From the NCBI GenBank assembly GCA_963850385.1, contig CAWKKS010000001.1, positions 435,001-499,000 on the forward strand: DNA of 64,000 nucleotides, in the 5' to 3' direction. The translations under genes were made by a program, and so were the position numbers. Positions 1 through 64,000 of this stretch are shown piece after piece (within the stretch, counting starts at the first letter, position 1; every line of letters starts with the position of its first letter). This stretch comes from Candidatus Dormiibacterota bacterium (GTDB lineage: Bacteria > Chloroflexota > Dormibacteria > Aeolococcales > Aeolococcaceae). The notes under the pieces are model-generated. The model saw nothing but the letters and a program-made list of their open reading frames with translations. It was not told where the DNA came from and searched no databases.

Positions 1-857
1 ACCAGACCGCCCCATCACGCTCGGTGACACAGCCGGCGTCGCGCAACCGCTGCACCATCCGGTCGACGGCGCCGCTGTCAAAGAGGGTCTGCTCGTGGAA
101 CCAGCCGTCGAAGCGCACGCCGAGGTGCTCGAGGTCCTGGCGGATCTCGGCCACCTGCGCCGCGATGGCGCGCCTTCCCAGCTCGGGCGGGTCGAGGTCG
201 AGGAGCTCATCGCCGTGCTCGCCGAACAGCATCTCAGCGGCGTGCTGAGCGGCCGGGTAGGGTTCGAGGGGCGGCGGCTCGTCGAGCCCGCACAGGCGCC
301 GGTAGTACCAAGCGCAGTTGGTTGCGAAGGTGTGCATGCGACTGCCGGCGTCGTTGACGTAGTACTCGCGCTCGACCCGGTGCCCGGCCGCGGCGAGCAC
401 ATTGGCGAGCGCGTCGCCGACCGCCGCGCCACGGGTCGCCCCGAGCGTCAGCGGGCCGGTGGGGTTGGCGCTGACGAACTCCACCTGGACCGAGCTGCCA
501 CCCCCCAGCCGCACGTCACCCCACCGGTCACCGGCGGCGACGATGCCCGCCAGCTGCGCGGTCAACCAGCCGGGTGCGAGTCGCAGGTTGATGAAACCGG
601 GACCGGCGACCTCGGCCAACTCGATCACGCGGCCGCGGGTGAGCTGCTCACAGAGCAGCACGGCAATGTCGCGGGGTGGCCGCTGCAGCGCTTTGGCGAG
701 TCGCAGTGCCAGGTTGGTGGCGACGTCGCCATGGCTCGGGTCCTTGGGCTTCTCGACGAGGATCTCCGGGTCGCCGTCGGGCCGCGCCAGTCCGCCGGCC
801 ACGATGGCCCTCTCCAGCGCGGCGGCAAGCTCGGCCGTCACCGCCGTGGCCACCATC
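1..857 (-). CDS. argS: arginine--tRNA ligase (partial; C-terminus runs off the window start)
   Basis: Reverse-strand translation gives the ArgS N-terminus and catalytic core (…GPGFINLRL…, YYVNDAG…, FDVFF…). ATG at 855-857. Antisense ORF 95..910 is Arg/Gly-rich nonsense. Confidence 0.8.
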
Positions 858-974
858 TGTGCCTCTGGCACCGCTCCCTCCGCGAGATCTCCAAGGATGG
901 GCCAGTGTAGTGGCCGCCGCTGAAGTGTCCGTGGGCGAGCACACCAGGCGACCGACGGGCGACAATGCGCCGCC

Positions 975-1838
975 GTGGATCTCCGCCATTGCGTCATCCC
1001 CGCCGCCGGCCTGGGGACGCGATTCCTTCCCGCCACCAAAGCGCTCCCCAAGGAGCTGCTGCCGGTCCTGGATCGGCCTGTGATCCAGTGGGGCGTCGAG
1101 GAAGCCGTCGCCGCGGGCGCCGCTGAGGTGGTGGTCGTCATCAGCGACGGCAAGGAGCTGATCCAGCAGCACTTCACCGCTCAGCCGCAGCTCGAGGCGC
1201 TGCTCCGGTCGCGCGGCAAGCTCGAGGAGCTTGCCGCGGTCCGCGCCAGCGACCACCTGGCATCGTTCACCTGGGTGCGCCAGGATCAACCGCTGGGCCT
1301 GGGGCACGCCGTGCTGTGCGCTGCCGACGCGGTCGGTGACAACGCCTTCATGTGCATGCTGCCGGACGACCTGTCGTACGGACAGGACCCGGTGCTCGCA
1401 CAGCTGGTCGACGTGTACCGCGAACACGGCACTGCGGTACTCGCCCTCGCGCGCGTGGCGCGCGACCAGATCTCCCGATACGGTTGCGCTGCCGTCGCCG
1501 AGTCGCATGGGCGCGTGCACCGGCTGAGCGCGGTCGTGGAGAAGCCGGCCCCCGACGAGGCACCCAGCGACCTCGCCATCATGGGACGCTACGTCCTGAC
1601 GCCGGACATCTTCGCCGCCCTGCGCGAGACCTCACCTGGCGCCGGCGGGGAGATCCAGCTCACCGACGGCATCGCCGCGCTGCTCGACGGTGGTGCCGTG
1701 CATGGGGTGGAGTTCACCGGTGAGCTGCTCGACGTCGGCACCCCGGCTGGCTGGCTGGCGACCAACGCGCGGCTTGCCGCCGCTGACCCCACGCTCAGCG
1801 CGGCCCTGCACGCAGCGATGGAGCGGGTCGACGCATGA
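975..1838 (+). CDS. galU: UTP--glucose-1-phosphate uridylyltransferase
   Basis: GTG start. N-terminal 'CVIPAAGLGTRFLPATKALPKELLPV' nucleotidyltransferase signature; 287 aa. Confidence 0.85.
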   Translation: MDLRHCVIPAAGLGTRFLPATKALPKELLPVLDRPVIQWGVEEAVAAGAAEVVVVISDGKELIQQHFTAQPQLEALLRSRGKLEELAAVRASDHLASFTWVRQDQPLGLGHAVLCAADAVGDNAFMCMLPDDLSYGQDPVLAQLVDVYREHGTAVLALARVARDQISRYGCAAVAESHGRVHRLSAVVEKPAPDEAPSDLAIMGRYVLTPDIFAALRETSPGAGGEIQLTDGIAALLDGGAVHGVEFTGELLDVGTPAGWLATNARLAAADPTLSAALHAAMERVDA

Positions 1839-2290
1839 CCATCTTCCGCCGGGAGTGGGGCGCCATCACGTTCGTGCTCACCGTCCTCGTCGGGGCGCTG
1901 GCGGTGGCGATCTCGCTGGCGGTGACCGGGTCACATCAACCGCCCGTCCCCACCCTCGCTCCCTGCCCGTCCTACACGCCCTACGTGGTCACCCCGACGC
2001 CGTCACCGACGGCCGCGGCCGCCACCCGTGCCGGCACCAGCCCCAGCCCGAGCGCCTCGGCGGCCGCCACGCCCCTTCCCAGCCCCACCGCCTTCAACCC
2101 GGCGCTGGCCAACTGCCCGACTGCGCCTGCCCGGCCGCCGGCCACGCCCACGGTCTCGGTGTCGCCAGGCGGTTCGCCGACGGCGACACCCACCCTCGCC
2201 CCGACTCCAGTCCCGACCCCGACCCCAACGTCGATCTTCAGCACGCTGCCGCCTGTGACGGCGACGGCCAGCCCGACGGCGACGCCGTAG
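1835..2290 (+). CDS. membrane-anchored Pro/Thr/Ala-rich low-complexity protein
   Basis: ATG overlaps the galU stop (ATGA). N-terminal TM helix, then a PT-rich tail. Confidence 0.4.
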   Translation: MTIFRREWGAITFVLTVLVGALAVAISLAVTGSHQPPVPTLAPCPSYTPYVVTPTPSPTAAAATRAGTSPSPSASAAATPLPSPTAFNPALANCPTAPARPPATPTVSVSPGGSPTATPTLAPTPVPTPTPTSIFSTLPPVTATASPTATP

Positions 2291-2299
2291 GGTCGCCGC

Positions 2300-2815
2300 T
2301 CAAGCGGCGAGCAGCAGGGTCCCGTTCTCCGCCGAGATGGCGGTTCGCTGCAGCTCCAGGTCGACCAGCGGCGGCCGCCCCACGTCGAGCACCACGGTGA
2401 TGCTGTCAGCGAGGCGCAGGCCGCCGAGCCGGACGCAATCGCGCAGGAAGGTGAAGGCCAGTGGGCGAACCAGGTTCCAGACGTACTGGCGACCGGCGAG
2501 GGCCTCGTCCTCGGCTGACTCGCGCAGGCTGAGATCGCGAAAGGCGAGGACGCACACCTCGTCGGTCAGCTGGACCGGCGCCGTCCAGCTGTATGCCTCG
2601 TCGTCCCCGGCCGCCGAGATCAGCGCGTCCTTGGCGGTGAACAGGCTGAGCCGCTCAACCAGCCGGCGCATCGGCCGCGGTGGGCCCTCGACGATGAACG
2701 GCACATCGCGCAGGCGCTCGTTCCACGCCTGCGCGGGGTAGCGGGCGCTGAAGCCGACGTCGTCCACCCCGCTGAAGGGCGAGGGGACCTTGATCACCAG
2801 CTCGTCCATGCTCAC
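2300..2815 (-). CDS. hypothetical protein
   Basis: 171-aa ORF with normal, non-low-complexity composition; 4-nt overlap with the next minus-strand ORF. Confidence 0.5.
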   Translation of the reverse strand: MSMDELVIKVPSPFSGVDDVGFSARYPAQAWNERLRDVPFIVEGPPRPMRRLVERLSLFTAKDALISAAGDDEAYSWTAPVQLTDEVCVLAFRDLSLRESAEDEALAGRQYVWNLVRPLAFTFLRDCVRLGGLRLADSITVVLDVGRPPLVDLELQRTAISAENGTLLLAA

Positions 2816-3054
2816 ACCTCTGTGGTGGCCGCGACCGGCGCCGCCGCGTCGATCGTGGCCGAACCCTCGCGCCGGTGCGGCGTCACCCGGGGCAGCCCCC
2901 GCGCCGCATTCACATCCTGCTCGGTTTGGCCGGCAACGCGTGCCCCGTCATCGATGCGGTACAGCCCGTGTTCAAAGCTGAACGTGTTCTCGCCGCGGAT
3001 CTCGAGGTCGGCGATCCGCTCCAGCGTCTGTGCGACGTCGGCGTTGCTCACCAT
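2812..3054 (-). CDS. small hypothetical protein
   Basis: Internal ATG chosen ('MVSNADVAQTLERIADLEIRGENTFSF…') so the ORF does not overlap the divergent CoA-transferase gene. Confidence 0.35.
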   Translation of the reverse strand: MVSNADVAQTLERIADLEIRGENTFSFEHGLYRIDDGARVAGQTEQDVNAARGLPRVTPHRREGSATIDAAAPVAATTEV

Positions 3055-3124
3055 GCGGCTGGAGCTCGAATCTACCACAGCTGGGAAGCACGCGCGATGG
3101 CGCTTCACTAGAACTCGCGACCCG

Positions 3125-4267
3125 ATGCCACTGACCGGTGTGCGTGTCCTCGACCTGAGCCGTCTGCTGCCCGGGCCGTTCGCCACCATGATCCTCGCCG
3201 GCCTGGGCGCCGAGGTGGTCAAGGTCGAGGACCTCGACGGTGGTGACTACATGCGCTGGATGCCGCCCCTGCACGATGGCACCGGGGCGATGTTCACCGC
3301 CCTCAACCGTGGCAAGAGGTCGCTGCGCCTTGACCTGAAGTCCCGGCGCGGGCGCGAGCTCTTCCTCGCGCTGGTACGTGGGTCAGGGGTGCTGGTCGAG
3401 AGCTTCCGCCCCGGCGTCATCGACCGGCTGGGTCTCGGTGTCGAGGCGCTGTGGGATGTCAACCCGCGCCTCGTCGTCTGCAGCATCTCCGGTTTTGGCC
3501 AGGATGGGCCAGATCGCCTGCGCGCCGGGCATGACCTCAACTACCTGGCACGTGCCGGGGTGTTGGCGATCACCGCCGAGCCCGGCGGTCGCCCGGTCAT
3601 CCCCGGGGTGCAGATCGCCGACGTCGGCGGGGGCGCGCAGAGCGCCGTCATCGCCATCCTGGCGGCGCTGCGCAACGCCGGTCAGACGGGCAGGGGCAGC
3701 CATTGCGACGTGGCCATGCTCGATGGCCTGATGAGCTGGATGTCGCCTCACATCGCCGCAGTTCGTCACGGAGGAGCCGCCGGCCCGTCGACGATGCTGC
3801 TCAACGGCGCGCATCCCTGCTACCACGTGTACCGGTGCGCAGACGGCTGGATCACGGTGGCGGCGCTCGAACCGAAGTTCTGGGACCGTCTGTGCGAGCT
3901 GCTCGACCTCGGGGAGCTCCGCGACCGCGCCTTCGCCACCGGCGCCGCGGGCGACGACGCTGTGCGGCGCCTCGAGGAGGTGTTCCTCGGTGGGACACGA
4001 GCCGAATGGCGGGCCCGCCTCGGTGAGGTGGACACGTGTTGTGAGCCGGTCCTCAGCGTCGTCGAGTTGATGGACGATCCCCAGGTCCGTCACCGTGCCG
4101 ATGATGTCGACGGCGACCCCGCCTGGTTTCCCTTCCGCGGTGCCGGCGCTTCGGCGCCGACCGGGGTGGCCCCGGCGTGTGGCGCGGACAGCCGCTCGCT
4201 GCTCGCCGAGGTCGGTGTTGGCGACGCGGAGTTTGCCGCGCTGGTCGATGCCGGTGTGACCGGGTGA
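3125..4267 (+). CDS. CoA transferase family III (CaiB/BaiF-type)
   Basis: 'MPLTGVRVLDLSRLLPGPFATMILAGLGAEVVKVE…' is the canonical CaiB/BaiF N-terminus. The longer upstream extension in the ORF track is Ser/Arg-rich junk. Confidence 0.8.
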   Translation: MPLTGVRVLDLSRLLPGPFATMILAGLGAEVVKVEDLDGGDYMRWMPPLHDGTGAMFTALNRGKRSLRLDLKSRRGRELFLALVRGSGVLVESFRPGVIDRLGLGVEALWDVNPRLVVCSISGFGQDGPDRLRAGHDLNYLARAGVLAITAEPGGRPVIPGVQIADVGGGAQSAVIAILAALRNAGQTGRGSHCDVAMLDGLMSWMSPHIAAVRHGGAAGPSTMLLNGAHPCYHVYRCADGWITVAALEPKFWDRLCELLDLGELRDRAFATGAAGDDAVRRLEEVFLGGTRAEWRARLGEVDTCCEPVLSVVELMDDPQVRHRADDVDGDPAWFPFRGAGASAPTGVAPACGADSRSLLAEVGVGDAEFAALVDAGVTG

Positions 4268-4893
4268 GCGCCCGCCCGGCGGCGCGGCCGACGCGCCGCA
4301 GCGCCCGGACCCGCGAACGGATCATCGCAGCGGCAACCGAGGTGTTCGCGCGCCGCGGTGTGCACGGCACGCGGGTGGCCGACATCGCCGAGCGCGCCGG
4401 TATCGCCTACGGGCTTGTGTACCACCACTTCCGCAACAAGGAGGAGATCCTCACCGCCATCTTCGCGGAGCGGTGGGCACAGTACGTCGCCTACCTCGAG
4501 GACGTGGCGCGCATGCCGCTCTCCTTCCGTGAGCGGATGGGCCGGCTGATCCACTTCTGGGTGGAGACGTACCGCCAGGAGACAGACCTGATGACGGTGA
4601 TGATCAACGAGATCACCCGCTCCTACGAGTTCCTCGAGTTGCACGACATCACGGCCGTCCTGGTGGCCTTCGACCCCATCGAGCGGATCATCGCCGAGGG
4701 TCGCTCCAATGGCGAGGTGCGCGCCGACCTCGACGCCAGGCTGGCCACCTACGCGGTGCTCGGTGTCGCCGAGATGGTGCTCACCGGCTACGTCATCGGC
4801 AGCCTGCCGCGCACCGACCAGCTGCAGTACGCCCACGATGAGCAGCAGCTCCTCTCACTGCTGCTCGACGGGATGAGCGCGCCGGGCCGCTAG
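4264..4893 (+). CDS. TetR/AcrR family transcriptional regulator
   Basis: GTG overlaps the upstream stop (GTGA). HTH 'RERIIAAATEVFARRGVHGTRVADIAERAGIAYGLVYHHF'. Confidence 0.8.
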   Translation: MSARPAARPTRRSARTRERIIAAATEVFARRGVHGTRVADIAERAGIAYGLVYHHFRNKEEILTAIFAERWAQYVAYLEDVARMPLSFRERMGRLIHFWVETYRQETDLMTVMINEITRSYEFLELHDITAVLVAFDPIERIIAEGRSNGEVRADLDARLATYAVLGVAEMVLTGYVIGSLPRTDQLQYAHDEQQLLSLLLDGMSAPGR

Positions 4894-5498
4894 GTCGGCT
4901 CCACCACGACGCGCCACCAGCTGTCGACCTGGCCCGCGGTGGACTCGCGGGTGCCGCTGTTGTCGATGACCCAGGTGGCGCGGTCACGTTTGTCGTCGAT
5001 GGGGAGCTGGGCGAGCAGCCGCCGCTGAGCGGCCGCGCTGTCGAGCCCGTCGCGCTCGCGGAGTCGCTGCAGCTGCACCGTCGCCGGTGCATACACGAGC
5101 AGCGTGCCCTCGAAGTCGCCGTCCCTGTCGCGTTCGAACAGCAGGGGGACGTCGGCGACGACGAGCAGGGCGCTCGAGCGCAGCGCCTCGAGGATGCGGC
5201 GTTGCATCAGCTCGTGGATGCGCGGGTGGGTGATCCTCTCGAGCTCGGCGCGGCGCTCCGGGTCAGCGAACACGATGGCGCCGAGCGCCTCCCGGTCGAT
5301 GGCGCCTCCGCGGCCGAGGACATCCCTGCCGAACGTGGCGAGAACGGCGTCGAACGCCGGCTCGCCGGGGACCAGCACCTCGCGCGCCACGACGTCGGCG
5401 TCGACGATCGCCGCGCCGCGGCCGGCCAGCGTCGCCGCGACGGTCGACTTGCCGGTGGCGATGCCGCCGGTCAGACCGATGAGTCGCATCGGGGGCAC
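4890..5498 (-). CDS. coaE: dephospho-CoA kinase
   Basis: 'MRLIGLTGGIATGKSTV' P-loop; ~200 aa. Confidence 0.85.
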   Translation of the reverse strand: MPPMRLIGLTGGIATGKSTVAATLAGRGAAIVDADVVAREVLVPGEPAFDAVLATFGRDVLGRGGAIDREALGAIVFADPERRAELERITHPRIHELMQRRILEALRSSALLVVADVPLLFERDRDGDFEGTLLVYAPATVQLQRLRERDGLDSAAAQRRLLAQLPIDDKRDRATWVIDNSGTRESTAGQVDSWWRVVVEPT

Positions 5499-5553
5499 CG
5501 TACACCGCGATCGTCAGGTGGGTGCTGTATTTCACCCCTGCTACAGTGCCCCG

Positions 5554-6180
5554 GTGCGCCGCCTACCTCTCATCCTGCTCGCCGGCCTGCTCCTGCTGAC
5601 CGCGTGTGGCGACACGCCGCCGGGCATCACCGTCAACTTCGTCGGCAACAGCACCTGCGCCACCAACGGACAGAGCCCCTACTCGCCGTCGCCCCCGAAC
5701 ACCAACACCGCCCCAGTGGGGCAGGCCGTCGACGAGATGCCGCACTTCCACGTGGCCAAGGGCACCAGGATCACCTACATGCACAACCCGCCCACCAGTG
5801 GCTGTCACTACAGCCTGGGAGCGGGCATTGCGCCGCTCAAGCCGGGCATCTACACGACGTCACCCACCGTGCTCACCCCCGAGTACTGGGTGCACAACCT
5901 CGAGCATGGCTACGTGGTGGTCAGCTACAACTGCCCGAGCGGTTGCGACGCCGACCTGCAGGCACTGCAGACGTTCTTCCAGTCGCTCGCCCCCGACGCC
6001 GGCGGGGCAGTGCCCTACGCCAAGTTCATCGCCGTCCCGTATGCGGCGCAGAAGGAGAAGTTCGACGTCGAGGCGTGGGACTGGTTCGATCCGATCGGCG
6101 CGACGCTCAACCTCACCGAGATCAAGCAGTTCTACGTCTGCCACACCAACCAGGCGCCGGAGGGAGCCAACACCCCCTGA
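5554..6180 (+). CDS. DUF3105-like lipoprotein
   Basis: GTG start. Signal + lipobox 'LLLTACG'. Conserved 'HNPPTSGCHY…NLEHGYVVVSY' motifs. Confidence 0.6.
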   Translation: MRRLPLILLAGLLLLTACGDTPPGITVNFVGNSTCATNGQSPYSPSPPNTNTAPVGQAVDEMPHFHVAKGTRITYMHNPPTSGCHYSLGAGIAPLKPGIYTTSPTVLTPEYWVHNLEHGYVVVSYNCPSGCDADLQALQTFFQSLAPDAGGAVPYAKFIAVPYAAQKEKFDVEAWDWFDPIGATLNLTEIKQFYVCHTNQAPEGANTP

Positions 6181-6223
6181 TCGCCGCGGCGTCGGCGCGC
6201 AGGCCGCTCCTATACTCGCGGCG

Positions 6224-6748
6224 ATGTCCAAGGCGAAGCAGCGCCACCCGGGTCGTGCGCAGGCTCCGCGCCCGCCGCGCGCCCCCCGGCCCGGGGCCAC
6301 GGCCGCGGCCGTCGAAGCCGAGCGAGGCCAGATCTCGTGGCGGTCGTGCCTTGTCGGCCTCCTCGCCGGTGAGGTGCTGCTCTTCGTGCTCAGCAATGTG
6401 GCGCTCGGTGTCGCCAACGCCGCGTTCGGCAGCGCCGGCTTCCACAGCGCCGACGGCGGCATCGTCGGGGTCTCGACGTTCCTCGCCGTCTTCTTCGGCG
6501 GCTTCCTGGCGGCGCGGCTGGCCGGGCGCCTCGGCCTCTACCAGGGAGTCGTGGTCGGGGCCGGCTTCATCGCGGTCGGCGCGGTCTTCCAGTTCGCCCA
6601 GGAGGCCCAGATCGTGCACAGCTCCCTGGCCAGCGGCACGCATACGCTCGTGGACCTGGGGCCGATGAGCATGGGCAACCTGATCAGCGGCGACATGCTG
6701 GCGCTGGTCGGCGGGTCGCTCGGGGGCTTGTTCTCCCGGCGTCGCTGA
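6224..6748 (+). CDS. hypothetical Gly/Ala-rich integral membrane protein
   Basis: ATG at 6224; several predicted TM helices. Confidence 0.45.
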   Translation: MSKAKQRHPGRAQAPRPPRAPRPGATAAAVEAERGQISWRSCLVGLLAGEVLLFVLSNVALGVANAAFGSAGFHSADGGIVGVSTFLAVFFGGFLAARLAGRLGLYQGVVVGAGFIAVGAVFQFAQEAQIVHSSLASGTHTLVDLGPMSMGNLISGDMLALVGGSLGGLFSRRR

Positions 6749-6754
6749 CCGCGC

Positions 6755-7018
6755 TCAGCGCGGGACGTTCTCGCCGACGCGGGGAGCGGGGGCGCTGCTG
6801 ACCTCTCGGGTGTACGGGGTTCCCACCAGGTCGACGCGGCCGAGCGAGCGAGCGAACTCGAGGCACGCTGAACGCGCGAAGCGGAGGTGCTTGCCAGGGG
6901 TGTGCCAGGCCTGGAGATGGCCCTGGGCGACGGCGCGCCGCAGTGTCGACCTCGAGACCCCACAGAGCGTGGCCGCCTCGCCGGTGGTCAAGATCTGTTC
7001 CTGCGTCGCGGCCATCAC
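6755..7018 (-). CDS. BldC-like / excisionase-family MerR-type HTH DNA-binding protein
   Basis: 'ILTTGEAATLCGVSRSTLRRAVAQGHLQAWHTPGKHLRF' HTH; 87 aa; divergent from the moxR operon. Confidence 0.6.
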   Translation of the reverse strand: MMAATQEQILTTGEAATLCGVSRSTLRRAVAQGHLQAWHTPGKHLRFARSACLEFARSLGRVDLVGTPYTREVSSAPAPRVGENVPR

Positions 7019-7167
7019 ATCCCTCCTGAGATCAGAGCCCGCCCTGGCTCCAAGGGTTTCGCCCCCCAGTCATCCTGGCCCACTGTATACACCACCTTTG
7101 GTGCGCTTGTCACGTTTTTGTGAACTCTACAACAGTTCGGGGGGAATCGAAGCAACCGAGCCGTCCG

Positions 7168-7173
7168 TATACT
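7168..7173 (+). promoter_or_regulatory. candidate -10 element (TATACT) in a locally lower-GC intergenic region upstream of moxR
   Basis: Region 7019-7211 is unusually AT-rich for this genome; TATACT lies 39 nt upstream of the ATG. Confidence 0.25.
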
Positions 7174-7211
7174 GGCGGGAGCCTACGCTCGGGGTCTGCA
7201 GGGGAGCATTC

Positions 7212-8177
7212 ATGGGTCTCGTCCAAGGCGTGGTCCGCCGGGTCGTTCAGAGCGTCGGCACTGTGATCGTGGGCAAGGAGGAGGAGGTCGAGCTCTGTGT
7301 GCTCGCGCTTCTCTGCGGCGGCCACGTCCTCATCGAGGATGTCCCCGGGGTCGGCAAGACGATGCTGGCCAAGGCGCTGGCGCGGGCCACGGGCTGCGAC
7401 TTCGAGCGCCTCCAGTTCACCCCGGACCTGCTCCCCGGCGACGTCACCGGCGTCTCGGTCTTCAACCTCAAGACCTCCGAGTTCGAGTTCCGCAGGGGGC
7501 CTGTCTTCGCGCAGGTCCTGCTCGCCGACGAGATCAACCGGGCAACACCCAAGACCCAGTCGGCGCTGCTCGAGGCGATGGAGGAGGGCCAGGTCACCGT
7601 CGATGGGCACACCCACCCGCTGCCGTCGCCCTTCATCGTCCTGGCCACGCAGAACCCGATCGAGCTGGGCGGGACCTTCCCGCTGCCCGAGGCCCAGGTC
7701 GACCGGTTCCTGGTCAAGGTCAGCCTCGGCTACCTGGCCCTCGCCGACGAGGTCGCGATGCTCGACCGTTTCCAGCGCGAGTCCCCCCTCGAGGATCTCG
7801 ACGCGGTGACCGAGGCCGCCGAGATCAATGCCTGCCGGCAGGAGCTGCAGACGGTGTTCTGCCACCGGTCCCTCAAGGAGTACTGCGTGCGCATCGTGCA
7901 GCGCACCCGAGACAACTCCGACGTGGCGCTCGGCGCCTCGCCGCGGGGCAGCCTGGGCCTGCTGCACGCCGCCCAGGCGCGGGCCGCCGCCAAGGGCCGC
8001 GACTACGTGACCCCGGACGACATCAAGGATCTGGCCCACCGCGTCCTCGGCCATCGCATCGTTCTCCGCGCCAACGCCGAGCTGCGCGGCATCACCAGCG
8101 CCCAGGTGATCGACGAGGTCCTGGCGGCCGCGGTGGTGCCGGCAGAGAGGCAGCTGATGGCCGGCGAGGGTTCGTGA
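7212..8177 (+). CDS. MoxR-family AAA+ ATPase
   Basis: 'HVLIEDVPGVGKTMLAKALA' Walker A, 'VLLADEINRATPKTQSALLEAMEE' Walker B/sensor; ~320 aa. Confidence 0.85.
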   Translation: MGLVQGVVRRVVQSVGTVIVGKEEEVELCVLALLCGGHVLIEDVPGVGKTMLAKALARATGCDFERLQFTPDLLPGDVTGVSVFNLKTSEFEFRRGPVFAQVLLADEINRATPKTQSALLEAMEEGQVTVDGHTHPLPSPFIVLATQNPIELGGTFPLPEAQVDRFLVKVSLGYLALADEVAMLDRFQRESPLEDLDAVTEAAEINACRQELQTVFCHRSLKEYCVRIVQRTRDNSDVALGASPRGSLGLLHAAQARAAAKGRDYVTPDDIKDLAHRVLGHRIVLRANAELRGITSAQVIDEVLAAAVVPAERQLMAGEGS

Positions 8178-9370
8178 GCTCGCGGGTTCCTCTGCTCGCC
8201 GGGATCGCGGCGCTCAGCTTCTTCGCCGGGATCACCGGGATCCACCTCGCCTACACGCTGACATATGTCCTGCTCGCCCTGCTGGTGCTTGCGTTCATCT
8301 GGACACGGGCCATTGCGCGCCGCATCAGCGTGGACCGCAGCTCTCCCGAGGGTTCGTTCTCGGTCGGGGAGCCGTTCAGCGAGCACTTCACCATCCACAA
8401 CCGCAGCCTGCTCTGGGTGCCGTACTGCGAGGTGCACGACCGCACAGAGATCCCCGGGTATGCCGCCGGCCGGGCCTGCGCGCTTGCCGCCGGGGACAGC
8501 GTCTCCTGGACGGCCCGCGGCCATTTCACCTCCCGAGGCCGCCACCGGTTCGGCCCCCTGGAGGCGCGCGTCGGAGACCCCTTCGGGCTCTTCAGCCGCA
8601 CCGTGCGGGTGGCGGCGAGGAGCGAGGTGACGGTGTATCCCGCGCTCCACCCGCTGCAGGACATCGGGCCGCTGTGGAGCGGCGACGGCGCGGGGGACAT
8701 GCGTCGGGGCAAGGCCGTGGACGTGGCCCCCGAGGTCTCCTCGGTCCGTGAATACGCGCCGAGCGACGGGCTGAGCCGCATCCACTGGGCCTCGACGGCA
8801 CGGATCGGCCGGCTGATGAGCCGGACCTACGACACCCGCTACAGCGCCGACCTGCTGGTGGTCCTCGACCTGCGCGCCGGGGTGCACGCGGGCGTGGCGC
8901 CCGAGTCGTCCCTTGAGTACGCGGTGTCAATCGCGGCGTCGATCGTCAACGCCGTGGCCCGGCGCGGTCAGGCGGTCGGTCTCATCACCAACGACGCGGA
9001 CATGCGCGCCTTCGGCGCCGGCCGTGGCGAGGCGCAGCGCATGCGTCTGCTCGACTACCTGGCCACGGCGCGTGACAACGGCATCGCCCCGCTGGCACAC
9101 GTGGTCAGCCGGCACGGCGAGGGTTGGCGCGGCCGCGGTGGCATGGTGGTCATCAGCGCCGACCGCGACTCCACGTGGGTGGAGGCCCTCGTGGACTCCG
9201 GGACCCGGGGCCAACGCCACCTCGCCGTCCTGCTCGAGACGTCCTCGTTCGGAGCGGCCGGCCCGCCGATGCGCATCCCCGCCGCCTGGCGCCTGGCCCT
9301 GGATTGGTGGCTGGTCCGCCGCGGTGACGTGCTCGGCAGCGGCGAAAGGGCCCACGCGGCAGGCGGCTGA
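8174..9370 (+). CDS. DUF58 (VWA-like) protein, MoxR partner
   Basis: GTG overlaps the moxR stop. N-terminal TM, 'REYAPSDGLSRIHWASTAR', 'VLDLRAG'. Confidence 0.75.
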   Translation: MSSRVPLLAGIAALSFFAGITGIHLAYTLTYVLLALLVLAFIWTRAIARRISVDRSSPEGSFSVGEPFSEHFTIHNRSLLWVPYCEVHDRTEIPGYAAGRACALAAGDSVSWTARGHFTSRGRHRFGPLEARVGDPFGLFSRTVRVAARSEVTVYPALHPLQDIGPLWSGDGAGDMRRGKAVDVAPEVSSVREYAPSDGLSRIHWASTARIGRLMSRTYDTRYSADLLVVLDLRAGVHAGVAPESSLEYAVSIAASIVNAVARRGQAVGLITNDADMRAFGAGRGEAQRMRLLDYLATARDNGIAPLAHVVSRHGEGWRGRGGMVVISADRDSTWVEALVDSGTRGQRHLAVLLETSSFGAAGPPMRIPAAWRLALDWWLVRRGDVLGSGERAHAAGG

Positions 9371-9372
9371 CA

Positions 9373-11700
9373 ATGAGCGTGGCGACCGCGTCGATCAACG
9401 CCCGGCCGATGCAGGTGCACCGGTCGATCACTCCCATCCTGGTCGGCACCCTGGTGCTGACCACCGGCTGGTCGGTGCTCGCAGGGGGCTGGACGGATGG
9501 GTCGACCGCCATTCTGCTGGTGGGTGTGGCCGGTACGCTCGAGGGGCTGCTGCTGGCGCGCTGGCGGACGCCGCGCCCGCTGCTGGTCGCCGCGGCACCG
9601 ATCCTGCTGCTCCTCAGCCTGCTGCCCACCAACGCGGCATCGCGGCCGATCGGCACCGGCACGGGCCTGGTCCACGCGCTCGGCCAGTACGCGGGCGCCG
9701 CGGCCACGGGCCTGCTCGGCAACGCCCGCTGGGAGTTCAACGTCGGGCTTGGGGCGCTTCTGTGGCTGTGTGGGGCCTGGGCAGCCTGGTTTGCCGTCCG
9801 CGAGAAGCGCGGCTCGATCGCCACCGGGCCCTGCTGGGCGGTCATTGCCGTCAACGTCATCAACGCGCCGTCCACCACTGGCCTCACCGTCCCGGCGGCA
9901 CTGGCTGCCGCCACCGCGCTGATGCTCGTCGCCGCGGTCAACCTGGAGCGGCTCAACGACAGCTGGCGGCAGCGCCGGGTGAGCGTCCTGCCCGGCACAG
10001 GCGGCCGCTTCGCCACCGCAGCCCTCTTCGGCGCCGCGCTGGTTGTCGTCCTGGCGCTGGTCATCCCACCGCTCAGCAGCACCGACATCTCCGGCCGGCT
10101 CTTCGGCGGCGGCGTCGATGCCGGGGCCGGCAAGGGGAGCCACCACGGCGGAGGCGCGAGCGGTGGTGGCGCGACAGTGCATTTCAACACTGCGACCATC
10201 CCCGGCGGGGCGCTGTCGCTCTCGGACAGCCCGGTCCTCACCTACACGTCCAGCCTGTCCAGCGGGGCGTACCTGCGCATGGAGACCGACAGCGTGTTCG
10301 CCGCCGGCAACTTCCTGCCCGCGCAGAGTGCCAACGACAACGGCGACGACACCGAGGTGATCGTCGACACGCCGGGGCTCATCCCGCGCGATCGCGACAT
10401 CGCCGACGGCGGGGTTGGGGCGCAGCGTGCGCGCGTGTCGCTGACCATCAGCATGATCGACGACACCTCCGACACCAACACGCTGCCGTTCGCCGGCGAG
10501 CCCGACGCGACCGGCGTGCCGTCGCGGGTCGATGGCCTCAGCGGCTCGGAGGTCAATGGACAGCTGCTCACCGTCGACAGCGTGCAGGCACTGCGCCAGG
10601 TGATCGGCACCACGTTCACGACGACGGCGACGGAGTCCACGGCGTCGGCAGACCAGCTTCGCCGAGCGGGCACGTCCTACCCCGCCCTGATCACCCGCGA
10701 CTTCCTCGGCCTCGCTAACGACGGCACCCACGGAGCAGCCGCGATCCGCGCGGTGGCGCTGCAGTGGACCCGCGGCGTCACCAACCCCTACGACGCCGCC
10801 ACCACGATCGAGGCGACTCTTCGCAACCCGCGGCTGTTCCGCTACACGCTGTCGCCGCCGCCGCTTCCACCGGTCACCCAGACCTGGCCTGTGACCTACT
10901 TCCTGACGGTCACCCACGCGGGCTACTGCCAGTACTACGCCGCCGCCATGGGCGCCATGCTGCGAGCCGTCGGCATCCCGTCGCGTCTGGTCAACGGCTA
11001 CGGCCCGGGCACCGCACCCAATGCGGCGGCGCGGCGGGTCGCCTCGGAGAGCCGCTGGACAGTCTCAAGCAACGACGCCCACACCTGGGTGGAGGCGTAC
11101 TTCCCGCGCTACGGCTGGATCCCGTTCGAGCCCACCCCTCCCTCGCAGGCCGGCGACTACCAGCCCTTCGGACGCGGCAGCCTGGGCGCGGTCGGAACGA
11201 CCGGCACCGGGCCGACCCCGCCGGCGACCTCCCCGTCGCAGACGGCGCGGTCGAGCGCCCCGGCGGTCAACGGCGCGGGCACCTCCGCACCCGGGCGTGG
11301 GCGCAGCGTGCTGGTCGGTTTGGGTGGTGGCCTGCTCGCTCTCCTCGCGGTGACCGGGATGTTCGCGGCATGGTTCCTCGGGCCTCGCAACGTCCGCGGG
11401 GTGTGGCGTCGCGTCGGGCTGGTGGGCCGCTGGCTCGGCGTGCCCCGTGACCGGACCCTGACCTTCGACGAGTACACCGAGCGGATCGTGGCCGCGGTCC
11501 CCGGCGACGGGACGGTCCCCTGGCGGGTGCGGTTCGCCGCCGGCCTGGCTGACATCGCCGCCATCAGCGATCGGACGTTCTACTCACCGGCGGGAGGGCA
11601 CCCAGACGACGCTGGTCTGAAGCGCGCGTGGCGGCGGGTCGCGCTACTGGTGCCCCGGCTGAGCCGCGGCGGAGGTGCGCCCCGGGCCGCCGCCCCCTGA
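9373..11700 (+). CDS. transglutaminase-domain membrane protein (DUF3488/DUF4129 type)
   Basis: Multi-TM N-terminus; Cys-His-Asp core 'YCQYYAAAMGAMLRAVGIPSRLVNGY…DAHTWVEAYFPRYGWIPFEPT'. Confidence 0.8.
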   Translation: MSVATASINARPMQVHRSITPILVGTLVLTTGWSVLAGGWTDGSTAILLVGVAGTLEGLLLARWRTPRPLLVAAAPILLLLSLLPTNAASRPIGTGTGLVHALGQYAGAAATGLLGNARWEFNVGLGALLWLCGAWAAWFAVREKRGSIATGPCWAVIAVNVINAPSTTGLTVPAALAAATALMLVAAVNLERLNDSWRQRRVSVLPGTGGRFATAALFGAALVVVLALVIPPLSSTDISGRLFGGGVDAGAGKGSHHGGGASGGGATVHFNTATIPGGALSLSDSPVLTYTSSLSSGAYLRMETDSVFAAGNFLPAQSANDNGDDTEVIVDTPGLIPRDRDIADGGVGAQRARVSLTISMIDDTSDTNTLPFAGEPDATGVPSRVDGLSGSEVNGQLLTVDSVQALRQVIGTTFTTTATESTASADQLRRAGTSYPALITRDFLGLANDGTHGAAAIRAVALQWTRGVTNPYDAATTIEATLRNPRLFRYTLSPPPLPPVTQTWPVTYFLTVTHAGYCQYYAAAMGAMLRAVGIPSRLVNGYGPGTAPNAAARRVASESRWTVSSNDAHTWVEAYFPRYGWIPFEPTPPSQAGDYQPFGRGSLGAVGTTGTGPTPPATSPSQTARSSAPAVNGAGTSAPGRGRSVLVGLGGGLLALLAVTGMFAAWFLGPRNVRGVWRRVGLVGRWLGVPRDRTLTFDEYTERIVAAVPGDGTVPWRVRFAAGLADIAAISDRTFYSPAGGHPDDAGLKRAWRRVALLVPRLSRGGGAPRAAAP

Positions 11701-12465
11701 CGCCGCCCGCTCCGGTGGCGGGCTGATGTCGAGGGACAGCAGGTCGTGCGCGAGCATGGCGCCCGCGACCGGGCCGCGCCGGCGCAGGTGGCTGAGCAGG
11801 AAACGCGTCCCCGGGTACTCGGCGATCAGCCGCTCCAGCTCGCCGCGCCAGAGATGACCACCATCGATTGGGCCGTCCCAGCCGGTGCACTCGCACACCA
11901 TCAGGTCCGCTGATGCGATGGCGCGCCGCAGACCCGCACAGAGCGAGCTGTCACCGCTGAACCCGATGACCGCCCCCCTGGCTCGCTGCACCGTGTAGCT
12001 GAGCGACGGTCCCGTGCTGTGCATCACCGCGTGGGCTCGCAGGGTGTACCCCTGGACCGCCGCCGTCGCACCATCCTGCAGCACCAGCCAGTTGAGCTGA
12101 AGACGGTCCTCGATGATCTCGACAAGGTGGCGCCCGTAGCCGGTGAGCAGGAGTTGCAGGACGTACTCCCGCGTGCCGGGGGGACCGCCGATGACCAGCC
12201 CCGGCCGGGGCTGGTCGATGAACGCGCGCGCTCCCAGCAACATCGGCAGCATGTAGGTGTGGTCGGCGTGGAAGTGGGTGAGCAGCACAACGTCGATGTC
12301 GGTCACCGCCATGCCGGCGCGCGGCAGCAGGGCGTGGACCGGCGCGCCGCAGTCGACGAGCACGCGGCGGTCGACAAGGTAGGCCGAGTTGCAGCCGCAG
12401 CCGCTGAACGCGTCGCCACTGCCGACCACGGTGAGCCGGGTCGGGGCGGGTTCGATGTCAGCCAC
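11644..12465 (-). CDS. MBL-fold metallo-hydrolase
   Basis: 'VVLLTHFHADH' HxHxDH motif. GTG start at 12465 chosen to avoid the Arg-rich N-terminal extension. Confidence 0.7.
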   Translation of the reverse strand: MADIEPAPTRLTVVGSGDAFSGCGCNSAYLVDRRVLVDCGAPVHALLPRAGMAVTDIDVVLLTHFHADHTYMLPMLLGARAFIDQPRPGLVIGGPPGTREYVLQLLLTGYGRHLVEIIEDRLQLNWLVLQDGATAAVQGYTLRAHAVMHSTGPSLSYTVQRARGAVIGFSGDSSLCAGLRRAIASADLMVCECTGWDGPIDGGHLWRGELERLIAEYPGTRFLLSHLRRRGPVAGAMLAHDLLSLDISPPPERAASGGGGPGRTSAAAQPGHQ

Positions 12466-13483
12466 GCGGCGACGGCCTCGGTGCCGGCGCGGGCGTGGGC
12501 AGCGTCGAGGGCAGGCCCTCCTGGCCGAACCCCCAGTCGAGCAGGTGACGCGACTGGCTGTAGCTGTAGGGCGCGTCGAGCAACACCGAGACCAGGCGGT
12601 GGTCGCCACGCACTGCCATGGCAACCTCGCAGTACCCGGCGTTCCCCGTCCAGCCGGGCTTGATGCCGACCGCGGGAGCGTACATGCCGAGCAGCTGGTT
12701 GATCGACTGCAGCACGAACTCGGGATGTCCGCGGGTCGCGGCGAGATCGGCTGTCCTCAGGCCCACGATCTGCGCGAACAGCGGAAACGCGCGCACGGTC
12801 GCGGTGGCGATCGCCGCCAGGTCGTACGCCGACGAGTATTCCCACTGGTCGTCGAGGCCGACGGGGCCGGTGAAGTGGGAGTCGTTCAGGCCGAGTGCGG
12901 TCACCTGTGCGTTCATCGCCCCGACGAATCGCTCCGTCCCGACCGTGTCGCGGGCGAGCGCACCGGCGGCGTCATTGCCGCTGACCAGCAGCATCCCGGT
13001 CAACAGCTCGGCGACGGTGAGGGTCTGGCCGGCGGCGAGGCCCATGCGGCTCTCGTCCCAGCCCAGGCGCACCACGTCGGAGGTGACCGTGACGGCGGCC
13101 GAGGGGGCGAGGTTCTCCAGCGCCACGAGGGCGGTGAGGACCTTCGCGGTGCTCGCCGGAGGCAGCTGCGCGTGCGCGTCCTGCTCCCAGAGGATCACGT
13201 TCGAATCGATGTCCACGAGGATGCCGCCGCGCGCGCGGACGGCGGGCGGGGTGAGCGGCGCCGCCGCCGCGACGAAGCGCACCGGCGTGCGCAGCACCTT
13301 CATCCGATACCAGGGCGCGCGCGCCAGGTCGGCGCCGGTGATCGCGGCGTCGTGGGCACGGGCGGTGGTGGTGGGGCCGGCGCGACCGCTGATCAGCGCG
13401 AGCGTGCTGATCGTCGCCAGCATGACGAGGATCGCGAGCGTTCTTGGGCGGCGAAGCACGGACGGCATCGAGACCAGTCGCAT
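12458..13483 (-). CDS. D-alanyl-D-alanine carboxypeptidase (peptidase S11)
   Basis: Signal peptide; SxxK 'ASTAKVL', SxN 'SGND', KTG-like 'KPGWTG'. Confidence 0.75.
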
Positions 13484-13569
13484 GGTACGCCAGGACAGTC
13501 GATCCCACGGTGGCGATCGCCGCCGCCGGAGGCCGATTTGCATGGCGGCCGCCGGGGTATCACATCAGC

Positions 13570-16191
13570 ATGCGACTTGACCGATTCACCGAGCGCTCCC
13601 AGGAATCCCTGCAGGCGGCCCAGCAGGCTGCCTCGGCGATGCAGCACGCGCGGGTCGAGCCCGAGCACCTGCTGCTCGCGCTTCTGCGCCAGGACGACGG
13701 ACTGGTCCCAGCCCTGCTGCAGCGCCTCGAGGTACCTCCTCACCCGCTGGCGGCGAGGCTGGAGAGCGAGCTTGACGCGCGCCCGAAACAGTTCGGAGGT
13801 GGCGAGCCGGCGGTCGGTGACGCGCTCCGCGAGGTCCTCATGGCGGCCTTCGACGAGATGTCGCGGCTCAAGGACGAGTACGTGTCGACGGAGCACCTGC
13901 TGCTCGGCCTGACGGGCCGTAAGGGTGGCGAGGCACACCGGCTGTTGAGCGGTGCCGGCGTCACTCCCGACCGGGTCTACGCGACCCTGGCGGCTGTGAG
14001 GGGCTCGCAGCGGGTAACCGATCCCAACCCCGAGGACAAGTACGACGCCCTCGGCAAGTACGGCCGCGACCTCACCGACGCGGCGCGCGCCGGCCGGCTC
14101 GACCCCGTCATCGGCCGTGACGATGAGATCCGCCGTGTCATCCAGGTGCTGAGCCGCCGTACCAAGAACAACCCGGTGCTCATCGGCGAGCCCGGCGTCG
14201 GCAAGACGGCCATCGCCGAGGGCCTGGCCCAGCGCATCGCCGCCGGCGATGTACCGGAGGGCCTGCGTGACCGTCGCGTGGTGGCGCTCGACCTCGGCGC
14301 GATGGTCGCCGGGGCGAAGTACCGCGGCGAGTTCGAGGACAGGCTCAAGGCGGTTCTCGCCGAGGTCACAGGATCTGACGGCCGGGTCATCCTGTTCATC
14401 GACGAGCTGCACACGCTGGTCGGCACGGGTGCCGCCGAAGGTGCCATGGACGCGGGCAACATGCTCAAGCCCGCACTGGCCCGCGGTGAGCTGCGTTGCA
14501 TCGGCGCCACCACGCTCGATGAGTACCGCAAGCACATCGAGAAGGACGCGGCCCTCGAGCGGCGGTTCCAACCCATCGTCGTCGATCAGCCGAGCGTGGA
14601 GGACACTGTCAGCATCCTGCGTGGGCTCAAGGAGCGCTACGAGGTCCACCACGGCGTGCGCATCAAGGACGCGGCCATCGTCGCCGCCGCGGTGCTCTCG
14701 GACCGCTATATCACCGACCGTTTCCTACCCGACAAGGCGATCGACCTCGTCGACGAAGCGGCCTCCAAACTGCGCATCGAGATCGACTCGATGCCGACCG
14801 AGCTCGACACCGTGGAACGCGACGTGCGCCAACTCGAGATCGAGCGCGAGGCCCTGCGCCGGGAGACCGATGCCGGCTCACGCGAACGGCTCGCCGCACT
14901 CGAACGCGAGCTCGCCAACCTCCAGGAGCGCGCCACGCAGATGCGCGAACGCTGGCAGCAGGAGAAGGGTGCCATCGGTGCCATCCGCGACATCAAGAGG
15001 CGCGCGGAGGAGCTGCGCCACGACGCCGAGCGCGCCGAGCTGGCCGCGGACTTCGGCCGCGCGGCGGAGCTTCGCTACGGCACCCTCGCCGAGCTGGAGC
15101 GCGGCCTGCAGGCCGAGCAGGAGCGGCTCACCGAGCTGCAGGGCACCGTCCCGCTCCTCAAGGAGGAGGTCGACGAGGACGACATCGCCGCCGTCGTCGC
15201 CCGGTGGACCGGCATCCCCGTCAGCCGGATGCTCGAGGGCGAGACCCAGAAGCTCCTGCACATCGAGGAACGGCTCCACGAGCGCGTGGTCGGGCAGGAT
15301 GACGCCGTCGCCGCCGTCGCCGCCGCGGTGCGGCGCGGACGCGCTGGGCTGAGCGATCCCAGCCGTCCCATCGGGTCATTCATCTTCCTTGGGCCCACGG
15401 GTGTCGGCAAGACGGAGCTCGCGCGTGCGCTGGCAACGTTCCTGTTCGACAGCGAGCAGGCGATGGTGCGCATCGACATGTCGGAGTACATGGAGCGGCA
15501 TTCGGTGTCGCGGCTGGTGGGGGCGCCGCCCGGGTACGTCGGCTACGACGAGGGCGGCCAGCTCACCGAGGCGGTGCGTCGCCGGCCGTACAGCGTGCTG
15601 CTCCTCGACGAGATCGAGAAGGCGCACCAGGATGTCTTCAACATCCTTCTCCAGCTTCTCGACGACGGCCGGCTCACCGACGGACAGGGACGCACCGTCG
15701 ACTTCAGGAACACGGTGGTCATCATGACCAGCAACATCGGCTCGCACCTGATTGCAGAGATGCCCCCCGAGGCAGACGGCGCCCAGCACGACAGGGTGCG
15801 TGAACAAGCCCTCGCCGAGCTGCGCCAGCACTTCCGGCCGGAGTTCCTCAACCGCGTCGACGACGTGATCGTCTTCTCCCGGCTGAGCCGCGCGCAGCTG
15901 CGTCACATTGTCGAGATCCAGCTGCAGAACCTGCGCGCGCGCCTGGCCAGCCGCGCGATCACCATCGAGATCAGCTCTCCGGCGCTCGACCTCCTCGTCG
16001 ACGAGGGTCATGACCCGACCTACGGCGCACGTCCCCTGAAGCGTGTCATCCAGCGCCGGCTGCAGGACCCGCTGGCCATGGCCATCCTGGAAGGGCGGCT
16101 GCGGGATGGCGACACCGCACACGTCGATGCGCGGGGTGGCGAGCTGGTGGTCGAGACGCCAGCACCGAGCGAGGTCGCAACGGTCAGCTGA
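13570..16191 (+). CDS. clpB: ATP-dependent chaperone ClpB
   Basis: '[18 protein letters not shown]…', two AAA modules ([16 protein letters not shown]), coiled-coil middle domain; 873 aa. Confidence 0.9.
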
Positions 16192-16228
16192 GCTGTCCGC
16201 CCTGCGTGAGCGGCTACCCTTGGGCCCC

Positions 16229-16786
16229 ATGCCCGCCGTGTCGCTGCGCACCGCCGCCGGCCTGGTTGCCCTCGGTGCCTACATCGCGGTCATCTTCGCG
16301 GCCAACTGGGCAGTGCAGCGGTTCGGTCTCGTACCCGTCGGCTTCGGCCTCCGTGCCCCCGCCGCGGTCTACTTCGTGGGGATCGCCTTCACCCTGCGCG
16401 ACCTCGTGCAGAACATCCTGGGACGCTGGCTGTCCATCGCCGCCGTCGTCGCCGGGGCGCTGGTATCGGCCGGCGTCTCGCCGGCCCTGGCGCTGGCCAG
16501 CGGACTGGCGTTCTTCTCGTCGGAACTTGCCGACTTCCTCGTCTACACGCCGCTGCTGCGCCGGGGCTGGGTGCTCGCGCTCATCCCCGCCAACCTGATC
16601 GGCTGCGTCGTCGACTCGCTGGTCTTCCTGTCCATCGCCTTCGGCTCGCTCTCCCTCCTGGGTGGGCAGGTGCTCGGCAAGGCCTGGATGACAGCGCTCG
16701 CGGTCGTCGTGCTCGCCCCCCTGCGTCGCTGGTACGTGCTCACCCCAGGCAGCCCGGCGCGCAGGCTGCAGGGCGCGCCCGCATGA
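16229..16786 (+). CDS. queuosine precursor transporter (YhhQ/DUF165 family)
   Basis: Multi-TM protein with a '[14 protein letters not shown]' motif; lies immediately upstream of queF. Confidence 0.65.
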
Positions 16787-17214
16787 GCGAGGACCGTCAT
16801 CCGCGCGAGCTGCTGGAGGCGTTCGACAACCGCAGCACGCAGCGCGACTACACCATCCAGTTCACCCTGCCCGAGTTCACCTGCCTCTGTCCGCGCAGCG
16901 GTTTCCCTGACTTCGCGATCATCCACGTTCGGTACGTGCCGGGGCCGCGCTGCGTCGAGCTCAAGTCGCTGAAGATGTACGTCAACGCCTTTCGCAACGT
17001 GGGCGTCTTCCACGAGGACGTGGTCAATGGGATCCTGTCGGACCTCGTCGGCCTCCTCGCGCCGCGCTACTGCGAGGTGGTCGGTGACTTCAACGTACGC
17101 GGCAACATCAAGACCGTGGTCCGCGCCCTCCACCGGGACGCGACGTACAACGCCGAACCAGCCGACTGGTGGGCGCCGCGCGACGAACACGCCGCGCTGA
17201 TGCCCCCCCGGTGA
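16783..17214 (+). CDS. queF: NADPH-dependent 7-cyano-7-deazaguanine reductase
   Basis: '[14 protein letters not shown]…VELKSLKMY' QueF motifs; 143 aa; ATG overlaps the upstream stop. Confidence 0.85.
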
Positions 17215-17220
17215 GGGCGG

Positions 17221-18528
17221 TCAGCGCAGAGTGAGCACCTCACCGCCCTGGGCGAGCGCCAGGGCCAGGGGGTCGCGGCGACGGTCGGGGCGGATGTGAA
17301 GGCGCAGCTCATCGCCGTCCGCGTCGATGGACGCGCCCAGGTGAGCCGCAAGGAACAGGGCGATGCGCGGGTCCACCGCACCGGTTCCGTCGACATGAGG
17401 CAGGGACATGCTCAGTCCGTATGCCCGAGCCACGTCGCCAGCCCTACGGTTCCAGGTGTCTGCGGGAACGCGCTCGAGTGGGACGCCGAGCAGTGACCCG
17501 AGGATCGCGGCGCGGGCCGCGATCCGTGAACGCGCCGGTTCCGGGACCCCCTCCCAGAGGGCGCGCTCATGCGCCAGTCCGTCGAGGAGGTCGCGTGCGC
17601 GGTCGACGACGCCGTCCGGCGGGATGGCCACCCACGTCCCCCGGGCGCACTGCCTCGCGCTCCAGCCATCGACCCGGACCACGGTCCCGGGCCGACTGGA
17701 GGCCGCGTTGACGCACTGGGCCACCCGGCCGGCCGGCACCGTTCGGCCGGGAAGCAGCGATGTCTCCTCGTCCCAGCCACGCGTTGCCTTCACCACCGCT
17801 CCGTCGCGGAGCAGGGCGAGTGGAAGTGCCAGCCTGTCGAGGCCGCACTCCAGGATCGCGCCGCGGGCCTCGCCGTCGCCGTCGACGGGCGGATGGAGCA
17901 CAGCGCCGAGCGAGTCGGCCGCGATGCGAGCGAAGCCGAGGCCCCACCGTGCTCGATCATCACGACGACGTGCGCTGCGACTGCGAGAGCCACCACCCGC
18001 CCGGCGCCATTCGACAGAGAACGCATGGGGCGAGGTCCGCAGGGTGAGGGCGGTCGCGCCGTCATGTCGTTCGGCGTTGCCGGCGACCTGCACCAGCACG
18101 AGCGCGGCCACCGCGGGCGCGAGCAGGGCGAACCGCGCGCCCTCGACGATCGACACCTCCAGGGCGGTGCGCGCGGCGATACCGGCGCACGCGTGCTCGA
18201 GCGCGTCGGTGCTGAGGCCGCACCCCTCTGCGGCCCGTCCGACGACGACACGGAGCGATGTCGAGAGCATGCGCACGCGCAGTGCCTGACGGTGAGCAAC
18301 GGCGCGGGCGGTGTCGTCGAGCTCCTCCAAGAGCGCATCGATGAGGTGACCCCACGCCGGGTCGACTGCGTCACCCGTGTTGACCACCAGGCAGGCACGG
18401 CGCGCGCGGTAGGTGACCGCCCCGGGCTGAGCACCGTCCCACTCGGGCGTCGTCGCGAGCACGGTGTGGCCGTCAAGCAGCGCGGCGGACAGCGGGAGAT
18501 CGGCCACCTCCCCGGTGGCGAGGTTCAC
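17221..18528 (-). CDS. histidine-kinase-like ATPase-domain protein (atypical)
   Basis: N-box-like 'LVQVAGNAERHDG', G2-like 'RWGLGFARIAADSLGAVL'. GTG start overlaps the upstream REC-gene stop (GTGA). ~170-aa C-terminal domain of unknown function. Confidence 0.45.
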   Translation of the reverse strand: MNLATGEVADLPLSAALLDGHTVLATTPEWDGAQPGAVTYRARRACLVVNTGDAVDPAWGHLIDALLEELDDTARAVAHRQALRVRMLSTSLRVVVGRAAEGCGLSTDALEHACAGIAARTALEVSIVEGARFALLAPAVAALVLVQVAGNAERHDGATALTLRTSPHAFSVEWRRAGGGSRSRSARRRDDRARWGLGFARIAADSLGAVLHPPVDGDGEARGAILECGLDRLALPLALLRDGAVVKATRGWDEETSLLPGRTVPAGRVAQCVNAASSRPGTVVRVDGWSARQCARGTWVAIPPDGVVDRARDLLDGLAHERALWEGVPEPARSRIAARAAILGSLLGVPLERVPADTWNRRAGDVARAYGLSMSLPHVDGTGAVDPRIALFLAAHLGASIDADGDELRLHIRPDRRRDPLALALAQGGEVLTLR

Positions 18529-19164
18529 GGACGCAGAGCCAGTCGGTACCGGCGCTTGCCGTGACTGATCACTGCCACGCGCGACTGGCGCGCGTCCAAC
18601 CAATCGCCGAACCGCCGCACCGCCTTGGTTGCCGTGTCGGAGTGGAGGGTCACCATCTCGGGGTAGTGCATCACCAGGCGAACCGCCTCGCGATGGTGAT
18701 GCTCGGCCATGCTCGGCGCGTGCACGACGACGCAACCGTCGGTGATGCGCAGGTCCTCCACCACGGCATCCAGCATTCGCTGCACACGCTCGATCAGCGA
18801 GAGGTCCCCGTCGCGCTTGTCGTGCAGCCAGGCGCGGGGATGCGCGCGGTGGATCTCGCTGCGCACGCGGAACGAGTCGATGTTGGCGGAGTACACGATG
18901 GTCAGGCAGTCGGCCAGGTCGCGGGCGAGCACGCCGAGCACGTCCCCGCTGGTCAGCGTCTGGTCGGGCGCCTTGGAGAGGTCCCAGTCCACCACCGCGA
19001 GCACCGGCCTTGTCGACGCCGCGTTGTTGCGCAGCGCCGCCAGCGCATGTGCCGCGCTCCGTGCGGCCAGCGGGTGGAACCGCTTGCGCGAGAAGTGGAC
19101 GCGAAGCGCGTCCAGGGTCTCGGCGTCGTCCTCGAGGATCAGCACCTCGGCATTCGCACGCATC
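18525..19164 (-). CDS. response-regulator receiver-domain protein with an uncharacterised C-terminal domain
   Basis: 'EVLILEDD…LAVVDWDLS…TIVYSANID' has the acidic-pocket/Asp pattern of a REC domain; no recognisable output domain. Confidence 0.5.
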
Positions 19165-19747
19165 ACGCGGTGGTCACCAGCGAGGCGCCCGCAGAGGCCG
19201 TGCGCGCCAGGCTGAACGCGACGCCATGCGTTCGCAGGGTGGTCCCGACGGCGCGGAAGTGCCGCGCCTCCGCGTAGACGGGATGGGGGTGGCCGCCGAC
19301 CAGCACCTCCAGGGCGTCGTCGGCCGCGTGGCATCCGTCGGGCATCTGCAGCCCGCACCCGGGGGCGAGCCGCATGCCTCCCACGTCGGCGGCGATGGCC
19401 TCCTCCAGTGCCGCGGCGACCTCCGAGTAGCGGAGCAGCGATCGCGCGTGCCGCGGCAGTTGCGCGGGAGCGGTGCCCAGCCACAGCAGGAGCACCGGCC
19501 TGCGAGCGAGGGCGCGCAGCGCCTCGTCGGTGATCTGCCTCACGGTGCCGACGACCATCCACGGGCAGGCGTGCCGATCGCGAATCGCCTCATCGGCCTC
19601 GGACGGCCGGATGTCGAGCACGGTGACGTAGGCACGATCCAGCCGATCGCGGAGGGCGACGGCGAGCTCTGGGTCCTCGGCGATGACCAACACCGAGCGA
19701 CCGAGCCCGCCATGGGTGCGCGCGCCCCCTGCCCGTTGTCCCCCCAT
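19163..19747 (-). CDS. degenerate receiver-like protein
   Basis: 'SVLVIAEDPELAVALRDRL…WMVVGTV' is REC-like, but the phospho-acceptor Asp position is replaced. Confidence 0.4.
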   Translation of the reverse strand: MGGQRAGGARTHGGLGRSVLVIAEDPELAVALRDRLDRAYVTVLDIRPSEADEAIRDRHACPWMVVGTVRQITDEALRALARRPVLLLWLGTAPAQLPRHARSLLRYSEVAAALEEAIAADVGGMRLAPGCGLQMPDGCHAADDALEVLVGGHPHPVYAEARHFRAVGTTLRTHGVAFSLARTASAGASLVTTA

Positions 19748-19796
19748 GACGGTGGATCTTAGGCGGGTGCTCCCGGACGCCCGACGGACAAAGCGG

Positions 19797-20402
19797 TCAC
19801 GTGGCCGAGGTGCCGTCGCCCTCAGCGTCGTCGGCGTCATCGAGGAAGTCGACGATCTCGGTGTCATATGCCTCGCGGGCGGTGTGCAACACGGCCCGCA
19901 CCACCTCCACTGTTTCAGGGGTCCACTCCAGGGCGGCGGCGAGCTCGAGCGTCGTCGGCTCTCGCTCGAGCCGGCGGCGAACCAGCACCTCGGCAGCCTC
20001 GAGGAGCTTCACCTGCTCGACGAGCAGCGCATCCGCGAGCTTCTGCGCCGCCTCGCGCTTGATCACGTCGTCGAGGAAGGTGTCCACCACCCGCGCGACG
20101 TAGCCGCGCAGCGCCGCCGGGGCACCGCCGCGCGCGGCGAACTCCCCCACCGCGACGGTGGCGGCGATGGACCCCTCCTGGTAGAGGTCCATGAGGTCGA
20201 CGCCCTGGCCGCGCCGCGCCAGCACGGCGTCGAGCACCGCGGCGAGGTGCTGCTCGACCAGCCGGCCGGTGGTCAGCTCTGACGGGGCGCTACGCGCCCT
20301 CTCGAGGAGGACGACCAGCTCCGCCTCCGGGAGGGGTCTGACGGACCTGACCTGGGCGGCGATGGCATCCAGCTCGGTGTCGTCAGGGAACCGCGTGGTC
20401 AT
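19797..20402 (-). CDS. sigma-70-family protein (regions 1.2–3) lacking region 4
   Basis: 'RGQGVDLMDLYQEGSIAATVAVGEF' aligns with region 2.2/2.3 (RG..FLDLIQEGN.GL..AV.KF). 'REPTTLELAAALEWTPETVEVV' aligns with region 3.0. 201 aa ending in an acidic tail; no -35-binding region. Confidence 0.55.
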   Translation of the reverse strand: MTTRFPDDTELDAIAAQVRSVRPLPEAELVVLLERARSAPSELTTGRLVEQHLAAVLDAVLARRGQGVDLMDLYQEGSIAATVAVGEFAARGGAPAALRGYVARVVDTFLDDVIKREAAQKLADALLVEQVKLLEAAEVLVRRRLEREPTTLELAAALEWTPETVEVVRAVLHTAREAYDTEIVDFLDDADDAEGDGTSAT

Positions 20403-20854
20403 GGCCCGCGAGCGGGAGGCGCGCCTTCACGACCGAAGCGGGCAGCCAGCTGCTCCACGGCGCGGGCCACCTCGCGCCGGGCCGCCGGTTGGCTGGCGCG
20501 CTCCACCGCGCCACCGAAGGCCCCGCCGACGGAGTAGCGAGCCTCGACCCGCAACCGGGATCCTCCTCTCGCCGGGCTGACCTCGATGGTGACTGTGAGG
20601 TCGAGGCCCTCCTCGAGCACCAGGACCATGATGCGCGGCTCGTCCATCTCCTTCACCCGCAGCACGCCGCGGAGGTGACGTCCCACCAGCCCGGCCTCGA
20701 CCTCGAAACGCGCCCCCACGCCGCGCTTGGGACCGCCCATGTGCTTGACACCGCGCACCGCAGGCAACCAGTCGGCGTTGGGGATGTCACTGACCACGGC
20801 GAATGCCGCCTTGGGCGGGACCGGCAGGGTCGCGGTGGCGCTGGCCTCGATCAT
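20399..20854 (-). CDS. SRPBCC (polyketide cyclase/dehydrase-like) family protein
   Basis: 151 aa with SRPBCC-like composition; 4-nt overlap with the sigma-like gene. Confidence 0.55.
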   Translation of the reverse strand: MIEASATATLPVPPKAAFAVVSDIPNADWLPAVRGVKHMGGPKRGVGARFEVEAGLVGRHLRGVLRVKEMDEPRIMVLVLEEGLDLTVTIEVSPARGGSRLRVEARYSVGGAFGGAVERASQPAARREVARAVEQLAARFGREGAPPARGP

Positions 20855-20866
20855 GGCTCCCCCACC

Positions 20867-21736
20867 TCAGTACATCACGGTGGCGAACTCGCCCTGCTGC
20901 TCGAAACCGACGCGCCCGTAGACGCGGAGCGCAGCCGCGTTGTACCCGTTGACGTACAGGGTCACCAGCGGCACCTCCTCCAACAACAGCGAGCACAGCG
21001 CCGTCATCCCGGCCGTGGCCACTCCCCGGCCCCGGCGAGCCGGCCCGGTGAACACCCCCTGCACCTGCGCGACGTCCGGCGTCCAGGCGCTGAGCTCCGC
21101 TTTGAACACGACCTGGCCATTCTCCCTCCACACCCAGCTCCAGCCGCGGTCGACCAGCTGGGTCATGCGCGCCCGCCAGGCGCTGGCATCGGGAGGTGCG
21201 CTGTCGGCACTGAGCTCCTCGCGGTGCATGATCGCCGCTGCCGCGGCGAGCGCGTCGACGTCGCGGCGCGTGCTCCGACGTATCGGACCGGGCGGGAGGA
21301 TGCGCAGCCGCCGACGGTCGACCACCATCACCGGCTGCGGATCGTGGATCTCGCGCGCCCCCCGGGGAGGCTGGAGGCTCGCGTGCAGAGCGCGCACCGC
21401 GTCCCTCGGTCCCACCATGAGGTGCGGCGGCGTGGCGGTGCGGATGGCCTCGGCGAGGCGCACCGCATCCCCGGTGTCGGGAAGGAACGGCACCGTCAGC
21501 GCGCCGGCGAGCACTGCGCCGCGCATCTCGCCGCTGTCGGAGACACACCACCACGGGGCGCCGGTGCCGAGCAGACGCAGCTCGCTGCGCAGGTACACGT
21601 TGGCGACGGGGTCGGTGTCGAGCAGCCGCTCCAACGCTGCCATGTCGACGGGGCCTACTCGGGCGACGGTCAACTGGGCCACCGCCCGATTGTGCCCGGT
21701 CGCGCGACGCCGGCAGCCGCCGAGACCGTGGCGCAT
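20867..21736 (-). CDS. GNAT N-acetyltransferase with an N-terminal DUF4081-like domain
   Basis: C-terminal 'GRGVATAGMTALC…YVNGYNAAALRVYGRVGF' GNAT motif A/B. Start uncertain (ATG 21736, GTG 21682 or ATG 21643). Confidence 0.6.
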   Translation of the reverse strand: MRHGLGGCRRRATGHNRAVAQLTVARVGPVDMAALERLLDTDPVANVYLRSELRLLGTGAPWWCVSDSGEMRGAVLAGALTVPFLPDTGDAVRLAEAIRTATPPHLMVGPRDAVRALHASLQPPRGAREIHDPQPVMVVDRRRLRILPPGPIRRSTRRDVDALAAAAAIMHREELSADSAPPDASAWRARMTQLVDRGWSWVWRENGQVVFKAELSAWTPDVAQVQGVFTGPARRGRGVATAGMTALCSLLLEEVPLVTLYVNGYNAAALRVYGRVGFEQQGEFATVMY

Positions 21737-21788
21737 CGGGACGACACTAGACTGGGCCACCGCCGCGCTCCAACCAGGGAGGACTGCC

Positions 21789-22397
21789 GTGACCCGAGCC
21801 CGACATGCCACCCTCGTCGTGACGGTGGTCGGCGGGATGCTCACGGCCTGTGGCGCGCCGGCGACGCCGCCCGCCACCGTCCTCCCCAGCCCACAGAGCC
21901 CCACACCCACACCGCTCGGGGGCATGCCCCTGCGCACCGAAAGGTTCTCGACGGTGGTGCCGTCGAGGTGGACCGACCGGCTCGGCGACCCGGCTGAGGT
22001 GGCCAAGTTCAGTGCCAACGGCAGGGTGGAGATGCTCGTCGAGCAGCCGCCGCCGGGCAATGTCCAGCCGAACGTCAACGACGTCACCGCCAACATCAAC
22101 GTGCTCCTTCTGCCGTCGCCGGTGCCCGATGACCAGGTTCCCACCTACCTACAGAGCGTCGCCAACAACGGCGCGACCAACCTCAGCTCGGCACGGTCGT
22201 TCACCATCGACGGTGCCACCGGCCAGTTCATCACCTACGACCGCGACATCCAGAGCACACCGGGTGAGAGCCAGGACATGATCATCAACCACCGCGGCAG
22301 CACCTTCGACATCGTGCTCAACACCTCCCAGTTCGCGTTCACCGACCAGCTCGCCGGTCTGCAGGCCGTGCTGGCGGCGTGGCGCTGGAACAGCTGA
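21789..22397 (+). CDS. lipoprotein of unknown function
   Basis: GTG start; signal + lipobox 'GGMLTACG'; divergent from the GNAT operon. Confidence 0.5.
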
Positions 22398-22398
22398 G

Positions 22399-23439
22399 GT
22401 GTTGATCATCATGGGCGCGCAGGCGACGCCCGCAGAGATCGCCAACGTCGTGGAGCACGTGCGCGAGCGCGGCTACAGGCCCATCGAGCTACCGGGCGCC
22501 GACAGGCTGGCGATCGGCGTGCTGGGGAGCAACCCCGCGGCGATCCGCGATGCGGTCGTCGCGCTTCCCGGTGTCGTCGATGCCATCCCGGTGAGCAAGC
22601 CGTACAAGATGGTCGGGCTCGAATGGCATCCCCAGCGTTCGGTGGTGAACGTCGGCGGTGTCAGCATCGGCGACGGCTCGCTGACGGTCGCCGCCGGGCC
22701 GTGCGCAGTCGAGAGCGAGGCACAGCTCGTCGAGACGGCGACCAGCGTCGCGTCAGCAGGCGCCAGGTTGCTGCGCGGGGGCGCGTACAAGCCGCGCAGC
22801 TCGCCGTACTCGTTCCGCGGCCTCGGGGCTGAGGGGCTCGAGCACCTGCGCCGCGCGCGCGACGAGACCGGTCTGCCGGTGGTGACGGAGGTTCTGACAC
22901 CGGGGGACGTTGCCGTCGTGGCCGAGGCCGCCGACATGCTCCAGGTGGGTACGCGCAACGCACAGAACTTCAGCCTGCTCGAGGCGGTGGGGGAGGCGGG
23001 CAAGCCGGTGCTGCTCAAGCGGGGCCTGAGCAACACCGTCGAGGAGTGGCTGCTCAGCGCCGAATACATCGTGGCGCACGGCAACCCCGACGTGGTGCTC
23101 TGCGAGCGTGGGATCCGCACGTTCGAGAACGCCACGCGCAACACACTCGACCTCTCCGCGGTTCCACTGGTGCGCTCTCTCTCGCACCTGCCCGTGGTGG
23201 TGGACCCCTCGCACGCCACGGGACACCGGCACCTGGTGCCGGCGATGGCGCTGGCCGCGGTGGCAGCCGGCGCCGACGGCCTGCTCATCGAGGTGCACCC
23301 GTCGCCCGACCAGGCTTTGAGCGACGGCCCGCAATCGCTGACGTTTGAGCAGTTCGGTTTGCTCATGGATGATGTGCGCCGCCTCGTCACGGCATTGCGA
23401 CACGGCCTTGTTGGGGAGATGTCACAGGGCACGCGGTAG
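22399..23439 (+). CDS. aroF: 3-deoxy-7-phosphoheptulonate (DAHP) synthase, class I-beta with N-terminal regulatory domain
   Basis: '[12 protein letters not shown]…[16 protein letters not shown]…[11 protein letters not shown]…[10 protein letters not shown]' motifs. Confidence 0.85.
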
Positions 23440-23467
23440 GATCAGGGCGCGCCACCCGGCGTGCACC

Positions 23468-24148
23468 ATGCCATTGTTCCGCCGCCGTCCACCCACCGAG
23501 TTCGCCTCGCCTGTCGGCACGCTCCCATGTTCGGAGCGCGGCTGCGCCAACGAGACGGCGATCAAGTGCGCGTACCTCGATCGGCGGGGCCGCGCGTGCA
23601 CCATCGCCTTCTGTCCCGATCACTGGGCGGAGGTGGGCGGCATCCAGTACTGCCGTCGCCACGCCGGCACGATCAGCGCGATGGGACCAGACACCGAGCT
23701 CGGCGCGCTTCCCGAGCTGGAGAACCGCGGACCGTCGCTGGTGAGCTGGGTCGCCGACGAGATCGGCTCCGAGGTCGAGCAGTTGCTGCGCAGGGTGGCT
23801 CGCGACGGTGAGACCGTCAAGACCGAGGCGGCTGTGAAGGTCATCTTCGATCACCAGCGCCGCCGCCGGTATGAGCGCAGCTGGAAGCTGATCGAGAGCA
23901 CCGGCATCAGCATCAAGGTGGCCCTGACGGTGAACGAGGACGAGGACGACGCACTCGTGGATGTGCGTGTGAACTCCAACGTCATCGCCCGCGGGGTGCC
24001 GCCGTGGATCGCCCGGCGCCGCGCCGGGCTTGCCGTTGGAGGCCAGGTCGACAAGGACCAGCGCGAGCTGTTCCATCGCTTCTTCGTCAACCACATCGCC
24101 GAGGAGGTTGCCGCGCAGCGCTCCTCGGAATCCCGCCTGACCGCGTAA
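23468..24148 (+). CDS. hypothetical protein with an N-terminal Cys/His-rich putative zinc-ribbon
   Basis: 'CSERGCANETAIKCAYLDRRGRACTIAFCPDHWAEVGGIQYCRRH'; ATG at 23468. Confidence 0.45.
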   Translation: MPLFRRRPPTEFASPVGTLPCSERGCANETAIKCAYLDRRGRACTIAFCPDHWAEVGGIQYCRRHAGTISAMGPDTELGALPELENRGPSLVSWVADEIGSEVEQLLRRVARDGETVKTEAAVKVIFDHQRRRRYERSWKLIESTGISIKVALTVNEDEDDALVDVRVNSNVIARGVPPWIARRRAGLAVGGQVDKDQRELFHRFFVNHIAEEVAAQRSSESRLTA

Positions 24149-24160
24149 GCGGGCGCCGTC

Positions 24161-25354
24161 TCAGACGGCGCCGATGGGCGCGCCGACAACGTCGAGCAGC
24201 GGTCCCATCAGTTGCGCTGCGGTCACCTCGGCATCGCGTGGTGGCGCCGCGACCGGTGGGCGAGCGATGAGCTCGTCGAGGACCGCCAGCGCCCCCGGTG
24301 TGTCGAGGTCGTGGTCGATGCAGCTCATGAAGTCGTCGTGCACCGCCTGCGCGGTGCTGGCCGTGAAGGTCGCGCCGCTGCCGGCCGCGGCACGGTAGGC
24401 GAGCCACCGCGAGCGGGCGCTCTCCAGCTCGGCGTCGTCGTACTCCCAGGCGGTGCGATGGTGGTGGGCAGAGAGCAGCAGCCTGATCACCGACGCCGGC
24501 GCTCGATCGAGCAGCTCGCGAACGAACACCAGGTTGCCCAGTGACTTGCTCATCTTCTCGCCTCGGTATCCGACCATGGCGACGTGCACCCAGTGGCGCA
24601 CATAGGGAGACACGCCGGCGCACACCGCCTGCGCGATCTCCGACTCATGGTGGGGGAAGATGAGGTCGTCACCTCCACCGTGGACGTCGATGGGCAGGGC
24701 GAGCTCGTTGGTGGCGAGCACCGTGCACTCGATGTGCCAACCGGGACGACCGTCACTCCAGGGTGACGGCCACCGGGGCTCGTCCGGCAGCGACGGCTGC
24801 CAGAGGACGAAGTCGAGCGGGCGTCGCTTGCGGGGATCGTCGGGGTTGCCGCCACGCTGCCGCGACAGGCGAACCATGCTCTCCACGTCGAGGCCGCTCA
24901 ACGCGCCGTATTGCGCGAAGCGCGCCACGTCGAAGTACACCCATCCCTCGGATTCGTAAGCGGCCTCGTTGCGGATGAGGCGGCGCACCCAGTCGACCAT
25001 CTCCGGCACGCGAGCGCTGGCCCGTGGTGAGGCGTCGACCTCGAGCAACCCGAGGTCAGCCATGTCGCGATCAAAGCGTTGTGCCTCGCGCTCTCCCAGG
25101 CTGCGGTAGTCGACGCCCCGCTGGCGCGCGACGCGCAGGATGTCGTCGTCCACGTCGGTGACGTTGCGCACGCTGCGCACCTCCACGCCATCCGCCCGCA
25201 GGCGTCGCGCGATGACATCGAAGGTGTGGTACGTGAAGGCGTGGCCGAGGTGGCCGCCGTCGTATGGCGTGATGCCGCACACGTACATCCCGACGCGACC
25301 ATCGCGCGGGGTCAGCGTGGTGAGCGCGCCGGTCGCAGTGTCGAAGAGCTGCAC
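24161..25354 (-). CDS. class-I cysteine ligase, most likely MshC (mycothiol ligase); CysS not excluded
   Basis: 'MYVCGITPYDGGHLGHAFTYHTFDVIARRL…NVTDVDDDI' and 'KMSKSLGN' motifs. ~398 aa with no C-terminal anticodon-binding extension, which fits MshC better than CysS. Confidence 0.7.
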   Translation of the reverse strand: MQLFDTATGALTTLTPRDGRVGMYVCGITPYDGGHLGHAFTYHTFDVIARRLRADGVEVRSVRNVTDVDDDILRVARQRGVDYRSLGEREAQRFDRDMADLGLLEVDASPRASARVPEMVDWVRRLIRNEAAYESEGWVYFDVARFAQYGALSGLDVESMVRLSRQRGGNPDDPRKRRPLDFVLWQPSLPDEPRWPSPWSDGRPGWHIECTVLATNELALPIDVHGGGDDLIFPHHESEIAQAVCAGVSPYVRHWVHVAMVGYRGEKMSKSLGNLVFVRELLDRAPASVIRLLLSAHHHRTAWEYDDAELESARSRWLAYRAAAGSGATFTASTAQAVHDDFMSCIDHDLDTPGALAVLDELIARPPVAAPPRDAEVTAAQLMGPLLDVVGAPIGAV

Positions 25355-25391
25355 GTCAGACGATTGTAGGGAGCCGCTGGTGGGCAGCCGG

Positions 25392-25835
25392 TCAGCCGGC
25401 CGGCTCCGCCAGCTCCCGGCGAGCCGCGTCGAGCGCGGTGCGGGTGTCCGCGAAGCTGGCGCGCTCACGCGCCTGCTCGAAGCTGAGCCATTCCACCTCG
25501 TCGATCTCGCCGGGCTGTGCGGTCGCGGTGGCACCTGCGGGGGCGGTCACAAGGAAGTGCTCCACCCGCTTGAGGATCAGCCTCCCACCTCGACGGTAGA
25601 CGTACTCCGATGACGAGAGGCCGGTGACCAGCTCGAGCGCTGCGAGGGCCACGCCGCACTCCTCGGACATCTCCCGCAGCGCGGCCTGAGCAGCCGTCTC
25701 ACCGGGCTCGATGTGACCCTTGGGCAGTCCCCAGTAACGGTCTGCCCGTACCAGGCACACCTCCCAGCCATCGGCCGAGGGCCGCGCGAGCACACCACCC
25801 GCGGAGGCTTCGTCGACGCGGTGGCGGCGTGGCAT
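25392..25835 (-). CDS. NUDIX hydrolase
   Basis: Nudix box 'GHIEPGETAAQAALREMSEECGV'. Confidence 0.7.
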   Translation of the reverse strand: MPRRHRVDEASAGGVLARPSADGWEVCLVRADRYWGLPKGHIEPGETAAQAALREMSEECGVALAALELVTGLSSSEYVYRRGGRLILKRVEHFLVTAPAGATATAQPGEIDEVEWLSFEQARERASFADTRTALDAARRELAEPAG

Positions 25836-25897
25836 GGCGGGAGCGTAGCCAAGCGCCGGGATGATGCAAACCCCGATGCTATGATCCTGCTCCGCGC

Positions 25898-25976
25898 GGC
25901 CCCGTGGTGTAGCCTGGCCTAACACGCCACCCTGTCAAGGTGGAGATCGTCGGTTCAAATCCGATCGGGGTCGCCA
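25898..25976 (+). tRNA. tRNA-Asp (anticodon GUC)
   Basis: Hand-folded cloverleaf: acceptor GGCCCCG/CGGGGTC, anticodon stem CCACC/GGTGG with loop CTGTCAA, T-arm GTCGG-TTCAAAT-CCGAT, discriminator G, genomically encoded CCA. Confidence 0.85.
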
Positions 25977-26752
25977 CCTTGAGCCGGGGGCGGGACTGAG
26001 TCGTCGTGCGCGGGCCACCGCGGTGCGACGAGCAGACTGCGCAGACGATCGAGTTGCACCGCGTTCACACCGATCCCGGCAAGGTAGCTCGCGGCGCCGC
26101 CATGGTCGGATCCGATGCGCTCGACGGTCTGGACCATCGCCTCCCGCCGCACGGTGAAGAGCCGTTCGGCACGCACATCGTCCATGCCCCGTTCGACTGC
26201 GCTGAGCCGGTCGCGAGCGAGCATCTCGGCGAGCTGGACGCCACTGAGCGCGTAGTCGTCGGCGATTGCCTCCGCGTCCACGCCCGCCAGGAGCAGGACG
26301 AGCGCGACCACCACGCCGGTGCGGTCCTTGCCCGCGTGACAATGAACCAGCACCGGTGCGGTGGTCGCGTCGGCGATGGCCTCCATGGCGGCGCGGACAC
26401 CGTGACCGAGGTCGCGCAGCCACCAGCAGTACACGTCGGATGCGGTGGTGAGGCCGGCGGGGAACTCATCCTCGTCGGTGAAGATCGGGGCGGCGACACT
26501 GTTGATCCGGCCGGCGGTGGCCAGCCGGTTGGGCAGCTCCGCCCGCTCGGACTCGGTGCGGAGGTCCACCACCGTGCTGACCCCCGCGTCAGCCAGCACC
26601 CGGGCGCCGGCGCTGTCGAGGTTGTGCGGCGAGTCGCTGCGGAGCAGCCGCCCGAAGCGCGTCCGGCCGCCGCCGCGGCGGGGAAGGCCGCCGAGGTCGC
26701 GCAGGTTGAGCAGGCCGTCGACGCGGACGCTGTCGGATTGCTCGGTGACCAT
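25955..26752 (-). CDS. protein-tyrosine phosphatase family protein (CX5R)
   Basis: 'VLVHCHAGKDRTGVVVALVL' P-loop; the last ~7 codons overlap the tRNA-Asp 3' end on the opposite strand. Confidence 0.7.
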   Translation of the reverse strand: MVTEQSDSVRVDGLLNLRDLGGLPRRGGGRTRFGRLLRSDSPHNLDSAGARVLADAGVSTVVDLRTESERAELPNRLATAGRINSVAAPIFTDEDEFPAGLTTASDVYCWWLRDLGHGVRAAMEAIADATTAPVLVHCHAGKDRTGVVVALVLLLAGVDAEAIADDYALSGVQLAEMLARDRLSAVERGMDDVRAERLFTVRREAMVQTVERIGSDHGGAASYLAGIGVNAVQLDRLRSLLVAPRWPAHDDSVPPPAQGGDPDRI

Positions 26753-26886
26753 CTCAGTACCCTACCCGACGATCGCCTCTGCACCGCCTCCCGAAGGTCG
26801 CGCCGTGATCCGCGACCTCGATGGCGCCCGGCTCGGCCGCCGCGCCAACCCGGGCTGGAGGGCCGGGCGAGTCCAGGCCGGTTCGA

Positions 26887-27651
26887 TCACCGGAATTGGA
26901 CGTGCTGGCGCCAGGCGCGCAGCACATCGACGTCGCCGCTCACCGTGACCGTGTCGACGCCGCGTCGATTCATCAGCACCGCGAAGAGGTCGTCGGCGCG
27001 ACCGTCGAGCGCGCAGTCGCCCGCGCGGTCTGACCCATGTTCGACCAGCAGGCCGTCCTGGCGCATGGTCACCAGCCAGTCATCACCGGTGTCGCTCGCG
27101 CAGACGCGGAGCGTCCGTGCATGCCCGGCGGGCATGGCGACGCGGGACGGAGCCAGCATCAGCCACTCATCGATACCGTCGGCGGCGATGCGTGCCGGCA
27201 TCGCCGTCTCGGGGACGCGCACCGCCTGCTCGGCGTCGAGCCGGTGGATGCCGGTCTCATGGGCCTGGCGTCGCGCCCAGAAGGACCGCGGGTCGGGGGC
27301 CGCGCCCCACGCCCAGAAGACATCGGCGGCTGAGCTGGCCGCCAGCACCTCGAGCAGTTGCGAGTGCCCCTCGCGGTACCACGCCAGCAGCGCCTGCCAC
27401 TCACGCGGTCCGACGAAGTCGCGGCGCAGGCGCTCCCGCCTTCGCTCGCGGACGATCGTCGCCGCCCAGCGGTGGACGTCCCCGAGGTGACGTACCAGCG
27501 CGCCGAGATCCCAGCCGGGGCACCCGGGGACGGGCGAACCTGCTGGGCCGCCCTCCGCGGCGTCGGCAAACCGCCTGCCTTCGTCATCGAGGCTCGCCAT
27601 CCAGTCCGCCACGGTCAGCACCGTACCGCCGGGACTGTGGAGTTCGGTCAT
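26887..27651 (-). CDS. mycothiol-dependent maleylpyruvate isomerase-family (DinB_2/TIGR03083) protein
   Basis: N-terminal 'WDLGALVRHLGDVHRWAATIV' metal-binding motif. Confidence 0.65.
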   Translation of the reverse strand: MTELHSPGGTVLTVADWMASLDDEGRRFADAAEGGPAGSPVPGCPGWDLGALVRHLGDVHRWAATIVRERRRERLRRDFVGPREWQALLAWYREGHSQLLEVLAASSAADVFWAWGAAPDPRSFWARRQAHETGIHRLDAEQAVRVPETAMPARIAADGIDEWLMLAPSRVAMPAGHARTLRVCASDTGDDWLVTMRQDGLLVEHGSDRAGDCALDGRADDLFAVLMNRRGVDTVTVSGDVDVLRAWRQHVQFR

Positions 27652-27775
27652 GCCAGTTGTCGCTTCTCGTCCGGTTGGAGATCACCGTTCACGGCGTCGC
27701 AGGCGCGGGTGTGGCCATCGTATGCGAGGGCGCCAGCGGAATCGCCCGTCCGGCACGAATATCTACACTGCGGAC

Positions 27776-27988
27776 GTGTGCCGGAGCATCAAGACGCTGC
27801 GTGGTGGCGAACCAACCGACGATGAGGTGCGGGCCGCGGCGCTCCAGTTCGTTCGCAAGGTGAGCGGTTACAGGGTCCCGTCGGCGGCGAACCGCGCGGC
27901 CTTCGACGCGGCTGTCGACGAGGTTGCCGCGTCGACAGTGCAGCTGCTCGAGCACCTTCCGCCCGCGCGGGGTGCGCACGTCACCTGA
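27776..27988 (+). CDS. DUF2277-family small protein
   Basis: GTG start giving '(M)CRSIKTLRGGEPTDDEVRAAALQFVRKVSG'. Confidence 0.5.
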   Translation: MCRSIKTLRGGEPTDDEVRAAALQFVRKVSGYRVPSAANRAAFDAAVDEVAASTVQLLEHLPPARGAHVT

Positions 27989-27994
27989 CCGGGG

Positions 27995-28849
27995 TCAGCC
28001 CGGCGCGACCGCCACGGGAGCGTGCGCATCGAGCCAACGCGCCACGTCATCGAGCACGAGGTCACGCTCGGGCTCGTTGAACACCTCGTGGTACAGGCCG
28101 TCGTAGATGCGCAGCTGGTGATCCGCTGACCCGACGTGGGTATCGACCCACCGTGCCGCGCCGGGATCGACGAGCAGGTCGACGGTGCCCTGCACGCTCA
28201 GCACGGGCAGGCGCAGGCGGCCGATGCCGCGCTGCACCTCGTCGATGGCGCGCAGGATCTCGGCGCCGGTCCGGGCGCGCACCCGGCCCCGGTGCACCAG
28301 CGGGTCGGAGCGGTAGGAGTCGACTACCTGGGGGTCGCGGCTGACGGCGTCCAGTCGCAGCGGGAGGACCGGCAGGTTGGAGGCCCACCGCGACAGGAAC
28401 CGACCCGCCCGCGCCGTGGTGGCTGACATCGCAGCGGGTGGCAGGACGCTGGGTGACGAGAGCACCAGGCCCTGCAGCCTCTCCTGGTGGCGGAGGGCGT
28501 ACACGGCCGCGATCAGGCCGCCCAGGCTGTGGCCCAGCAGGAAGTGGGGCTGGGGCGCCCCGGTGAGCACGTCACGGATGTACCGGTCGAGGTCGGCGAT
28601 CCAGTCGTCGAAGCGCTCCACCGCGGCGCGTCGGCCGCCGGACAGCCCGTGCCCGCGGTGGTCGGGCGCGGCGACCATCCAGCCGTCCCGTACCAGCCGC
28701 TGCGCGACGTGCTGGTAGCGCCCCGCGTGCTCGTTGATGCCGTGCGCGATGACCACGGTGCCCCGAGCGGACCCAGCCGGCAGCCACTCGCGGTGCGCGA
28801 TGGGCACGCCGCGCACCCCGCTGAAGGTTCCACGGCGCTGGCGCACCGC
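27995..28849 (-). CDS. alpha/beta hydrolase (lysophospholipase/monoacylglycerol-lipase-like)
   Basis: 'VIAHGINEHAGRY…LLGHSLGGLIAAVYA' nucleophile elbow; start approximate. Confidence 0.7.
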   Translation of the reverse strand, partial: AVRQRRGTFSGVRGVPIAHREWLPAGSARGTVVIAHGINEHAGRYQHVAQRLVRDGWMVAAPDHRGHGLSGGRRAAVERFDDWIADLDRYIRDVLTGAPQPHFLLGHSLGGLIAAVYALRHQERLQGLVLSSPSVLPPAAMSATTARAGRFLSRWASNLPVLPLRLDAVSRDPQVVDSYRSDPLVHRGRVRARTGAEILRAIDEVQRGIGRLRLPVLSVQGTVDLLVDPGAARWVDTHVGSADHQLRIYDGLYHEVFNEPERDLVLDDVARWLDAHAPVAVAPG

Positions 28850-28886
28850 GCCATGGTGGCTGTCGCCGCCAGGGTTGTCCAACCGC

Positions 28887-29801
28887 TCAGGCGTGCGCGG
28901 GAGCGGCTTCGTGCTGCGTGGCGGCGGGGACCGCAGTGGCGTCGGCGGTGCGCGGCAGGCCACTGACGCGCAGCAGCAGCTCATCCTTGAGCCGGTCCGG
29001 CAGGAAGCGCGAGAGGGGGATCAGCAGCCTGGCCTGCCGCCCCACCGGGTAGCGGGCGCGGGGGTGCGCAGACAGCAGCGCGTTCTCGACCGCCCGCGCC
29101 ACCTCGATGGCGTCGACGCCGGTCTCGTTCTGGTGGATCACCGTCCGGTTGGCGATCTCCACCGCCCTTCCGTACAGGGTGCGCCACTCGGCCGGCGCAC
29201 CACCGAGGAGGTCGGCACCCGCCTGCAGCCCCTTCTCCCAGATCGGGGTCTTCACGGCCCCCGGCTGGATCAGCGAGACCGAGATGCCCCAGGGGCGGAG
29301 CTCCAGGCGCAGCGCGTCGCTGATCGCCTCAAGGGCGTGCTTGCTGGCGCAGTACGGGGCGGCCATGGGTTGCGCCAGCCGACCGCCCAGGGAGCCCACG
29401 GTCACGATGCGACCGCGGTTCTGACGCAACAGCGGTGTGAAGGCCTGCACCATCGAAACCACGCCAAGCACGTTGATCTCAAGCTGCGCGCGCCATCGCT
29501 CCAGCGGCACGAACTCCACAGGTCCCGCCACGGCGATGCCGGCATTGTTGACGATCCCCGCCAGGCGCGAATCCTGGACGGCGTCGCCCACCAGCCGAGC
29601 CGCCGCCTCCACCTGTTCGCGATCGGTGACATCGAGCCGGATCGGCACCAGGCGGTCGCTGGAGTCGCCGCGCAGGCTCTCGCCGTCCTCATCGCGACGG
29701 ACCCCGGCGAAGACGCGAAAGCCGAGCGCGTCGAGGTGCAGCGCGGTTGCCCGGCCGATACCGGTCGATGCCCCACTGATCACCACGGAGGTTCCATCCA
29801 T
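28887..29801 (-). CDS. SDR-family oxidoreductase
   Basis: 'VVISGASTGIGRATA' Rossmann motif, 'YCASKHAL' catalytic YxxxK. Confidence 0.8.
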   Translation of the reverse strand: MDGTSVVISGASTGIGRATALHLDALGFRVFAGVRRDEDGESLRGDSSDRLVPIRLDVTDREQVEAAARLVGDAVQDSRLAGIVNNAGIAVAGPVEFVPLERWRAQLEINVLGVVSMVQAFTPLLRQNRGRIVTVGSLGGRLAQPMAAPYCASKHALEAISDALRLELRPWGISVSLIQPGAVKTPIWEKGLQAGADLLGGAPAEWRTLYGRAVEIANRTVIHQNETGVDAIEVARAVENALLSAHPRARYPVGRQARLLIPLSRFLPDRLKDELLLRVSGLPRTADATAVPAATQHEAAPAHA

Positions 29802-30021
29802 GCCGCGACCTCTCCTCACCTACGTGGCGATTGTGGCCCGCGCCGCCCCCAGCCGGCCAACCGGGAAGCGCGGCGGTGACGGAGGGAGGCCCGGCCGGCA
29901 GGTCGGCCGGGGCCCCCGGGAAGGGGGCCGGTCAGACGCGGTTGACGCCGCTGCGTGGTGTGGCGCTGATCCTCACCAGCTTGGTGACGATCCAGGCGGC
30001 GATGGTGTAGATGACGGCGGC

Positions 30022-30984
30022 TCAGGCGGGCTGGGCCACCTCCCCGGCCGCCGCCGCCAGCCGGTCCTCGGCACGGGCCATGGCCCAGTCGTAGACCGGC
30101 GAGACCTTCAGGCGTCGCGGCACGGCGGCCCGGCTGCGGCGGAGCCACGTCTGGATGGCACGGTGAGCGGCCCCATGGACGGCCGTCCAGCGGATCCCGT
30201 AGGCGCGGCGGGTCGAGGCCGGCAGCAGGCCGACGGTGGTGAAGGTCACCACCGCCCACGCCGGTCGCATGGCCGCAGAAGTCACCGGCGGGTTGAGGAC
30301 CGTCTCGGCGACCAGCCGCGAGCCGTCGCCCGGGACTGCTGAGCCGGCCCCCGCGACCAGCTGCGACGCAACGTAGGCGGTGAGCTCGGCGTGCGTCTCC
30401 CAGAGGGTTTCGGCCGGCACGCCCATGAGCGCGGCCACGGGGTGCCACTCACGCACGAAGCGGTCGCGCGCAGCCGTGTCCAGGGTGCCCACGAAGGCGT
30501 CGTGGGCCACGAGCATGGTGTCCACGAAGGTGGCGAGGACCCACCGCAACAGCTCCGGGTCGCGGCCGCTGTACGCAGACCCGGTGGGCACCGCGCGGGT
30601 GGCGTGGGAGGCACGGATCGAGCCCTCGACCGCCCCGTGCAGGCGGTTCACGTGCCGGCACGCCCGGCGCGCCTCCGCTGTGGTGCCGAAGCACACCACC
30701 GTCACCCACTCCACGGTTCGCTCGAACCTGCCGAACGGGTCGGTGCGGTATGTGCTGTGCTCGATGGCGCCCTCGGCCACCAGCGGGTGGGCGGCCTGCA
30801 TGAGCAGGGCCCGGCCGGCGCCCAGCATCAGCACCGGCTCAGCCATCACACGCCAGGTGACCGACCCCGGCCCGAACAGCCCCGGGTCCGGTGCGCGGTC
30901 ACTGATGGGCAGGCGCCGCCGCGACGAGGGCGCCAGCGTCCGCACTGCTGAGGTCACGTCGAAGATCGTGGGGATGCGCATCAC
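30022..30984 (-). CDS. MpaB/DUF2236-family oxygenase
   Basis: 'GPGSVTWRV…MLGAGRALLMQAAHPLVAEG' family signature. Confidence 0.6.
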   Translation of the reverse strand: MMRIPTIFDVTSAVRTLAPSSRRRLPISDRAPDPGLFGPGSVTWRVMAEPVLMLGAGRALLMQAAHPLVAEGAIEHSTYRTDPFGRFERTVEWVTVVCFGTTAEARRACRHVNRLHGAVEGSIRASHATRAVPTGSAYSGRDPELLRWVLATFVDTMLVAHDAFVGTLDTAARDRFVREWHPVAALMGVPAETLWETHAELTAYVASQLVAGAGSAVPGDGSRLVAETVLNPPVTSAAMRPAWAVVTFTTVGLLPASTRRAYGIRWTAVHGAAHRAIQTWLRRSRAAVPRRLKVSPVYDWAMARAEDRLAAAAGEVAQPA

Positions 30985-30996
30985 CCCAGCATAGGG

Positions 30997-31398
30997 TCAC
31001 TCGTACGTTGAACCGTTCACCTGGATCCAACCGCCCTCGTGCGAGCCGGTGGCGTGGTGGGTGTAGTGGATCACCGGGTGACCGGGATCGGGCTCGAACT
31101 GGCCGTGGATGACCACGATCGCGCCCGCGGTGACCGGGACCCGTTGGGCGAGGGCGAGGTTGTGGTCGACCTCGACGGTGACACCGTCGATGACGACGTC
31201 GAAGCGCTGATGTGGTCCGTCACCGGTGGCGGGCGCGTCGGGGAGCAGCACTGACACTGTGCCGCGCACCGTGACCTCCGCGGAGCTCATGGCGTGGTAT
31301 GCCGAGTCGAACGCGGCATTGTCGACCGCGTCGCCGCAGCCTGCCAGCGCACCGGCGAGCACCAGCAGTGCCAGCGAGGCGACCGGTCGGCGCGTCAC
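30997..31398 (-). CDS. DUF3465-like lipoprotein
   Basis: Lipobox 'LAGCG'; 'HQRFDVVI…HNLALAQRVP…HYTHHATGSHEGGW'. Confidence 0.5.
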   Translation of the reverse strand: MTRRPVASLALLVLAGALAGCGDAVDNAAFDSAYHAMSSAEVTVRGTVSVLLPDAPATGDGPHQRFDVVIDGVTVEVDHNLALAQRVPVTAGAIVVIHGQFEPDPGHPVIHYTHHATGSHEGGWIQVNGSTYE

Positions 31399-31450
31399 CC
31401 GCCCGAGTGTAGGACCGCCGCCTTGGGACCCTCAGCTACCATCGGGAGCC

Positions 31451-32170
31451 GTGCCCGAAGCTGACTCCGTCGAACGAATCCTGGTGGTGGTCGCGCACCC
31501 CGACGACTGCGACTTCGGCTGCGCGGGCAGCACGGCGCGCTGGACGGCGGAGGGGAGGACCGTCACCTACTGCATCGTCACCGATGGCGACGCCGGCGGC
31601 TCGGACCGCAGCGTGACCCGCGCGGAGGTGGCGCAGCTGCGCCGCCGCGAGCAGACGGCCGCCGCCGCCGCCGTGGGCGTCAGCGAGATCGCGTTTCTCG
31701 GGTACCCCGACGGCAGGGTCGAGCCCACCATCGAGCTGCGCCGCGACATCAGCCGGGTGATCCGTCAGCGCAGGCCCCAGCGCGTCGTGACCCAGTCGCC
31801 CGAGCGCAACTACCAGCGCATCTTCGCCAGCCACCCGGACCATCGCGCGGCAGGTGAGGCGGCGCTGTGCGCGGTGTACCCAGACTCGCGCAACCCCTTC
31901 GCCCACATGGAGCTGCTCGACAAGGAGGGCCTCGAGCCGCACACCGTGGACGAGGTCTACCTGATGGCCACCACGCAGGGGGACACCGTGGTCGACATCA
32001 CCGACACCATCGAGCGCAAGCTTGAGGCGCTGCGCTGCCACGCCAGCCAGTACGACAACTGGGACGACCTCTCCCAGCGGATCCGGGAATGGGCACGTCT
32101 CAACGCTGAGACCAACAGCCTCGGTGAGGGGCGCAGCGCCGAGAGCTTCCTGCGCGTTCCCACCGGCTGA
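31451..32170 (+). CDS. PIG-L/LmbE-family N-acetylglucosaminyl deacetylase
   Basis: GTG start; 'VVAHPDDCDFGCAG' and 'HPDH' metal-binding motifs. Confidence 0.7.
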   Translation: MPEADSVERILVVVAHPDDCDFGCAGSTARWTAEGRTVTYCIVTDGDAGGSDRSVTRAEVAQLRRREQTAAAAAVGVSEIAFLGYPDGRVEPTIELRRDISRVIRQRRPQRVVTQSPERNYQRIFASHPDHRAAGEAALCAVYPDSRNPFAHMELLDKEGLEPHTVDEVYLMATTQGDTVVDITDTIERKLEALRCHASQYDNWDDLSQRIREWARLNAETNSLGEGRSAESFLRVPTG

Positions 32171-32185
32171 CACGGAGGAAGCCAC

Positions 32186-32509
32186 ATGCAGCTGGCCACT
32201 CGCGCAGCCCTCGCCGGCGCCGCTGACACGGGACTGTTCCTCGCCCAGCGCGGCGAGATGTTCCGGCGCGCGCGGCCGCGTGCCTTCGGCAGCGCGGCGT
32301 TCGGCGGGCTGTGGCTGGCGCTGGCCGCGAGCTCGGCCGCAGAGCGTGGCCGGCCCGGCAACGCCACCGTGGGCCTGGCGGCGACGGTGGCAACAGCGAA
32401 CGCGGCGATGCTGGCCGTTCACCTGCGTCACCGGGTGCTCGGTCCGCGCGTCTTCGCCGGTGCCGCGCTCAGCGCGGTCGCCCTTGCCGACGTGCTGCGC
32501 AGGCGCTGA
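32186..32509 (+). CDS. small hypothetical membrane protein
   Basis: Preceded by an 'acggaggaagcc' Shine-Dalgarno-like sequence; two predicted TM helices. Confidence 0.35.
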   Translation: MQLATRAALAGAADTGLFLAQRGEMFRRARPRAFGSAAFGGLWLALAASSAAERGRPGNATVGLAATVATANAAMLAVHLRHRVLGPRVFAGAALSAVALADVLRRR

Positions 32510-32515
32510 GGGGAT

Positions 32516-33973
32516 TCAGGAGGGCGCGGCCACCTGGGCCACCGCACCCAGCGTGCAGCCCGCGCCGGGGGCGAGCGTGACCATGATGCGGTCTGTCCCC
32601 GGGTCCCACCGAACCGGCGCGGCGCATGTCCCGGTGACCTGAGGCGGACCCGTGGTGAGGGTTGGCCAGGCGATGGCAAGCTCTCCGCCGGGGGTCGATG
32701 CATCGACGGTCACGGTCAGCCTGCCGGCCACCCCGTCGGCCCCGCTGCTCCGCACGCCCGGCGGTGATGCCGCGAGGTAGGGGCGCGCAAGGTGCCTCAA
32801 CACTGTGAGGTCGGTGTGTCCCGCGGTGTCGCGTATGCCCCAGCCCGAGTCCTCACGCCATTGCCACCAGGCCCACCCGGCCCCGGCGGCGTCGAAGGCG
32901 TTCAGGGCATCGTCGATCCACGCGGTCGCCTTCGGTTGCGACGCCGACATGCCCCACTCACCCACCCACAGCGCCGCCGGGACGCGCGCTGCCTCGGCGG
33001 CAACCTGCGTGATGTGGCCGTCCAGCGCCCTATGGTCGCCGTCGAAGGTTGGTGGCACCAGCGAGCCTGTGTACTCGTGCGGTGAGTACACCAGGTTGGG
33101 TGCCTGGAGCGGCACCACGGTGGTGCCGAAGTCGCCGAAGAGCTGGCCCTCGACGATGAAGAGGTGGTTGGGGTCGACGGCGCCGATGGCATCGATGGTG
33201 CGCGCGTAGAGCGGCCACATGAAATCGCGTTCGAACCTGATCGGCGGAAGCGGGATGGCGTGCGGCTCGTTGTAGACGTCGTACCCGGCCACGCCGCTGT
33301 CGCCGCGCAGACGTGAGGCGAGCACCCGCCACGTCTGCATGAAGTCGGCCTGCCAGTCCGGGGAGAGCCAGAAGTACGTGGTGGCGGCGTTGACAGCCGG
33401 CGACAGGTGGCGTTGCCAATCCCCGAGCGATGCCCAGCGCAGGTCGGGCACGCCCGGGATCGCCGCCCACGCGGGCGCTCCCGAACCGCCGAACGCGGAG
33501 CTCCAGTCGAGGAAGTGCATGTCGACCACGACGTACAGGTGGTGGCGGTTGAGCATCTGCGCGGTGGCCGCGATGTCGTCGAGGTACGCCTGGTCCCACT
33601 TGCCGCGCTGCGGCTCGAGCCGGCCCCACGACACCGCCAGGCGCACCACGTCGAAACCATCGCTGGCCATCATGGTGGCGTCTGCGTCGTCGAGTGGCGA
33701 TCGCAGCACCGTCGGTTCCAGCAGCGTCGAGGTGTTGAACCCACGGAGCAGGACGGAGCGCCCGCCATCGTCCACGATGCGCCGCTCGCGCACCGACAGC
33801 CAGGGAAGCCCCCAGCTCGCCGGCGGGCGGTCGGCGGTCCCGACAGAGGTGCGCAGCGCGGCGACGGGCATGTCGAACCAGACCAGCGAGGCCACCACGG
33901 CGAGCACCACCGCCGCCGCGGCGCGCGGTCCGCGCGCTGCCTCGCCGCGGTGCCGCCTGAGCGATGACCTCAT
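32516..33973 (-). CDS. glycoside hydrolase family 5 (cellulase-like), secreted
   Basis: Signal peptide; 'YDVYNEPH' catalytic acid/base and 'GEWG' nucleophile motifs. Confidence 0.75.
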   Translation of the reverse strand: MRSSLRRHRGEAARGPRAAAAVVLAVVASLVWFDMPVAALRTSVGTADRPPASWGLPWLSVRERRIVDDGGRSVLLRGFNTSTLLEPTVLRSPLDDADATMMASDGFDVVRLAVSWGRLEPQRGKWDQAYLDDIAATAQMLNRHHLYVVVDMHFLDWSSAFGGSGAPAWAAIPGVPDLRWASLGDWQRHLSPAVNAATTYFWLSPDWQADFMQTWRVLASRLRGDSGVAGYDVYNEPHAIPLPPIRFERDFMWPLYARTIDAIGAVDPNHLFIVEGQLFGDFGTTVVPLQAPNLVYSPHEYTGSLVPPTFDGDHRALDGHITQVAAEAARVPAALWVGEWGMSASQPKATAWIDDALNAFDAAGAGWAWWQWREDSGWGIRDTAGHTDLTVLRHLARPYLAASPPGVRSSGADGVAGRLTVTVDASTPGGELAIAWPTLTTGPPQVTGTCAAPVRWDPGTDRIMVTLAPGAGCTLGAVAQVAAPS

Positions 33974-34016
33974 CCTCACGCCCGCATGGTCGCACCGCCG
34001 AGGCGACCGAGACGCC

Positions 34017-34045
34017 TTGCCAACAAAATAGTTAGCCTTTATAAT
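34017..34045 (+). promoter_or_regulatory. near-consensus sigma70-type promoter (TTGCCA-17-TATAAT) inside an AT-rich island; probable MarR autoregulatory region
   Basis: -35 TTGCCA at 34017-22, 17-nt spacer, perfect -10 TATAAT at 34040-45. The ATG of marR at 34057 implies a ~4-6-nt leader. The local ~25% GC is extreme for this genome. Confidence 0.5.
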
Positions 34046-34056
34046 TACATTCACAG

Positions 34057-34518
34057 ATGACAGTGGGAGCACAGCCTGACACGGCCCTCGACCCCGTGGC
34101 GGTGGCCAACGGCCTGCGCCCCGTGCTGCTGCACATCAACCGTCACCTCCGACGCGAGCTCCACGCGCTGGGGGTGAGCAACAGCCAGGTCTCGCTGCTG
34201 GCGGCGATCCAGGGTGCCCCGGGCATCGGGGTCGGTGACCTGGCCGCGCGAGAGGGGACCTCCGCCCCGTCCGTCTCCAACCACATCGACAGGCTCGAGG
34301 CCTCCGGCCTGGTGATGCGCAGCCGCGTGGACGGGGGCGACCGGCGCCGTGTCGGGCTCAACGTCACCGCCGATGGAGCCCGCGTGCTGCGCGCCGTCCG
34401 CTCCCGCCGCACCGCGTGGCTGGCGGCTCGCCTTCGTGATCTTCCCGACGAGCAGCTCCACGCCGTGGACCGGGCGATCGAGGGCCTCCGCGCCCTGGTG
34501 GAGCGACCCTCGGGGTGA
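34057..34518 (+). CDS. MarR-family transcriptional regulator
   Basis: wHTH 'SQVSLLAAIQGAPGIGVGDLAAREGTSAPSVSNHIDRLEASGLVMRSRV'. Confidence 0.8.
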   Translation: MTVGAQPDTALDPVAVANGLRPVLLHINRHLRRELHALGVSNSQVSLLAAIQGAPGIGVGDLAAREGTSAPSVSNHIDRLEASGLVMRSRVDGGDRRRVGLNVTADGARVLRAVRSRRTAWLAARLRDLPDEQLHAVDRAIEGLRALVERPSG

Positions 34519-35840
34519 GCATGGCCAGCGCGTCGTCGCGCACCTTCGCCTCGCTACGGCGCCACCGCAACTACCGCCTGTACTTCGGTGGCCAGGTCGT
34601 GTCGCTCAGTGGCACCTGGATGCAGAACGTCGCCCAGGCCTGGCTCGTCCTCCAGCTCACCCGCGGCTCGGCGTTCGCGGTCGGCGCCCTGGCCGTCTGC
34701 CAGTTCGGCCCCTACGGCCTGTTCGGCCTCTTCGGCGGCTCACTTGCCGACCGGCTCAACGGCCGCAGGGCACTGGTGTTCACACAGTCGGCACTGATGT
34801 GCGCCGCGGCGGCGCTGGCCGGGCTGGCGCTCACCCACAGTGCCCAGGTGTGGGAGGTGTTCCTGCTGGCGACAGCGAGTGGCGCGGTGCTCATCATCGA
34901 CACCCCCGTGCGGCAGGCGTTCACGATCCAGATGGTGGGGAGGCCGGAGCTGCCCAACGCCATCGCCCTCAACTCCAGCCTGTTCAACGCGTCGCGCATC
35001 TTCGGTCCGGCGGTCGCGGGGTTGCTCATCGCCACCGCCGGCGTCGGCGTGTGCTTCCTCATCAACGCAGTGAGCTACGTCGCGGTGGTGGTCGCCCTGC
35101 TGATGATGCGCGAGCAGGAGCTGTTCGCGGTGAACCGCGGCGGGTGCGCGCGCCCCCGACTGTTGCGCGGTGTCGGCGAGGGGCTGGTCTACGCCTGGCG
35201 CACGCCGACCATCCGCCTCGTCCTGCTGCTCATGCTGGTGATCTCCACCTTTGCGATCAACTTCAACGTCCTGCTGCCCGTGCTGACCGCGCAGACGCTG
35301 GCCTCGGGGCCCGAGGTCTTCGGGCTGCTGAGCGCGAGCTTCGGCGTGGGCGCGCTGGCCGGGGCTCTGGTGTCCGCGTCCCTGTCGCGCGCCAGCCTGG
35401 CGCTGGTGCTCGGTGGCGGGTTGGGGTTCGGCGCATCACTGCTGCTGCTCGCGCCCCAACACACCGTCGTTGGCGCCTGCCTCGTGCTCGTGCTCACAGG
35501 GGCGACCTTCTCGCTCTACGCCTCGCAGAGCAACTCGTCGCTGCAGATGGTCGTCCCCGACCGGCTGCGCGGGCGCGTCCTCTCCTTGTACGGCTACGTC
35601 TTCTTCGGCACCGCACCGCTGGGTGGTCTCCTCACCGGGTGGGTGTGCGGGCGAACTCGGCACCACCTTCTTCCTGCTCATGGTCGGGGGCGTGAGCGTC
35701 CTCACGGCTGCCGCCGGTGTGGTCGCTGTGCGCGCGAACCGCACCGCGCTGCCGGTGCGATCGCGAACCGGACTGGGTGGCTCCGACCCGGCCGCGGTGG
35801 CGACGCGCGAATGACGCCCCCGTCGCGCGGCCCGGCATGA
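34515..35840 (+). CDS. MFS transporter (apparent frameshift near codon ~378)
   Basis: 12–14 TM helices. After '…LLTGWVC' the frame turns into Arg/His-rich nonsense, while the +1 frame continues with a typical last TM '[22 protein letters not shown]…' and ends at 35814. Confidence 0.65.
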
Positions 35841-36001
35841 CACGCCCGCGGGTGGTCATCGTCGGCGCTGGGTCCGGCGGTCTCAGCGCGGCGCGAGGCC
35901 TGCGCCGCGCCGATACCGAGGTGCTGGTGATCGAGGCACAGCTACTTACCGAGGTGCGACCGGAGCGCACCCACCAACCGACAACGGAGGAATCGCGATG
36001 A
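35838..36001 (+). pseudogene. 54-codon remnant of an FAD/NAD(P)-binding oxidoreductase N-terminus
   Basis: '[34 protein letters not shown]' is a GxGxxG Rossmann start that degenerates after ~35 aa. Its stop overlaps the AKR ATG (ATGA). Confidence 0.35.
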
Positions 36002-36981
36002 GGCGCCGCAAGCTTGGACAGCTGGAGGTGTCCGCCATAGGGCTTGGCTGCATGGGGATGTCCGACTTCTACGGCAGCGCCGCCGACCGCAGCGAGAGCG
36101 AGGCACTGGCCACCATCCACCGCGCGCTCGACCTGGGCGTCGACCTCCTGGACACAGCCGACATGTACGGACCCTTCACCAACGAGGAGCTGGTGGGAAA
36201 GGCGATCGCCGGTCGCCGCGACAGCGTTGTCCTGGCCACCAAGTTCGGGTTCGAGCGTGGCGCCGACGGCTCGCAGTCGATCAACGGCTCGCCGGAGTAC
36301 GTGCGGCGTGCGTGTGACGCCAGCCTGCGACGGCTGGGCACCGACCACATCGACCTCTACTACCAGCATCGCGTCGACGCCAACGTCCCCATCGAGGAGA
36401 CGGTGGGGGCGATGGGTGAGCTCGTCGTCGAAGGCAAGGTGCGCTACATCGGCCTCTCCGAGGCGGCACCCGGCACGATCAGACGGGCGCACGCGGTGCA
36501 CCCGCTGACGGCCGTGCAGAGCGAGTACTCACTCTTCGCCCGCGACCTCGACGATGAGGTGATCCCGACGCTGCGCGATCTTGGCATCGGCCTGGTGGCG
36601 TACAGCCCGCTGGGCCGTGGGCTGCTCACCGGTGTCATCGTCGACGCCAACTCGTTGCCCGCTGATGACATCCGACGCGCACGCTTCCCGCGATTCGCCG
36701 AGGAGAACCTCGACGCCAACATCGCCCTGGCGCAGCGCGTCGGCGAGCTGGCGGTGGCGCGCGGGGTCACCCCGGCGCAGCTGGCGCTGGCCTGGGTGCT
36801 GCGTCGCGGCGATGACCTCGTCCCCATCCCGGGCACCAAGCGCGTGTCACGCGTGGAGGAGAACGTCGCCGCCGCCGACCTCGACCTCACCGACGACGAG
36901 ATGACGCAGCTCGCCGCGGCCGTGCCGCCCGCGGCGGTGAAAGGCCAGCGCCACTGGAACATGGCCGCTGTGAACCTGTAG
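35998..36981 (+). CDS. aldo/keto reductase
   Basis: '[17 protein letters not shown]…[10 protein letters not shown]…' AKR signatures; 327 aa. Confidence 0.85.
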
Positions 36982-37002
36982 GAGCCGGTCATCCCTTCGG
37001 CC

Positions 37003-38298
37003 ATGGCAGGCGGAGTGCGCCGCCACGCACCTCGAGGCTGGCGCGTCACCGGCGCCGTCGTTCTCAGCGTGGCGGTGACTGCGTGCGCGGGCACGCCCGC
37101 CGTCTCGAGCCCGTCCGGCGCCTCGAGCCCGTCCGGCGCGGCCACCCCGTCCGTGGAGGCCACTCCGCAACCGCTGTCGCTCCGCCTCGCGCTCGGTCAG
37201 ATGTTCGCAGCCTCGCTGTCCGGGACCGTCATCACCGACGGTCTGCGCCACCTCATCCTCGACGACAAGGTGGGCACCGTCCTGCTGTTCCGAGCCAACT
37301 TCGTCAACTCAGCCGGCCTGCGGCGCTGGACGGCACAGCTGCAGTCACTGGGGCGCGAGGCCGGCCTGCCCGCACCGCTCATGGTGACCACCGATGAGGA
37401 GGGTGGCACTGTCGACCAGGTCACCGACGGGTTGCGCCTGCTTCCCTCCGCGCAGGTCCTGGGCGCCCAGGGTGCACCGGGCGTGCGTCGCAACGTGGCG
37501 CAGATGGCCGGTGGGTTGCGCGCTGACGGGGTGGGGCTGGACCTGGCGCCGGTGGCCGACCTGCGCACCAACCCCGCCGACGGGGTCATCGGCAGCAGGT
37601 CGTTCGGGGCCGATGCGACCGTGGTCGGACCCCTGGTGGCGGCATACGTCCACGGACTGCACGACGCCGGCGTCGGGGCCACGCTGAAGCATTTCCCCGG
37701 GCTGGGCGGCGCCGGGGGAGACCCGCACACCGCCGTGGTCACCGACCCGGTGACGCCGGCCCAATGGGGCGCGACCACGGCGCGGAGCTTCGCGGCCGGC
37801 ATTGCGGCGGGTGCCGACGCGGTCATGACCACGTCGCTGCGCGTTCCCAACCTCGACGCCGCCGACCGTCCGGCGCTGCTGTCCCCGGTGGTCGTCGGCC
37901 TGCTGCGCGACGTCCTCCACTTCGACGGTGTCATCGTCACGGATTCACTGAGCATGACCGCAGTCGGAGAGCCGATGCCGCGCGCCGCGCTCGATGCGGC
38001 GTCGGCTGGGAATGACCTGCTGCTGATGTCGTCAGGCAGCACAGCGCTGGAGGACCAGGCGTACCAGCTGGTCCTCGCCGCCGTGCAGCGCGGTGTCATC
38101 CCGATGGCGCAGGTGCAGGCCTCGGCGCGACGCGTCCTCGCGCTGCACCTGCGCTACCCGGTGGCCGTGCCCGCCACGACGGCATGGGAACTGTCGCCCG
38201 GCTCGGCAAATGCGCTACGCCGCAACCGCGTCGTGAAACGCCTGGCTTACGGACCCGCCGCGCCCGATGCCGACGCCGCTGTCTCGTCGCGCCGGTGA
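37003..38298 (+). CDS. glycoside hydrolase family 3 (NagZ/LpqI-like beta-N-acetylhexosaminidase) lipoprotein
   Basis: Lipobox 'AVTACAG'; GH3 N-domain 'KHFPGLGG…D' motifs. Confidence 0.8.
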   Translation: MAGGVRRHAPRGWRVTGAVVLSVAVTACAGTPAVSSPSGASSPSGAATPSVEATPQPLSLRLALGQMFAASLSGTVITDGLRHLILDDKVGTVLLFRANFVNSAGLRRWTAQLQSLGREAGLPAPLMVTTDEEGGTVDQVTDGLRLLPSAQVLGAQGAPGVRRNVAQMAGGLRADGVGLDLAPVADLRTNPADGVIGSRSFGADATVVGPLVAAYVHGLHDAGVGATLKHFPGLGGAGGDPHTAVVTDPVTPAQWGATTARSFAAGIAAGADAVMTTSLRVPNLDAADRPALLSPVVVGLLRDVLHFDGVIVTDSLSMTAVGEPMPRAALDAASAGNDLLLMSSGSTALEDQAYQLVLAAVQRGVIPMAQVQASARRVLALHLRYPVAVPATTAWELSPGSANALRRNRVVKRLAYGPAAPDADAAVSSRR

Positions 38299-39860
38299 GG
38301 CATCCTCCGCGCCGGGCGGGAGACCAGGGTGTACGCCGCGCCGATCACGGCGATCAGCACCACGATGAGCAACGTCATCCAGTCGTAGTTGAAGAACGCC
38401 GCGCGCGGGCTGGTGATCCCCGACGGCAGCAGGATGTTGAAGAGCATGACCGCGAGCCACACGATGCCGGCGATCAGGATGGGGTACGCCCAGGCGCCAA
38501 GCCGGAACGCGCCCTGGGGAGTCCAGCCTCGGAGCCTGCCGATCAGTGCCGCGATCAGCACCAGCAGGAACGACAGGTAGATGCCCGACACCGCAAACGA
38601 GACCAGCAGGAAGAGGGCGTTGACGTTGGCCGGGATGGTGATGAAGCCGATGCTGATGTTGCTGCTCGGGGTGAACCGCGCGAGCAGCGCGAAGAGGGCC
38701 GGGATGATCGCGGCAACCACCAGAGCGTTGACCGGGGTGCGGAACCGCGGCGAGACGCGCGCCAGGGCCGAGCTGGCCGGCAGTGCGCGGTCGCGGGCAT
38801 AGGAGAAGATCAGCCGCGCCGCCGCGGCCTGGATGGCCAGCCCGCAGCTGAAGAACGCGAAGCAGACGACCAGCAGGGCGATGTCCTGGATGGCTTGTGA
38901 TGACACGTTGCTGCTGATCAGGAAGGGCACGCCGCCCGCCACGGTGTCCTTCAACCCGCTGGACGCGGCGGGCGTGGCCAGGATCAACGCCGCCACGAGG
39001 ATGAAGCTGGTGAGCCCGGCGACCAGGACGGAGGAGATGATCGCTCGCGGCACCCGGCGTGATGACTGCACCACCTCTTCGGCCACGTCGCCGGCCGACT
39101 CGAAGCCGTAGAAGATGTAGACGTGGGCGAGGACCGCCACGAAGGCGGCGCCCACCCACCAGTGGCCGCCGAAGTCAGCCCCAAGCGCGTTGCTCGATGC
39201 AACCTCGGCGCCCTGGGTGGAGAAGAGGAAGTCGAGGCCATGGTGGAAGCCGGCGATCGCCAGCAGGATGGCGATCCCGAAGGTTCCCAGCAGCTCGACG
39301 TACACGCCGATCTGTGAGATGCGGCCGAGGAAGTTGACCCCGACGATGTTGAAGACCAGCTGCAGGGCGATCAGCACCAGCGTGCAGATGAAGATCTGGT
39401 TGGGATCCGTGGGCACGATGCTGGTGTGGAAGAGGTTGTTGAGCAGCGGGCCGGCGTAGATGACCAGCCCGGTGTCCACCGACGCGACGGTCATGATCAG
39501 GGCCCACCCGTAGAACCAGCCCACCCACCAGCCGTACCGCGATCCGACCAGGTTCTTGGCCCATTGGAAGAGCGCGCCCGCGATCGGGAAGTGGCTGCCC
39601 AGCTCGGCGAAGGTCAGCGCCACGAACACCTGGCCGAGCACGACGATCGGCATCAGCCAGAGGTAACGCGGTCCGCCGCTCCCCAATCCGAGCACGAACA
39701 GCGAGTAGATGCCGACGACGGGCGAGATGTAGCAGAACGCGATCGCGAAGTTCTCGAAGAGGTTGAGAGCCCGCCTCAGCTCCTGCCGGTAGCCGAATTG
39801 AGCGAGGCGGTCGGCGTCAGCGGTGGCGCCGGGTTCGGTGGGCAGGCCGCCTGTGGTCAT
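38247..39860 (-). CDS. APC-family amino acid permease
   Basis: 12 TM helices; 'FAIAFCYISPVVGIYS…' amino-acid-permease motifs. Confidence 0.8.
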   Translation of the reverse strand: MTTGGLPTEPGATADADRLAQFGYRQELRRALNLFENFAIAFCYISPVVGIYSLFVLGLGSGGPRYLWLMPIVVLGQVFVALTFAELGSHFPIAGALFQWAKNLVGSRYGWWVGWFYGWALIMTVASVDTGLVIYAGPLLNNLFHTSIVPTDPNQIFICTLVLIALQLVFNIVGVNFLGRISQIGVYVELLGTFGIAILLAIAGFHHGLDFLFSTQGAEVASSNALGADFGGHWWVGAAFVAVLAHVYIFYGFESAGDVAEEVVQSSRRVPRAIISSVLVAGLTSFILVAALILATPAASSGLKDTVAGGVPFLISSNVSSQAIQDIALLVVCFAFFSCGLAIQAAAARLIFSYARDRALPASSALARVSPRFRTPVNALVVAAIIPALFALLARFTPSSNISIGFITIPANVNALFLLVSFAVSGIYLSFLLVLIAALIGRLRGWTPQGAFRLGAWAYPILIAGIVWLAVMLFNILLPSGITSPRAAFFNYDWMTLLIVVLIAVIGAAYTLVSRPARRMPHRRDETAASASGAAGP

Positions 39861-40042
39861 CGTCCTCTCCCCGTGGGTCGAGCGCGGGGCGCGCTGCGGC
39901 AGCGAGTATCCGGCGATCCGATGCCCTTCTACAAGGGGCTGGCGCGCGGGCCGATGATCACCCGTCGATCAGGGCTCCGCAGTCGTCGCTTGTCACCGGT
40001 GTCCGCTGGATGTCCGTGCAAGCCGATTAGCGTCGAGCGACC

Positions 40043-40756
40043 GTGTACCTCATCGAAGCGCGTCCGGTGCCGACCCCTGCTGACGCTGAGCGGTTGCTGG
40101 CGGATCTCTGGCAGCTCACCGCAGGGCGCGGTCTCGGCTTGTTCCTGCTGGGAGTCGGGGATGGGCTGATGCTGGGTGTCACCGCGCTGCATTCCGGGAT
40201 GGAGGAGGCGGCTGCCGCGACCATCGCGGACCAGTGCGGGGGGGCGGTCGAGCCCGGTTGGATGGTGCCGGAGATGGTTCGCGCCGCCGGCGACATCGCC
40301 GCGGTCAACCTGGTGCCCACCGAGCGTCACATCGACGTCGAGAGCCGGACGTACGGCTGGCAGCGGAGCGACCCTCTACGCGGGACGTTCCTGGCGCTCC
40401 GCCACCTCCCTCTCGGTGTCGTGGGCGGGGTGTCGCTGAGCCTGCGCGCGCTGCCCCGGCTCGGCTTCGCCCTGTCATTGGGAGCGTTTGTCGCCGGCCC
40501 GGCGGCGGCCGGCCATGTCGTGCGCGTGGCTGCGACATTCGGGGGGATCGGGGTGCGCCTGCGCCGCCCGCTCCTTCAACGCCGGGCGGTGCGACGAATG
40601 GTCGAGGGCAGGCTGCGCCGCCCCGCCGCCGTCCGGCGAGTCGAGGTGGTGGCCCGGTTCTGGCACCCACCGTACGCCTCGGACACCGGTCTCCAGGCAG
40701 CCCCGGACGCGACTGACAAGCCAGCCGGCTACCTGGGTACGGGGCGTGTCCCTTGA
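40043..40756 (+). CDS. hypothetical protein; first ORF ahead of the Tad-like cluster
   Basis: GTG start; 237 aa; no recognisable domain. Confidence 0.35.
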   Translation: MYLIEARPVPTPADAERLLADLWQLTAGRGLGLFLLGVGDGLMLGVTALHSGMEEAAAATIADQCGGAVEPGWMVPEMVRAAGDIAAVNLVPTERHIDVESRTYGWQRSDPLRGTFLALRHLPLGVVGGVSLSLRALPRLGFALSLGAFVAGPAAAGHVVRVAATFGGIGVRLRRPLLQRRAVRRMVEGRLRRPAAVRRVEVVARFWHPPYASDTGLQAAPDATDKPAGYLGTGRVP

Positions 40757-40874
40757 CGGTCCCGGTGCAGCCGCCTACCGTCTCCGTTCGCTTGGGTGAG
40801 CAGCGCAACCGTGCTGCTCGCCGGTGCGGCTGGCCCGAGCACACCGACGGGGGATGAGGGGGGAGGAAAGCGCC

Positions 40875-41504
40875 ATGAACCGGCGTCGCCTCGCAGCCGC
40901 GATCTTCTTCAGCGCCGTCATCGTGCTGGTGCTCGGTGTGATGGTGTTCCTCGAACAGTCAGGACGAGGGCAGACGGTCACCGTGCTGGTGCTGAAGCAC
41001 AACGTGCTCGCCGGCGACACCTACCGCGCCGACGACGTGTCGGCTGTGGCGGTGCGTGCGCCGGAGGGCGATTTCAACTACGAGCACCGCACCCCCGGGC
41101 AGTACGCGGCGCGCTACGCACAGAGCCTCCAGGTCAACGACATCCTGCGTGCCGATGACCTCGTCGACTTGAGTGCCCAGGTGGAGGTCGCGGTGACCAT
41201 GCAGGCCCCGCCGCCGTTGTCGGGGGGCGATCGCATCGATGTGTTCGCCACCATGGGCGGCGGCCGGCAGGCGAGGATCGGGCATGGCGTCACCGTCCTG
41301 GCCGCGTCCGGTGGGGCCCTGACCCTGCTGGTCCCCGTCGCGCAGGAGGAGGCATGGATCTCGGTGGCCTCCTCCAGCATCGCCCTGCACGCGGTGCGGG
41401 CAACGGGACCGGAGCCGGCTTCGCTGCAGCCGCTCAACCCCGACGACGCCGTGAGCAGCCTGTGCGGGTCGAGTTGCCTGTCGACCCAGTCCGGCGCACC
41501 GTGA
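40875..41504 (+). CDS. cpaB: Flp pilus assembly protein CpaB/RcpC-like
   Basis: Strong RBS 'gggggaggaaagcgccATG'. N-terminal TM, SAF-like segment, and C-terminal 'GDRIDVFAT…VTVLAA…LLVPVAQEEAW' typical of CpaB. Confidence 0.6.
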   Translation: MNRRRLAAAIFFSAVIVLVLGVMVFLEQSGRGQTVTVLVLKHNVLAGDTYRADDVSAVAVRAPEGDFNYEHRTPGQYAARYAQSLQVNDILRADDLVDLSAQVEVAVTMQAPPPLSGGDRIDVFATMGGGRQARIGHGVTVLAASGGALTLLVPVAQEEAWISVASSSIALHAVRATGPEPASLQPLNPDDAVSSLCGSSCLSTQSGAP

Positions 41505-42223
41505 CGACGCTTGTCGCCGTGTACACCACGCGCGCAGGCCAGACGTCGACGCACCTGGCGGCGTGCCTGGGGTGGACGCTCGCTGAGCGCGCCCCGGTCC
41601 TGCTCGTCGACTGCGACATGGAGGGTGGGACGCTTGCCGACCTCCTGCTCCTGCGTACCGGGGGCAGGGGCATCGGCAACTGCTTCGGCGACCGCCCCGC
41701 CACTCCCGGTGAGCTCACCGCCCAGGCGATCCCACACCCCGAACGCGAGTCGCTGCGCGTCGTGCCGGGCCTGGCGCGGAGCTACGGGTACGAGGTGGGG
41801 GAGTGCCTCAAGAAGCTTGCGCCGGCGCTGTCAGGGGCCGATGAGGAGGTGGTCATCGCCGATCTCGGTCACCCGCTGTCGCATCCAGGCCTGCGCTCGC
41901 CCCGGGCGGCCGCGGAAGCCATCTGCAACGTGTTCGGTCGTGCGTTCATCGTCGTGCGCGACGAGCCCGCTCTGTTGTCGCGAACCATCGCGGTATTGCA
42001 GGCGGCCCGACCGCGGCATGGCGAGCTCATCGTCTGCCATCAGCACGGCCGTGCCTACCGCCGCAGCATCCTCGACAGCCTGCAGCGAACCCTGCCCGAC
42101 ATGCCGGTGCGCGACGGGTGGGAATGGAACGAGGCGCGGGCGACGCGGATGACGGAGACGGGGGTGCCTGCCCTCCTGCCGGGTATCGACCGGGCCCTCA
42201 ACCTGCCGCTGGTGGCCGCCTGA
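41500..42223 (+). CDS. TadZ/CpaE-like ParA-fold protein with a degenerate Walker A
   Basis: GTG overlaps the cpaB stop (GTGA). 'MTTLVAVYTTRAGQTSTHLAACLG…LLVDCDMEGG' has a MinD/ParA-like layout, but the KGGxGK[ST] lysines are absent. Confidence 0.5.
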
Positions 42224-43635
42224 TGACCTCGGTGGCGCGGGCCCCCGCTCTCGACGAGGATGCCGCCGCACCGCGCCTCGACGAGGAGGTACCGGTCGCG
42301 CCCTGGCCACAGATCGCGTCCGAGGAGCTGGAGGTAGCCCAGGCCATCGCCGACAGCGTCATCCGCGAACGCGGCGGCGAGCCGGCATCGGTGCTCCACG
42401 AGGAACGGCTGCACCAGGACGTTGCCAGGGTCATCGAGCGCGCCGTCGCATCACCATCGACAAGCGGTCTGCCACTGGCGGTGGTCAGCGAGCTCGCCGC
42501 CAACCCCGAGTACCGCGACATCGCCCGGCGCAACGCGGCCATCCTCGCCTCGCACCTCTGGCCGCTGTCGCTGCTCATCTACGGCGCCGACCTGGAGAAC
42601 ATCACCTGCCTGGGTCACGACGAATGGTTGGTGAGCCTGGTGGGGCAGAAGCTGCTGTTGCGCGGGGGCAGCCCATTCCTGTCCGACGAGGACTGCCTCG
42701 AGTTCTTCCGCCGCGCCGTGCGGCTGCGCGGGGTCACCGGTGATCACAGCATCACGGACGCCGCGCCGATCGCCGAGGCGAACGTGGGAAGCGTGGCGCG
42801 ACTGTGCATCGCCAAGCGCCCCGCCGTCTCCGGCCAGGCGCTGCTGAAGGCTGCGGTCCGGATCCCGGCACGCTCGAAGGTGCGCGACCTCGCCGACTAC
42901 GTCCATGCAGGAGTCATGCCGGACGGCATGGCGCGGTTCCTTGAGGCGTGTGTGCACGCCCGCGTCAACATCATGATCGCCGGCGGGACGAGCACCGGGA
43001 AGACGACGCTCATGCGAGTGTTGTGCGGACTCACAGCCCCGACTGATCACCTCGTCGTGGTCGAGGACGGCGCCGAGCTTCACCTCGATCAATCGCGTGG
43101 CGACGGCCGCCCCTGGCACGCGCTGACGACGGCGCTGTCCACCATCCCGTCGGTGCGCGTGGAGACGGATTCCGGACAGCTCACCATGTTCGACCTGGTC
43201 CGTCACGCACTCCGTTTCCAGCCTGACCGGTTGCTCCTCGGCGAGTCGCGCGGCGAGGAGATGGCGGCTGTGTGCAAGGCGTTGATGACTGGTCACGACG
43301 GCTCGATGACGACAATCCACGCCGAGGACGCCGAGCTGGCCATCGACCAGGCTGTTCAGTACGTCATGGAGAACCCGCGCTTCGCGGGCAACGAGAAGAT
43401 GGCCAAGCGGGTGGTCGAACACGCCATCCACCTGGTGGTCCACCTCGCCAACCAGGCCGGCCGGCGACGCGTGACCGGTGTGCTGGCCGTAGAGCGCGGC
43501 GGCAACCATAAATGGATCTACCGCCGGGCTGACCACGGTGGCTGGCAGCGCATGACCGACATGGTGGGCAACCTCCATCGCCTCGGGCCCCGGTTGCGCG
43601 GGCGCTTTCCCGACGACGAGGTCCCAGCGGTATGA
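42223..43635 (+). CDS. tadA: Tad/CpaF-family secretion ATPase (TadA)
   Basis: 'IMIAGGTSTGKTTLMRVL' Walker A, 'VVVEDGAEL', 'LGESRGEE', His box; ATG overlaps the upstream stop (TGATG). Confidence 0.85.
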   Translation: MTSVARAPALDEDAAAPRLDEEVPVAPWPQIASEELEVAQAIADSVIRERGGEPASVLHEERLHQDVARVIERAVASPSTSGLPLAVVSELAANPEYRDIARRNAAILASHLWPLSLLIYGADLENITCLGHDEWLVSLVGQKLLLRGGSPFLSDEDCLEFFRRAVRLRGVTGDHSITDAAPIAEANVGSVARLCIAKRPAVSGQALLKAAVRIPARSKVRDLADYVHAGVMPDGMARFLEACVHARVNIMIAGGTSTGKTTLMRVLCGLTAPTDHLVVVEDGAELHLDQSRGDGRPWHALTTALSTIPSVRVETDSGQLTMFDLVRHALRFQPDRLLLGESRGEEMAAVCKALMTGHDGSMTTIHAEDAELAIDQAVQYVMENPRFAGNEKMAKRVVEHAIHLVVHLANQAGRRRVTGVLAVERGGNHKWIYRRADHGGWQRMTDMVGNLHRLGPRLRGRFPDDEVPAV

Positions 43636-44558
43636 GTGCGGCCGGGGCAGGCCTCTCCACGGTCCAGTTCATCGGCCTGTTGATCGTCATCGCCTGCGCC
43701 GCCGGGGGCGCGGCGGCAATCCTCGACCTCGACGTCGACATCAGGGTCGTGCGCCGTCCGCTGCGCGCGTGGCGGTTTCTTGAGCAGGAGCGAGACCTGG
43801 CCGCCAACCTTGGCTGGCGATGGCCACGATGGGTCGCGGTCCGGTGCGCGCTCCTCGCCGTGTGCATCGGCCTCGGCCTGTGGTCACGCGTTTGGGTGCT
43901 CGCCCTGGTCGGTGGTATCGCCGGCACGCTCGGGTTTCGGTTCGCCATCGCCGGTCGGGCAGCCAACCGGCGACTGCGCGTCGAGCGCGCCTTCTTGGCG
44001 CGGCTTCGCGACCTCCGCGATCGCATGGCCGTCGGCAACCAGTCCCTCGACACAGCGCTCCAGGAGATAGCTCGCCAGCCCGGACCGGAACTCGAGTACG
44101 TCCTGGCGCCACTCGCCGGCGGCGGGTCGACGGCCGATAACATCGTCGCCGTTGGCACGCGGGCGCGATCCCCTGTCGTGGAATACGCCTGCGCAGTCCT
44201 GCTGTGGACGCGGAGTCGAAGCATGGATGCCCTCATCGAGGCCATCGACCAGCTTCTGCTCCCCGTGGGCGCCGCTCAGCTGGCCGTGCAGGAGGAGGCG
44301 TGGGTCACCCTGACCCAGCAGCGCTCGGTGACGGTGGCGATGTCGGTGTTGATGGTGGTGATGTTCGCCGTGGTCATCCGCGTCGACAGCTTCCGCCTCT
44401 TCTACCAATCGCTCCAGGGCAACGTGGTGCTGGCGCTCGTCGTGGTGTTGTTCGCCGGGCTGGTGGGACTGCTCGGCGTGATCGTGCGGGTGCGCAGCTG
44501 GACGCGATGGGACCTGCGTCGCCTCGCGGATGAGCAGGAGCGGCTCGGTGCTCAGTGA
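43632..44558 (+). CDS. tadB: TadB-like (T2SS-F domain) inner-membrane protein
   Basis: ATG overlaps the tadA stop (ATGA); TM helices flank a cytoplasmic T2SSF-like region. Confidence 0.65.
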   Translation: MSAAGAGLSTVQFIGLLIVIACAAGGAAAILDLDVDIRVVRRPLRAWRFLEQERDLAANLGWRWPRWVAVRCALLAVCIGLGLWSRVWVLALVGGIAGTLGFRFAIAGRAANRRLRVERAFLARLRDLRDRMAVGNQSLDTALQEIARQPGPELEYVLAPLAGGGSTADNIVAVGTRARSPVVEYACAVLLWTRSRSMDALIEAIDQLLLPVGAAQLAVQEEAWVTLTQQRSVTVAMSVLMVVMFAVVIRVDSFRLFYQSLQGNVVLALVVVLFAGLVGLLGVIVRVRSWTRWDLRRLADEQERLGAQ

Positions 44559-45447
44559 CCTCTGGCCCTACGCGCTGTTGACCGTTGCTCTGGTCGGGAC
44601 GTGGGCCTTCGTACTCGCGCGACTCGGCTACCTCACGGCCTCGGACGTGCGCGCCTGGCGCCGCATCGCCGCGCTCCGCGGCTATGGCGGCGCTCAGAGC
44701 CGGTGGGAGCGAGCGGCCGACCGGAGTCCGGTGATCGGGCGTCTCCGAGACGAGCTCGACCTCCGCCGTCTCCTCGCCATCGCCGATCGCGACGAATCGG
44801 ACGCCTCGTTCCTCGCGCGCACGGCCTTCCTTGCGCTGTCCGTGTTCGTTGTGATCCTCACCATCGACCTGGCGGCCCGGGTGGGTGGCGCAGACGTCCC
44901 CATCCCGCCTGCCTTGGCATTGCTTGCCGCCGCGCTCGTGGTGCTGGGGCGCTTCAGTGCGCTCCGCGCGTCCGCGCAGCGGCGCCAGGACCGCGCCGGG
45001 CGCGCCCTGGGCGACATGATGATGATGGTGGCCGTGATGACCGACGGCCGTGGACTTCAACTCGACGACTCTGTGCGAATCCTCTCTCGCTGCGCGACGA
45101 CGGCAGACCTGCGAACCCTCGTCGACGGTGGCTGGCGGCGGCTGATCGCGGACCCGCCGAAGAACACCGTCGACCTCTACTCCCGGATTGCGGCCGAGTT
45201 CCGCATCGAGCAGTTCGCGCTCGTGGCGGACGCGCTGGCCACGACCAACGTTGGGATCGCCGAGCGCGACACGTACACACGCACCGCGCAGGCGGTCTAC
45301 CAGCGACGCCTCGCAGAAGCTCGGGCGCGCGCCGCTCGAGCGCGGATCCTGGTGACACTTCCCGTCGCGGGCATGCTGATCCCGCTGCTGCTCCTGCTGG
45401 GCGCGCCGACGTTCCAGAGCATCAGTGCCGGCCTGGGGGGCGGCTGA
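44530..45447 (+). CDS. tadC: TadC-like (T2SS-F domain) inner-membrane protein
   Basis: Second T2SSF-type membrane protein, overlapping the tadB 3' end (alternative GTG start at 44548). Confidence 0.6.
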   Translation: MSRSGSVLSDLWPYALLTVALVGTWAFVLARLGYLTASDVRAWRRIAALRGYGGAQSRWERAADRSPVIGRLRDELDLRRLLAIADRDESDASFLARTAFLALSVFVVILTIDLAARVGGADVPIPPALALLAAALVVLGRFSALRASAQRRQDRAGRALGDMMMMVAVMTDGRGLQLDDSVRILSRCATTADLRTLVDGGWRRLIADPPKNTVDLYSRIAAEFRIEQFALVADALATTNVGIAERDTYTRTAQAVYQRRLAEARARAARARILVTLPVAGMLIPLLLLLGAPTFQSISAGLGGG

Positions 45448-45450
45448 GCT

Positions 45451-45835
45451 GTGTCACGCCGTGCTCTCGTCTGTGCCGCGCTCCTTGCGTCGACAGCCGC
45501 GCTGGTCGCGGTGGTGGGCTGGCCGGATCTCGGGAGAAGCCTTGGCCTGCTCACCGGCCGTGACGTGACGTCGGACAGCGAGTCCGCATTCGTGGTGGCC
45601 GTCTGCTGGGTCGCGTGGCTGCTGCTGAGCGTGGTGTGCTTCGCCAGGGTGGGTGGATTTGGGGCCCGCTCGCGACTTCGACCGGCGGGGCACGGCCCGC
45701 ACGCTGGCATGGAGCTTGTTGGTGCTGCTCGTCGGCGCCACAACGCTGATCGCCGGCATGGCCAGGCACAGCAGCTACCGCGTCTGTTGTGCATCACCGG
45801 TGACCGCTGAACAGGCTGAACGACTTGTCCACTGA
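45451..45835 (+). CDS. small multi-TM protein, apparently frameshifted at a G-run
   Basis: GTG start 4 nt after the tadC stop. Frame 45451 encodes 2 TM helices and then nonsense; frame 45653 continues with the TM 'LAWSLLVLLVGATTLIAGMA' and ends at 45835, 1 nt before the next start. Confidence 0.3.
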
Positions 45836-45836
45836 G

Positions 45837-47366
45837 GTGGCGGGCTTCGCCTTCATCGTGCTGCTCCGCGACGAGCTCGAGGCACGCGGGCTGGCCGGCC
45901 TTCTCGAGAGCGTCGCTCGACCTGCGCGCGAGGTCGCCGCGACCTTCCTGGTGCCCGAAGTGCGCGGCCGGGACTTCTTCGCCGCGACGGCGCGTCAGGC
46001 CGAGGTCGACCGGTGGTGGGGCAGGCATGTCCCCGAGGACGCCGTGCCGGTGTACCTCATCTGCCACGAGGATGGCCTCGCGGGCTGGCTGCGGGGACTC
46101 GACGGCGTCTTCATGGTGGCCGCCCCGTCCGAGGCCGCGGCTGTCTACACGGAGTGGACGGTCGTCGATGCGCAGCCGGCTGAAGCGCCGCTGGCCCTCG
46201 CCCAGGCCGCCGTCGAGCGGTTCGGGGTGCCCGACGACTCGCCCGACACCGCGCCCTGGGCCGTCTTCGAACGACGCGATGTACGCCTGGTGGCCGACCT
46301 CCGCGCGGGGCTGACGTCCGGGTCCGGCTCGCGACCGGAGTTTCCCCCGCTGCTACACGTCGACGGGATCCGCGCCCCGACCACCGCGGGGCTCCGCGAC
46401 ACCGTCGGGCCTCATCCACTCGACCTGCTCGTCGCCGAGAGTGCGCAGACCCGAGCCGAGCGCGCTCCATGGACGCAAGCCGCCCCCGAGGTGGCACCGG
46501 CGTGGACCGGGAGACTCCTGCGCCCACGGCTCCCGTCACTGCGGCGCCACCACGCGAGCCCGACGATCACCGATGCGGAGCTGGCCGCCCTTCTCGTCGC
46601 CCGTGCGCCAAGCCTGGTGGTGATCGGGTCTCGCAAGGGAGGCGTTGGGAAGACCAGCCATGCGGCTGGCATTGCCATCGCTGCCGGGAGTGTTCTCGAC
46701 ACGGTGGGCCATCGCGCCGCGATCGTCGACGCCAACGTCGCCAACCCGGATGCTTGGGGGCAGCTCGACCTGCCCCCCACAGCGCCGGGCGTCCGCGACG
46801 TGGTGACCGCCCTCACCAACGGCGAGGAGCCGCCTTCGCCGATCCATGCGGTGACGCCTGCGCTGGCCTGCTATCCCGAGCGGCGTGACGGCGTCGAGTA
46901 CAGCCGCACCGACGTGCAGCGATTCGCCGCACACCTGCGTCAGCGGTACTCCTTCGTGGTCGTCGACATGAGCAATCGCCTACCGGACCCGACCGGTGGC
47001 CCGGAGGCGGCGGCCGCGGCGTTCTGGTTGGCTGAGGCCGACGCCCTGGTGTTGCCGACCGGGTCGAGCAAGCAGGACTTCAACGGCGTGCTTGATTACC
47101 TCGACGTGCCCGACCTTCCGCCCACCGTGGTGCCGTACATCGCGTCCTCCGCCCGTCGCAACCGCCGCCACCCGGTGACGCGTCAGTACCTCGAGACCAT
47201 CGGTCCGCGTGTGTGCGCCATCGTCGAGATCCCCGATGAAGCAGACGACGTGCGTTTCGCCGGGATGGAGGGCACGCCGGTGCAGGATGTGTCGCCACGA
47301 ATGCGCGCCGCGTACCGTGCGCTCACCGCCGCGGTCGGCCGCCTGCCCAAGGGCGCCCACGCGTGA
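45837..47366 (+). CDS. CpaE/ParA-family ATPase with a ~280-aa N-terminal extension
   Basis: C-terminal half has a bona fide deviant Walker A 'VIGSRKGGVGKTSHAAG' and 'VVVDMS'. The N-terminal domain is uncharacterised (possibly receiver-like, as in CpaE). The ORF track's TTG at 45825 is an alternative start. Confidence 0.65.
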   Translation: MAGFAFIVLLRDELEARGLAGLLESVARPAREVAATFLVPEVRGRDFFAATARQAEVDRWWGRHVPEDAVPVYLICHEDGLAGWLRGLDGVFMVAAPSEAAAVYTEWTVVDAQPAEAPLALAQAAVERFGVPDDSPDTAPWAVFERRDVRLVADLRAGLTSGSGSRPEFPPLLHVDGIRAPTTAGLRDTVGPHPLDLLVAESAQTRAERAPWTQAAPEVAPAWTGRLLRPRLPSLRRHHASPTITDAELAALLVARAPSLVVIGSRKGGVGKTSHAAGIAIAAGSVLDTVGHRAAIVDANVANPDAWGQLDLPPTAPGVRDVVTALTNGEEPPSPIHAVTPALACYPERRDGVEYSRTDVQRFAAHLRQRYSFVVVDMSNRLPDPTGGPEAAAAAFWLAEADALVLPTGSSKQDFNGVLDYLDVPDLPPTVVPYIASSARRNRRHPVTRQYLETIGPRVCAIVEIPDEADDVRFAGMEGTPVQDVSPRMRAAYRALTAAVGRLPKGAHA

Positions 47367-47806
47367 GCAGCGCACGCGGCCTGCTCACCCGGCGCAGTCG
47401 GGACGACGTCAGCCGCGCGCAGCGGGTTGAGCGTGTGCTCGCGCTCGTCGAGCGCTTCGTGTTCGACCTCGGAATGCTGATCGCGGGCGAGCCCACCGAG
47501 CTGCGTGCCTACGTCGATGCCCGCGTGGTCGAACGCCTCGAGCAGTCGGTGCAGCCGGCGCTCGACGCCGGCGCGCTGGCCCGGCCTGACTTCGGCGAGT
47601 ACGCCGAGGTCCGCATCGAAGGCGACCTGCTCGACCTGTCCCACCCGGTCAGCACACTGGTGGAGTTCGACGACTGCTCCAGCCTGACGCGCGCCGGCGG
47701 GTTCGCGCCCGCACCCCACCGGCGGCGGATGCGCTTGCGGCTGCTGCTCGACGCCGCGCTGACGCGGGTGCTCGACCACCATCTCGAACCGGCTGGACTG
47801 TCGTGA
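47363..47806 (+). CDS. hypothetical protein (Tad-cluster accessory)
   Basis: GTG overlaps the upstream stop (GTGA); 147 aa. Confidence 0.4.
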   Translation: MSSARGLLTRRSRDDVSRAQRVERVLALVERFVFDLGMLIAGEPTELRAYVDARVVERLEQSVQPALDAGALARPDFGEYAEVRIEGDLLDLSHPVSTLVEFDDCSSLTRAGGFAPAPHRRRMRLRLLLDAALTRVLDHHLEPAGLS

Positions 47807-48378
47807 CCCCAAACCTGGTCGACCGCGACCCGCAGAACCTGCTGGTGCCGCTGGGTGGGATGGCGCCGGCACGGGCTGAGCGCCGCCGCGCGGTGCGACG
47901 GTGGTGGCCGGACACGTCAACGAGCCTTCTCGGCCTCGGAGTGGTCGGTGGAGCCATCGGGGTCGGCCTCCTGCTCGCGCCCGCCCCGGACGCTGTCGCG
48001 CTGATGGGCGACCATCTGCAGGTCGGCGGCATGGTGCTCTCGGCAGTCGCCTCCTCCGGCGACCCCCGCACGCTCCGCTTCTCGGGTGACGCCTCCTACG
48101 TGCTGGTCCTGGGCCCGGACGGGCCCTCCCGGGCCGCGGCGGTGTGGACGACTGGTGGCACGGTGAGCTCTGGTGTCTGCGCTCTTCACGGTGATGGCTC
48201 GCGCCTGGTCGACGATTGCTCATTCACCTCGCGTGCGGGTCGGTTCTCGTCGGTCGACGTGCTCGACACCGCGCTCGGTCCGCGCTGGGAGCGCACCTAC
48301 GACGACGGTGCGCGGGTGACCATCCCGGTCTCGGCTGGCGGGGGCGCGGTGCCCGTGCCATTTCCGCTGGGCCATTGA
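47803..48378 (+). CDS. hypothetical single-TM protein (Tad-cluster accessory)
   Basis: GTG overlaps the upstream stop; 'RRWWPDTSTSLLGLGVVGGAIGVGLLLA' TM helix. Confidence 0.4.
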   Translation: MTPNLVDRDPQNLLVPLGGMAPARAERRRAVRRWWPDTSTSLLGLGVVGGAIGVGLLLAPAPDAVALMGDHLQVGGMVLSAVASSGDPRTLRFSGDASYVLVLGPDGPSRAAAVWTTGGTVSSGVCALHGDGSRLVDDCSFTSRAGRFSSVDVLDTALGPRWERTYDDGARVTIPVSAGGGAVPVPFPLGH

Positions 48379-48455
48379 GGTACGTCTCGCGGTGAGGAGG
48401 GGCCCGGGCTCTCTGGCAGGATGGGCGCTGCCATGAGCACACCCGGTGCGGCGCG

Positions 48456-49214
48456 ATGAACGCCGGCAACGTCCTGCTCGTCCTCGCCGTCTTCCTCGCC
48501 AGCGCGGTGGAGATGGTCGAGGCTGCCACCATCGTGGTGGCGGTCGGCATCACCCGCGGCTGGCGCGCCGCGCTGCTCGGCGTCGCGGTGGGACTTGGCT
48601 CGCTCGCAGTCCTCGTCGCGGCGCTCGGACCAGCGCTCGCGGCCATCCCGATCGGCGCTCTGCGCCTCGCCGTGGGCGGTCTCCTGCTCGTGTTCGGGCT
48701 CGGCTGGCTCCGCAAGGCGATCCTTCGCGCGGGAGGGGTGAAGGCTCTGCATGACGAACGGGAGAGCTTCCGCGAGCAGCGCGAACGCTCCCGAGCGGCT
48801 GCGGTGGCCGCCGGCGGCCTCGACACCTACGGATTCACGGTGAGCCTCAAGGGTGTGCTCCTCGAGGGTCTCGAGGTCGTCTTCATCGTGGTCACCTTCG
48901 GTGCCAACCAGGGACGAGTCGGCCTCGCCGCGCTCGGCGCCGCCGCCGCCGTGCTGGCGGTCCTCGCCGGGGTGCTGGTGGTGCGAGCGCCGCTCTCGCG
49001 CGTTCCCGAGAACACCATGAAGTTCGCGGTCGGCACCCTGCTCACCTCATTCGGCACGTTCTGGGGCGCGGAGGGCGCTGGGGTCAACTGGCCCGGCGGT
49101 GACGTCGCGCTCGCCGCCATCATCCCGGGGACGCTGCTGGCGGCATCGCTCATGGTCGTGGCGCTGCGCCGGGGCGCGCCGGTTCGGCTGGTATCCCGGC
49201 GCGGCGTGGCCTGA
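48456..49214 (+). CDS. integral membrane protein of unknown function
   Basis: 6 predicted TM helices in Ala/Gly/Leu-rich segments. Confidence 0.5.
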   Translation: MNAGNVLLVLAVFLASAVEMVEAATIVVAVGITRGWRAALLGVAVGLGSLAVLVAALGPALAAIPIGALRLAVGGLLLVFGLGWLRKAILRAGGVKALHDERESFREQRERSRAAAVAAGGLDTYGFTVSLKGVLLEGLEVVFIVVTFGANQGRVGLAALGAAAAVLAVLAGVLVVRAPLSRVPENTMKFAVGTLLTSFGTFWGAEGAGVNWPGGDVALAAIIPGTLLAASLMVVALRRGAPVRLVSRRGVA

Positions 49215-49429
49215 TGCGGTACGTCGCCGCCTTCGCGCTCTTCTGGTGGGATTTCATCGTCGGCGATGACTACCGGCTGGCGCTTGCCGTCATCGTGCTC
49301 CTCGCGGCGACGACGCTCCTGACGCGTGCCGGAATCGAGGCATGGTGGCTGCTCCCCCTGGGGATCCTGGCCATGCTGTCCATCTCGGTGTTCCGCACCG
49401 CGCGGCGCGCCCGGCGCCGGCCAGCCTGA
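49214..49429 (+). CDS. small membrane protein
   Basis: ATG overlaps the upstream stop (TGATG); two TM helices; 71 aa. Confidence 0.35.
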   Translation: MRYVAAFALFWWDFIVGDDYRLALAVIVLLAATTLLTRAGIEAWWLLPLGILAMLSISVFRTARRARRRPA

Positions 49430-49483
49430 GCCGCCGTTGCGCTCGGCGGCGAACGCGGTGGGTCACGCCGGCCCCGCCAACGG

Positions 49484-50521
49484 TCAGGCCTTCGGAACAG
49501 CGCCCGTCGCCGGGTCCACCTTGCGCGCACGACTGGGCGCGACGCGCGGCGGTTCGCCCGGCATCTTCGGGTACTGCGGCGGCCAGGGTGCGTCGACCAG
49601 TCCAGCAGCGGTGTCGCGCTGGTGCAGCGCGAGCAGCGGCGCCAGCGACTGGGGTGCCGCATCCAGCAGTGCCCACGGGTCGCCATCGCGCGCGACGCGC
49701 GCGGGAACGGTGGCGATGGTGAGCCCGTCGGGGTGGACCGCGTCGAGCTCCTCCCAGGCAAACGGCGTCGACACCTGGGCACCCGGGCGGGCGCGAACCG
49801 ACCAGGCGCCGAAGATCGTCTTGTGCGGGGCGTTCTGGTTGAAGTCGATGAAGACCCTGCGGCCGCGCTCCTCCTTCCACCATGCCGACGTGATCAGGTC
49901 CGGGCGCCTTCGCTCCAGCTCGCGCGCCGTTGCCACCGCTGCCGAGCGCACCTCGTACGCCGTCCAGCGGGGTTGCAGGCGAACGTACACGTGGATGCCG
50001 CGGTTGCCGGTCGTCTTGGGCATGCACGCCACCCCGTGGTCCTGCAGCAGCCCCCGCACCTCCCGCGCCGCCTCCTGCACCATGCTGAACGTGACCCCGG
50101 GTGTCGGATCGAGGTCGATGCGCAGCTCATCCGAGTGCCCTGGATCGCTGGCTCGCGACGGCCACACGTGAAATCCCAGGCAGCCGAGGTTGACGGCCCA
50201 CAGCACGTGCGCGAGATCGGCGGCCACCAGCGCCTGCGACGTCGTCCCATTCGGTGTGCTGACGGTGGTGGTCTCCAACCAGTCCGGGCGTGACTCGGGC
50301 ACCCGCTTCTGGAAGAAGGAGGAGCCGCCAGCCCCGTTGGGAAATCGTTGCAGGAGCACCGGCCGGCCGCCCATGGCCCGCATCAGCGGCTCCTCGACGG
50401 ACTGGTAATAGCGCACCAGGTCGAGCTTGGTGTCGCCGCGCTCGGCGAAGAAGACCTTGCCGGGGCTGGTGATCGACACCTCGCGCCCGGCCGCCTCGAC
50501 GATCACCGCGTCGTCACCCAT
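49484..50521 (-). CDS. NHEJ LigD polymerase/primase domain (PolDom) protein, standalone
   Basis: 'TSPGKVFF…TKLDLVRYY…LLQRFPNG…WAVNLGCLGFH…ELRIDLDP…KTTGNRGIHVYV' LigD-Pol motifs. No ligase or Ku adjacent. Confidence 0.8.
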   Translation of the reverse strand: MGDDAVIVEAAGREVSITSPGKVFFAERGDTKLDLVRYYQSVEEPLMRAMGGRPVLLQRFPNGAGGSSFFQKRVPESRPDWLETTTVSTPNGTTSQALVAADLAHVLWAVNLGCLGFHVWPSRASDPGHSDELRIDLDPTPGVTFSMVQEAAREVRGLLQDHGVACMPKTTGNRGIHVYVRLQPRWTAYEVRSAAVATARELERRRPDLITSAWWKEERGRRVFIDFNQNAPHKTIFGAWSVRARPGAQVSTPFAWEELDAVHPDGLTIATVPARVARDGDPWALLDAAPQSLAPLLALHQRDTAAGLVDAPWPPQYPKMPGEPPRVAPSRARKVDPATGAVPKA

Positions 50522-50563
50522 CCCTGCCGACGATACCGCGGGGCCCTCCTCCGCGCCGTCGTC

Positions 50564-51254
50564 TCAGGCGCGGTAGGCGAAGCCGCGGCACACGGTCGGG
50601 GTCTGCAGCAGCGCCGCCGCGAGGCGAATGGTGACGGGTGCGCCCGGTCGGATCGTGGATCCGCGTGCCACGCCACCACCGACCAGCGTGCTGCCGACGA
50701 AGCAGGCCGCCACCACCTCGGCAGCCACCGTCGCCGTGGTGGCGACAGTGACGTCCACGGCAGGCGCGACAGCATCGGGGACGAACACCGCGCTCCGCAC
50801 CGCCAGTGGGTTGGCCGCCGCCGCCGACGGCAGCCCGCCGGCGCTCGCTGTGACCGACCCGATGCTGTCGTCCGCGGGCACGGCGAGCCGCACCATCGCC
50901 GCCTCAGCCTCCTCGGCTCCGAGCGCGGCAATCGTGGCGTCACCTTGCACATCGGACCGCCCGTTGGCGCTGTGGGCGACCACCCTCACCCGCACCGCCA
51001 CCCGTGGCGTGGTGTCGTTGACCACCACCACGAAAGCCACTGTCCCGGACGGCGTGGGCGCCGTGACGGTGTCGGTGATCAGTGTTGTCGACGACCCGGT
51101 GGTGGCCGGCGCCGGCGAGACCGTCGCCGCGCTGAACGGCGTGGAGTGGGCGCCGCCGCTGATCGGTGGCCGGCCCGCGTCGCCGCAGCCGCCCAGCAGG
51201 ACGATCGCGGCGGTCGCGGTCGACCAGTGACGCCCGCGATGCCGCCCGCTCAAC
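50564..51254 (-). CDS. lipoprotein of unknown function
   Basis: TTG start overlaps the upstream stop (TTGA). Signal + lipobox 'AAIVLLGGC'; Ala/Val/Thr-rich. Confidence 0.4.
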
Positions 51255-53421
51255 TGACCACTGTCGCCATGTTGTCGATGTAGCTGAAGGACCGGGTGAA
51301 GTCTGCCCACGAGAACACCTTGCGGGTGGCGGTGTAGGGGTCGTTGATGATCACCTGCTGGGTGCCGAAGTCAATGCCGACAAGGGCGAACACATGGTTG
51401 TTGAGGACATACTGGACGGTGCGACCGTCCCACGCCGTGTAGGTGCGTGGAGCCGCATCTGCCATGTTGTACGAGCCCTCGACGGCTGCCGGGTAGCCGG
51501 ATACCACAAGGTCGAAGAGCTGGCTGACGCTCCACTGCTCCTTGCCGATGGCGCCGTGGCCGAGGTATTGGGCCATGCGCGCCAGGGGCGGGTAATAGAT
51601 CCCATACCCGGTCGCGTTCCATTCGGAGGCGTTGACATTGCCGACGAACGCCGTGTACGGGTCGCCCCACTGCACGATGTTCCCCGCCGCATCCTTCGCC
51701 GCGGGACGGAGATCGGCTCCCCAGTAAGCCAACTCCCAGTCCTGGCTGACGCTGGTCCCGCGGGCGGCAAGCACCATCTGCATGGTGGCAGCCTCGCAGT
51801 CGAGCGGATGCGCCTGCTTGGTCATGGGCACGTTGAGGAGGTACAGCCCGCCCACGCCTGCGGCATAGGCAGCGGAGGCGTCGCTCGACAGGGGTTGCGG
51901 TGCGGCCTGCGGATCCGTGGGGTTGAGCAGCGCGACGTCACGGACGATGTCCCAGCTCCCCCAGTCAGTCCAATGCGCCCACGAGGGGTGGACGTACCCG
52001 CCGGCGAACGACACCACCGTCCCGCTCCTGGCCACGCTGTACCAGCCGAAGCCGGTCTGATGCAGGGCGTGGTACATCGGCCGGCCGGGGTTGGGTGTGG
52101 CGTCACCGAGAGGTGGCGCGGCACCGAAGGCATGGGTGCGACCGACATCGTCCATCGCCCATCCACCGTCCGGTGTGCCCCTGGCGTTGCTGTGGATGAC
52201 CAGCCCCCGGTAGATGTCGAAACCCTGCATGTATGGTGGCCCACCGATGTCGGGCGCCGCGCCCCACGCGTGAACACCGCCGAATCCGTCGAGGACGTAC
52301 CCGGCCGAGCCGTCCGCGATCCCCTGGGAGTCGTGAGCGGTCACCACCAACGACCGCGCGATGTCCCAACCCCAGTACACCGGGGTGGGAGCTGCCGGCG
52401 CCGCGCCCCACGCGTGGACGGCCCCGAAGCCATCAAGCGTCCAGCCGCCGCTGCCATCCTCGCGCACCTGCACTGCGCGGGCGATGTCCCACCCCGGCCA
52501 GTACGGTGCGCCGCTGCCGTTGACGGGTATCTGCCCGAAGGGGCGCAGACCTCCGAAACCATCGAGGGTGACGCCGCCCGAGGGCCTCTGCGCAGCTGCT
52601 GATATGGCGGCGGCGGCGGCGCTCCGAGGCTGCGGGGTGGGCTGCCCGGCGTCGCTCCGCAACAGGGCGACGTCCCGCTGGATGTCCCACGCGCCCCAGT
52701 CCGGGTACGCGGACCAATACGGCTGCACGGCGCCCCACACCTGCATGGCGCCCCAGTGACCGACCGTGTACCCAGTCGCAGCTGTGCCGCGCATCTTCAC
52801 CCACAGCGCCTTCCCGGCCGGCACCACCGGGGCGGCCTTCGCGGCTGCGGCGCCGAACGCGTGCAGCGTGTCGTCGCTGTACAGGATCCAGCCCCCATCC
52901 GGGGCCCCGCCGGTGTCGTAGTCCACCATCAGGCTTCGGGCGATGTCAGTTCCCGGGTAGGGGCCGGCGAGCGCCGGCGCGCCGCCCCACGGGTGGATTC
53001 CTCCCAACCCGTCGAGGAGGTACCCCTGGCGGCCGTCGACCTCACCATCTGTTCCGCGTGACGTCAGCACCATGTCGCGAGCGATGTCCCAGCCACGCCA
53101 GTACGTGGGCGTCGCCACTGTCGAGGCGCCTCCCCAGGAGTGCACGGCGCCGAAGCCATCGAGCGTCCAACCACCGCTCCCGTCGGCGCGAACCACGACA
53201 GAACGGGCGATATCCCACCCCGGCCAGTAGGGCGCGTTCACGGAGTTGATCGAGGCGCCCCCGAAGGTGTGCAGGCCGCCATAACCATCGAGCACCACCC
53301 CGCCCGGTTGCGGTGCGGCGGCCGCGCCGGCCGCATCCAGCGCGACAGGCGGCGCCAGCAGCGAGGCTGCCACGACCAGCAACGCAGCCATGCGGCGCCA
53401 CTGCCGGCGCCGTGGGGACAT
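51250..53421 (-). CDS. secreted protein: ~10 tandem 'LDGFGG-H-FG…YW-GWDIAR' repeats plus a C-terminal peptidase C39-like domain
   Basis: Signal 'MAALLVVAASLLAPPVALDAAGAAAA'. Repeats e.g. 'WTLDGFGAVHSWGGAS…YWRGWDIARDMVL'. C-terminus 'PLDCEAATMQMVL…NNHVFALVGID…IINDPY' has the Cys/His/Asp pattern of a C39-like peptidase. Confidence 0.65.
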   Translation of the reverse strand: MSPRRRQWRRMAALLVVAASLLAPPVALDAAGAAAAPQPGGVVLDGYGGLHTFGGASINSVNAPYWPGWDIARSVVVRADGSGGWTLDGFGAVHSWGGASTVATPTYWRGWDIARDMVLTSRGTDGEVDGRQGYLLDGLGGIHPWGGAPALAGPYPGTDIARSLMVDYDTGGAPDGGWILYSDDTLHAFGAAAAKAAPVVPAGKALWVKMRGTAATGYTVGHWGAMQVWGAVQPYWSAYPDWGAWDIQRDVALLRSDAGQPTPQPRSAAAAAISAAAQRPSGGVTLDGFGGLRPFGQIPVNGSGAPYWPGWDIARAVQVREDGSGGWTLDGFGAVHAWGAAPAAPTPVYWGWDIARSLVVTAHDSQGIADGSAGYVLDGFGGVHAWGAAPDIGGPPYMQGFDIYRGLVIHSNARGTPDGGWAMDDVGRTHAFGAAPPLGDATPNPGRPMYHALHQTGFGWYSVARSGTVVSFAGGYVHPSWAHWTDWGSWDIVRDVALLNPTDPQAAPQPLSSDASAAYAAGVGGLYLLNVPMTKQAHPLDCEAATMQMVLAARGTSVSQDWELAYWGADLRPAAKDAAGNIVQWGDPYTAFVGNVNASEWNATGYGIYYPPLARMAQYLGHGAIGKEQWSVSQLFDLVVSGYPAAVEGSYNMADAAPRTYTAWDGRTVQYVLNNHVFALVGIDFGTQQVIINDPYTATRKVFSWADFTRSFSYIDNMATVVS

Positions 53422-53519
53422 CCTGCCCCCCGGCTTCTGCCGCACCGGGAGATGGTAAGTGCGCCGCGGCCGAAAAGCGGCGCACGCGACAGTGATGCGA
53501 CGACGGTCCCTGCGCGCGG

Positions 53520-56034
53520 CTACGCGATCGACAGCTGCTTGACGATGCCGCCGGCCGCGGCGCTGGGCACGGAGACTGCCGGCGCTCCCCCGAACGCGTG
53601 CATCACGCCCCACCCGTCGGCCACGTACCCGGCGCTCGACGAACCGGGGAGAAGGACGACACCGCGTGCGATGTCCCAACCCGACCAGTAGGCAGATGGC
53701 GGCGAAGGCGATGGCGGGGAGTTTCCCGCAGTACCGAACTGGTGCAGGCCGCCGAAGCCGTCGAGAACGTAGCCGCCGGTGCCGGCGGCGTCGAGCACGA
53801 ACCGATGGGCGATGTCCCACCCGCTCCACCATGCCGACACGGTCACGTCAGGTGCCATGTCGTTCGGTGCACCGAATGGATGCACACCCCCCCAGCCGTC
53901 GAGGACGTAGCCACTCTGCCCGTCCCCGCGGAGCTGTACATCGCGACCGATGTCCCAGCCACGCCAGTAGGCGGAGACGTTGACGTCGGGGGGCATGTCG
54001 CCTGCTGTCCCGAACGGATGCAACGTGCCCCATCCGTCCAGCACGTAGCCACTGTGCCCGTCGGAACGCAGGACGATCCCGCGTGCGATGTCCCACCCGG
54101 GCCAGTAGCCGGTGCCGTTCACGGTGGGGGCGTTGCCCAGCGCATGGATGCCGCCGAAGCCGTCGAGCAGGTAGCCGCCGAGACCTCCCGAGCTGATCGC
54201 CACGCCGCGCACGATGTCCCATGTCGGCCAGACGCTGGCATTCGCCATCGGGGCTGAGGATCCGCCATGCAGGAGGCCGTGACCGTCGACGGCATACATC
54301 CCCCTGAATGGCGTGGCCCAGGTCGCCGACTGTGAGAACGCGGTCGACACCGTCCCCGCGGAGAACGTTGGTTCGGCCGCGCCGGGTTGGATGGCGAAGT
54401 CGTAGGTGTGGCCGGGCTGGCCGTAGAACGGCATGCTCGTCGACCCTGTCCGCCCGTAGGGCGCCCAGCCGCCGATGCCACGGTCCTTGACCCACAGCGT
54501 GTACTGACCGGCGCCGACACTGTTCGCATCGAGGCTCCAGGCGAGTGTCACGGCTGTCGTGTTCTGCGTGGCCGATGGTGCAGTCATCGTGGCGCTGGGC
54601 AGGATGACGCCGCTCAATTGGCCGTTCCCATGAAAGGTGGGCCACGCGCCGGCAAGCATCCTGTTGGTGCCGGGGATGGCGAAGGCACGGACGGTCCACG
54701 AGTTGAAGGAAGAGCTCGTGGTCTGGTCGACGGTGACGACGCTGAGCTGCGCGCCACCCAGGCTGCCGATCGCCGGTGCGCCGAACGCGCCCCAGTCCAG
54801 GCCCCCGGCCGTCCATACCAGCTGGCCGGCACCGTTGAAGGCGTCAAGGGTGCCGAGGTTGGCGATCCAGACTCCGTTGGCCGTGGCGCTGATCGGCCCG
54901 ATGGTCGGGTTGGCGATCAGGCCGTTCTGGTTCAGGTTGACCGGCCACCCCGCCAGCGGGCTGCCGTTTGCGCTCCACGCGTAGACGCGACCGTCAGCAC
55001 TGGCTTCCACGACCTCGCGCTGACCATTGCCGAAGAGGTCCCCGGCAGCCGGCGACGCCATGTTTCGACCGCCGGTTGCCTGAGGCCATCCGCCCAGGCG
55101 AGCGCCCGCGCTGCTCCAAGCGTTGACGTACTGGCCGGCAGGCGCGGCGAAGTTGAGCCCGCTGCCGTCGACGATCTCAGTGGAGCCATTGTTGAGGAGG
55201 TCCGCGGCCAACGGTGACGACCAGGGGACCTGGTCGAACGTCTGCGGCCATCCCGGCAGGACGCAGCCGGAGCTGTTCGCATACGTGGCGGTGCATCCCG
55301 TGGGGCGGAACGCCCACATCTCTCCACCGCGCTGGTACGGGTCGTAGGGCGGCCCCGTCGAGTTCGAAGCCCACGACGATGTCGAGCTGCCCTCGATGTT
55401 CGAGGTCGACGAGCGTCGGCGTGTCGAAGGCCGTGTCCCACACGTGGATGGGGAAGCCGGGAAGGAGCGCCCCCGTCTTGTTCCATGCGTAGAGGTGCTG
55501 GTCCCACGCCGCGGCCACGAGCTCGTTGTTGCCGTCACCGAAGAGGTCGCCGACGGCGACGCCGCCGAAGAAACCGGCCGGGGTGTTGGGGGGAGGCATG
55601 CTGTGTTGGGGCCAGCCGGGGGCGAGGGATCCGTCGCCGTTCCACACGTACACCCGACCTGCCTCCGAGGTCGCGATCACCTCCTCGCGGCCGTCGTTGT
55701 TGAGATCGGCGACCGATGGGTTGGTGTGCATGGCGCCGCCGGTGAACTGAGGCCAGCCGGGCAGCTCGGCACCGGTCAGGCCGTCAAGCACTGACACGCT
55801 GCCGTCCATGAAGCCGACCACCACCTGCTTGCGTCCATCCCCGAACAGGTCGGCGATGGTGGCACCGCCGAGTGGCTGCGCCGACACCTTGGAGGCAGTG
55901 CTCGAGCCCGGACCGACGTGGATTGTCGCGCTCCAGCTCTGGCTCAGCGTACCGGCGGCGGCGGCGCGCTGACCGGGAACCAACATGCCGAAGGTTGCGA
56001 TTCCCAAGGCAATCGCGGCGAGGAACTTCCACAC
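53520..56034 (-). CDS. secreted FG-GAP-like / Fn3-like / 'WDIAR'-repeat protein (one apparent frameshift near 55356)
   Basis: Signal '(M)WKFLAAIALGIATFGMLVPGQRAAAAG'. FG-GAP-like 'DLFGDGRKQVVVG', 'DLNNDGREEVIA', 'GDLFGDGNNELV'. Frame switches at GGGG (55356) into '…GPPYDPYQRGG…'. C-terminus has 5–6 copies of 'YVLDGWGGVHPFG…YWRGWDIGRD'. Confidence 0.6.
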
Positions 56035-56153
56035 AACTGCACCCACCGGCTCCACGCTACCGGATGGGATTGGCGACCTCGCGCTTCGCAACCAACTCGT
56101 GGCGGCGCCGTTGGTGCGCCTGCGGGAGGCCCGTGCGCGACGGCGAGCCGCGT

Positions 56154-56231
56154 TGGTCGGGAAGGGGAGATTCGAACTCCCGACCTCACGGTCCCGAACC
56201 GTGCACTCTAACCTGGCTGAGCTACTTCCCG
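56154..56231 (-). tRNA. tRNA-Pro (anticodon CGG)
   Basis: Cloverleaf on the reverse strand: acceptor CGGGAAG/CTTCCCG, anticodon stem CACGG/CCGTG with loop TTCGGGA, T-arm GGGAG-TTCGAAT-CTCCC, discriminator A, encoded CCA. Confidence 0.85.
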
Positions 56232-56312
56232 AGCCGCCGGAGTCTAGCACTGCGCTGTCGGGATCCTCGGACCCCACACCTACAATGGCCCCACATCCAT
56301 TGAGGAGAGCGG

Positions 56313-57302
56313 ATGAGCCCGCGTGCCACAGCGTCTCCACGTTCCTCGCGGCAACGGGCCGGCGACGAGCTGCTCGCGCTCGCTGCGGCGCCGCCGCGTC
56401 CTCGCCGTCAGACCGCGCCGCGTACCCCGAGCCCGCTGCGCGAGATCATCGACACGTTGGACGGCACCGTACAGGGGGTGCTCGAGCGGGGCCGGCACGG
56501 CTCACTCGACGAGCGCGATCCCGAGTACATGGCGCGCAACCTCCGCTGGCTCAACTACGTCGCCGACTACTACTTCCGCGGTGAGGTGCGCCACCTCGAG
56601 CGCATCCCCGCCACCGGGCCGGTGCTGCTGGTCGGCAACCACAGCGGTGGCATGGCCACACCGGACACGTGGGTGTTCATGGTGAACTACCTTCGGCACT
56701 TCGGCCTCTGCCGCCCCAGCTACGCGCTGGCGCACAACATCGTCATGGGTCTGCCGGTCATGGGCGCGATGCTGCGCAAGTCGGGCACGCTCCCCGCGCA
56801 CCCGGATTTCGCGCGAGCGGCACTGCGCAAGGGTGCGTCGGTGCTGGTGTATCCCGGCGGGGACGAGGACGTGTTCCGCACCTGGTCGGAGCGCAACCGC
56901 ATCCACCTGGCGAATCGGACCGGCTTCGTTCGGCTGGCCTTGCAGGAGCGCGTACCCATCCAGCCCGTCGTCAGCATCGGCGGCCACGAGACCGTGTTCG
57001 TCGCCAGTGATGGCAAGAAGCTGGCGCGCCTGCTCGGGCTCGAGAGATTCCGCCTCAAAGCCCTGCCCATCATGTTCTGCCTGCCGTGGGTGGTGTCGCC
57101 TGGCAATTACCTGCTGCATGTCCCGCTGCCGGCAAAGATCACCGTCGAGGTGGGCGAACCGATCGACTTCCACGCCACGTTCGGCACCCTCGACCCGCGC
57201 GATCCCGAGGTGCTGTGGGCGTGTTACCACTACGTCGAGCAGCGGATGCAGGGCATCCTCGACGGGCTGGCCGCGGAACGCAGGCTTCCCGTGCTCGGCT
57301 GA
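56313..57302 (+). CDS. lysophospholipid (1-acyl-sn-glycerol-3-phosphate) acyltransferase family protein
   Basis: 'LLVGNHSGGMATPD' HX4D-type acyltransferase motif, 'VYPGGDED'. Confidence 0.7.
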   Translation: MSPRATASPRSSRQRAGDELLALAAAPPRPRRQTAPRTPSPLREIIDTLDGTVQGVLERGRHGSLDERDPEYMARNLRWLNYVADYYFRGEVRHLERIPATGPVLLVGNHSGGMATPDTWVFMVNYLRHFGLCRPSYALAHNIVMGLPVMGAMLRKSGTLPAHPDFARAALRKGASVLVYPGGDEDVFRTWSERNRIHLANRTGFVRLALQERVPIQPVVSIGGHETVFVASDGKKLARLLGLERFRLKALPIMFCLPWVVSPGNYLLHVPLPAKITVEVGEPIDFHATFGTLDPRDPEVLWACYHYVEQRMQGILDGLAAERRLPVLG

Positions 57303-57321
57303 CCACCCGGAGGATCACGCC

Positions 57322-57801
57322 ATGGGACACATCACCAGCAGCGAGCTCATCGCCGCACCGGTCGAGACGGTGTTCGCGTTCGTCGACGACCATCGCAACA
57401 CGACCAAGTACATGAAGGACCTCACCAGGTGGGCGCCCGTCGGCGCCACGACGCATGGCAAGGGGGCGAGGTTCGCGGTGGCCATGAAGGCGGGGCCGAT
57501 GACCCTCTCCTCAGTGGTTGACATCACCACCTGGAAGGCGAATCGCACCATCGGCTGGAAGTCCACCGAGGGGTTCAAGCAGACGGGCAGGTGGTCGTTC
57601 GCGCCATCAGACGGCGGCACCGAGGCCACCTTCGACATGGAGTACGAGCTGCCCGGTGGCATTGCCGGACGGATGGCATCGCGCCTCGCGGACCCTGTGG
57701 TCCGCAGCAACATCGAGCAGTCAGTCCGCGCCCTGCGGTCGCAGGTCGAGCGAGCGGTGAAGGCGAAGAACCCGGCGAAGCCGCCCGCGCGCAAGCGCTG
57801 A
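57322..57801 (+). CDS. SRPBCC-family protein
   Basis: ATG preceded by 'ggaggatcacgcc'; 159 aa with a polyketide-cyclase/START-like fold pattern. Confidence 0.6.
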   Translation: MGHITSSELIAAPVETVFAFVDDHRNTTKYMKDLTRWAPVGATTHGKGARFAVAMKAGPMTLSSVVDITTWKANRTIGWKSTEGFKQTGRWSFAPSDGGTEATFDMEYELPGGIAGRMASRLADPVVRSNIEQSVRALRSQVERAVKAKNPAKPPARKR

Positions 57802-59178
57802 CAGAGGCGGTTCGATCGCGTCGCGGGGGCGGAGGTTGCCAGACCCCACCACGAACATCATCGCGATGGCGGCGATGAAGTAGTAGTTGATGAAAGCCTG
57901 CTTGCCGAAGAAGCACACGACGACGAGCAGCCCCGCTCCCGCAGCCAGCATGGAGCCGTAGTCCCGAGGTCGGCGCAGCGTGAAGACTGCCAGTACGACG
58001 GCGATGCCGGCAAGCAGGACGATGCTCGGCAGGAAGCCGTGGCCGAGGACGTTGGAGAGGCCGTCAAGGCTGACGCTGTCCGGTCGGGTCGGCAGGTCGC
58101 CGAAGACGCCTGCGGTGTCGTAGATGAACTGGGCGACTCCCGTCCAGATCGCGAAGGGGAGAAGCACCAGCACCGTCCCCCCCAGCGCCCAGGTCAGCTC
58201 ACGTCGGGATTCTCTCGTCCAGAGCAGCAGAGGGAGCATGACCAGCAGGATGGACGGCTTGCTGGAGAGGCCGAGGGTGAGGACGAAGGTCGCCCAGCCC
58301 CGGTGGCGTTCGCGCAGCACGAGCCACCAGGCGAGACCGGCGACGCAGAACGTGTCGGTCCACTCGGTGAGGACCATGAACGGCACGAACGGCGAGGCCA
58401 TCCACAGCGCGGTGATGGTGGGGGAGAGGCGGTGGCTGCCGGTCCCTCGCCGCGTCCACACCAGGATGGCCGCCAGGATGGCGATGTTGAGCACCACGAC
58501 GGTCAGGCGCACGTCACCGAGCAGGCGCGCGGGGAGGCTCAACAAGACCACCATCGGCCCGTAGCAGAGCGCCGCGGTGCCGAAGACGGCCTGGCCGTGC
58601 CAGGCGTGGTTGCCGACCCACCCCAGGAACACCGGGTACTGAGCCGAGTACGGGTTCTGGCCGTGGAGGAGCGCCGCGGTTGAGCCCTGGATCTCCGCGA
58701 AGACATCGATCTTGGCGTGGCCCCACTGCCACTCACCGACCATGGCCGCGAGAGTCACTGCCCCCGCCCCGGCCACGAAGAGCCATGCGACGCGACTTGA
58801 GCGCACCAACGGCACAGCGGCGAGCCCGGCACCGACGAGGTAGATCTGCGGGCCGGGCACGATGAAGGCAGGCTGAAGAAACGTCTGGGCGCCAATCGCA
58901 ACCGCGCAGAGGACGGCGCCGGGGAGGGACGCGGGGCGGCTGATGCACAGGTAGCAGAGCAGTGCCGAGAGCGCGATCAGGATGAAGCCCACCACGTACC
59001 GGCCGGGGTCGGGCGCCACGTCGACGTTGCCCGCCCCAAAACGCGCCCACACGTTCCCTGTGCCCAGCGCGCACAGGCCGATCACGGCGATGTCCGCCCG
59101 CCCGGTGGCGCGGATCCGGGCGGACACCCGCGACCACCCCGCGGTCGGCGCTGGGCGTGCCGGCGCCAACGCGGTCAT
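57721..59178 (-). CDS. polytopic membrane protein (GT87/DUF2029-like glycosyltransferase family)
   Basis: ≥10 TM helices with aromatic-rich loops. ATG at 59178 chosen over the longer ORF that carries Arg-rich junk. Confidence 0.5.
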   Translation of the reverse strand: MTALAPARPAPTAGWSRVSARIRATGRADIAVIGLCALGTGNVWARFGAGNVDVAPDPGRYVVGFILIALSALLCYLCISRPASLPGAVLCAVAIGAQTFLQPAFIVPGPQIYLVGAGLAAVPLVRSSRVAWLFVAGAGAVTLAAMVGEWQWGHAKIDVFAEIQGSTAALLHGQNPYSAQYPVFLGWVGNHAWHGQAVFGTAALCYGPMVVLLSLPARLLGDVRLTVVVLNIAILAAILVWTRRGTGSHRLSPTITALWMASPFVPFMVLTEWTDTFCVAGLAWWLVLRERHRGWATFVLTLGLSSKPSILLVMLPLLLWTRESRRELTWALGGTVLVLLPFAIWTGVAQFIYDTAGVFGDLPTRPDSVSLDGLSNVLGHGFLPSIVLLAGIAVVLAVFTLRRPRDYGSMLAAGAGLLVVVCFFGKQAFINYYFIAAIAMMFVVGSGNLRPRDAIEPPLSALARGRLRRVLRLHRSLDLRPQGAD

Positions 59179-59471
59179 GGCGCGCCTCTCTTCACGCTCC
59201 GAGGTTAGGCGCAGCCGCCCGATGGCGGGCGACATCGCCGTCCCAAGCCAATGGTGGCACTGTGACGCGGGACCGATCGCGTTGTCTGCCACGGCGCTGT
59301 CATCGCCACAGCGCCGCTGTTACGCCGCCTCCACCACTCTGCAACCCCGCGAGCGCAGCCGTCCTGCCGCGACCCCCCGATAATCGCCGTTGCCTTCCGC
59401 GATCGGACCGCGCGGGATTCGCCAGGTCGTCAAACAGCCGCGGACCCAACGCGGCACGTTGAGGTGGAGCC

Positions 59472-61205
59472 TTGAGCGTCGTCTCCCGGGCTCGCCGCAT
59501 CGCCCCGCGAACGCGAGCGAGCTCCGCGGCGGCGGCAGAGGTGGGCTCGGACCTGAGCACGCCGCTGGACCTGTCGCAGGCGGTTCGGCTGCTCACCGGG
59601 TTGTCCATGATCGGGTGGTCGATCCTCTGGTGGATCGAGGACACGACATCCCTGACCGGGCCGGTGATGACCTTCGTGTCGCTGGTCGGGGGACTGACCC
59701 TGATCGGGGTGAGCGTGACACCCCGCTCCCCGGCGTCGTGGAAGAAGGTCGACCGCTGGATCATGGTCTTCGCACTCGTGGTCACCGGCATGTGGCTTGC
59801 CGGGCGCTCGTCACAGCACATCTACCAGACGGACGAGATCACCACGGGGCAGGCGTCGGCCGCCGTGCTCCTGGCCGGGCATGACCCGTACTCGACGGAC
59901 CTGACGCACGAGCTGGGTCGGTTCGCTCTGCCGCCGGAGGTGTCGACCCCGCTGCTCGGTGGCGGCACCATCCATTCGACCAGTTACCCGGCTCTGTCCT
60001 TCCTTCTGTACGTCCCGTTCGGCGCGCTGCTCGGCGTCGGTTCCCCCTTCGCCCTTGTGGCAGACGGGCTCTGCTGGATCGTGCTGATGATCCTGCTCTG
60101 GCGCTTGCTCGATGCCCGACTGCGCCCGATCGTCCCCCTGATCGCGAGCTTCCCCTTCTATGTGAGCTTCGTCGACGGTGGTGTCACCGACGTCATGTAC
60201 CTTCCCTTCCTGGTCCTCGCCCTGCATCGCTGGGACCGCTTCCTCGATGTCGACGAGAGCCGCCTGCGTCGATGGGTCGGGCCCGTCTGCCTCGGACTCG
60301 CCTGCAGCGTGAAGCCCACCCCGTGGCTGATGGCGCCATTCCTGGTGGCGGCGGTGACGGTCGAGCTGGCACGGCGCGGACGCAGCCCATGGCGCGGAGC
60401 CGCCCGGTACTCAGCCATCGCGGTCGGCGCCTTCCTCGTGGTCAACGGGCCATTCATCGTCATGGACCCCGCAGCGTGGGTGCATGGCACGCTCCTGCCG
60501 CTGCTGTCACCGCTGGTGCCGTTCGGACAGGGCATCGCGATGCTCCCCGTCTACCTGCACGTCGCCGGTGGCCATGTCGGCTACCTCGGGATCGCCGGCC
60601 TCGCCGCCGTGGTGGCCAGCCTCGGCGCGTTCGTCGGGTTCTACCCGCGCACCGCACGGCTGCTGCCGCTGATGGCCGCGGCGCCCCTTCTCCTCTCGTC
60701 GCGATCGCTGTTCAACTACTTCCTCTACGTCGCCATCCTGGTGCTTGTCCACGCCGTCAACGTCCCCTACAGCCGGCGCACCGCCCATCGAGGTCACCGA
60801 TTCTTCGCGTGGGGTGGGAAGACGGTGCTCGGCGCGGGCATGGCGCTTGCCACCGCGGCGACCGTTGCCTTCCTGGCGAGTCCTGCGCCCCTGCAATTGA
60901 CCGTCATCGCCCAGAGTGGGTCAGGCTTCCCGGGGACTGCCACCCCCACCCTCACGGTGGCCGCCGTCAACCTGAGCGACCGTGCGGTGAAGCCGGTCTT
61001 CCTGGTGACCGCCGGTGGCTGGATGAACCCCGCCTTCCGCGTCGCGCAGGGGCCCGCGATCCTGGAGGCGCACGCGCACGCCACCTACGTGCTGGTGAGC
61101 ACCGACTCGAGGACGCGGTTTGACACCGGTACCCGATACCTCGTCGACGCGCTCGGATCGAACCCGGGCTCGGTCAGCACCTCGCAGTGGGTCACCACCC
61201 CCTGA
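59472..61205 (+). CDS. polytopic membrane protein (possible glycosyltransferase / DUF2029-like) with a C-terminal extracytoplasmic domain
   Basis: TTG/alternative start uncertain; multiple TM helices; C-terminal ~120-aa soluble domain. Confidence 0.5.
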   Translation: MSVVSRARRIAPRTRASSAAAAEVGSDLSTPLDLSQAVRLLTGLSMIGWSILWWIEDTTSLTGPVMTFVSLVGGLTLIGVSVTPRSPASWKKVDRWIMVFALVVTGMWLAGRSSQHIYQTDEITTGQASAAVLLAGHDPYSTDLTHELGRFALPPEVSTPLLGGGTIHSTSYPALSFLLYVPFGALLGVGSPFALVADGLCWIVLMILLWRLLDARLRPIVPLIASFPFYVSFVDGGVTDVMYLPFLVLALHRWDRFLDVDESRLRRWVGPVCLGLACSVKPTPWLMAPFLVAAVTVELARRGRSPWRGAARYSAIAVGAFLVVNGPFIVMDPAAWVHGTLLPLLSPLVPFGQGIAMLPVYLHVAGGHVGYLGIAGLAAVVASLGAFVGFYPRTARLLPLMAAAPLLLSSRSLFNYFLYVAILVLVHAVNVPYSRRTAHRGHRFFAWGGKTVLGAGMALATAATVAFLASPAPLQLTVIAQSGSGFPGTATPTLTVAAVNLSDRAVKPVFLVTAGGWMNPAFRVAQGPAILEAHAHATYVLVSTDSRTRFDTGTRYLVDALGSNPGSVSTSQWVTTP

Positions 61206-61259
61206 GCTCCGCTCCCCGATCGCCTCGCCGCCCGGCGTCTGCGAGAATGACTTCCTGAC

Positions 61260-62201
61260 GTGAACGAGGAGACCAGGGTGGCCACGAGCAACGGCACCAC
61301 GCACCAGGAGCACGCCGGTCACCGCACCGGTGGCCTGCGAGTCAAGCGCGGCCTCGCAGAGATGCTCAAGGGCGGCGTGATCATGGACGTCGTCACCGCC
61401 GACCAGGCCCGGGTGGCCGAGGAGGCCGGGGCGGTCGCCGTCATGGCGCTGGAGCGTGTGCCGTCCGACATCCGCCGCGACGGCGGCGTCGCCAGGATGA
61501 GCGCCGTCAACCTGGTCACCGAGATCAAGCAGGCCGTGACCATCCCGGTGATGGCCAAGGCGCGCATCGGCCATTTCGTCGAGGCGCAGGTGCTCGAGGC
61601 CCTGGGGATCGATTACGTCGACGAGTCCGAGGTGCTCACCCCCGCTGATGAGGAGCACCACATCGACAAATGGGCGTTCACGATCCCGTTTGTGTGCGGC
61701 GCGCGCGACCTCGGTGAGGCGCTCCGCCGCATCGGCGAGGGTGCTGCGATGATCCGCACCAAGGGCGAAGCCGGCACCGGCAACGTGGTGGAGGCGGTGC
61801 GCCACATGCGGGCTGTCCGGGGCGGCATCCGGCGTATCCAGGGACTGCGCCGCGACGAGCTCATGGCAGAGGCGAAACGGCTGCAGGCGCCCTACGAACT
61901 GATCGTGGAGATCGCGGAGACAGGCAAGCTCCCGGTGGTCAACTTCTCGGCCGGAGGTATCGCCACCCCTGCTGATGCCGCGCTGATGATGCAACTCGGC
62001 GCCGAGGGCAACTTCGTCGGCAGCGGCATCTTCAAGAGCGACGATCCGCTCAACTACGCCAAGGCGATCGTCGCCGCGACCACGTATTTCGACAAGCCCG
62101 AGGTGATCGCCGAGGTCAGCGCCGGGCTCGGTGCCGCAATGCGCGGGCTGGACGTGGCCAGCATGCCCCGCGAGGAGCTGCTCTCCACGCGCGGCTGGTA
62201 G
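61260..62201 (+). CDS. pdxS: pyridoxal 5'-phosphate synthase, lyase subunit
   Basis: GTG start; '[10 protein letters not shown]…[20 protein letters not shown]…[12 protein letters not shown]…' PdxS signature. Confidence 0.9.
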
Positions 62202-62292
62202 AGATGACGGTCGGATCCAGGGGGTACACTCGTGGTGTGCTCCTGACGCTCGAGCTTGGCGCAGGGCGGGGCCGCCGCGTCCGCTGGGACGG

Positions 62293-62898
62293 CTGACGAT
62301 CAGCACCGTCGGTGTCCTTGCCCTCCAGGGCGATGTCCGTGAACACCTCGCTGCCTTCGGCCGCTGCGGTGCCCGCGCCGTCCCGGTCCGCCTCGCCGCC
62401 GAGCTTGCCGCCGTGGACGCACTGGCCATCCCGGGCGGCGAGTCCACCACCATCAGCAAGCTGCTGCGCGCATTCGGGCTCGAGGAGCCGCTGCGTCATC
62501 GCCTGACGGAGGGCCTGCCAACCCTGGCCACCTGTGCCGGGCTCATCCTGCTGAGCCGACTGATCGTCGACGGCCGTCCCGACCAGGTCGTCACCGGCAC
62601 CCTTGACGTGGCCGTTCGCCGCAACGCCTGGGGCAGCCAGGTCGAGTCCTTCGAATCGGATGTGAAGATCGACGTGCTCGGTGATCTCCCGTTTCGCGCC
62701 GTGTTCATCCGCGCCCCCCGCATCGAGGAGGTCGGGGCGGGGGTCGAGGTGCTCGCCAGGCTGGACGGCGAACCGATCGCGGTACGCCAGGGATCGCACG
62801 TGGGGCTCACCTTCCACCCCGAGCTGACCGGGGACGACCGCATTCATCGCCTCTTCCTTGACCGCGTCGAAACCGCCCGCGACGAGAGCGCCGCATGA
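62293..62898 (+). CDS. pdxT: pyridoxal 5'-phosphate synthase, glutaminase subunit (no canonical start codon at the conserved N-terminus)
   Basis: '(L)[18 protein letters not shown]…IPGGESTT…TCAGLILL…AFGSQ…FHPEL' PdxT motifs. The only codon at the expected start is CTG (62293). Confidence 0.75.
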
Positions 62899-63965
62899 AC
62901 GTGCGCTCCGCGTCCTTCCGTGACCTGGCGCGGGTCGAGCAGCTCTACCGCGAGGCCCTGGCGAGCGACGAGGGCGGCCCGGGCCCGCATCCCGACAGCC
63001 CCGTCCCCGAGGCGACCCTCCTGCGCCTCTGGTACGCGCTCAGCAAGACGCTGTCATCGCTCGTCCCATTGAGCGACACCGGCGGGGTGCTGTTCGTCGC
63101 CGAGGACGATTCCAAGGGAGTGGTGGGCTTCATCCAGGCGCAGGTGACGTCGACGCGGCCATCTGTCTGGCAGATCGTCAACCTCTGCGTGGCCTCGACC
63201 GCGTCCGGCCACTTCGCCCGCGAACGTCTGCTCACCCACCTCTGCAACCGCGGCAGTGAACAGGGTGTGCACCGTTTCCACGTGCGGTTGCCTCTTGACC
63301 ACCCGCTCGTCGGCGTCTTCCTCGAGCAGGGGTTCATCCAGTTCGCGACCGAGCAGATCCTCTTCCGGGACAACCCTGAACACATCCCGGCGGGCGACTC
63401 TCCGCGCCTCGACGTTCGCCCCGCCCGTCGTGAGGACGCCGGCGCCATCCACCTCCTCTACCGCCGGGTGACGCCCAGCCACATCGCCGGCTTCGAGGGC
63501 GCCTCGCTGAAGACCTGGCAGGCGTCGTTCGCAGAGGGTAGCGTCGCCCGCATCGGGCGCGACGAGGTCAGGCACTTCATCGCTGAACGTCCGGGTGTGG
63601 TGGGTTGGGCGGCGATCCGGCCGGCCGCCGCCGGCCGGCCGAGCATCCTCTCGCTGATGTGCGAGGCGCATGACCCCAACGTGCGTGAGGGCTTCCTCGA
63701 CGCAGTGCTGGCCGAGCTCCCGGCGCAACCGGTGTCGTGCGTCCTGCGCCACTACAACTCAGAGCTGATCCGCTCGCTGCAGCAGCGCGGCTTCGCCGTG
63801 TACGGCACCCAACTGCTGCTGGTGCGCGACCTCGGCGTCAAGGTGCGCATCCGGGCGACTGCCAAGCAGAGCAAGCAGGTTCTCGCCCACGTGGGGGTTG
63901 CCGGGTCCCACGTCTCCGCGCCGTCCCTGACCGTCCTTCATCCACCAGAGAGGAGAGAGAGATAG
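62895..63965 (+). CDS. tandem-GNAT-domain acetyltransferase-like protein
   Basis: ATG overlaps the pdxT stop (ATGA); two GNAT-like halves. Confidence 0.55.
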
Positions 63966-64000
63966 TCGCCGAGATGATGCCTTACGGTTCGTCGTGGCAG

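Follow-up and report, generated by a model that had tools for sequence, protein, structure and literature searches.

Proteins of the GHKL fold are well known as anti-sigma factors, which hold sigma by its domains 2 and 3. Split sigma factors also have precedents, in T4 gp55 with gp33 and in Bacillus subtilis SigO with RsoA. Here, we describe six minus-strand genes that combine a sigma-70-family paralogue with a GHKL-fold protein and two receiver-like proteins, located in a 64,000-nucleotide window (the whole stretch of DNA analyzed). The best explanation, to which we assign a probability of roughly 0.45, is that two independent modules became neighbors in one Dormibacterota subclade and act by the mechanisms proposed below.

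The window comes from an uncultured soil bacterium of the candidate phylum Dormibacterota. Homologue source names are nearly all Candidatus Dormibacteraeota or Dormibacteria, and the actinobacterial host implied by an earlier, sequence-only reading of this DNA was wrong. Four of the six products (151, 201, 212, and 435 aa) are identical to database entries that derive from a 1.87-Mb contig. All six genes are real, and their dN/dS values, between 0.10 and 0.30, indicate purifying selection. They had been described as lying no more than 12 nt apart or overlapping, which applies to four of the junctions: a 12-nt gap between GNAT and SRPBCC, an ATGA overlap of the SRPBCC stop with the sigma-like start, a 1-nt overlap (TGATG) between REC1 and REC2, where the conserved start is ATG and not GTG, and a GTGA overlap between REC2 and HK-like. 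It does not apply to the sigma-like/REC1 junction, where 49 nt precede the ATG at 19747 (about 100 to 190 nt in relatives).

The two leading genes carry the domains originally attributed to them, as Pfam searches bear out. The first gene of the GNAT-SRPBCC-sigma-like block (20867..21682, minus strand) encodes a 271-aa protein with DUF4081 (4e-9) and GNAT acetyltransferase (Acetyltransf_1, 6e-9) domains and has a dN/dS of 0.14 to 0.17. An ATG at 21736 is a possible start; homologues align from residue 1 of the GTG at 21682. The second (20399..20854, minus) encodes a 151-aa SRPBCC/START-fold protein of lipid-binding type with a pI of 10.4 (Polyketide_cyc2, 7e-15; dN/dS 0.10), for which Mycobacterium tuberculosis Rv1546 is the nearest solved structure (3e-5).

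The third gene (19797..20402, minus) encodes the sigma-like protein, a sigma-70-family paralogue of 201 aa and pI 4.5. We find that it is a sigma-70 relative without region 4, the domain that reads the −35 element, as first supposed. Its family profile matches RpoD/SigA among solved structures at 2.8e-10 across regions 2.1 to 3.1, pairing profile positions 38 to 173 with Escherichia coli sigma70 369 to 502, and a single-sequence alignment to HrdB extends the match into region 3.2. Regions 1.2, 2, and 3.0 had been claimed; all are present, and coverage runs through 2.1 to 2.4, 3.0, and 3.1 to the first half of 3.2, where the motif EIVDFLDD (equivalent to HLGDFIED) is followed by a 12-residue acidic tail. 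Nearly all of the 129 homologues found are 187 to 202 aa long, and dN/dS is 0.16. Among the top-ranking representatives of 50%-identity clusters that match the profile, about 110 are 170 to 240 aa, too short to accommodate region 4, and these belong to no curated family. The low pI (4.1 to 4.7 in 29 of 29 aligned members, versus 10.4 for SRPBCC) proves little, because primary sigma factors are likewise acidic.

Residues D72, Q75, and E76 of the sigma-like protein, the counterparts of sigma70 D403, Q406, and E407, vary little or not at all. The W433/W434 positions of sigma70 hold R and V, and those of R436, T440, and R441 each hold D. Region 3.0 contacts show no conservation in the family, and conservation across the wider family is lowest in regions 2.3/2.4. 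F88 and Y101, the equivalents of the −11A pocket residues F419 and Y430, are both conserved, and this alignment pattern may reflect some contact with single-stranded DNA. We propose that the sigma-like protein of module A (GNAT, SRPBCC, and sigma-like) descended from a group 1-3 sigma factor. It retains the “finger” motif of region 3.2 and the region 2.2 surface that docks on the clamp helices of beta-prime, but has lost region 4, the tryptophan pair, the basic residues of 2.3/2.4, and the conserved contacts through which region 3.0 reads promoter DNA. Such a protein would bind core RNA polymerase without recognizing promoters by itself, serving as a competitor or placeholder for real sigma factors. 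The basic SRPBCC protein, to which it is translationally coupled, would set its availability through 1:1 binding, possibly in a ligand-dependent manner.

REC1 (19163..19747, minus; 194 aa; dN/dS 0.29) has a receiver-like N-terminal half in which the phospho-acceptor Asp is absent and Gly67 is invariant at the end of strand 3. It has no sequence match in Pfam or among solved structures. In an hhalign comparison with a small OmpR-family alignment, REC1 22 to 127 aligns with PhoB 4 to 123 (P = 9.3e-4), and none of 100 shuffles reached this score. This lends moderate support to the suggestion of a pseudo-receiver with its phospho-Asp replaced. The C-terminal half is collinear with the REC2 winged helix and may resemble it.

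REC2 (18525..19163, minus; 212 aa) is, by its predicted fold, a divergent OmpR/PhoB-family response regulator with an intact phosphorylation pocket. D12, D13, D59, S92, and K116 of the receiver are invariant in family alignments. The AlphaFold model (pLDDT 86, pTM 0.82) matches full-length PrrA, CosR, VanR, PmrA, RpaA, and MtrA in Foldseek (2e-7 to 1e-5), with target-normalized TM-scores (TMt) of 0.74 to 0.80 against receiver domains. Weak Pfam Response_reg matches occur in 16 of 32 family members, and dN/dS is 0.10 to 0.13. The receiver with an acidic pocket and Asp seen in the sequence-only reading is consistent with this fold, but the C-terminal domain it called unknown is predicted, from Foldseek matches of the model, to be a divergent OmpR/PhoB-type winged helix.

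The HK-like protein (17221..18528, minus; 435 aa) comprises a small beta domain (1 to 50), a helical hairpin like that of histidine kinases (57 to 95), a GHKL domain (about 100 to 230), and two more alpha/beta domains (237 to 435). Its 187 homologues are nearly all about 436 aa, and dN/dS is 0.26 to 0.29. A Pfam search returned no domain. In Foldseek, the AlphaFold model (pLDDT 88.8, pTM 0.85) matches ZraS, EL346, CusS, and the PrrB catalytic domain (TMt 0.64 to 0.68), as well as PDK kinases; this confident model and its match to kinase catalytic domains argue against the HK boxes being chance matches in Arg/Ala-rich sequence. Histidine kinase–type N and G2 boxes without a His box had been proposed, and this is what we see: an N-box (N151-A-E-R-H155) and a G2-like RWGLGF in the GHKL domain, and no conserved His in helices 57 to 95 of the family alignment. 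The G1 Asp of GHKL proteins binds adenine. Here, its position is occupied by an invariant Trp (W174), which makes an ATP-driven switch doubtful.

The trio of REC1, REC2, and HK-like might still be a working, if unusual, phosphorelay in which HK-like is an active kinase targeting REC2 or REC1. It might autophosphorylate at an unconventional residue, or resemble PDK/BCKDK or the anti-sigma kinases in phosphorylating Ser/Thr. Its confident GHKL fold, N-box Asn, and G2-like glycines would suit such a role, the Ser kinases PDK and BCKDK are among the best fold matches, and the complete, strongly constrained phospho-acceptor pocket of REC2 implies that something phosphorylates it. We consider the phosphorelay unlikely, given the Trp in the adenine-binding position, the lack of a conserved His in the hairpin, and a family profile that matches no kinase by sequence among solved structures. 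Instead, we favor module B (REC1, REC2, and HK-like) as a self-contained, autoregulated, atypical two-component module. HK-like, which lacks the His and has its adenine pocket blocked, would be a pseudo-kinase that responds to a signal and regulates REC2 through binding instead of phosphotransfer, and the pseudo-receiver REC1 would act as a modulator.

A direct repeat, TGTCCG-N6-GTCCG (19774..19790, minus), begins 7 nt past the sigma-like stop codon and has an 11-bp period. Its halves are the only invariant blocks in the sigma-like/REC1 intergenic alignment. Twelve nucleotides past the repeat, and 8 nt before the ATG at 19747, a −10-like hexamer, TAAGAT (19756..19761, minus), is visible in the sequence, at a distance that implies a transcript with almost no leader. 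The hexamer is conserved in relatives as TAAGAT, TACCAT, TAGAAT, or TATGAT, and a strict sigma-70 consensus scan did not detect the TAAGAT element. Judged by position, the repeat overlaps the −35 position of this promoter-like element and is a candidate site for an OmpR-type regulator. REC2 would bind here, over the trio's own promoter. All trio loci of the window's clade, and locus L079, carry the exact repeat upstream of REC1, and it is kept in L014 and L015 despite deletion of the trio. In L003, where the spacing from sigma-like to REC1 grows to about 1.3 kb, an unrelated 217-aa gene separates sigma-like from the repeat, which remains with REC1, as does the −10-like element. In L080 the repeat stands in inverted orientation about 370 nt upstream, and L078 has no exact copy.

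A second exact copy (TGTCCGCTGGATGTCCG; 40000..40016, plus) heads a Tad-like cluster (40043..47366, plus) 20 kb from the trio. It is followed by 11 nt, TAGCGT, 9 nt, and the GTG start of an open reading frame (40043..40756). Two matches in the window compare with 0.17 expected, at least two occurred in 1 of 100 shuffles, and there is roughly a one-in-six chance that the second copy is accidental; further exact matches in the fetched loci are about as frequent as chance alone would produce. The cluster encodes a T2SSE (TadA/CpaF-type) ATPase (Pfam, 2e-28), a weak SAF-like protein (0.047), a weak ParA/MinD-like P-loop protein (ParA, 0.003), and uncharacterized proteins. In L078, a Tad-like cluster adjoins the trio divergently, and six of its products match window positions 40875..46301 in the same order at 45 to 72% identity. 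The cluster is a candidate regulon of the trio, and REC2 probably also binds the repeat copy that heads it.

Synteny sets the two modules apart. In 60 of 61 loci the gene immediately upstream of sigma-like is SRPBCC, and both this arrangement and the ATGA overlap recur in the distant relative L081. Of 43 loci, 36 have the GNAT gene upstream in the same orientation. The trio follows sigma-like only in a subclade with at least 57% identity, in full at seven loci and as partial copies or remnants at five; it adjoins sigma-like in none of 19 loci of the other clade. Trio loci L078, L079, and L080, from other Dormibacterota, have no sigma-like gene annotated within the ~15 kb fetched. Deletion remnants of the trio with differing end points (L010/L011, L014, and L015) sit beside intact sigma-like genes. 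The gene set, whose co-occurrence had been put forward for analysis, does not behave as one system of six; SRPBCC and sigma-like are the fixed pair. The trio seems to be a distinct unit under a control site that belongs to it, rather than part of one machine. The sigma-like/trio adjacency spans 57% to 85% sigma-like identity, and selection, not just inertia, could account for its persistence. The trio lies on the strand of sigma-like with no terminator detected between them; some functional link between the modules may exist, and read-through co-transcription is possible in the window's clade.

The sigma-like protein might instead be a true initiation factor that makes up half of a split sigma, with a separate DNA-binding partner in place of region 4. 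REC2 or REC1, bound at the TGTCCG repeat, are examples of an OmpR-type winged-helix protein that could fill this role over the −35 position. The conserved region 2.2 core-binding motif, the DFLDD finger motif, and the F419/Y430 equivalents would all serve an initiation factor, and the repeat straddles the −35 position beside a −10-like hexamer. However, the tryptophan pair is missing, DNA-facing positions of regions 2.3/2.4 are acidic and lie in the family's most variable segment, and region 3.0 contacts are unconserved. Moreover, the trio is not near most sigma-like genes, and SRPBCC is the only conserved adjacent candidate partner. A split sigma is thus improbable.

We give similarly low credence to one integrated six-gene system, in which a sigma-like decoy or mimic is governed by the GHKL protein and two receivers, by analogy with partner switching (SpoIIAB and RsbW) or the PhyR/NepR sigma-mimic switch. 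The shared strand, short gaps, undetected terminator, and adjacency throughout the subclade would fit, as would the use of the GHKL fold in known anti-sigma factors; sigma-F of the SpoIIAB complex (1l0o) is among the sigma-like profile matches, and both modules appear widespread in Dormibacterota, judging from their homologue counts. Yet each module is found without the other, the trio has been independently deleted beside intact sigma-like genes, and a conserved operator and −10-like element of its own accompany it. The six products include no detected STAS/SpoIIAA-type antagonist and no detected NepR-like protein. The best fold matches of HK-like are histidine and PDK-type kinases, the 50 matches listed contain neither SpoIIAB nor RsbW, and the change of G1 Asp to Trp argues against a kinase or ATPase switch. 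The initial idea of a single operon that pairs a sigma mimic with an ATPase switch fails on the separable modules, the trio's own operator, this substitution, and the winged helix of REC2. Finally, sub-threshold Pfam scores (Sigma70_r2 and r3 below gathering score in single-sequence searches; none for HK-like) might suggest a decaying sigma remnant or annotation artefact with chance HK boxes, a reading refuted by the numbers and uniform lengths of homologues, the dN/dS of both proteins, the RpoD profile match, and the confident HK-like model.

GNAT-SRPBCC-sigma-like and REC1-REC2-HK-like are two juxtaposed modules, each an as yet undescribed form of a familiar type. The view that their layout is non-canonical holds: it is neither that of a two-component system nor that of partner switching.

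The best-supported picture of this locus is one of two modules. The first comprises the genes for a GNAT protein, an SRPBCC protein, and a 201-aa sigma-like protein, while the second is a trio encoding a receiver-like protein without the phospho-acceptor Asp (REC1), a receiver with a winged helix (REC2), and a kinase-like protein (HK-like). These six minus-strand genes span 17221..21682 (starts were picked among candidates and checked against homologues) within a window of ~70% G+C. Four of the products, namely SRPBCC (151 aa), the sigma-like protein (201 aa), REC2 (212 aa), and HK-like (435 aa), match database entries exactly, and all four entries come from one 1.87-Mb contig. When each gene was compared with its counterparts in two relatives, pairwise dN/dS was 0.10-0.30 for all six; thus, there is no pseudogene among them. 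The source names of homologues are nearly throughout Candidatus Dormibacteraeota or Dormibacteria, including Candidatus Amunia macphersoniae. The host is therefore a member of Dormibacterota, rather than the actinobacterium implied by the sequence-only reading. Genes for ClpB, a Vut_1 transporter, QueF, and a DAHP synthase flank the six genes, followed by a 267-aa ORF with no Pfam match (this flanking region includes 13444..17214, 22399..23439, and 23345..24148, all on the plus strand). An Rfam scan of 16000..23000 returned nothing useful, and none of the six proteins matched PADLOC anti-phage defence models.

The six genes had been proposed to form one operon, with all junctions overlapping or no longer than 12 nt. 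This is true of four junctions: a 12-nt gap between GNAT and SRPBCC, an ATGA overlap between SRPBCC and sigma-like, a one-base overlap (TGATG) between REC1 and REC2, and a GTGA overlap between REC2 and HK-like. It fails at the sigma-like/REC1 junction, where the sigma-like stop codon (19799-19797) lies 49 nt from the first plausible REC1 start, an ATG at 19747. In relatives, this spacer is about 100-190 nt long.

The sigma-like protein is collinear with regions 1.2, 2.1-2.4, 3.0, 3.1, and the start of 3.2 of group 1-3 sigma-70 factors (RpoD/SigA, RpoS, and SigB/F/G). As a single sequence, it scores 21.9 against a cut-off of 24 for Pfam Sigma70_r2 and 19.9 against 25.3 for r3, and every score is below all curated Pfam and NCBIfam cut-offs scanned. 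Single-sequence alignment to SigA and HrdB reaches about 2e-5, and a profile of 29 family members matches RpoD/SigA at 2.8e-10, supporting the initial assignment as a sigma-70 relative. Profile positions 38-173 correspond to E. coli sigma70 369-502 (regions 2.1 to 3.1). In our own reading, the N-terminus (DDTxLDAIAAQVRSxxPLPxxE..LL) would be collinear with a region 1.2 that abuts region 2.1, as in RpoS-type sigmas, because the RpoS and RpoH matches begin at profile positions 11-25.

The best-conserved stretch is region 2.2 (DLxQEG(S/N)I; D72, L73, Q75, E76, and S78), a motif that binds the beta-prime clamp helices; D72, Q75, and E76 are the equivalents of sigma70 D403, Q406, and E407. The residues at the positions of sigma70 W433, W434, R436, Q437, T440, and R441 are R, V, D, T, D, and D (R104, V105, T108, D111, and D112 at W433, W434, Q437, T440, and R441). 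The tryptophan pair is absent, acidic residues occupy the R436, T440, and R441 positions, and, of the residues that melt or read the -10 element, F419 and Y430 alone have retained equivalents. Region 3.0 contacts show no conservation in the sigma-like alignment. Further along, ‘YDTEIVDFLDD’ aligns with ‘SEFGDLIED’ of HrdB region 3.2, and ‘DFLDD’ matches ‘DFIED’ (motif DF(L/I)(D/E)D). The chain ends after a further 12 acidic residues, and region 4, the helix-turn-helix for reading the -35 element and binding the beta flap, is therefore absent. Full-length homologues (187-202 aa) likewise lack region 4, in agreement with the original proposal. All 29 aligned members have a pI of 4.1-4.7.

Two apparent domain fusions on a 298-kb contig were rejected. 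P0105 (347 aa), a seeming sigma-like/REC1 fusion, is a frameshifted gene call, and P0310, a seeming REC2/HK-like fusion, is a read-through of frameshifts, both from an error-prone assembly. Such calls urge caution when domain fusions are inferred from assemblies of this kind.

An exhaustive search with the sigma-like profile recovered 144 cluster representatives at E ≤ 1e-10. The best ~110 of the 144 are 170-240 aa long, none with room for region 4, and full-length sigmas turn up only near 1e-12. Distant members, which include low-G+C organisms, have the same acidic tail and the same motifs in region 2.2, in region 3.1, and at ‘HDEELLxYLD(P)’. They also show the same loss of -10-reading residues, tryptophan pair included, and none is claimed by a curated NCBIfam model. 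No relatives were found among the viral contigs searched, and the literature searched described neither natural region-4-less sigma paralogues nor Dormibacterota sigma-like proteins. Four proteins from low-G+C bacteria (P0463, P0475, P0485, and P0524) are RpoD-like, ~200 aa long, and end after region 3. These short RpoD-like proteins score up to 1e-32 against the RpoD model, yet fall far under its cut-off, and at two loci (L083 and L084, 5001..5609) the neighbor of the gene is His_Phos_1, not SRPBCC. Region-4-less sigma paralogues may have arisen more than once.

The neighborhood of the sigma-like gene was compared across 77 fetched loci with sigma-like homologues, and a single-sequence scan of genome contigs gave four loci. 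SRPBCC lies immediately upstream of sigma-like in 60 of the 61 loci with enough sequence, and the 4-nt overlap between the two genes is common, being found also in a distant relative. GNAT is upstream in 36/43 loci. The SRPBCC protein matches the Pfam Polyketide_cyc2 helix-grip model over its full length (7e-15; 56 bits, cut-off 27.4), and its nearest solved relative is Rv1546 (3e-5).

The trio is distributed differently. Its position downstream of sigma-like is confined to loci with a sigma-like identity of 57% or more (seven loci complete, five partial), and it is found in 0/19 loci of the other sigma-like clade, where a hydrolase follows instead. Several loci have trio remnants beside an intact sigma-like gene: HK-like residues 220-329 in L010 (2722..3048) and L011 (6168..6500), HK-like residues 372-430 in L014 (6314..6490), and REC1 residues 2-40 in L015 (5843..5959). 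These differing end points indicate that the trio was lost by independent, recent deletions. Conversely, three loci carry a trio with no sigma-like gene annotated in the fetched ~15 kb: one with ClpB and a T2SSE cluster (L078), one with ClpB, a peptidase, and a lactamase-fold gene (L079), and one with TraG/VirB4-like and CHAP/SLT genes (L080). Of the five trio contexts examined, four have ClpB close by. Two distinct HK-like homologues (P0209 and P0217) share an NCBI locus-tag prefix (ABSE52_11685 and ABSE52_11875), and one Dormibacteria genome may therefore carry two trio copies. In another locus (L003), a gene for a 217-aa putative lipoprotein (8907..9560, plus strand; signal peptide with ‘LAACGSS’) splits sigma-like from the REC1 gene and the repeat that precedes it. 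The C-terminus of this protein resembles the end of a plus-strand window ORF (20940..22397), which sits between the GNAT and DAHP synthase genes.

Thus, the comparative evidence argues against an obligate link between the two modules. No terminator was found between sigma-like and the trio, so a functional link could still exist.

REC2 is highly conserved, with 66-86% identity among the matches listed (120 of 193 homologues). In its predicted model (pLDDT 86), a five-fold beta-alpha receiver leads into a beta-hairpin, helices, and a wing. Pfam returned no Trans_reg_C match and weak Response_reg matches. In Foldseek searches, the whole chain aligned over 233-244 columns with PrrA, CosR-DNA, PmrA-DNA, VanR, MtrA, and KdpE, as well as with RpaA; matches to receiver domains had target-normalised TM-scores (TMt) of 0.74-0.80 and an rmsd of 2.3-2.8. 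D12, D13, D59, S92, and K116 are invariant and are placed by the model at the ends of strands 1, 3, 4, and 5. Given the OmpR/PhoB fold and the invariant pocket, REC2 is a divergent, probably phosphorylatable OmpR-type regulator.

REC1 had no Pfam match in a per-member scan and no sequence match to a solved structure. In hhalign, its receiver aligned with a three-sequence OmpR-family alignment (two of the sequences entered by hand) at P 9.3e-4; 0/100 shuffles reached this score, and the reversed control gave P = 0.32. Alignment of REC1 with REC2 was collinear and not significant, with shuffled controls overlapping the score. An invariant Gly (G67) sits at the end of strand 3, where the phospho-acceptor Asp is expected, and only 6/13 sequences have an Asp or Glu directly after it. 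The alignment has no conserved Thr/Ser or Lys equivalents of the pocket. Because the profile alignment covers the full receiver and an invariant Gly replaces the Asp, REC1 can reasonably be described as a putative pseudo-receiver. Searches with family profiles of HK-like, REC1, and REC2 against solved-structure sequences returned nothing useful.

The HK-like model (pLDDT 88.8) matched histidine-kinase dimerisation-plus-catalytic units and PDK-type kinases in Foldseek. For many kinases the E values were 2e-5 to 4e-4, and the PrrB catalytic domain gave a TMt of 0.64-0.68. The N and G2 boxes noticed in the sequence are therefore real, and the N-box (N151-A-E-R-H155) is invariant. No His is conserved in the hairpin (residues 57-95) across 35 sequences, which upholds the reported lack of a DHp His-box. 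In ‘VEWRRAGGG’, an invariant Trp (Trp174) occupies the position expected for the Asp of the G1 box (DxGxG), as set by N-box spacing and comparison with the EnvZ motif. This Asp binds adenine. On the basis of Trp174 and the missing His, we read HK-like as a putative pseudo-kinase. Residues 237-435 form two further domains in the model. In line with the sequence-only reading, the layout is not that of a partner-switching system such as RsbW/SpoIIAB, which pairs a small HATPase_c_2 kinase with a STAS/SpoIIAA-type anti-anti-sigma antagonist: none of the six products had a Pfam or NCBIfam match to STAS or HATPase_c_2, and HK-like is 435 aa long with a kinase-type hairpin.

The spacer ahead of REC1 contains a candidate control site. 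An alignment of nine loci reveals two invariant GTCCG blocks 11 bp apart. All trio loci of the window’s clade, as well as L079, have an exact GTCCG-N6-GTCCG ahead of REC1. The repeat stays with REC1 across the 217-aa gene of L003 and is kept in L014 and L015, where the trio is gone. L078 has no exact repeat, and in L080 it is inverted and ~370 nt upstream. On the minus strand of the window, the repeat (TGTCCG-N6-GTCCG, 19790-19774) is followed by 12 nt, TAAGAT, 8 nt, and ATG. With this spacing, the repeat straddles the -35 position, and the trio mRNA is suggested to be leaderless or nearly so. A -10-like hexamer is found 8 nt ahead of the ATG in the window (19745..19761, minus strand) and in two relatives (L001 and L009); in other relatives, the distance from the repeat to the -10-like element is longer by ~40 conserved nt (ggtgcagcgtgggg...). 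A consensus scan detected no promoter, its single terminator-like site falls within the HK-like gene and is in line with chance, and RNA folding of the spacer gave z = 0.31. Such a repeat over the -35 position is the geometry typical of OmpR/PhoB sites. The simplest reading is that REC2 or REC1 would autoregulate the trio through this candidate site.

Where 0.17 occurrences would be expected, the window has two of the motif in its 11-base form. The second exact repeat (40000..40016, plus strand) is intergenic and is arranged like the one before REC1, being followed by 11 nt, TAGCGT, 9 nt, and GTG. Downstream lies a Tad-like cluster (40043..47366, plus strand), headed by an uncharacterised 237-aa ORF and encoding a T2SSE ATPase and weak SAF-like, ParA/MinD-like proteins. 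The cluster in L078 adjoins the trio divergently, and six of its products match the window cluster in the same order. This is suggestive of the Tad-like cluster being a candidate target of the trio. There are further exact repeats in L079 (12475..12490, plus strand), where a gene for a bacterial RNase-A-like toxin, accompanied by a CdiI_2 immunity gene, begins ~60 nt downstream, and in L080 (5383..5398, minus strand), upstream of a 73-aa gene leading into the TraG/VirB4-like and CHAP/SLT genes. Both repeats may mark regulon members or may have arisen by chance. Exact copies in L018, L064, and L065 are about as frequent as chance predicts and are not interpreted.

Taking the modules separately, the sigma-like protein might be a core-binding, non-initiating sigma paralogue that is held or released by its basic SRPBCC partner. 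The trio would be an autoregulated atypical two-component module, probably controlling the Tad-like cluster. We put at roughly one in four the probability that the ~200-aa sigma-like proteins are a new class of cellular sigma mimic, acting as a core-docking, START-gated small-molecule switch for polymerase ‘hibernation’. Under such a mechanism, regions 2 and 3 would dock on core, the acidic finger and tail would point towards the active-site and RNA-exit channels, and polymerase would be parked or silenced with no promoter being bound. In Dormibacterota, which are known to persist in nutrient-poor soils, a START-fold sensor of a ligand, made from the same message, would control release.

All parts belong to known superfamilies. 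The region-4-less sigma family, its coupling to SRPBCC, and the trio of pseudo-kinase, pseudo-receiver, and regulator are undescribed in the libraries and papers searched. A sigma-like protein that binds core but reads no promoters would be a cell's own competitor of sigma factors, encoded by a conserved chromosomal gene. It would add to global transcription control a layer that has not been described in bacteria, with a START-fold protein as its partner; the roles of bacterial START proteins are mostly unknown. Because this large family falls under all scanned Pfam and NCBIfam cut-offs, its members are annotated as ‘sigma factors’ or left unnamed, which inflates sigma counts and hides distinct biology. 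The trio is a compact natural case of a pseudo-kinase and pseudo-receiver alongside a live regulator. With a DNA site that is clearly predicted and a Tad-like pilus or secretion cluster as its plausible target, it is open to testing in vitro despite the uncultured host.

Elements of both modules resemble known systems. REC2 shares with OmpR/PhoB regulators a receiver plus winged helix, the D-D-D-S-K pocket, and a direct repeat of 11-bp period over the -35 position, where PhoB pho boxes replace the -35 element. However, the N-terminal sheet of its DNA-binding domain is shorter, and REC2 is accompanied not by a membrane histidine kinase but by a pseudo-kinase and a pseudo-receiver paralogue. HK-like, a kinase-like scaffold without a phosphorylatable His, recalls the pseudo-histidine kinase DivL of Caulobacter, and REC1, a receiver-like protein without Asp, recalls Helicobacter HP1043 (2hqr), which was among the REC2 fold matches. 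Unlike DivL-type pseudo-kinases, HK-like also lacks the G1 Asp and has two extra C-terminal domains; its homologues that bear a taxon name are Dormibacterota nearly throughout.

Like phage T4 gp55 and Bacillus subtilis SigO-RsoA, the sigma-like protein belongs to the sigma family and would not read a -35 element alone. Phage-encoded gp55, which has only a region-2-like part, acts with gp33 and the sliding clamp, while SigO-RsoA splits regions 2 and 4 between two adjacent genes. In contrast, the sigma-like protein keeps regions 2 and 3, has SRPBCC as its fixed neighbor with no adjacent region-4 gene, and, unlike gp55, has no viral relatives among the viral contigs searched. In the general stress response of alphaproteobacteria, PhyR carries an ECF-type sigma2-sigma4 mimic and a receiver in one chain and titrates NepR. 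Its pairing of a non-initiating sigma-like domain with receiver-type signalling is in the spirit of the decoy suggested by the sequence-only reading, although the protein here is of group 1-3 type, unfused, and genetically separable from the receivers.

The SRPBCC protein is, like the mycobacterial START/SRPBCC proteins Rv1546, Rv0910, and Rv0164/MSMEG_0129, a single-domain cytosolic helix-grip protein. The likeness has limits: the match to Rv1546 is modest (3e-5), the Rv0910 model scores well under its cut-off, and none of these mycobacterial proteins has been reported to be translationally coupled to a sigma-like gene. MSMEG_0129 is reported to interact with the polymerase-binding protein CarD and to affect the SigF regulon (reviewed in PMC13525633). 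By analogy, this connection to CarD and SigF could offer a loose precedent for the pairing of SRPBCC with the sigma-like protein.

Follow-up and report, generated by a model that had tools for sequence, protein, structure and literature searches.

At positions 40043-48378 of the window (the whole 64-kb stretch of DNA that was analysed), GC3 frame analysis and ORF listing reveal one unbroken run of ten ORFs on the + strand; reading of the sequence shows most neighbouring ORFs to be linked via overlapping stop and start codons. The initial annotation described nine chained ORFs: the co-directional, coupled chain stands, but the count is ten and a gap of 118 nt follows the first ORF. The genes, their junctions and the flanks are:

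38247-39860, - strand: flank, amino-acid permease, divergent
40043..40756, + strand: ORF1, 237 aa, 118 nt before the next gene
40875..41504, + strand: CpaB/RcpC-like bitopic protein, N-terminal TM helix, then a SAF-like start
41501-41504: GTGA junction, CpaB-like/TadZ-like genes
41501..42223, + strand: TadZ/CpaE-like ParA-fold protein, degenerate P-loop TTRAGQTST, without receiver domain
42221-42225: TGATG junction, TadZ-like/ATPase genes
42223..43635, + strand: CpaF/TadA-type secretion ATPase, 470 aa, Pfam T2SSE 99 bits
43632-43635: ATGA junction, ATPase/TadB-like genes
43632..44558, + strand: TadB-like inner-membrane platform protein, ~5 TM helices, one cytoplasmic helical domain
44548 / 44558: 11-nt overlap, tadB/tadC
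44548..45447, + strand: TadC-like inner-membrane platform protein, ~4 TM helices
45445-45453: TGA-GCT-GTG junction, TadC-like/small 3-TM genes
45451..45835, + strand: small 3-TM protein, ~122 aa, conserved C-terminal Y-x-V-C-C...A-E-x-L-V-[HR] tail
45837..47366, + strand: CpaE-like ParA/MinD-type ATPase, intact deviant Walker A SRKGGVGKTS after a ~255-aa N-terminal domain
47363-47366: GTGA junction, CpaE-like ParA/p147 genes
47363..47806, + strand: p147, soluble, 147 aa, GTGA coupling to the genes on either side
47803-47806: GTGA junction, p147/p191 genes
47803..48378, + strand: p191, bitopic membrane protein, one TM helix (30-species alignment)
48456-49214, + strand: flank, OFeT_1-like permease

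Dormibacterota are an uncultured soil phylum. The host of the window is Candidatus Dormibacterota (the actinobacterial frame implied at first is wrong), and the module is present in 61 species-level genomes of this phylum, with its core in 53/53 adequately covered loci (from 61 species). Flank synteny (MarR-MFS-AKR ... OFeT_1-like permease-LigD) is kept across relatives, no tRNA adjoins the locus, and neither integrase nor relaxase was found among the scanned neighbour genes. The module is a chromosomal locus, vertically inherited and specific to Candidatus Dormibacterota. Nine of the ten window genes are intact, the exception being the small 3-TM gene. Nearly all pairwise comparisons with eight relatives of the T4SS-free clade gave dN/dS of 0.1-0.45 (p191 reaches 0.60): on these ratios the motor genes of the window's sub-lineage are under purifying selection.

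The ATPase has its Walker A, Asp box, Walker B and His box all intact. Among solved structures CpaF is nearest to it (98 bits, E 6e-27), VirB11 and FlaI scoring lower (63 and 48 bits, respectively), and its catalytic residues align with those of solved CpaF, the roles of which are taken from PMC11300603. The plasmid proteins that best match it carry CpaF annotation, the top NCBIfam match is 'TadA family conjugal transfer-associated ATPase', and homologs with 64-100% identity occur in 61 Dormibacterota species. A TadA/CpaF assignment had been made from the outset: the Tad-type core is borne out, with CpaF nearest.

The platform proteins are more distant. Pfam T2SSF does not match the TadB-like protein, for which a PDB sequence search was also empty, and a TadB-like profile found just 87 relatives among 1.84 billion representatives. 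One of these, P0475 (E 9e-6), passes Pfam T2SSF (30.6 > 25.2 bits), and hhalign pairs it with the TadB-like protein (A3) at 95.8% probability (E 7.8e-9). The AF2 model of the TadB-like protein (pLDDT 77.6) has SpoIIIAB (6bs9) as its top solved match (prob 0.97, TM 0.57-0.63), a weak fold match at a Foldseek E of 0.73; Pfam Spore_III_AB also weakly matches the window protein and one distant family member. The SpoIIIAB fold is GspF/PilC-like (PMC10790770). By way of the intermediate sequence and the predicted SpoIIIAB/GspF-like fold, we place the TadB-like protein as a remote and very divergent T2SSF member. The TadC-like gene is found in 53/53 loci, and Pfam and PDB searches with its product were both without match. 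Aligned by hhalign against P0475 and against a diverse TadB-like profile, the TadC-like protein gave P ~4.4e-4 in the expected register; against a shallow, low-diversity TadB alignment and against canonical TadB/TadC the result was insignificant. Judged by these alignments it is probably a paralogue of the TadB-like protein and is weakly linked to the T2SSF family. The names TadB and TadC given earlier are thus upheld in part, the one by remote T2SSF membership and the other by a weak, register-consistent link, but for both Pfam T2SSF and solved T2SSF structures are unreached by sequence.

Two CpaE/TadZ paralogs had been proposed, and both do align to canonical CpaE, one of them with a P-loop that is probably dead; the reported motifs, 'YTTRAGQTST' and 'KGGVGKTS', are present in the products of 41501-42223 and 45837-47366, respectively. 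The TadZ-like protein aligns with the ParA domain of canonical CpaE P0375 (hhalign E 9.8e-5, P-loops aligned), and sub-threshold PDB matches (Soj, FleN, MinD, Wzc) all fall in the same region. P-loop positions T10, R11, G13, Q14 and S16 are invariant across 30 species, and dN/dS is 0.11-0.22. The protein is probably catalytically dead; the lysine-less P-loop, being invariant phylum-wide, reflects conservation, not decay. In the CpaE-like protein, recorded on the source contig as a 509-aa product of 45837..47366, residues 257-483 align with the same P0375 domain (95.6% probability, E 1.2e-8), MinD 4v03 matches at the P-loop, and Pfam and NCBIfam give weak MinD/ParA matches. Its N-terminal domain, ~255 aa instead of the ~280 aa first given, is unmatched in the P0375 alignment; a receiver domain was ruled out.

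A strong GGGAGGAAAG site lies upstream of the CpaB/SAF-like gene (40875-41504), which is found in 52/53 loci and whose product gives three signals, all weak and all in the same register: TIGR03177 pilus_cpaB (E 1.5e-4), Pfam SAF (E 0.047) and, by hhalign, canonical CpaB P0372 (P 9e-4). ORF1, without match in Pfam and NCBIfam, has homologs in only 15 loci, all of the window's clade (dN/dS 0.10-0.40); in other clades (e.g. L063, L065) its place is taken by a Peptidase_M23 gene. Pfam and NCBIfam searches gave no family match for p147 either, which is found in 42/53 loci (dN/dS 0.29-0.43) and which tblastn, at its threshold, does not pick up in the clade B loci that are free of VirB4/T4CP. p191 is found in 53/53 loci (dN/dS 0.29-0.60) and carries a cytoplasmic motif, DRxPQxLPVPLGG, a C-terminal motif, IPVPFPLG[RH], and an extracytoplasmic domain of ~130 aa, predicted all-beta, with two invariant Cys; PDB, Pfam and NCBIfam searches were without match, and its single-sequence AF2 model (pLDDT 42) is too poor for use. 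The small 3-TM gene of the window is frameshifted near 45640-45670, with tblastn matches split over two frames; alignment and three-frame translation show that frame +1 from this point restores the family C-terminus, ending at 45835. The small ORF originally listed is indeed multi-TM, but 45451-45810 is its frameshifted reading. The site, TTTGGGGCCC, is homopolymer-rich, and the frameshift may be an assembly error. With three hydrophobic segments, no G/XXXXEY motif and no conserved Gly-x4-Glu site, the 3-TM protein was rejected as a pilin.

Tad/Flp pili are adhesive pili. All stop-to-stop ORFs of 30 aa or more in the 64 kb were scanned by regex and for hydrophobicity without yielding any small class-III (G/XXXXEY-like) ORF, and tblastn of a relative's genuine Flp against the window was without match. 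The ORF scan, which covered every predicted polytopic membrane ORF of the window, was without match to Peptidase_A24, and the 64-kb window holds no TadE-like protein. The class III scan of small ORFs that was suggested initially thus yields no candidate in the window, and the reported lack of pilin, TadE-like protein and prepilin peptidase beside the operon extends across the window. Among relatives, flp lies within 10 kb of the module in 1/62 loci (L001), the other 61 being without a pilin-like gene. Flp genes with the canonical G/XXXXEY motif occur elsewhere in Dormibacterota, as foreseen by the suggestion of an unlinked pilin: the L025 genome (OY970355.1) has an orphan flp, and L079 and L081 (JBOHUD010000075.1) have a canonical flp/tadB/tadC/cpaB/cpaE locus. 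The latter contig and module locus L005 (JBOHUD010000068.1) belong to one MAG, of the window's clade. The canonical flp-cpaB-tadB-tadC-cpaE locus adjoins rplK/rplA-nusG genes; ATPase and peptidase are both missing within ~10 kb of it, and neither Pfam nor tblastn found a T2SSE ATPase there. We conclude that the window module is a second, paralogous system beside this canonical locus of relatives. tadV may be encoded apart and be common to several systems (PMC6668835).

The neighbourhood of the module in relatives bears on its role. VirB4, VirB6-like, M23 hydrolase and VirD4 (T4CP) genes flank it in 25 of the 43 fully flanked loci; two more have T4CP without VirB4, and in 16/43 both are missing within 10 kb. 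The first three genes immediately precede the module and are co-oriented with it; T4CP comes after the module, and in several loci of the wider clade to which the window belongs it is the next gene 3' of p191. Near these T4SS genes no relaxase was matched by Pfam, and the 64-kb window contains none of the four T4SS genes: its sub-lineage lost the neighbouring T4SS part and kept the motor. So tight and frequent a linkage to VirB4/VirD4 suits a T4SS role equally well or better than a pilus role, and gives concrete support to the earlier suggestion that the apparatus does something else.

The reading that we favour, tentatively and at somewhat less than even chances, is of a second, divergent Tad-type motor with unlinked Flp pilins, ancestrally coupled to a monoderm-type T4SS. 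A minimal monoderm Tad machine consists of ATPase, TadB, TadC, Flp and TadZ (PMC11300603). Here a hexameric CpaF-type ATPase would be seated on the TadB/TadC-like platform pair, and the complex would be organised by both ParA/CpaE-type proteins, whose P-loop is dead in one case and, in the other, intact and preceded by a novel N-terminal domain; the CpaB-like protein, the 3-TM protein and bitopic p191 would face the cell envelope. An unlinked peptidase would cleave the unlinked Flp pilins, and the ATPase and platform would extend, perhaps also retract, the filament. Pilin and peptidase would be missing in cis because their genes sit elsewhere in the phylum. Since the module lies within a T4SS gene set in most of the phylum, the filament may give cell-to-cell contact for transfer. 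Against this reading, canonical tadA and tadV could occupy a third locus, and pilin handling by the TadB/TadC-like proteins is an assumption, given their distance from T2SSF.

Among the closest known systems are canonical Tad/Flp (A. actinomycetemcomitans tad, Caulobacter cpa and the minimal monoderm TadA/TadB/TadC/Flp/TadZ). The module resembles these in its CpaF/TadA-type ATPase with all catalytic motifs, its gene directly followed by two platform genes, in its ParA-type TadZ/CpaE-like proteins, in the CpaB-like bitopic protein upstream and, as in monoderm Tad, in having no secretin (PMC11300603, PMC6668835). It differs in lacking flp, tadE/F and tadV in cis; in platform proteins that do not reach Pfam T2SSF and make up a closed family (87 representatives); in a TadZ-like protein without both Walker lysines and receiver domain; in the novel N-terminal domain of its second CpaE-like protein; in its additional conserved genes (3-TM protein, p147, p191); and in that its relatives have a canonical flp-tadB-tadC locus as well. 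On Cutibacterium acnes linear plasmids a monoderm-type tad locus lies directly 3' of conjugation genes (VirB4, TcpC, FtsK-like; PMC5696575), much as in clade A Dormibacterota. That locus sits on a plasmid, and TadE-like pilin and pseudopilin genes can be recognised behind its tadC; its Dormibacterota counterpart is pilin-less, lies on the chromosome and occurs phylum-wide, the window copy lacking T4SS genes. Patescibacteria, a neighbouring lineage, carry a chromosomal, vertically conserved monoderm-type VirB4/VirB6/T4CP set in which relaxases are missing, a relaxase-poor, MPF-FATA-like T4SS that is presumed to have been co-opted for roles other than conjugation (PMC12102498). Clade A loci look similar, but the window has no such T4SS genes and the terms Tad, TadA and CpaF occur nowhere in the text of PMC12102498.

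Alternatively, the Tad-derived ATPase and platform may have been co-opted to energise or assemble a monoderm-type T4SS or other envelope conduit, in a VirB11-like role with their own membrane platform and no Flp filament; in the window lineage the T4SS would be encoded elsewhere or the role would have changed. We know of no T4SS that employs T2SSF-type platform proteins, the ATPase matches CpaF clearly better than VirB11 (98 vs 63 bits), Pfam matched no relaxase near the T4SS genes, and purifying selection persists even though VirB4/T4CP are missing in 16/43 loci and the window. We consider this pilin-independent machine doubtful, despite the T4SS setting (VirB4/VirB6-like/M23 upstream, T4CP downstream) of 25/43 loci, the 'conjugal transfer-associated' NCBIfam name, the standing of TadA as the TFF ATPase nearest TrbB/VirB11 (PMC11300603), and module loci (n=62) that, L001 excepted, have no pilin-like gene. 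Moreover, flp is accompanied by a separate canonical TadB/TadC pair, so that Flp may not need the module at all. The GspF-like top fold match of the TadB-like protein, SpoIIIAB, likewise acts in a pilin-less channel: SpoIIIAA/SpoIIIAB of the Bacillus sporulation channel also pair a T2SSE-family ATPase with a GspF/PilC-like membrane protein. However, other SpoIIIA components are undetected in the module, its two platform paralogues are as in Tad, its ATPase is nearest CpaF, and the fold match is weak.

That the locus is a functionless remnant of a decaying Tad/T4SS island, or integrative conjugative element cargo, is highly improbable: the frameshifted 3-TM gene, the missing T4SS genes and the loss of Walker lysines from one ParA-like protein would fit, but the nine remaining genes are undisrupted and have dN/dS mostly 0.1-0.45 (p191 <=0.60), the lysine-less P-loop is invariant phylum-wide, the flanks are syntenic housekeeping genes with no adjoining tRNA and no integrase or relaxase among scanned neighbours, and the sole frameshift may be an assembly error in a homopolymer-rich stretch. 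In monoderm tad loci, pilin and pseudopilin genes usually come after tadC. An ordinary self-contained Tad locus, its in-cis pilin too divergent to recognise (e.g. the 3-TM protein, p147 or p191), would accord with the small hydrophobic protein in that place, as with the pilin genes 3' of tadC in C. acnes (PMC5696575), but is the least credible reading: the 3-TM protein, with its three TM segments, lacks a conserved Gly-x4-Glu site, hydrophobic segments are missing from p147, the ~45-residue cytoplasmic leader of p191 contains no class-III motif, and true Flp genes with canonical G/XXXXEY are encoded elsewhere in the same phylum.

The genes between 40043 and 48378 form a single uninterrupted series on the + strand, as judged by GC3 periodicity and the ORF table. 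The initial annotation counted nine ORFs; the series comprises ten:

40043-40756, +: ORF1, the first ORF, without family match and followed by a 118-nt gap
40875-41504, +: CpaB/SAF-like gene with a strong ribosome-binding site
41501-42223, +: 240-aa TadZ-like (ParA-like) protein
42223-43635, +: ATPase
43632-44558, +: TadB-like protein
44548-45447, +: TadC-like protein
45451-45835, +: small protein with three transmembrane segments (3-TM protein)
45837-47366, +: 509-aa ParA/CpaE-like protein
47363-47806, +: p147
47803-48378, +: p191

The overlapping junctions that had been claimed are readable in the sequence: GTGA at 41501-04, 47363-66 and 47803-06, TGATG at 42221-25 and ATGA at 43632-35. The tadB and tadC genes overlap by 11 nt, and a 3-nt spacer lies at 45448-50. 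On one side the module is flanked by a divergently transcribed amino-acid permease gene (38247-39860) and on the other by an OFeT_1-like permease gene (48456-49214); the latter was considered as a prepilin peptidase and rejected. Promoter and terminator scans gave background level. Rfam returned two tRNAs only and no riboswitch ahead of the operon.

The ATPase matches Pfam T2SSE with 99 bits and is a CpaF/TadA-type member of that family, with Walker A, Asp box, Walker B and His box all present. Ranked against solved structures it is closest by far to Caulobacter CpaF (98 bits, E 6e-27), followed by VirB11 (63 and 50 bits), archaeal GspE2 (60) and FlaI (48); a closer kinship with VirB11/TrbB than with other T2SSE clades is rejected on these scores. 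Alignment to CpaF, using published roles for the catalytic residues (PMC11300603), shows that the Walker A K, the Asp-box E, the Walker B E/R and the His-box H are all matched. In NCBIfam the protein stays below every equivalog cut-off, with TadA-conj (134 bits), TrbB (129) and VirB11 (125) close together and each far short of its cut-off, and its best plasmid matches are annotated CpaF proteins (27-31% identity).

Neither the TadB-like nor the TadC-like protein has a match in Pfam T2SSF, NCBIfam or PDB sequences, family profiles included. A profile of 49 TadB-like sequences recovered only 87 proteins from 1.84 billion representatives: the family is closed and does not trail off into the vast T2SSF superfamily. 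A bridge is provided by P0475, a distant TadB-like member (E 9e-6) that scores 30.6 bits against Pfam T2SSF, where the gathering threshold is 25.2, and to which the TadB-like profile aligns over 225 columns (hhalign, 95.8% probability, E 7.8e-9). Among solved structures, the AlphaFold model of the TadB-like protein (pLDDT 77.6) best resembles SpoIIIAB (probability 0.97, TM 0.57-0.63, Foldseek E 0.73), and the soluble domain of SpoIIIAB is structurally similar to the cytoplasmic domain of GspF/PilC (PMC10790770). From the P0475 bridge and the SpoIIIAB/GspF-like fold we conclude that the TadB-like protein is most probably a platform protein of T2SSF type, though a very distant one. The TadC-like protein is probably its paralogue: comparisons with P0475 and with a diverse TadB-like profile gave P of no better than about 4.4e-4, in the expected register. 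hhalign of the two families from shallow alignments gave no paralogy signal. Against the canonical TadB and TadC of Dormibacterota the two profiles were not significant, though the register was sensible. The module shows the extent to which Tad platforms can diverge while the pairing with a conserved CpaF-type motor persists.

Both ParA-like proteins are TadZ/CpaE members of the ParA superfamily; neither has a receiver-like N-terminal domain, and neither family detects the other. The two P-loop motifs reported for them, YTTRAGQTST and KGGVGKTS, were found in the sequence. In the 509-aa protein, residues 257-483 align with the ParA domain of the canonical receiver-ParA CpaE (95.6%, E 1.2e-8), and the deviant Walker A (xKGGxGK[ST]) is present as an invariant SRKGGVGKTS. 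Its N-terminal domain, put at ~280 aa by the initial annotation, is ~255 aa long and had no match. The 240-aa protein aligns with the canonical CpaE ParA domain at E 9.8e-5, with TTRAGQTST opposite AKGGVGKST, and lacks the deviant Walker A. This lysine-less loop is invariant in 30 species, which argues for a conserved pseudo-ATPase feature and not for decay; TadZ proteins generally have an atypical Walker A and low ATPase activity (PMC6668835).

For the CpaB-like protein there are three weak signals, all in the same register (TIGR03177, E 1.5e-4; SAF, E 0.047; hhalign against canonical CpaB, P 9e-4). p191, a bitopic protein, carries two invariant cysteines in its outer domain (alignment A6) and has similar ends – LPVPLGG at the cytoplasmic N-terminus and IPVPFPLG[RH] at the extracytoplasmic C-terminus; its single-sequence structure model was too poor (pLDDT 42). 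For p191 and ORF1, direct profile searches of Pfam, NCBIfam and PDB were unproductive, and no family was assigned to the 3-TM protein, p147 or ORF1. Most of the module is missed by standard domain models. The 3-TM gene is frameshifted, its N-terminal part lying in the frame of 45451 and its C-terminal part in frame +1, ending at 45835; the switch occurs near 45640-45670, inside the homopolymer-rich stretch TTTGGGGCCC. When the two frames are joined, a Y-x-V-C-C...A-E-x-L-V-H tail conserved in 13-14 relatives is regained. The split is either an assembly error or a genuine inactivating indel.

The initial annotation implied an actinobacterial Tad locus. This is rejected: the source is Candidatus Dormibacterota. 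Looking up the exact sequence of the window's ATPase gave no record, but the protein has more than 460 close homologs, and every one whose source is named derives from a Candidatus Dormibacteraeota/Dormibacteria MAG. Scanning a single genome for each GTDB species gave 61 loci at 64-90% ATPase identity, nearly all labelled Dormibacterota, the module ATPase being present in all 61 species-level genomes sampled. Seven records (L015, L018, L031, L043, L047, L048 and L053) bear Saccharimonadales, Acidiferrales, Binatia, Actinomycetes or Chloroflexia labels in their titles; their ATPases are 69-75% identical and the gene order is unchanged, and they are probably Dormibacterota MAGs under a wrong taxonomic name. 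Among 53 loci with enough sequence, tblastn found the TadZ-like protein, ATPase, TadB-like, TadC-like, ~500-aa ParA-like protein and p191 in every one, the CpaB-like protein in 52 and p147 in 42. The ten-gene module is a marker of the phylum (eight core genes in 53/53 adequately covered loci, CpaB-like 52/53), and this in abundant, uncultured bacteria of soil and permafrost whose cell biology is almost unknown.

Within the window's sub-clade the flanks are syntenic: MarR-MFS-aldo/keto reductase genes lie upstream, and the OFeT_1-like permease gene lies downstream with those for a 71-aa protein and LigD. Housekeeping genes adjoin the locus, and the closest tRNAs lie more than 7 kb from it. Pairwise dN/dS against eight relatives, for which dS is near saturation, was 0.09-0.15 for the ATPase, 0.11-0.30 for the TadZ-like, TadB-like and TadC-like proteins and 0.29-0.60 for p147 and p191. 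Conservation, synteny, distant tRNAs, housekeeping neighbours and dN/dS together mark the locus as a chromosomal module that is under selection and passed on vertically, neither island nor wreck. An ICE or genomic-island origin of the window's copy is rejected on tRNA positions and syntenic flanks.

The absence of a pilin, a pseudopilin and a prepilin peptidase from the operon and its surroundings, as first observed, was borne out. Small ORFs of class III (G/XXXXEY-like) are absent from the locus and from the whole 64-kb window, and the Flp of L001, a relative's module locus, had no tblastn match in the window; L001 is the only one of 62 related loci with flp within 10 kb of the module. Peptidase_A24 is absent from the locus genes and from all predicted polytopic membrane ORFs of the window, and none was seen in the annotated contexts of relatives. 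Neither the ten products nor the other window ORFs scanned gave a TadE Pfam match, no ORF has a class-III-like N-terminus, and the small post-tadC protein was rejected as a pilin.

Flp pilins are present elsewhere in the phylum: the L001 Flp search found many, some of them named Dormibacteria, and an orphan flp with no tad genes around it lies on OY970355.1, a chromosome with a module locus (L025). There is also a canonical tad locus, adjoining rplA-rplK-nusG and carrying CpaB (SAF/RcpC), TadB and TadC (both T2SSF), flp in one or two copies and three CpaE-like receiver-ParA proteins. It was located on two contigs of relatives:

L079, 9055-19765: canonical Dormibacterota tad locus
L081, 5174-15899: canonical Dormibacterota tad locus

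L081 (JBOHUD010000075.1) and module locus L005 (JBOHUD010000068.1) are contigs of one MAG, and L005 is of the window's clade (86% ATPase identity). The longest contig with an L079-type locus (998,844 bp) also carries a TadB-like module protein. These genomes thus hold two Tad-type gene sets. Within ~10 kb of the canonical locus neither a T2SSE ATPase nor an A24 peptidase was found (precomputed Pfam; tblastn with the module ATPase). With flp/tadBC but no ATPase at one locus, and the ATPase but no pilin at the other, relatives raise the question whether one motor can serve two platforms.

In a large clade of relatives (clade A, e.g. loci L063 and L065) the module is joined to type IV secretion (T4SS) genes, four in the same orientation upstream and a coupling protein (T4CP) gene downstream:

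L065 3161-8578 and L063 3200-8499, upstream: 92-aa two-TM protein, TrbL/VirB6-like polytopic protein (weak), VirB4-family ATPase, peptidoglycan hydrolase (Peptidase_M23)
L065 17879-19150 and L063 16370-17458, downstream: VirD4-like coupling protein, scoring up to 119 bits against CD1115/TraG/VirD4 models

The VirB4-family ATPase matches TraC/VirB4 models at 94-103 bits. VirB4 is upstream of the module in 26 of the 47 relatives with enough upstream sequence, and T4CP occurs in 30 of the 52 with enough downstream sequence; when both flanks are complete (n=43 loci), 25 have VirB4 and T4CP, two T4CP alone and 16 neither. In L001, L010, L012, L013 and L058 the T4CP gene directly follows p191. No relaxase Pfam match was found in annotated relatives (within 10 kb in L063/L065), and nothing in the window matches VirB4, T4CP or the other clade A T4SS genes. 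For tad beside conjugation genes, the nearest parallel described in a monoderm is the C. acnes linear plasmid, which differs in being on a plasmid and in having pilin genes after tadC (PMC5696575). The T4SS half of the clade A loci resembles the chromosomal, relaxase-poor T4SS of the neighbouring Patescibacteria (PMC12102498); the terms Tad, TadA and CpaF do not occur in the text of that paper, and a literature search found no paper on Dormibacterota pili or T4SS.

We regard the module as a divergent second Tad-type motor, new and lineage-specific. Its parts list is like that of a minimal monoderm Tad machine, from which it differs in having no pilin, pseudopilins or peptidase and in platform proteins that do not reach the Pfam T2SSF threshold. 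The ATPase hexamer would dock on the TadB/TadC-like pair – docking on an ATPase is the sole known role of such pairs (PMC10790770, PMC11300603) – and the motor may polymerise unlinked Flp subunits, cut beforehand by an unlinked peptidase. Peptidases encoded apart and shared are familiar, but a scattered Tad locus is said to be a great rarity (PMC6668835). A shared ATPase is attractive because the gene contents of the two loci complement each other, and, since the module is so often joined to VirB4/VirB6/M23/VirD4, its filament or motor could serve cell-cell contact for T4SS-mediated transfer. Observations behind this proposal are the conserved, selected operon, the intact catalytic motifs of a CpaF-type ATPase, the remote T2SSF-type platform protein with its probable paralogue, the two CpaE-type organisers and the Flp pilins elsewhere in the phylum; as a whole – a second motor polymerising unlinked Flp, perhaps in the service of T4SS-mediated transfer – we advance it tentatively, being slightly more doubtful than confident.

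That the canonical flp locus owns a platform, that a pilin is almost never near the module and that the nearest fold is that of a GspF-like protein working without pilins all favour a pilin-independent module, part of a T4SS or of some other conduit; this is the main rival, which we consider rather unlikely. Unlikely, too, is that the module, no pilus machine, forms the conserved core of a hybrid envelope apparatus of Dormibacterota, a Tad-derived ATPase and platform pair working pilin-free in a chromosomal, relaxase-less monoderm T4SS (VirB4/VirB6-like/M23/VirD4), in which case another part of the window's genome may encode the T4SS. Were this so, it would be a previously undescribed class in which parts of type IV filaments and of type IV secretion systems are united. 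A relic, decaying or mobile, is made very improbable by dN/dS and the syntenic flanks, and a cryptic in-cis pilin is scarcely credible given the alignments of the 3-TM protein and p191. The observations of the initial annotation hold with minor corrections; its interpretation, that the pilin is very small, divergent or unlinked or that the apparatus secretes or assembles something else, is supported in part.

Two aspects are of interest here: the canonical flp locus, which comes without an ATPase, and the repeated joining of the module to T4SS genes. If functional, the joining of a filament motor to a monoderm T4SS would be a new kind of hybrid machine, and would bear on the exchange of secretion ATPases between filament and secretion systems.

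Several other features were recorded. In the window, GC3 criteria show no clear gene over ~1.7 kb (17497-19162), where the longest ORF (17221-18735, -) has no Pfam match. Just downstream of the locus lie a gene with a LigD primase-polymerase domain (49484-50521, -) and one for an 860-aa protein with a Peptidase_C39_2 domain (51250-53832, -). In the canonical tad locus of L079 the gene for a 244-aa Cys-rich protein (14135-14869) adjoins flp in divergent orientation; a homolog (38.6% identity, E 5e-43) is encoded in the window at 23345/23480-24148 (+), with no Pfam family and no flp alongside. Directly upstream of the canonical cpaB-tadB-tadC, L079 1540-7277 holds five tandem ~215-aa paralogs with a near-identical N-terminus (RSKRSLR-ALVLGAAVAGTALVGWGGLAAW-AYT-N-GN), followed by an S26 signal-peptidase-like gene: the set looks like a TasA/SipW-type fibre set.

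Follow-up and report, generated by a model that had tools for sequence, protein, structure and literature searches.

Three adjacent genes of an uncultured soil Dormibacterota bacterium, here called A, B, and C, raise the question of what is accomplished by a repeat of ~45 residues ('GYxLDGxGGxHxFG ... YWxGWDIARxVxL') that recurs in two secreted proteins, A and B, the first of which ends in a cysteine peptidase and is followed by a lipoprotein gene. The locus lies in a stretch of 64,000 nucleotides (70% G+C) that was analyzed as a whole and is referred to as the window; all three genes are on the minus strand (Table 1). A tRNA-Pro(cgg) gene (56154..56231, minus strand) is located 120 nt upstream of B, as an earlier note on this DNA had recognized, and no secretion-system or mobile-element genes adjoin the locus. 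A defence-system or phage origin was set aside, as PADLOC and PHROG gave no matches. A relative with 77 to 81% identity (locus L001) keeps the order B (intact)-A-C-LigD, and its B-A-C flanks match the window in the kinds of genes present, with LigD at one end and genes for an acyltransferase, SRPBCC, and GT87 at the other.

Table 1. Features of genes A, B, and C, with coordinates counted from the first nucleotide of the window
Feature	Coordinates	Strand	Description
Gene C	50564..51253	-	Lipoprotein, 229 aa; translationally coupled to A
Gene A	51250..53421	-	Secreted protein, 723 aa (ORF and translation): signal-like N-terminus, two five-repeat propeller modules, C-terminal C39-like cysteine peptidase
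A, presumed export signal	53314..53421	-	Residues 1-36: basic RRRQWRR, hydrophobic helix, Ala-rich stretch; predicted from sequence
A, propeller module 1	52639..53313	-	Residues 37-261; five repeats, three canonical and two degenerate
A, propeller module 2	51901..52590	-	Residues 278-507; five-repeat layout as in module 1 (unit HMM and AF2)
A, C39-like papain-fold peptidase domain	51253..51861	-	Residues 521-723
A, catalytic set	Cys541 51799..51801; His675 51397..51399; Asp693 51343..51345; Gln535 51817..51819	-	
Gene B	53520..56034	-	837 aa once repaired: signal-like N-terminus, 8-bladed FG-GAP/BamB-like propeller, fn3-like sandwich, six-repeat module
B, frameshift (+1)	55363..55364	-	Single surplus A (GAAC where orthologues have GAC)
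B, FG-GAP-type 8-bladed beta-propeller	54609..55947	-	Residues ~30-475
B, fn3-like beta-sandwich	54321..54593	-	Residues 481-571; AF2 strand pattern
B, six-repeat module	53523..54311	-	Residues 575-837; six unit-HMM matches

The repeat consensus that the earlier note had read in both proteins is borne out by an HMM of the repeat unit built from homologues, which finds ten copies in A (E values from 8e-22 to 0.05), six in B, and none in the other ORFs of the 64-kb window. Those in A are organized as two blocks of five, each with three canonical (LDGxGGxH...YWxGWDIAR) and two degenerate copies, such that a proposed arrangement in blocks of about five describes A and not the six repeats of B. Blocks of either five or six are found throughout the family, and a GH25 protein (P0083) has three blocks of five. 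TRF reports no tandem repeat at the DNA level, and the periodicity is confined to the protein; the copies share no repeat at that level and are thus old duplications, and a DNA tandem repeat or assembly artefact is ruled out as their source.

The repeat also lies outside named families, as had been suspected. There is no Pfam match even at E<=10, and profile searches of NCBIfam, PHROG, and PADLOC do not contain it; the repeat region also stays without a match to Pfam families in hmmscan runs on A and B, on individual modules, and on a triple repeat of consensus sequence. Specifically, it has no profile match to LGFP, CW_binding_1/2, ChW, SLH, LysM, SH3b, WD40, FG-GAP, or DUF346, and kinship with DUF346 was further set aside by comparison of the consensus sequences, which are visibly different. 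A profile of 24 modules searched against PDB sequences yields a single chance match (E 0.8), and literature searches with strings from the repeat motif return only chance matches in unrelated papers.

The AF2 model of A (78 homologues; pLDDT 94.2, pTM 0.85) is organized as an N-terminal helix, two five-repeat modules, and an alpha/beta peptidase domain, with the modules at pLDDT >90 and three strands in each repeat, each followed by a short helix. The modules are of the propeller type and are predicted to have five or six blades, a count that follows from the numbers of repeats and strands; each blade would consist of the third strand of one repeat and the first hairpin of the next, with the ring closed by the first hairpin and the last strand. 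The best solved matches in a fold search are generic propellers with 6 to 11% identity, mostly protein-binding ones (WD40, LRP6 YWTD, and PknD NHL). Tachylectin-2-type lectins are five-bladed propellers built from tandem repeats, and A likewise has five ~45-aa repeats per unit, with blade closure presumed and carbohydrate binding plausible. However, tachylectin appears in no list of sequence or fold matches, and the repeats of A and B have neither sequence nor close structural homology to these lectins. The five-bladed propeller of tachylectin type that the earlier note had envisaged thus stands as propeller-type modules, with five repeats in each of those in A, but without the tachylectin link; identities of the repeat as tachylectin, WD40, LGFP, or FG-GAP were all dropped, as neither profile nor close fold matches were found. 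The conserved His, Asp, Arg, and Trp of the repeat could form a structural network as in WD40 proteins instead of a binding site, and two of the five blades in each module of A are without the motif.

The C-terminal domain of A is a C39-like peptidase, as the earlier note had also proposed. It matches Peptidase_C39_2 (PF13529) over the full profile (positions 1-143) at residues 529-696, with 55.9 bits against a cut-off of 24 and an E value of 9.5e-15. Among the 78 homologues, Cys541 and His675 are invariant, and Gln535 and Asp693 are conserved in at least 90%; the papain-like fold, the Cys/His pair with Asp/Asn, and the oxyanion Gln place the domain in Peptidase_C39_2 of the YvpB/3erv type. 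Structurally, the domain is nearest to the stand-alone 3erv type and not to the PCAT type, and staphopains are also among the fold matches of A. There is no ABC-transporter fusion, nor was a bacteriocin-like gene seen nearby, and a classical C39 bacteriocin-processing peptidase, as in the PCAT N-terminal domain, was rejected for want of the ABC-transporter fusion. The product is 100% identical to a database protein (P0001), and its Dormibacterota orthologues are annotated 'C39 family peptidase', but A differs from 3erv (a Bacillus anthracis putative C39-like peptidase), YvpB, and PF13529 proteins by the two five-repeat propellers ahead of the peptidase and by the coupled lipoprotein gene. Its ATG is preceded by a GGGGGCAGG stretch, and the N-terminus is modeled as a helix at residues 4-20 followed by low-confidence residues 22-28. 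Peptidase_C39_2 is listed among the lytic domains of phages of Gram-positive hosts (PMC8223927), and the lysin domain of a mycobacteriophage matches 3erv (PMC3314691); our literature search found no biochemical function or direct substrate evidence for the 3erv-type domain.

The repeat family is large and is concentrated in a few lineages. A module profile, of which module 2 of A is the first row (profile A2), matches 1,992 clusters at 50% identity (1,356 of them at E<=1e-10) among 1.84 billion representatives and at least 544 stretches in GTDB species genomes. The GTDB matches are mostly in Dormibacterota and Acidimicrobiia, with some in Myxococcota and other MAGs, and a single cultured isolate, Salinilacustrithrix flava, is represented, with its homologue at about NZ_CP133888.1 2407824..2409689. 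The source itself belongs to Candidatus Dormibacterota and not to Actinobacteria, the lineage suggested earlier, though the repeat is also present in Acidimicrobiia; the sources of close homologues give the name Candidatus Dormibacteraeota or Dormibacteria. Several loci have three or four paralogues of the family in a row.

The domains to which the modules are fused are the most informative about their role. One and the same two-module cassette is found ahead of C39_2 in some proteins and ahead of a YkuD L,D-transpeptidase in others, with one YkuD protein (P0074) being 51% identical over the cassette, and the three-module protein mentioned above carries a GH25 muramidase (E 2e-40). A set of 56 family representatives includes M23 (six) and CHAP (three) domains as well as many Ig-like, fn3, and PKD domains, and 50 genome ORFs contain Polysacc_deac_1, YkuD, and CHAP (four of each), PQQ_2 (five), CAP (three), and GH18 (two), together with single cases of M23, Glucosaminidase, GH114, and S8. 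Domains that act on peptidoglycan predominate among the partners, which fits the cell-wall or carbohydrate binding put forward in the earlier note. The modules are also exchangeable in that FG-GAP proteins resembling B have DUF346 repeats or DUF4214 in place of the repeat module, a swap expected of a binding module. Two IMG/VR contigs, both divergent, code for a five-repeat module at the N-terminus of a minor tail protein encoded after the tape-measure gene, which is the usual place of host-surface-binding modules; GenBank phages with the module number zero.

We modestly favor the reading that the repeat forms an uncurated propeller that binds the cell wall or a surface glycan and would deliver a cysteine peptidase to the wall. 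Recurrent fusion to peptidoglycan enzymes, module exchange, and presence on phage tails are all features of known wall-binding repeats and point to this role. The propeller modules would serve as a portable targeting cassette whose ligand in the monoderm envelope would be peptidoglycan or else a glycopolymer linked to the wall. Gene A would then export a papain-fold, C39-like (YvpB/3erv-type) peptidase behind two propellers that hold it on the wall, and Cys541, His675, and Asp693 would most likely cut the stem or cross-link peptides of peptidoglycan, with A acting as an autolysin or remodelling enzyme. Dormibacteraeota have been placed in a monoderm clade that has lost SLH/CsaB (bioRxiv 10.1101/2021.05.31.446380), such that exported proteins would meet the wall directly.

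Choline-binding, CWB2, GW/SH3b, LysM, SLH, and LGFP wall enzymes follow the same logic, in which one targeting module is joined to many catalytic domains, and the union of a catalytic domain with targeting repeats is a well-known design, so that the proteins described here extend a known principle and found no new one. The targeting repeat itself, however, is without a model in the libraries searched and was not found in the searchable literature. It differs from the known wall-binding repeat families, to which it has no Pfam sequence match, and the propeller fold is, to our knowledge, unusual among wall-binding repeats.

In many members of the family the partner has no wall connection, being a PQQ_2/BamB-like propeller or an Ig-like, PKD, CAP, S8, or GH18 domain, which leaves room for a different glycan, or for a protein, as the ligand. 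An unlikely though credible alternative is that the C39-like domain acts as a protease in the processing of proteins or peptides, for example in the maturation of surface proteins (B among them) or the cleavage of leader peptides, with propellers that bind an environmental polysaccharide or protein. The lack of a transporter fusion or bacteriocin-like gene and the stand-alone character of the closest structure argue against such processing, as do the facts that peptidoglycan enzymes are the strongest recurrent partners and that the identical two-module cassette also occurs with YkuD.

The coupling of gene C to gene A, noted earlier from the sequence, is conserved. The TTG start of C (51253..51251) overlaps the TGA stop of A (51252..51250) in a TTGA at 51250..51253, and C orthologues lie directly 3' of A orthologues in five other loci (L001, L003, L004, L005, and L007), in every one of which the genes overlap at TTGA or TGATG and the protein has a lipobox, a linker rich in Pro, Ser, and Thr, and two invariant Cys. 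The arrangement persists in the most distant loci, where C has only ~27 to 30% identity. The protein has a lipobox (...AAIVLLGG-C23), a ~45-aa linker rich in Pro, Ser, Thr, and Ala, and a domain of ~165 aa with the invariant C184 and C222; read by eye, the orthologue lipoboxes are LLAGC, LAIGC, LAAGC, FISGC, and LLAAC at the same position. It has no family or solved-structure match in Pfam, NCBIfam, or the PDB, resemblance to another lipoprotein (E 0.3) in PDB and Pfam comparisons being confined to the signal and linker region, and a large protein database returns two matches.

Staphopain-staphostatin and SpeB-Spi are pairs in which a papain-fold protease is followed by the gene for its cognate inhibitor, and C is likewise a small conserved gene immediately downstream of a papain-fold peptidase and cotranslated with it. 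Unlike those inhibitors, C has a long linker and is exported as a lipoprotein, and neither families nor solved structures similar to it were detected. As a membrane-tethered lipoprotein whose translation is coupled to that of A, C most likely acts as a partner of the peptidase close to the membrane, where it may regulate the enzyme or, by this analogy, inhibit it.

The same gene pair could be viewed as a secreted bacteriolytic weapon directed against neighbours, with propellers that recognize the target wall and C as an immunity lipoprotein that neutralizes the peptidase at the membrane of the producer, a reading that we consider improbable. The genes that flank the L001 cluster are of the same kinds as here, orthologues of A occur widely in Dormibacterota, and nearby secretion-system or mobile-element genes are absent; moreover, the same cassette carries L,D-transpeptidases, which are builders of a cell's own wall. 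It is very unlikely that the propellers are instead BamB- or WD40-like platforms that assemble an extracellular complex and recruit wall enzymes to a protein scaffold and not to a glycan, for although most structural matches are protein-binding propellers and the pTM of full-length A suggests fixed domain packing, the modules occur on phage tail proteins, can be replaced by DUF346 repeats in the same place, and are present in many paralogues whose unrelated catalytic domains resemble the pattern of known wall-binding repeats.

With wall binding as the preferred reading, a broader proposal can be put forward tentatively: this undescribed family of wall-anchoring propellers may provide general surface targeting in monoderm Dormibacterota and Acidimicrobiia (taken here as lineages reported to have lost SLH/CsaB), phages of these hosts may have borrowed it as a receptor-binding module, and C may represent a novel kind of regulator or inhibitor that is tethered to the membrane and acts on a wall-bound cysteine peptidase. 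Dormibacterota and many Acidimicrobiia abound in soil but have been cultured rarely or never, and their cell envelope is almost unstudied; many of the wall enzymes that they export are marked by a family of ~2,000 clusters (at 50% identity) for which Pfam and NCBIfam have no model. If the modules bind the wall, genome annotation would be improved for proteins that are now named by their catalytic domain alone or as hypothetical, and the family would point to a wall polymer displayed by these lineages and offer a handle on organisms beyond present cultivation, through fluorescent module fusions, lysin engineering, and phage host prediction. The conserved peptidase-lipoprotein pair is a concrete and testable case of autolysin control. 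The main value of these findings is for annotation and as an entry into the envelope biology of uncultured soil phyla.

Gene B, which the earlier note had taken as a single ORF, changes frame, and its parts are found in two window ORFs in different frames (55177..56340 and 53520..55538). Removal of one base at 55363/55364 gives a protein of 837 aa that aligns to an orthologue (P0121) at 81% identity without a gap across the join, and B orthologues of 815 to 890 aa are intact. The deposited annotation has only a 513-aa C-terminal product (P0132), and among the ORFs of L001 compared with the window by tblastn, B alone splits into two frames. The frameshift is either a sequencing error or a real mutation, which are indistinguishable from sequence.

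The FG-GAP and fn3 parts of B that the earlier note described are present. Repaired B is modeled with a pLDDT of 89.3 and a pTM of 0.84, and its N-terminal part combines a profile match (FG-GAP_3, E 3.4e-14) with a multi-bladed propeller fold, which places it among FG-GAP/VCBS-type propellers. The fn3-like sandwich is evident in the model, and PF00041 is among the precomputed domains of four B orthologues (P0134, P0135, P0162, and P0163). The repeat module has six sets of three strands (residues 579-836), the final strand being the C-terminal 'KQLSIA', and it is presumably a six-bladed propeller, judging from the repeat and strand counts. B would thus be a wall-anchored surface protein in which the 8-bladed FG-GAP propeller and an fn3 spacer are held by the six-repeat module. 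It differs from Vibrio cholerae Bap1 and from BamB-type 8-bladed propellers by the fn3-like domain and the six-repeat module, and a role as an adhesin or matrix protein like Bap1 is only an analogy. In another genome, a B orthologue stands back to back with a YkuD fusion that itself bears the family repeats, with eight unit matches.

Gene B, which codes for an FG-GAP propeller, an fn3-like sandwich, and a six-repeat module, is broken into two frames in the window by one surplus A at 55363..55364 (-). The frame is unbroken in its orthologues, only a 513-aa fragment is retained in the deposited annotation, and when the ORFs of the related locus L001 were searched against the window, gene B was the only one whose match was split between two frames.

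In other database proteins, the gene B-type FG-GAP propeller is followed at the C terminus by DUF346 repeats (P0168, P0170, and P0176) or DUF4214 (P0201 to P0206 and P0215) in place of the propeller repeat, which makes the C-terminal module an exchangeable one. The neighbor of the gene B orthologue on a 1.06-Mb Dormibacterota contig (L002) is a YkuD fusion and not a C39 protein; this L,D-transpeptidase contains repeats of the same family, with eight matches to the single-repeat HMM.

Two IMG/VR contigs code for minor tail proteins with an N-terminal five-repeat module of this repeat family, each directly preceded by a tape-measure gene, suggesting that phages use the module to recognize the host surface. 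In several Dormibacterota and Acidimicrobiia genomes, paralogues stand in tandem, each with a six-repeat module at its end; the arrays suggest that surface proteins with this anchor have expanded in particular lineages. A six-repeat ORF, with no Pfam domains outside the repeats, is also encoded by the cultured acidimicrobial isolate Salinilacustrithrix flava, a possible way into experiments on the repeat family.

The next gene downstream of gene C, the lipoprotein gene, in the window codes for a stand-alone LigD primase-polymerase domain. It is a neighbor in relatives too, without apparent connection to the repeat proteins. For three long ORFs in the window, Pfam gave no match at E ≤ 0.001. 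One pair among them overlaps, with the two ORFs on opposite strands, which means that one or both may not be genes. Upstream of tRNA-Pro are acyltransferase/DAGAT-like, SRPBCC, and GT87 genes, which may have to do with the lipids or glycans of the envelope, and the same families flank the L001 cluster.

Locations of features in the window and in other loci
Feature	Location	Strand	Size or match
LigD primase-polymerase domain gene	Window 49484..50521	-	PF21686, E 6.5e-92
Acyltransferase/DAGAT-like, SRPBCC (Polyketide_cyc2), and GT87-family membrane glycosyltransferase genes	Window 56313..59292		
Long ORF	Window 45825..47366	+	513 aa
Long ORF	Window 59472..61205	+	577 aa
Long ORF	Window 60921..62459	-	512 aa
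Divergent adjacent pair, gene B orthologue and YkuD L,D-transpeptidase	L002 5797..7776 and 8001..10523	- and +	
Six-repeat ORF, S. flava	L051 5722..7587 (NZ_CP133888.1, about 2407824..2409689)		622 aa, stop to stop
Minor tail protein	L081 4809..6980		HMM E 1e-34
Minor tail protein	L082 4503..7343		HMM E 4e-13
Tandem paralogue array	L043		Four ORFs in 13 kb
Tandem paralogue array	L046		Four ORFs
Tandem paralogue arrays	L057, L060
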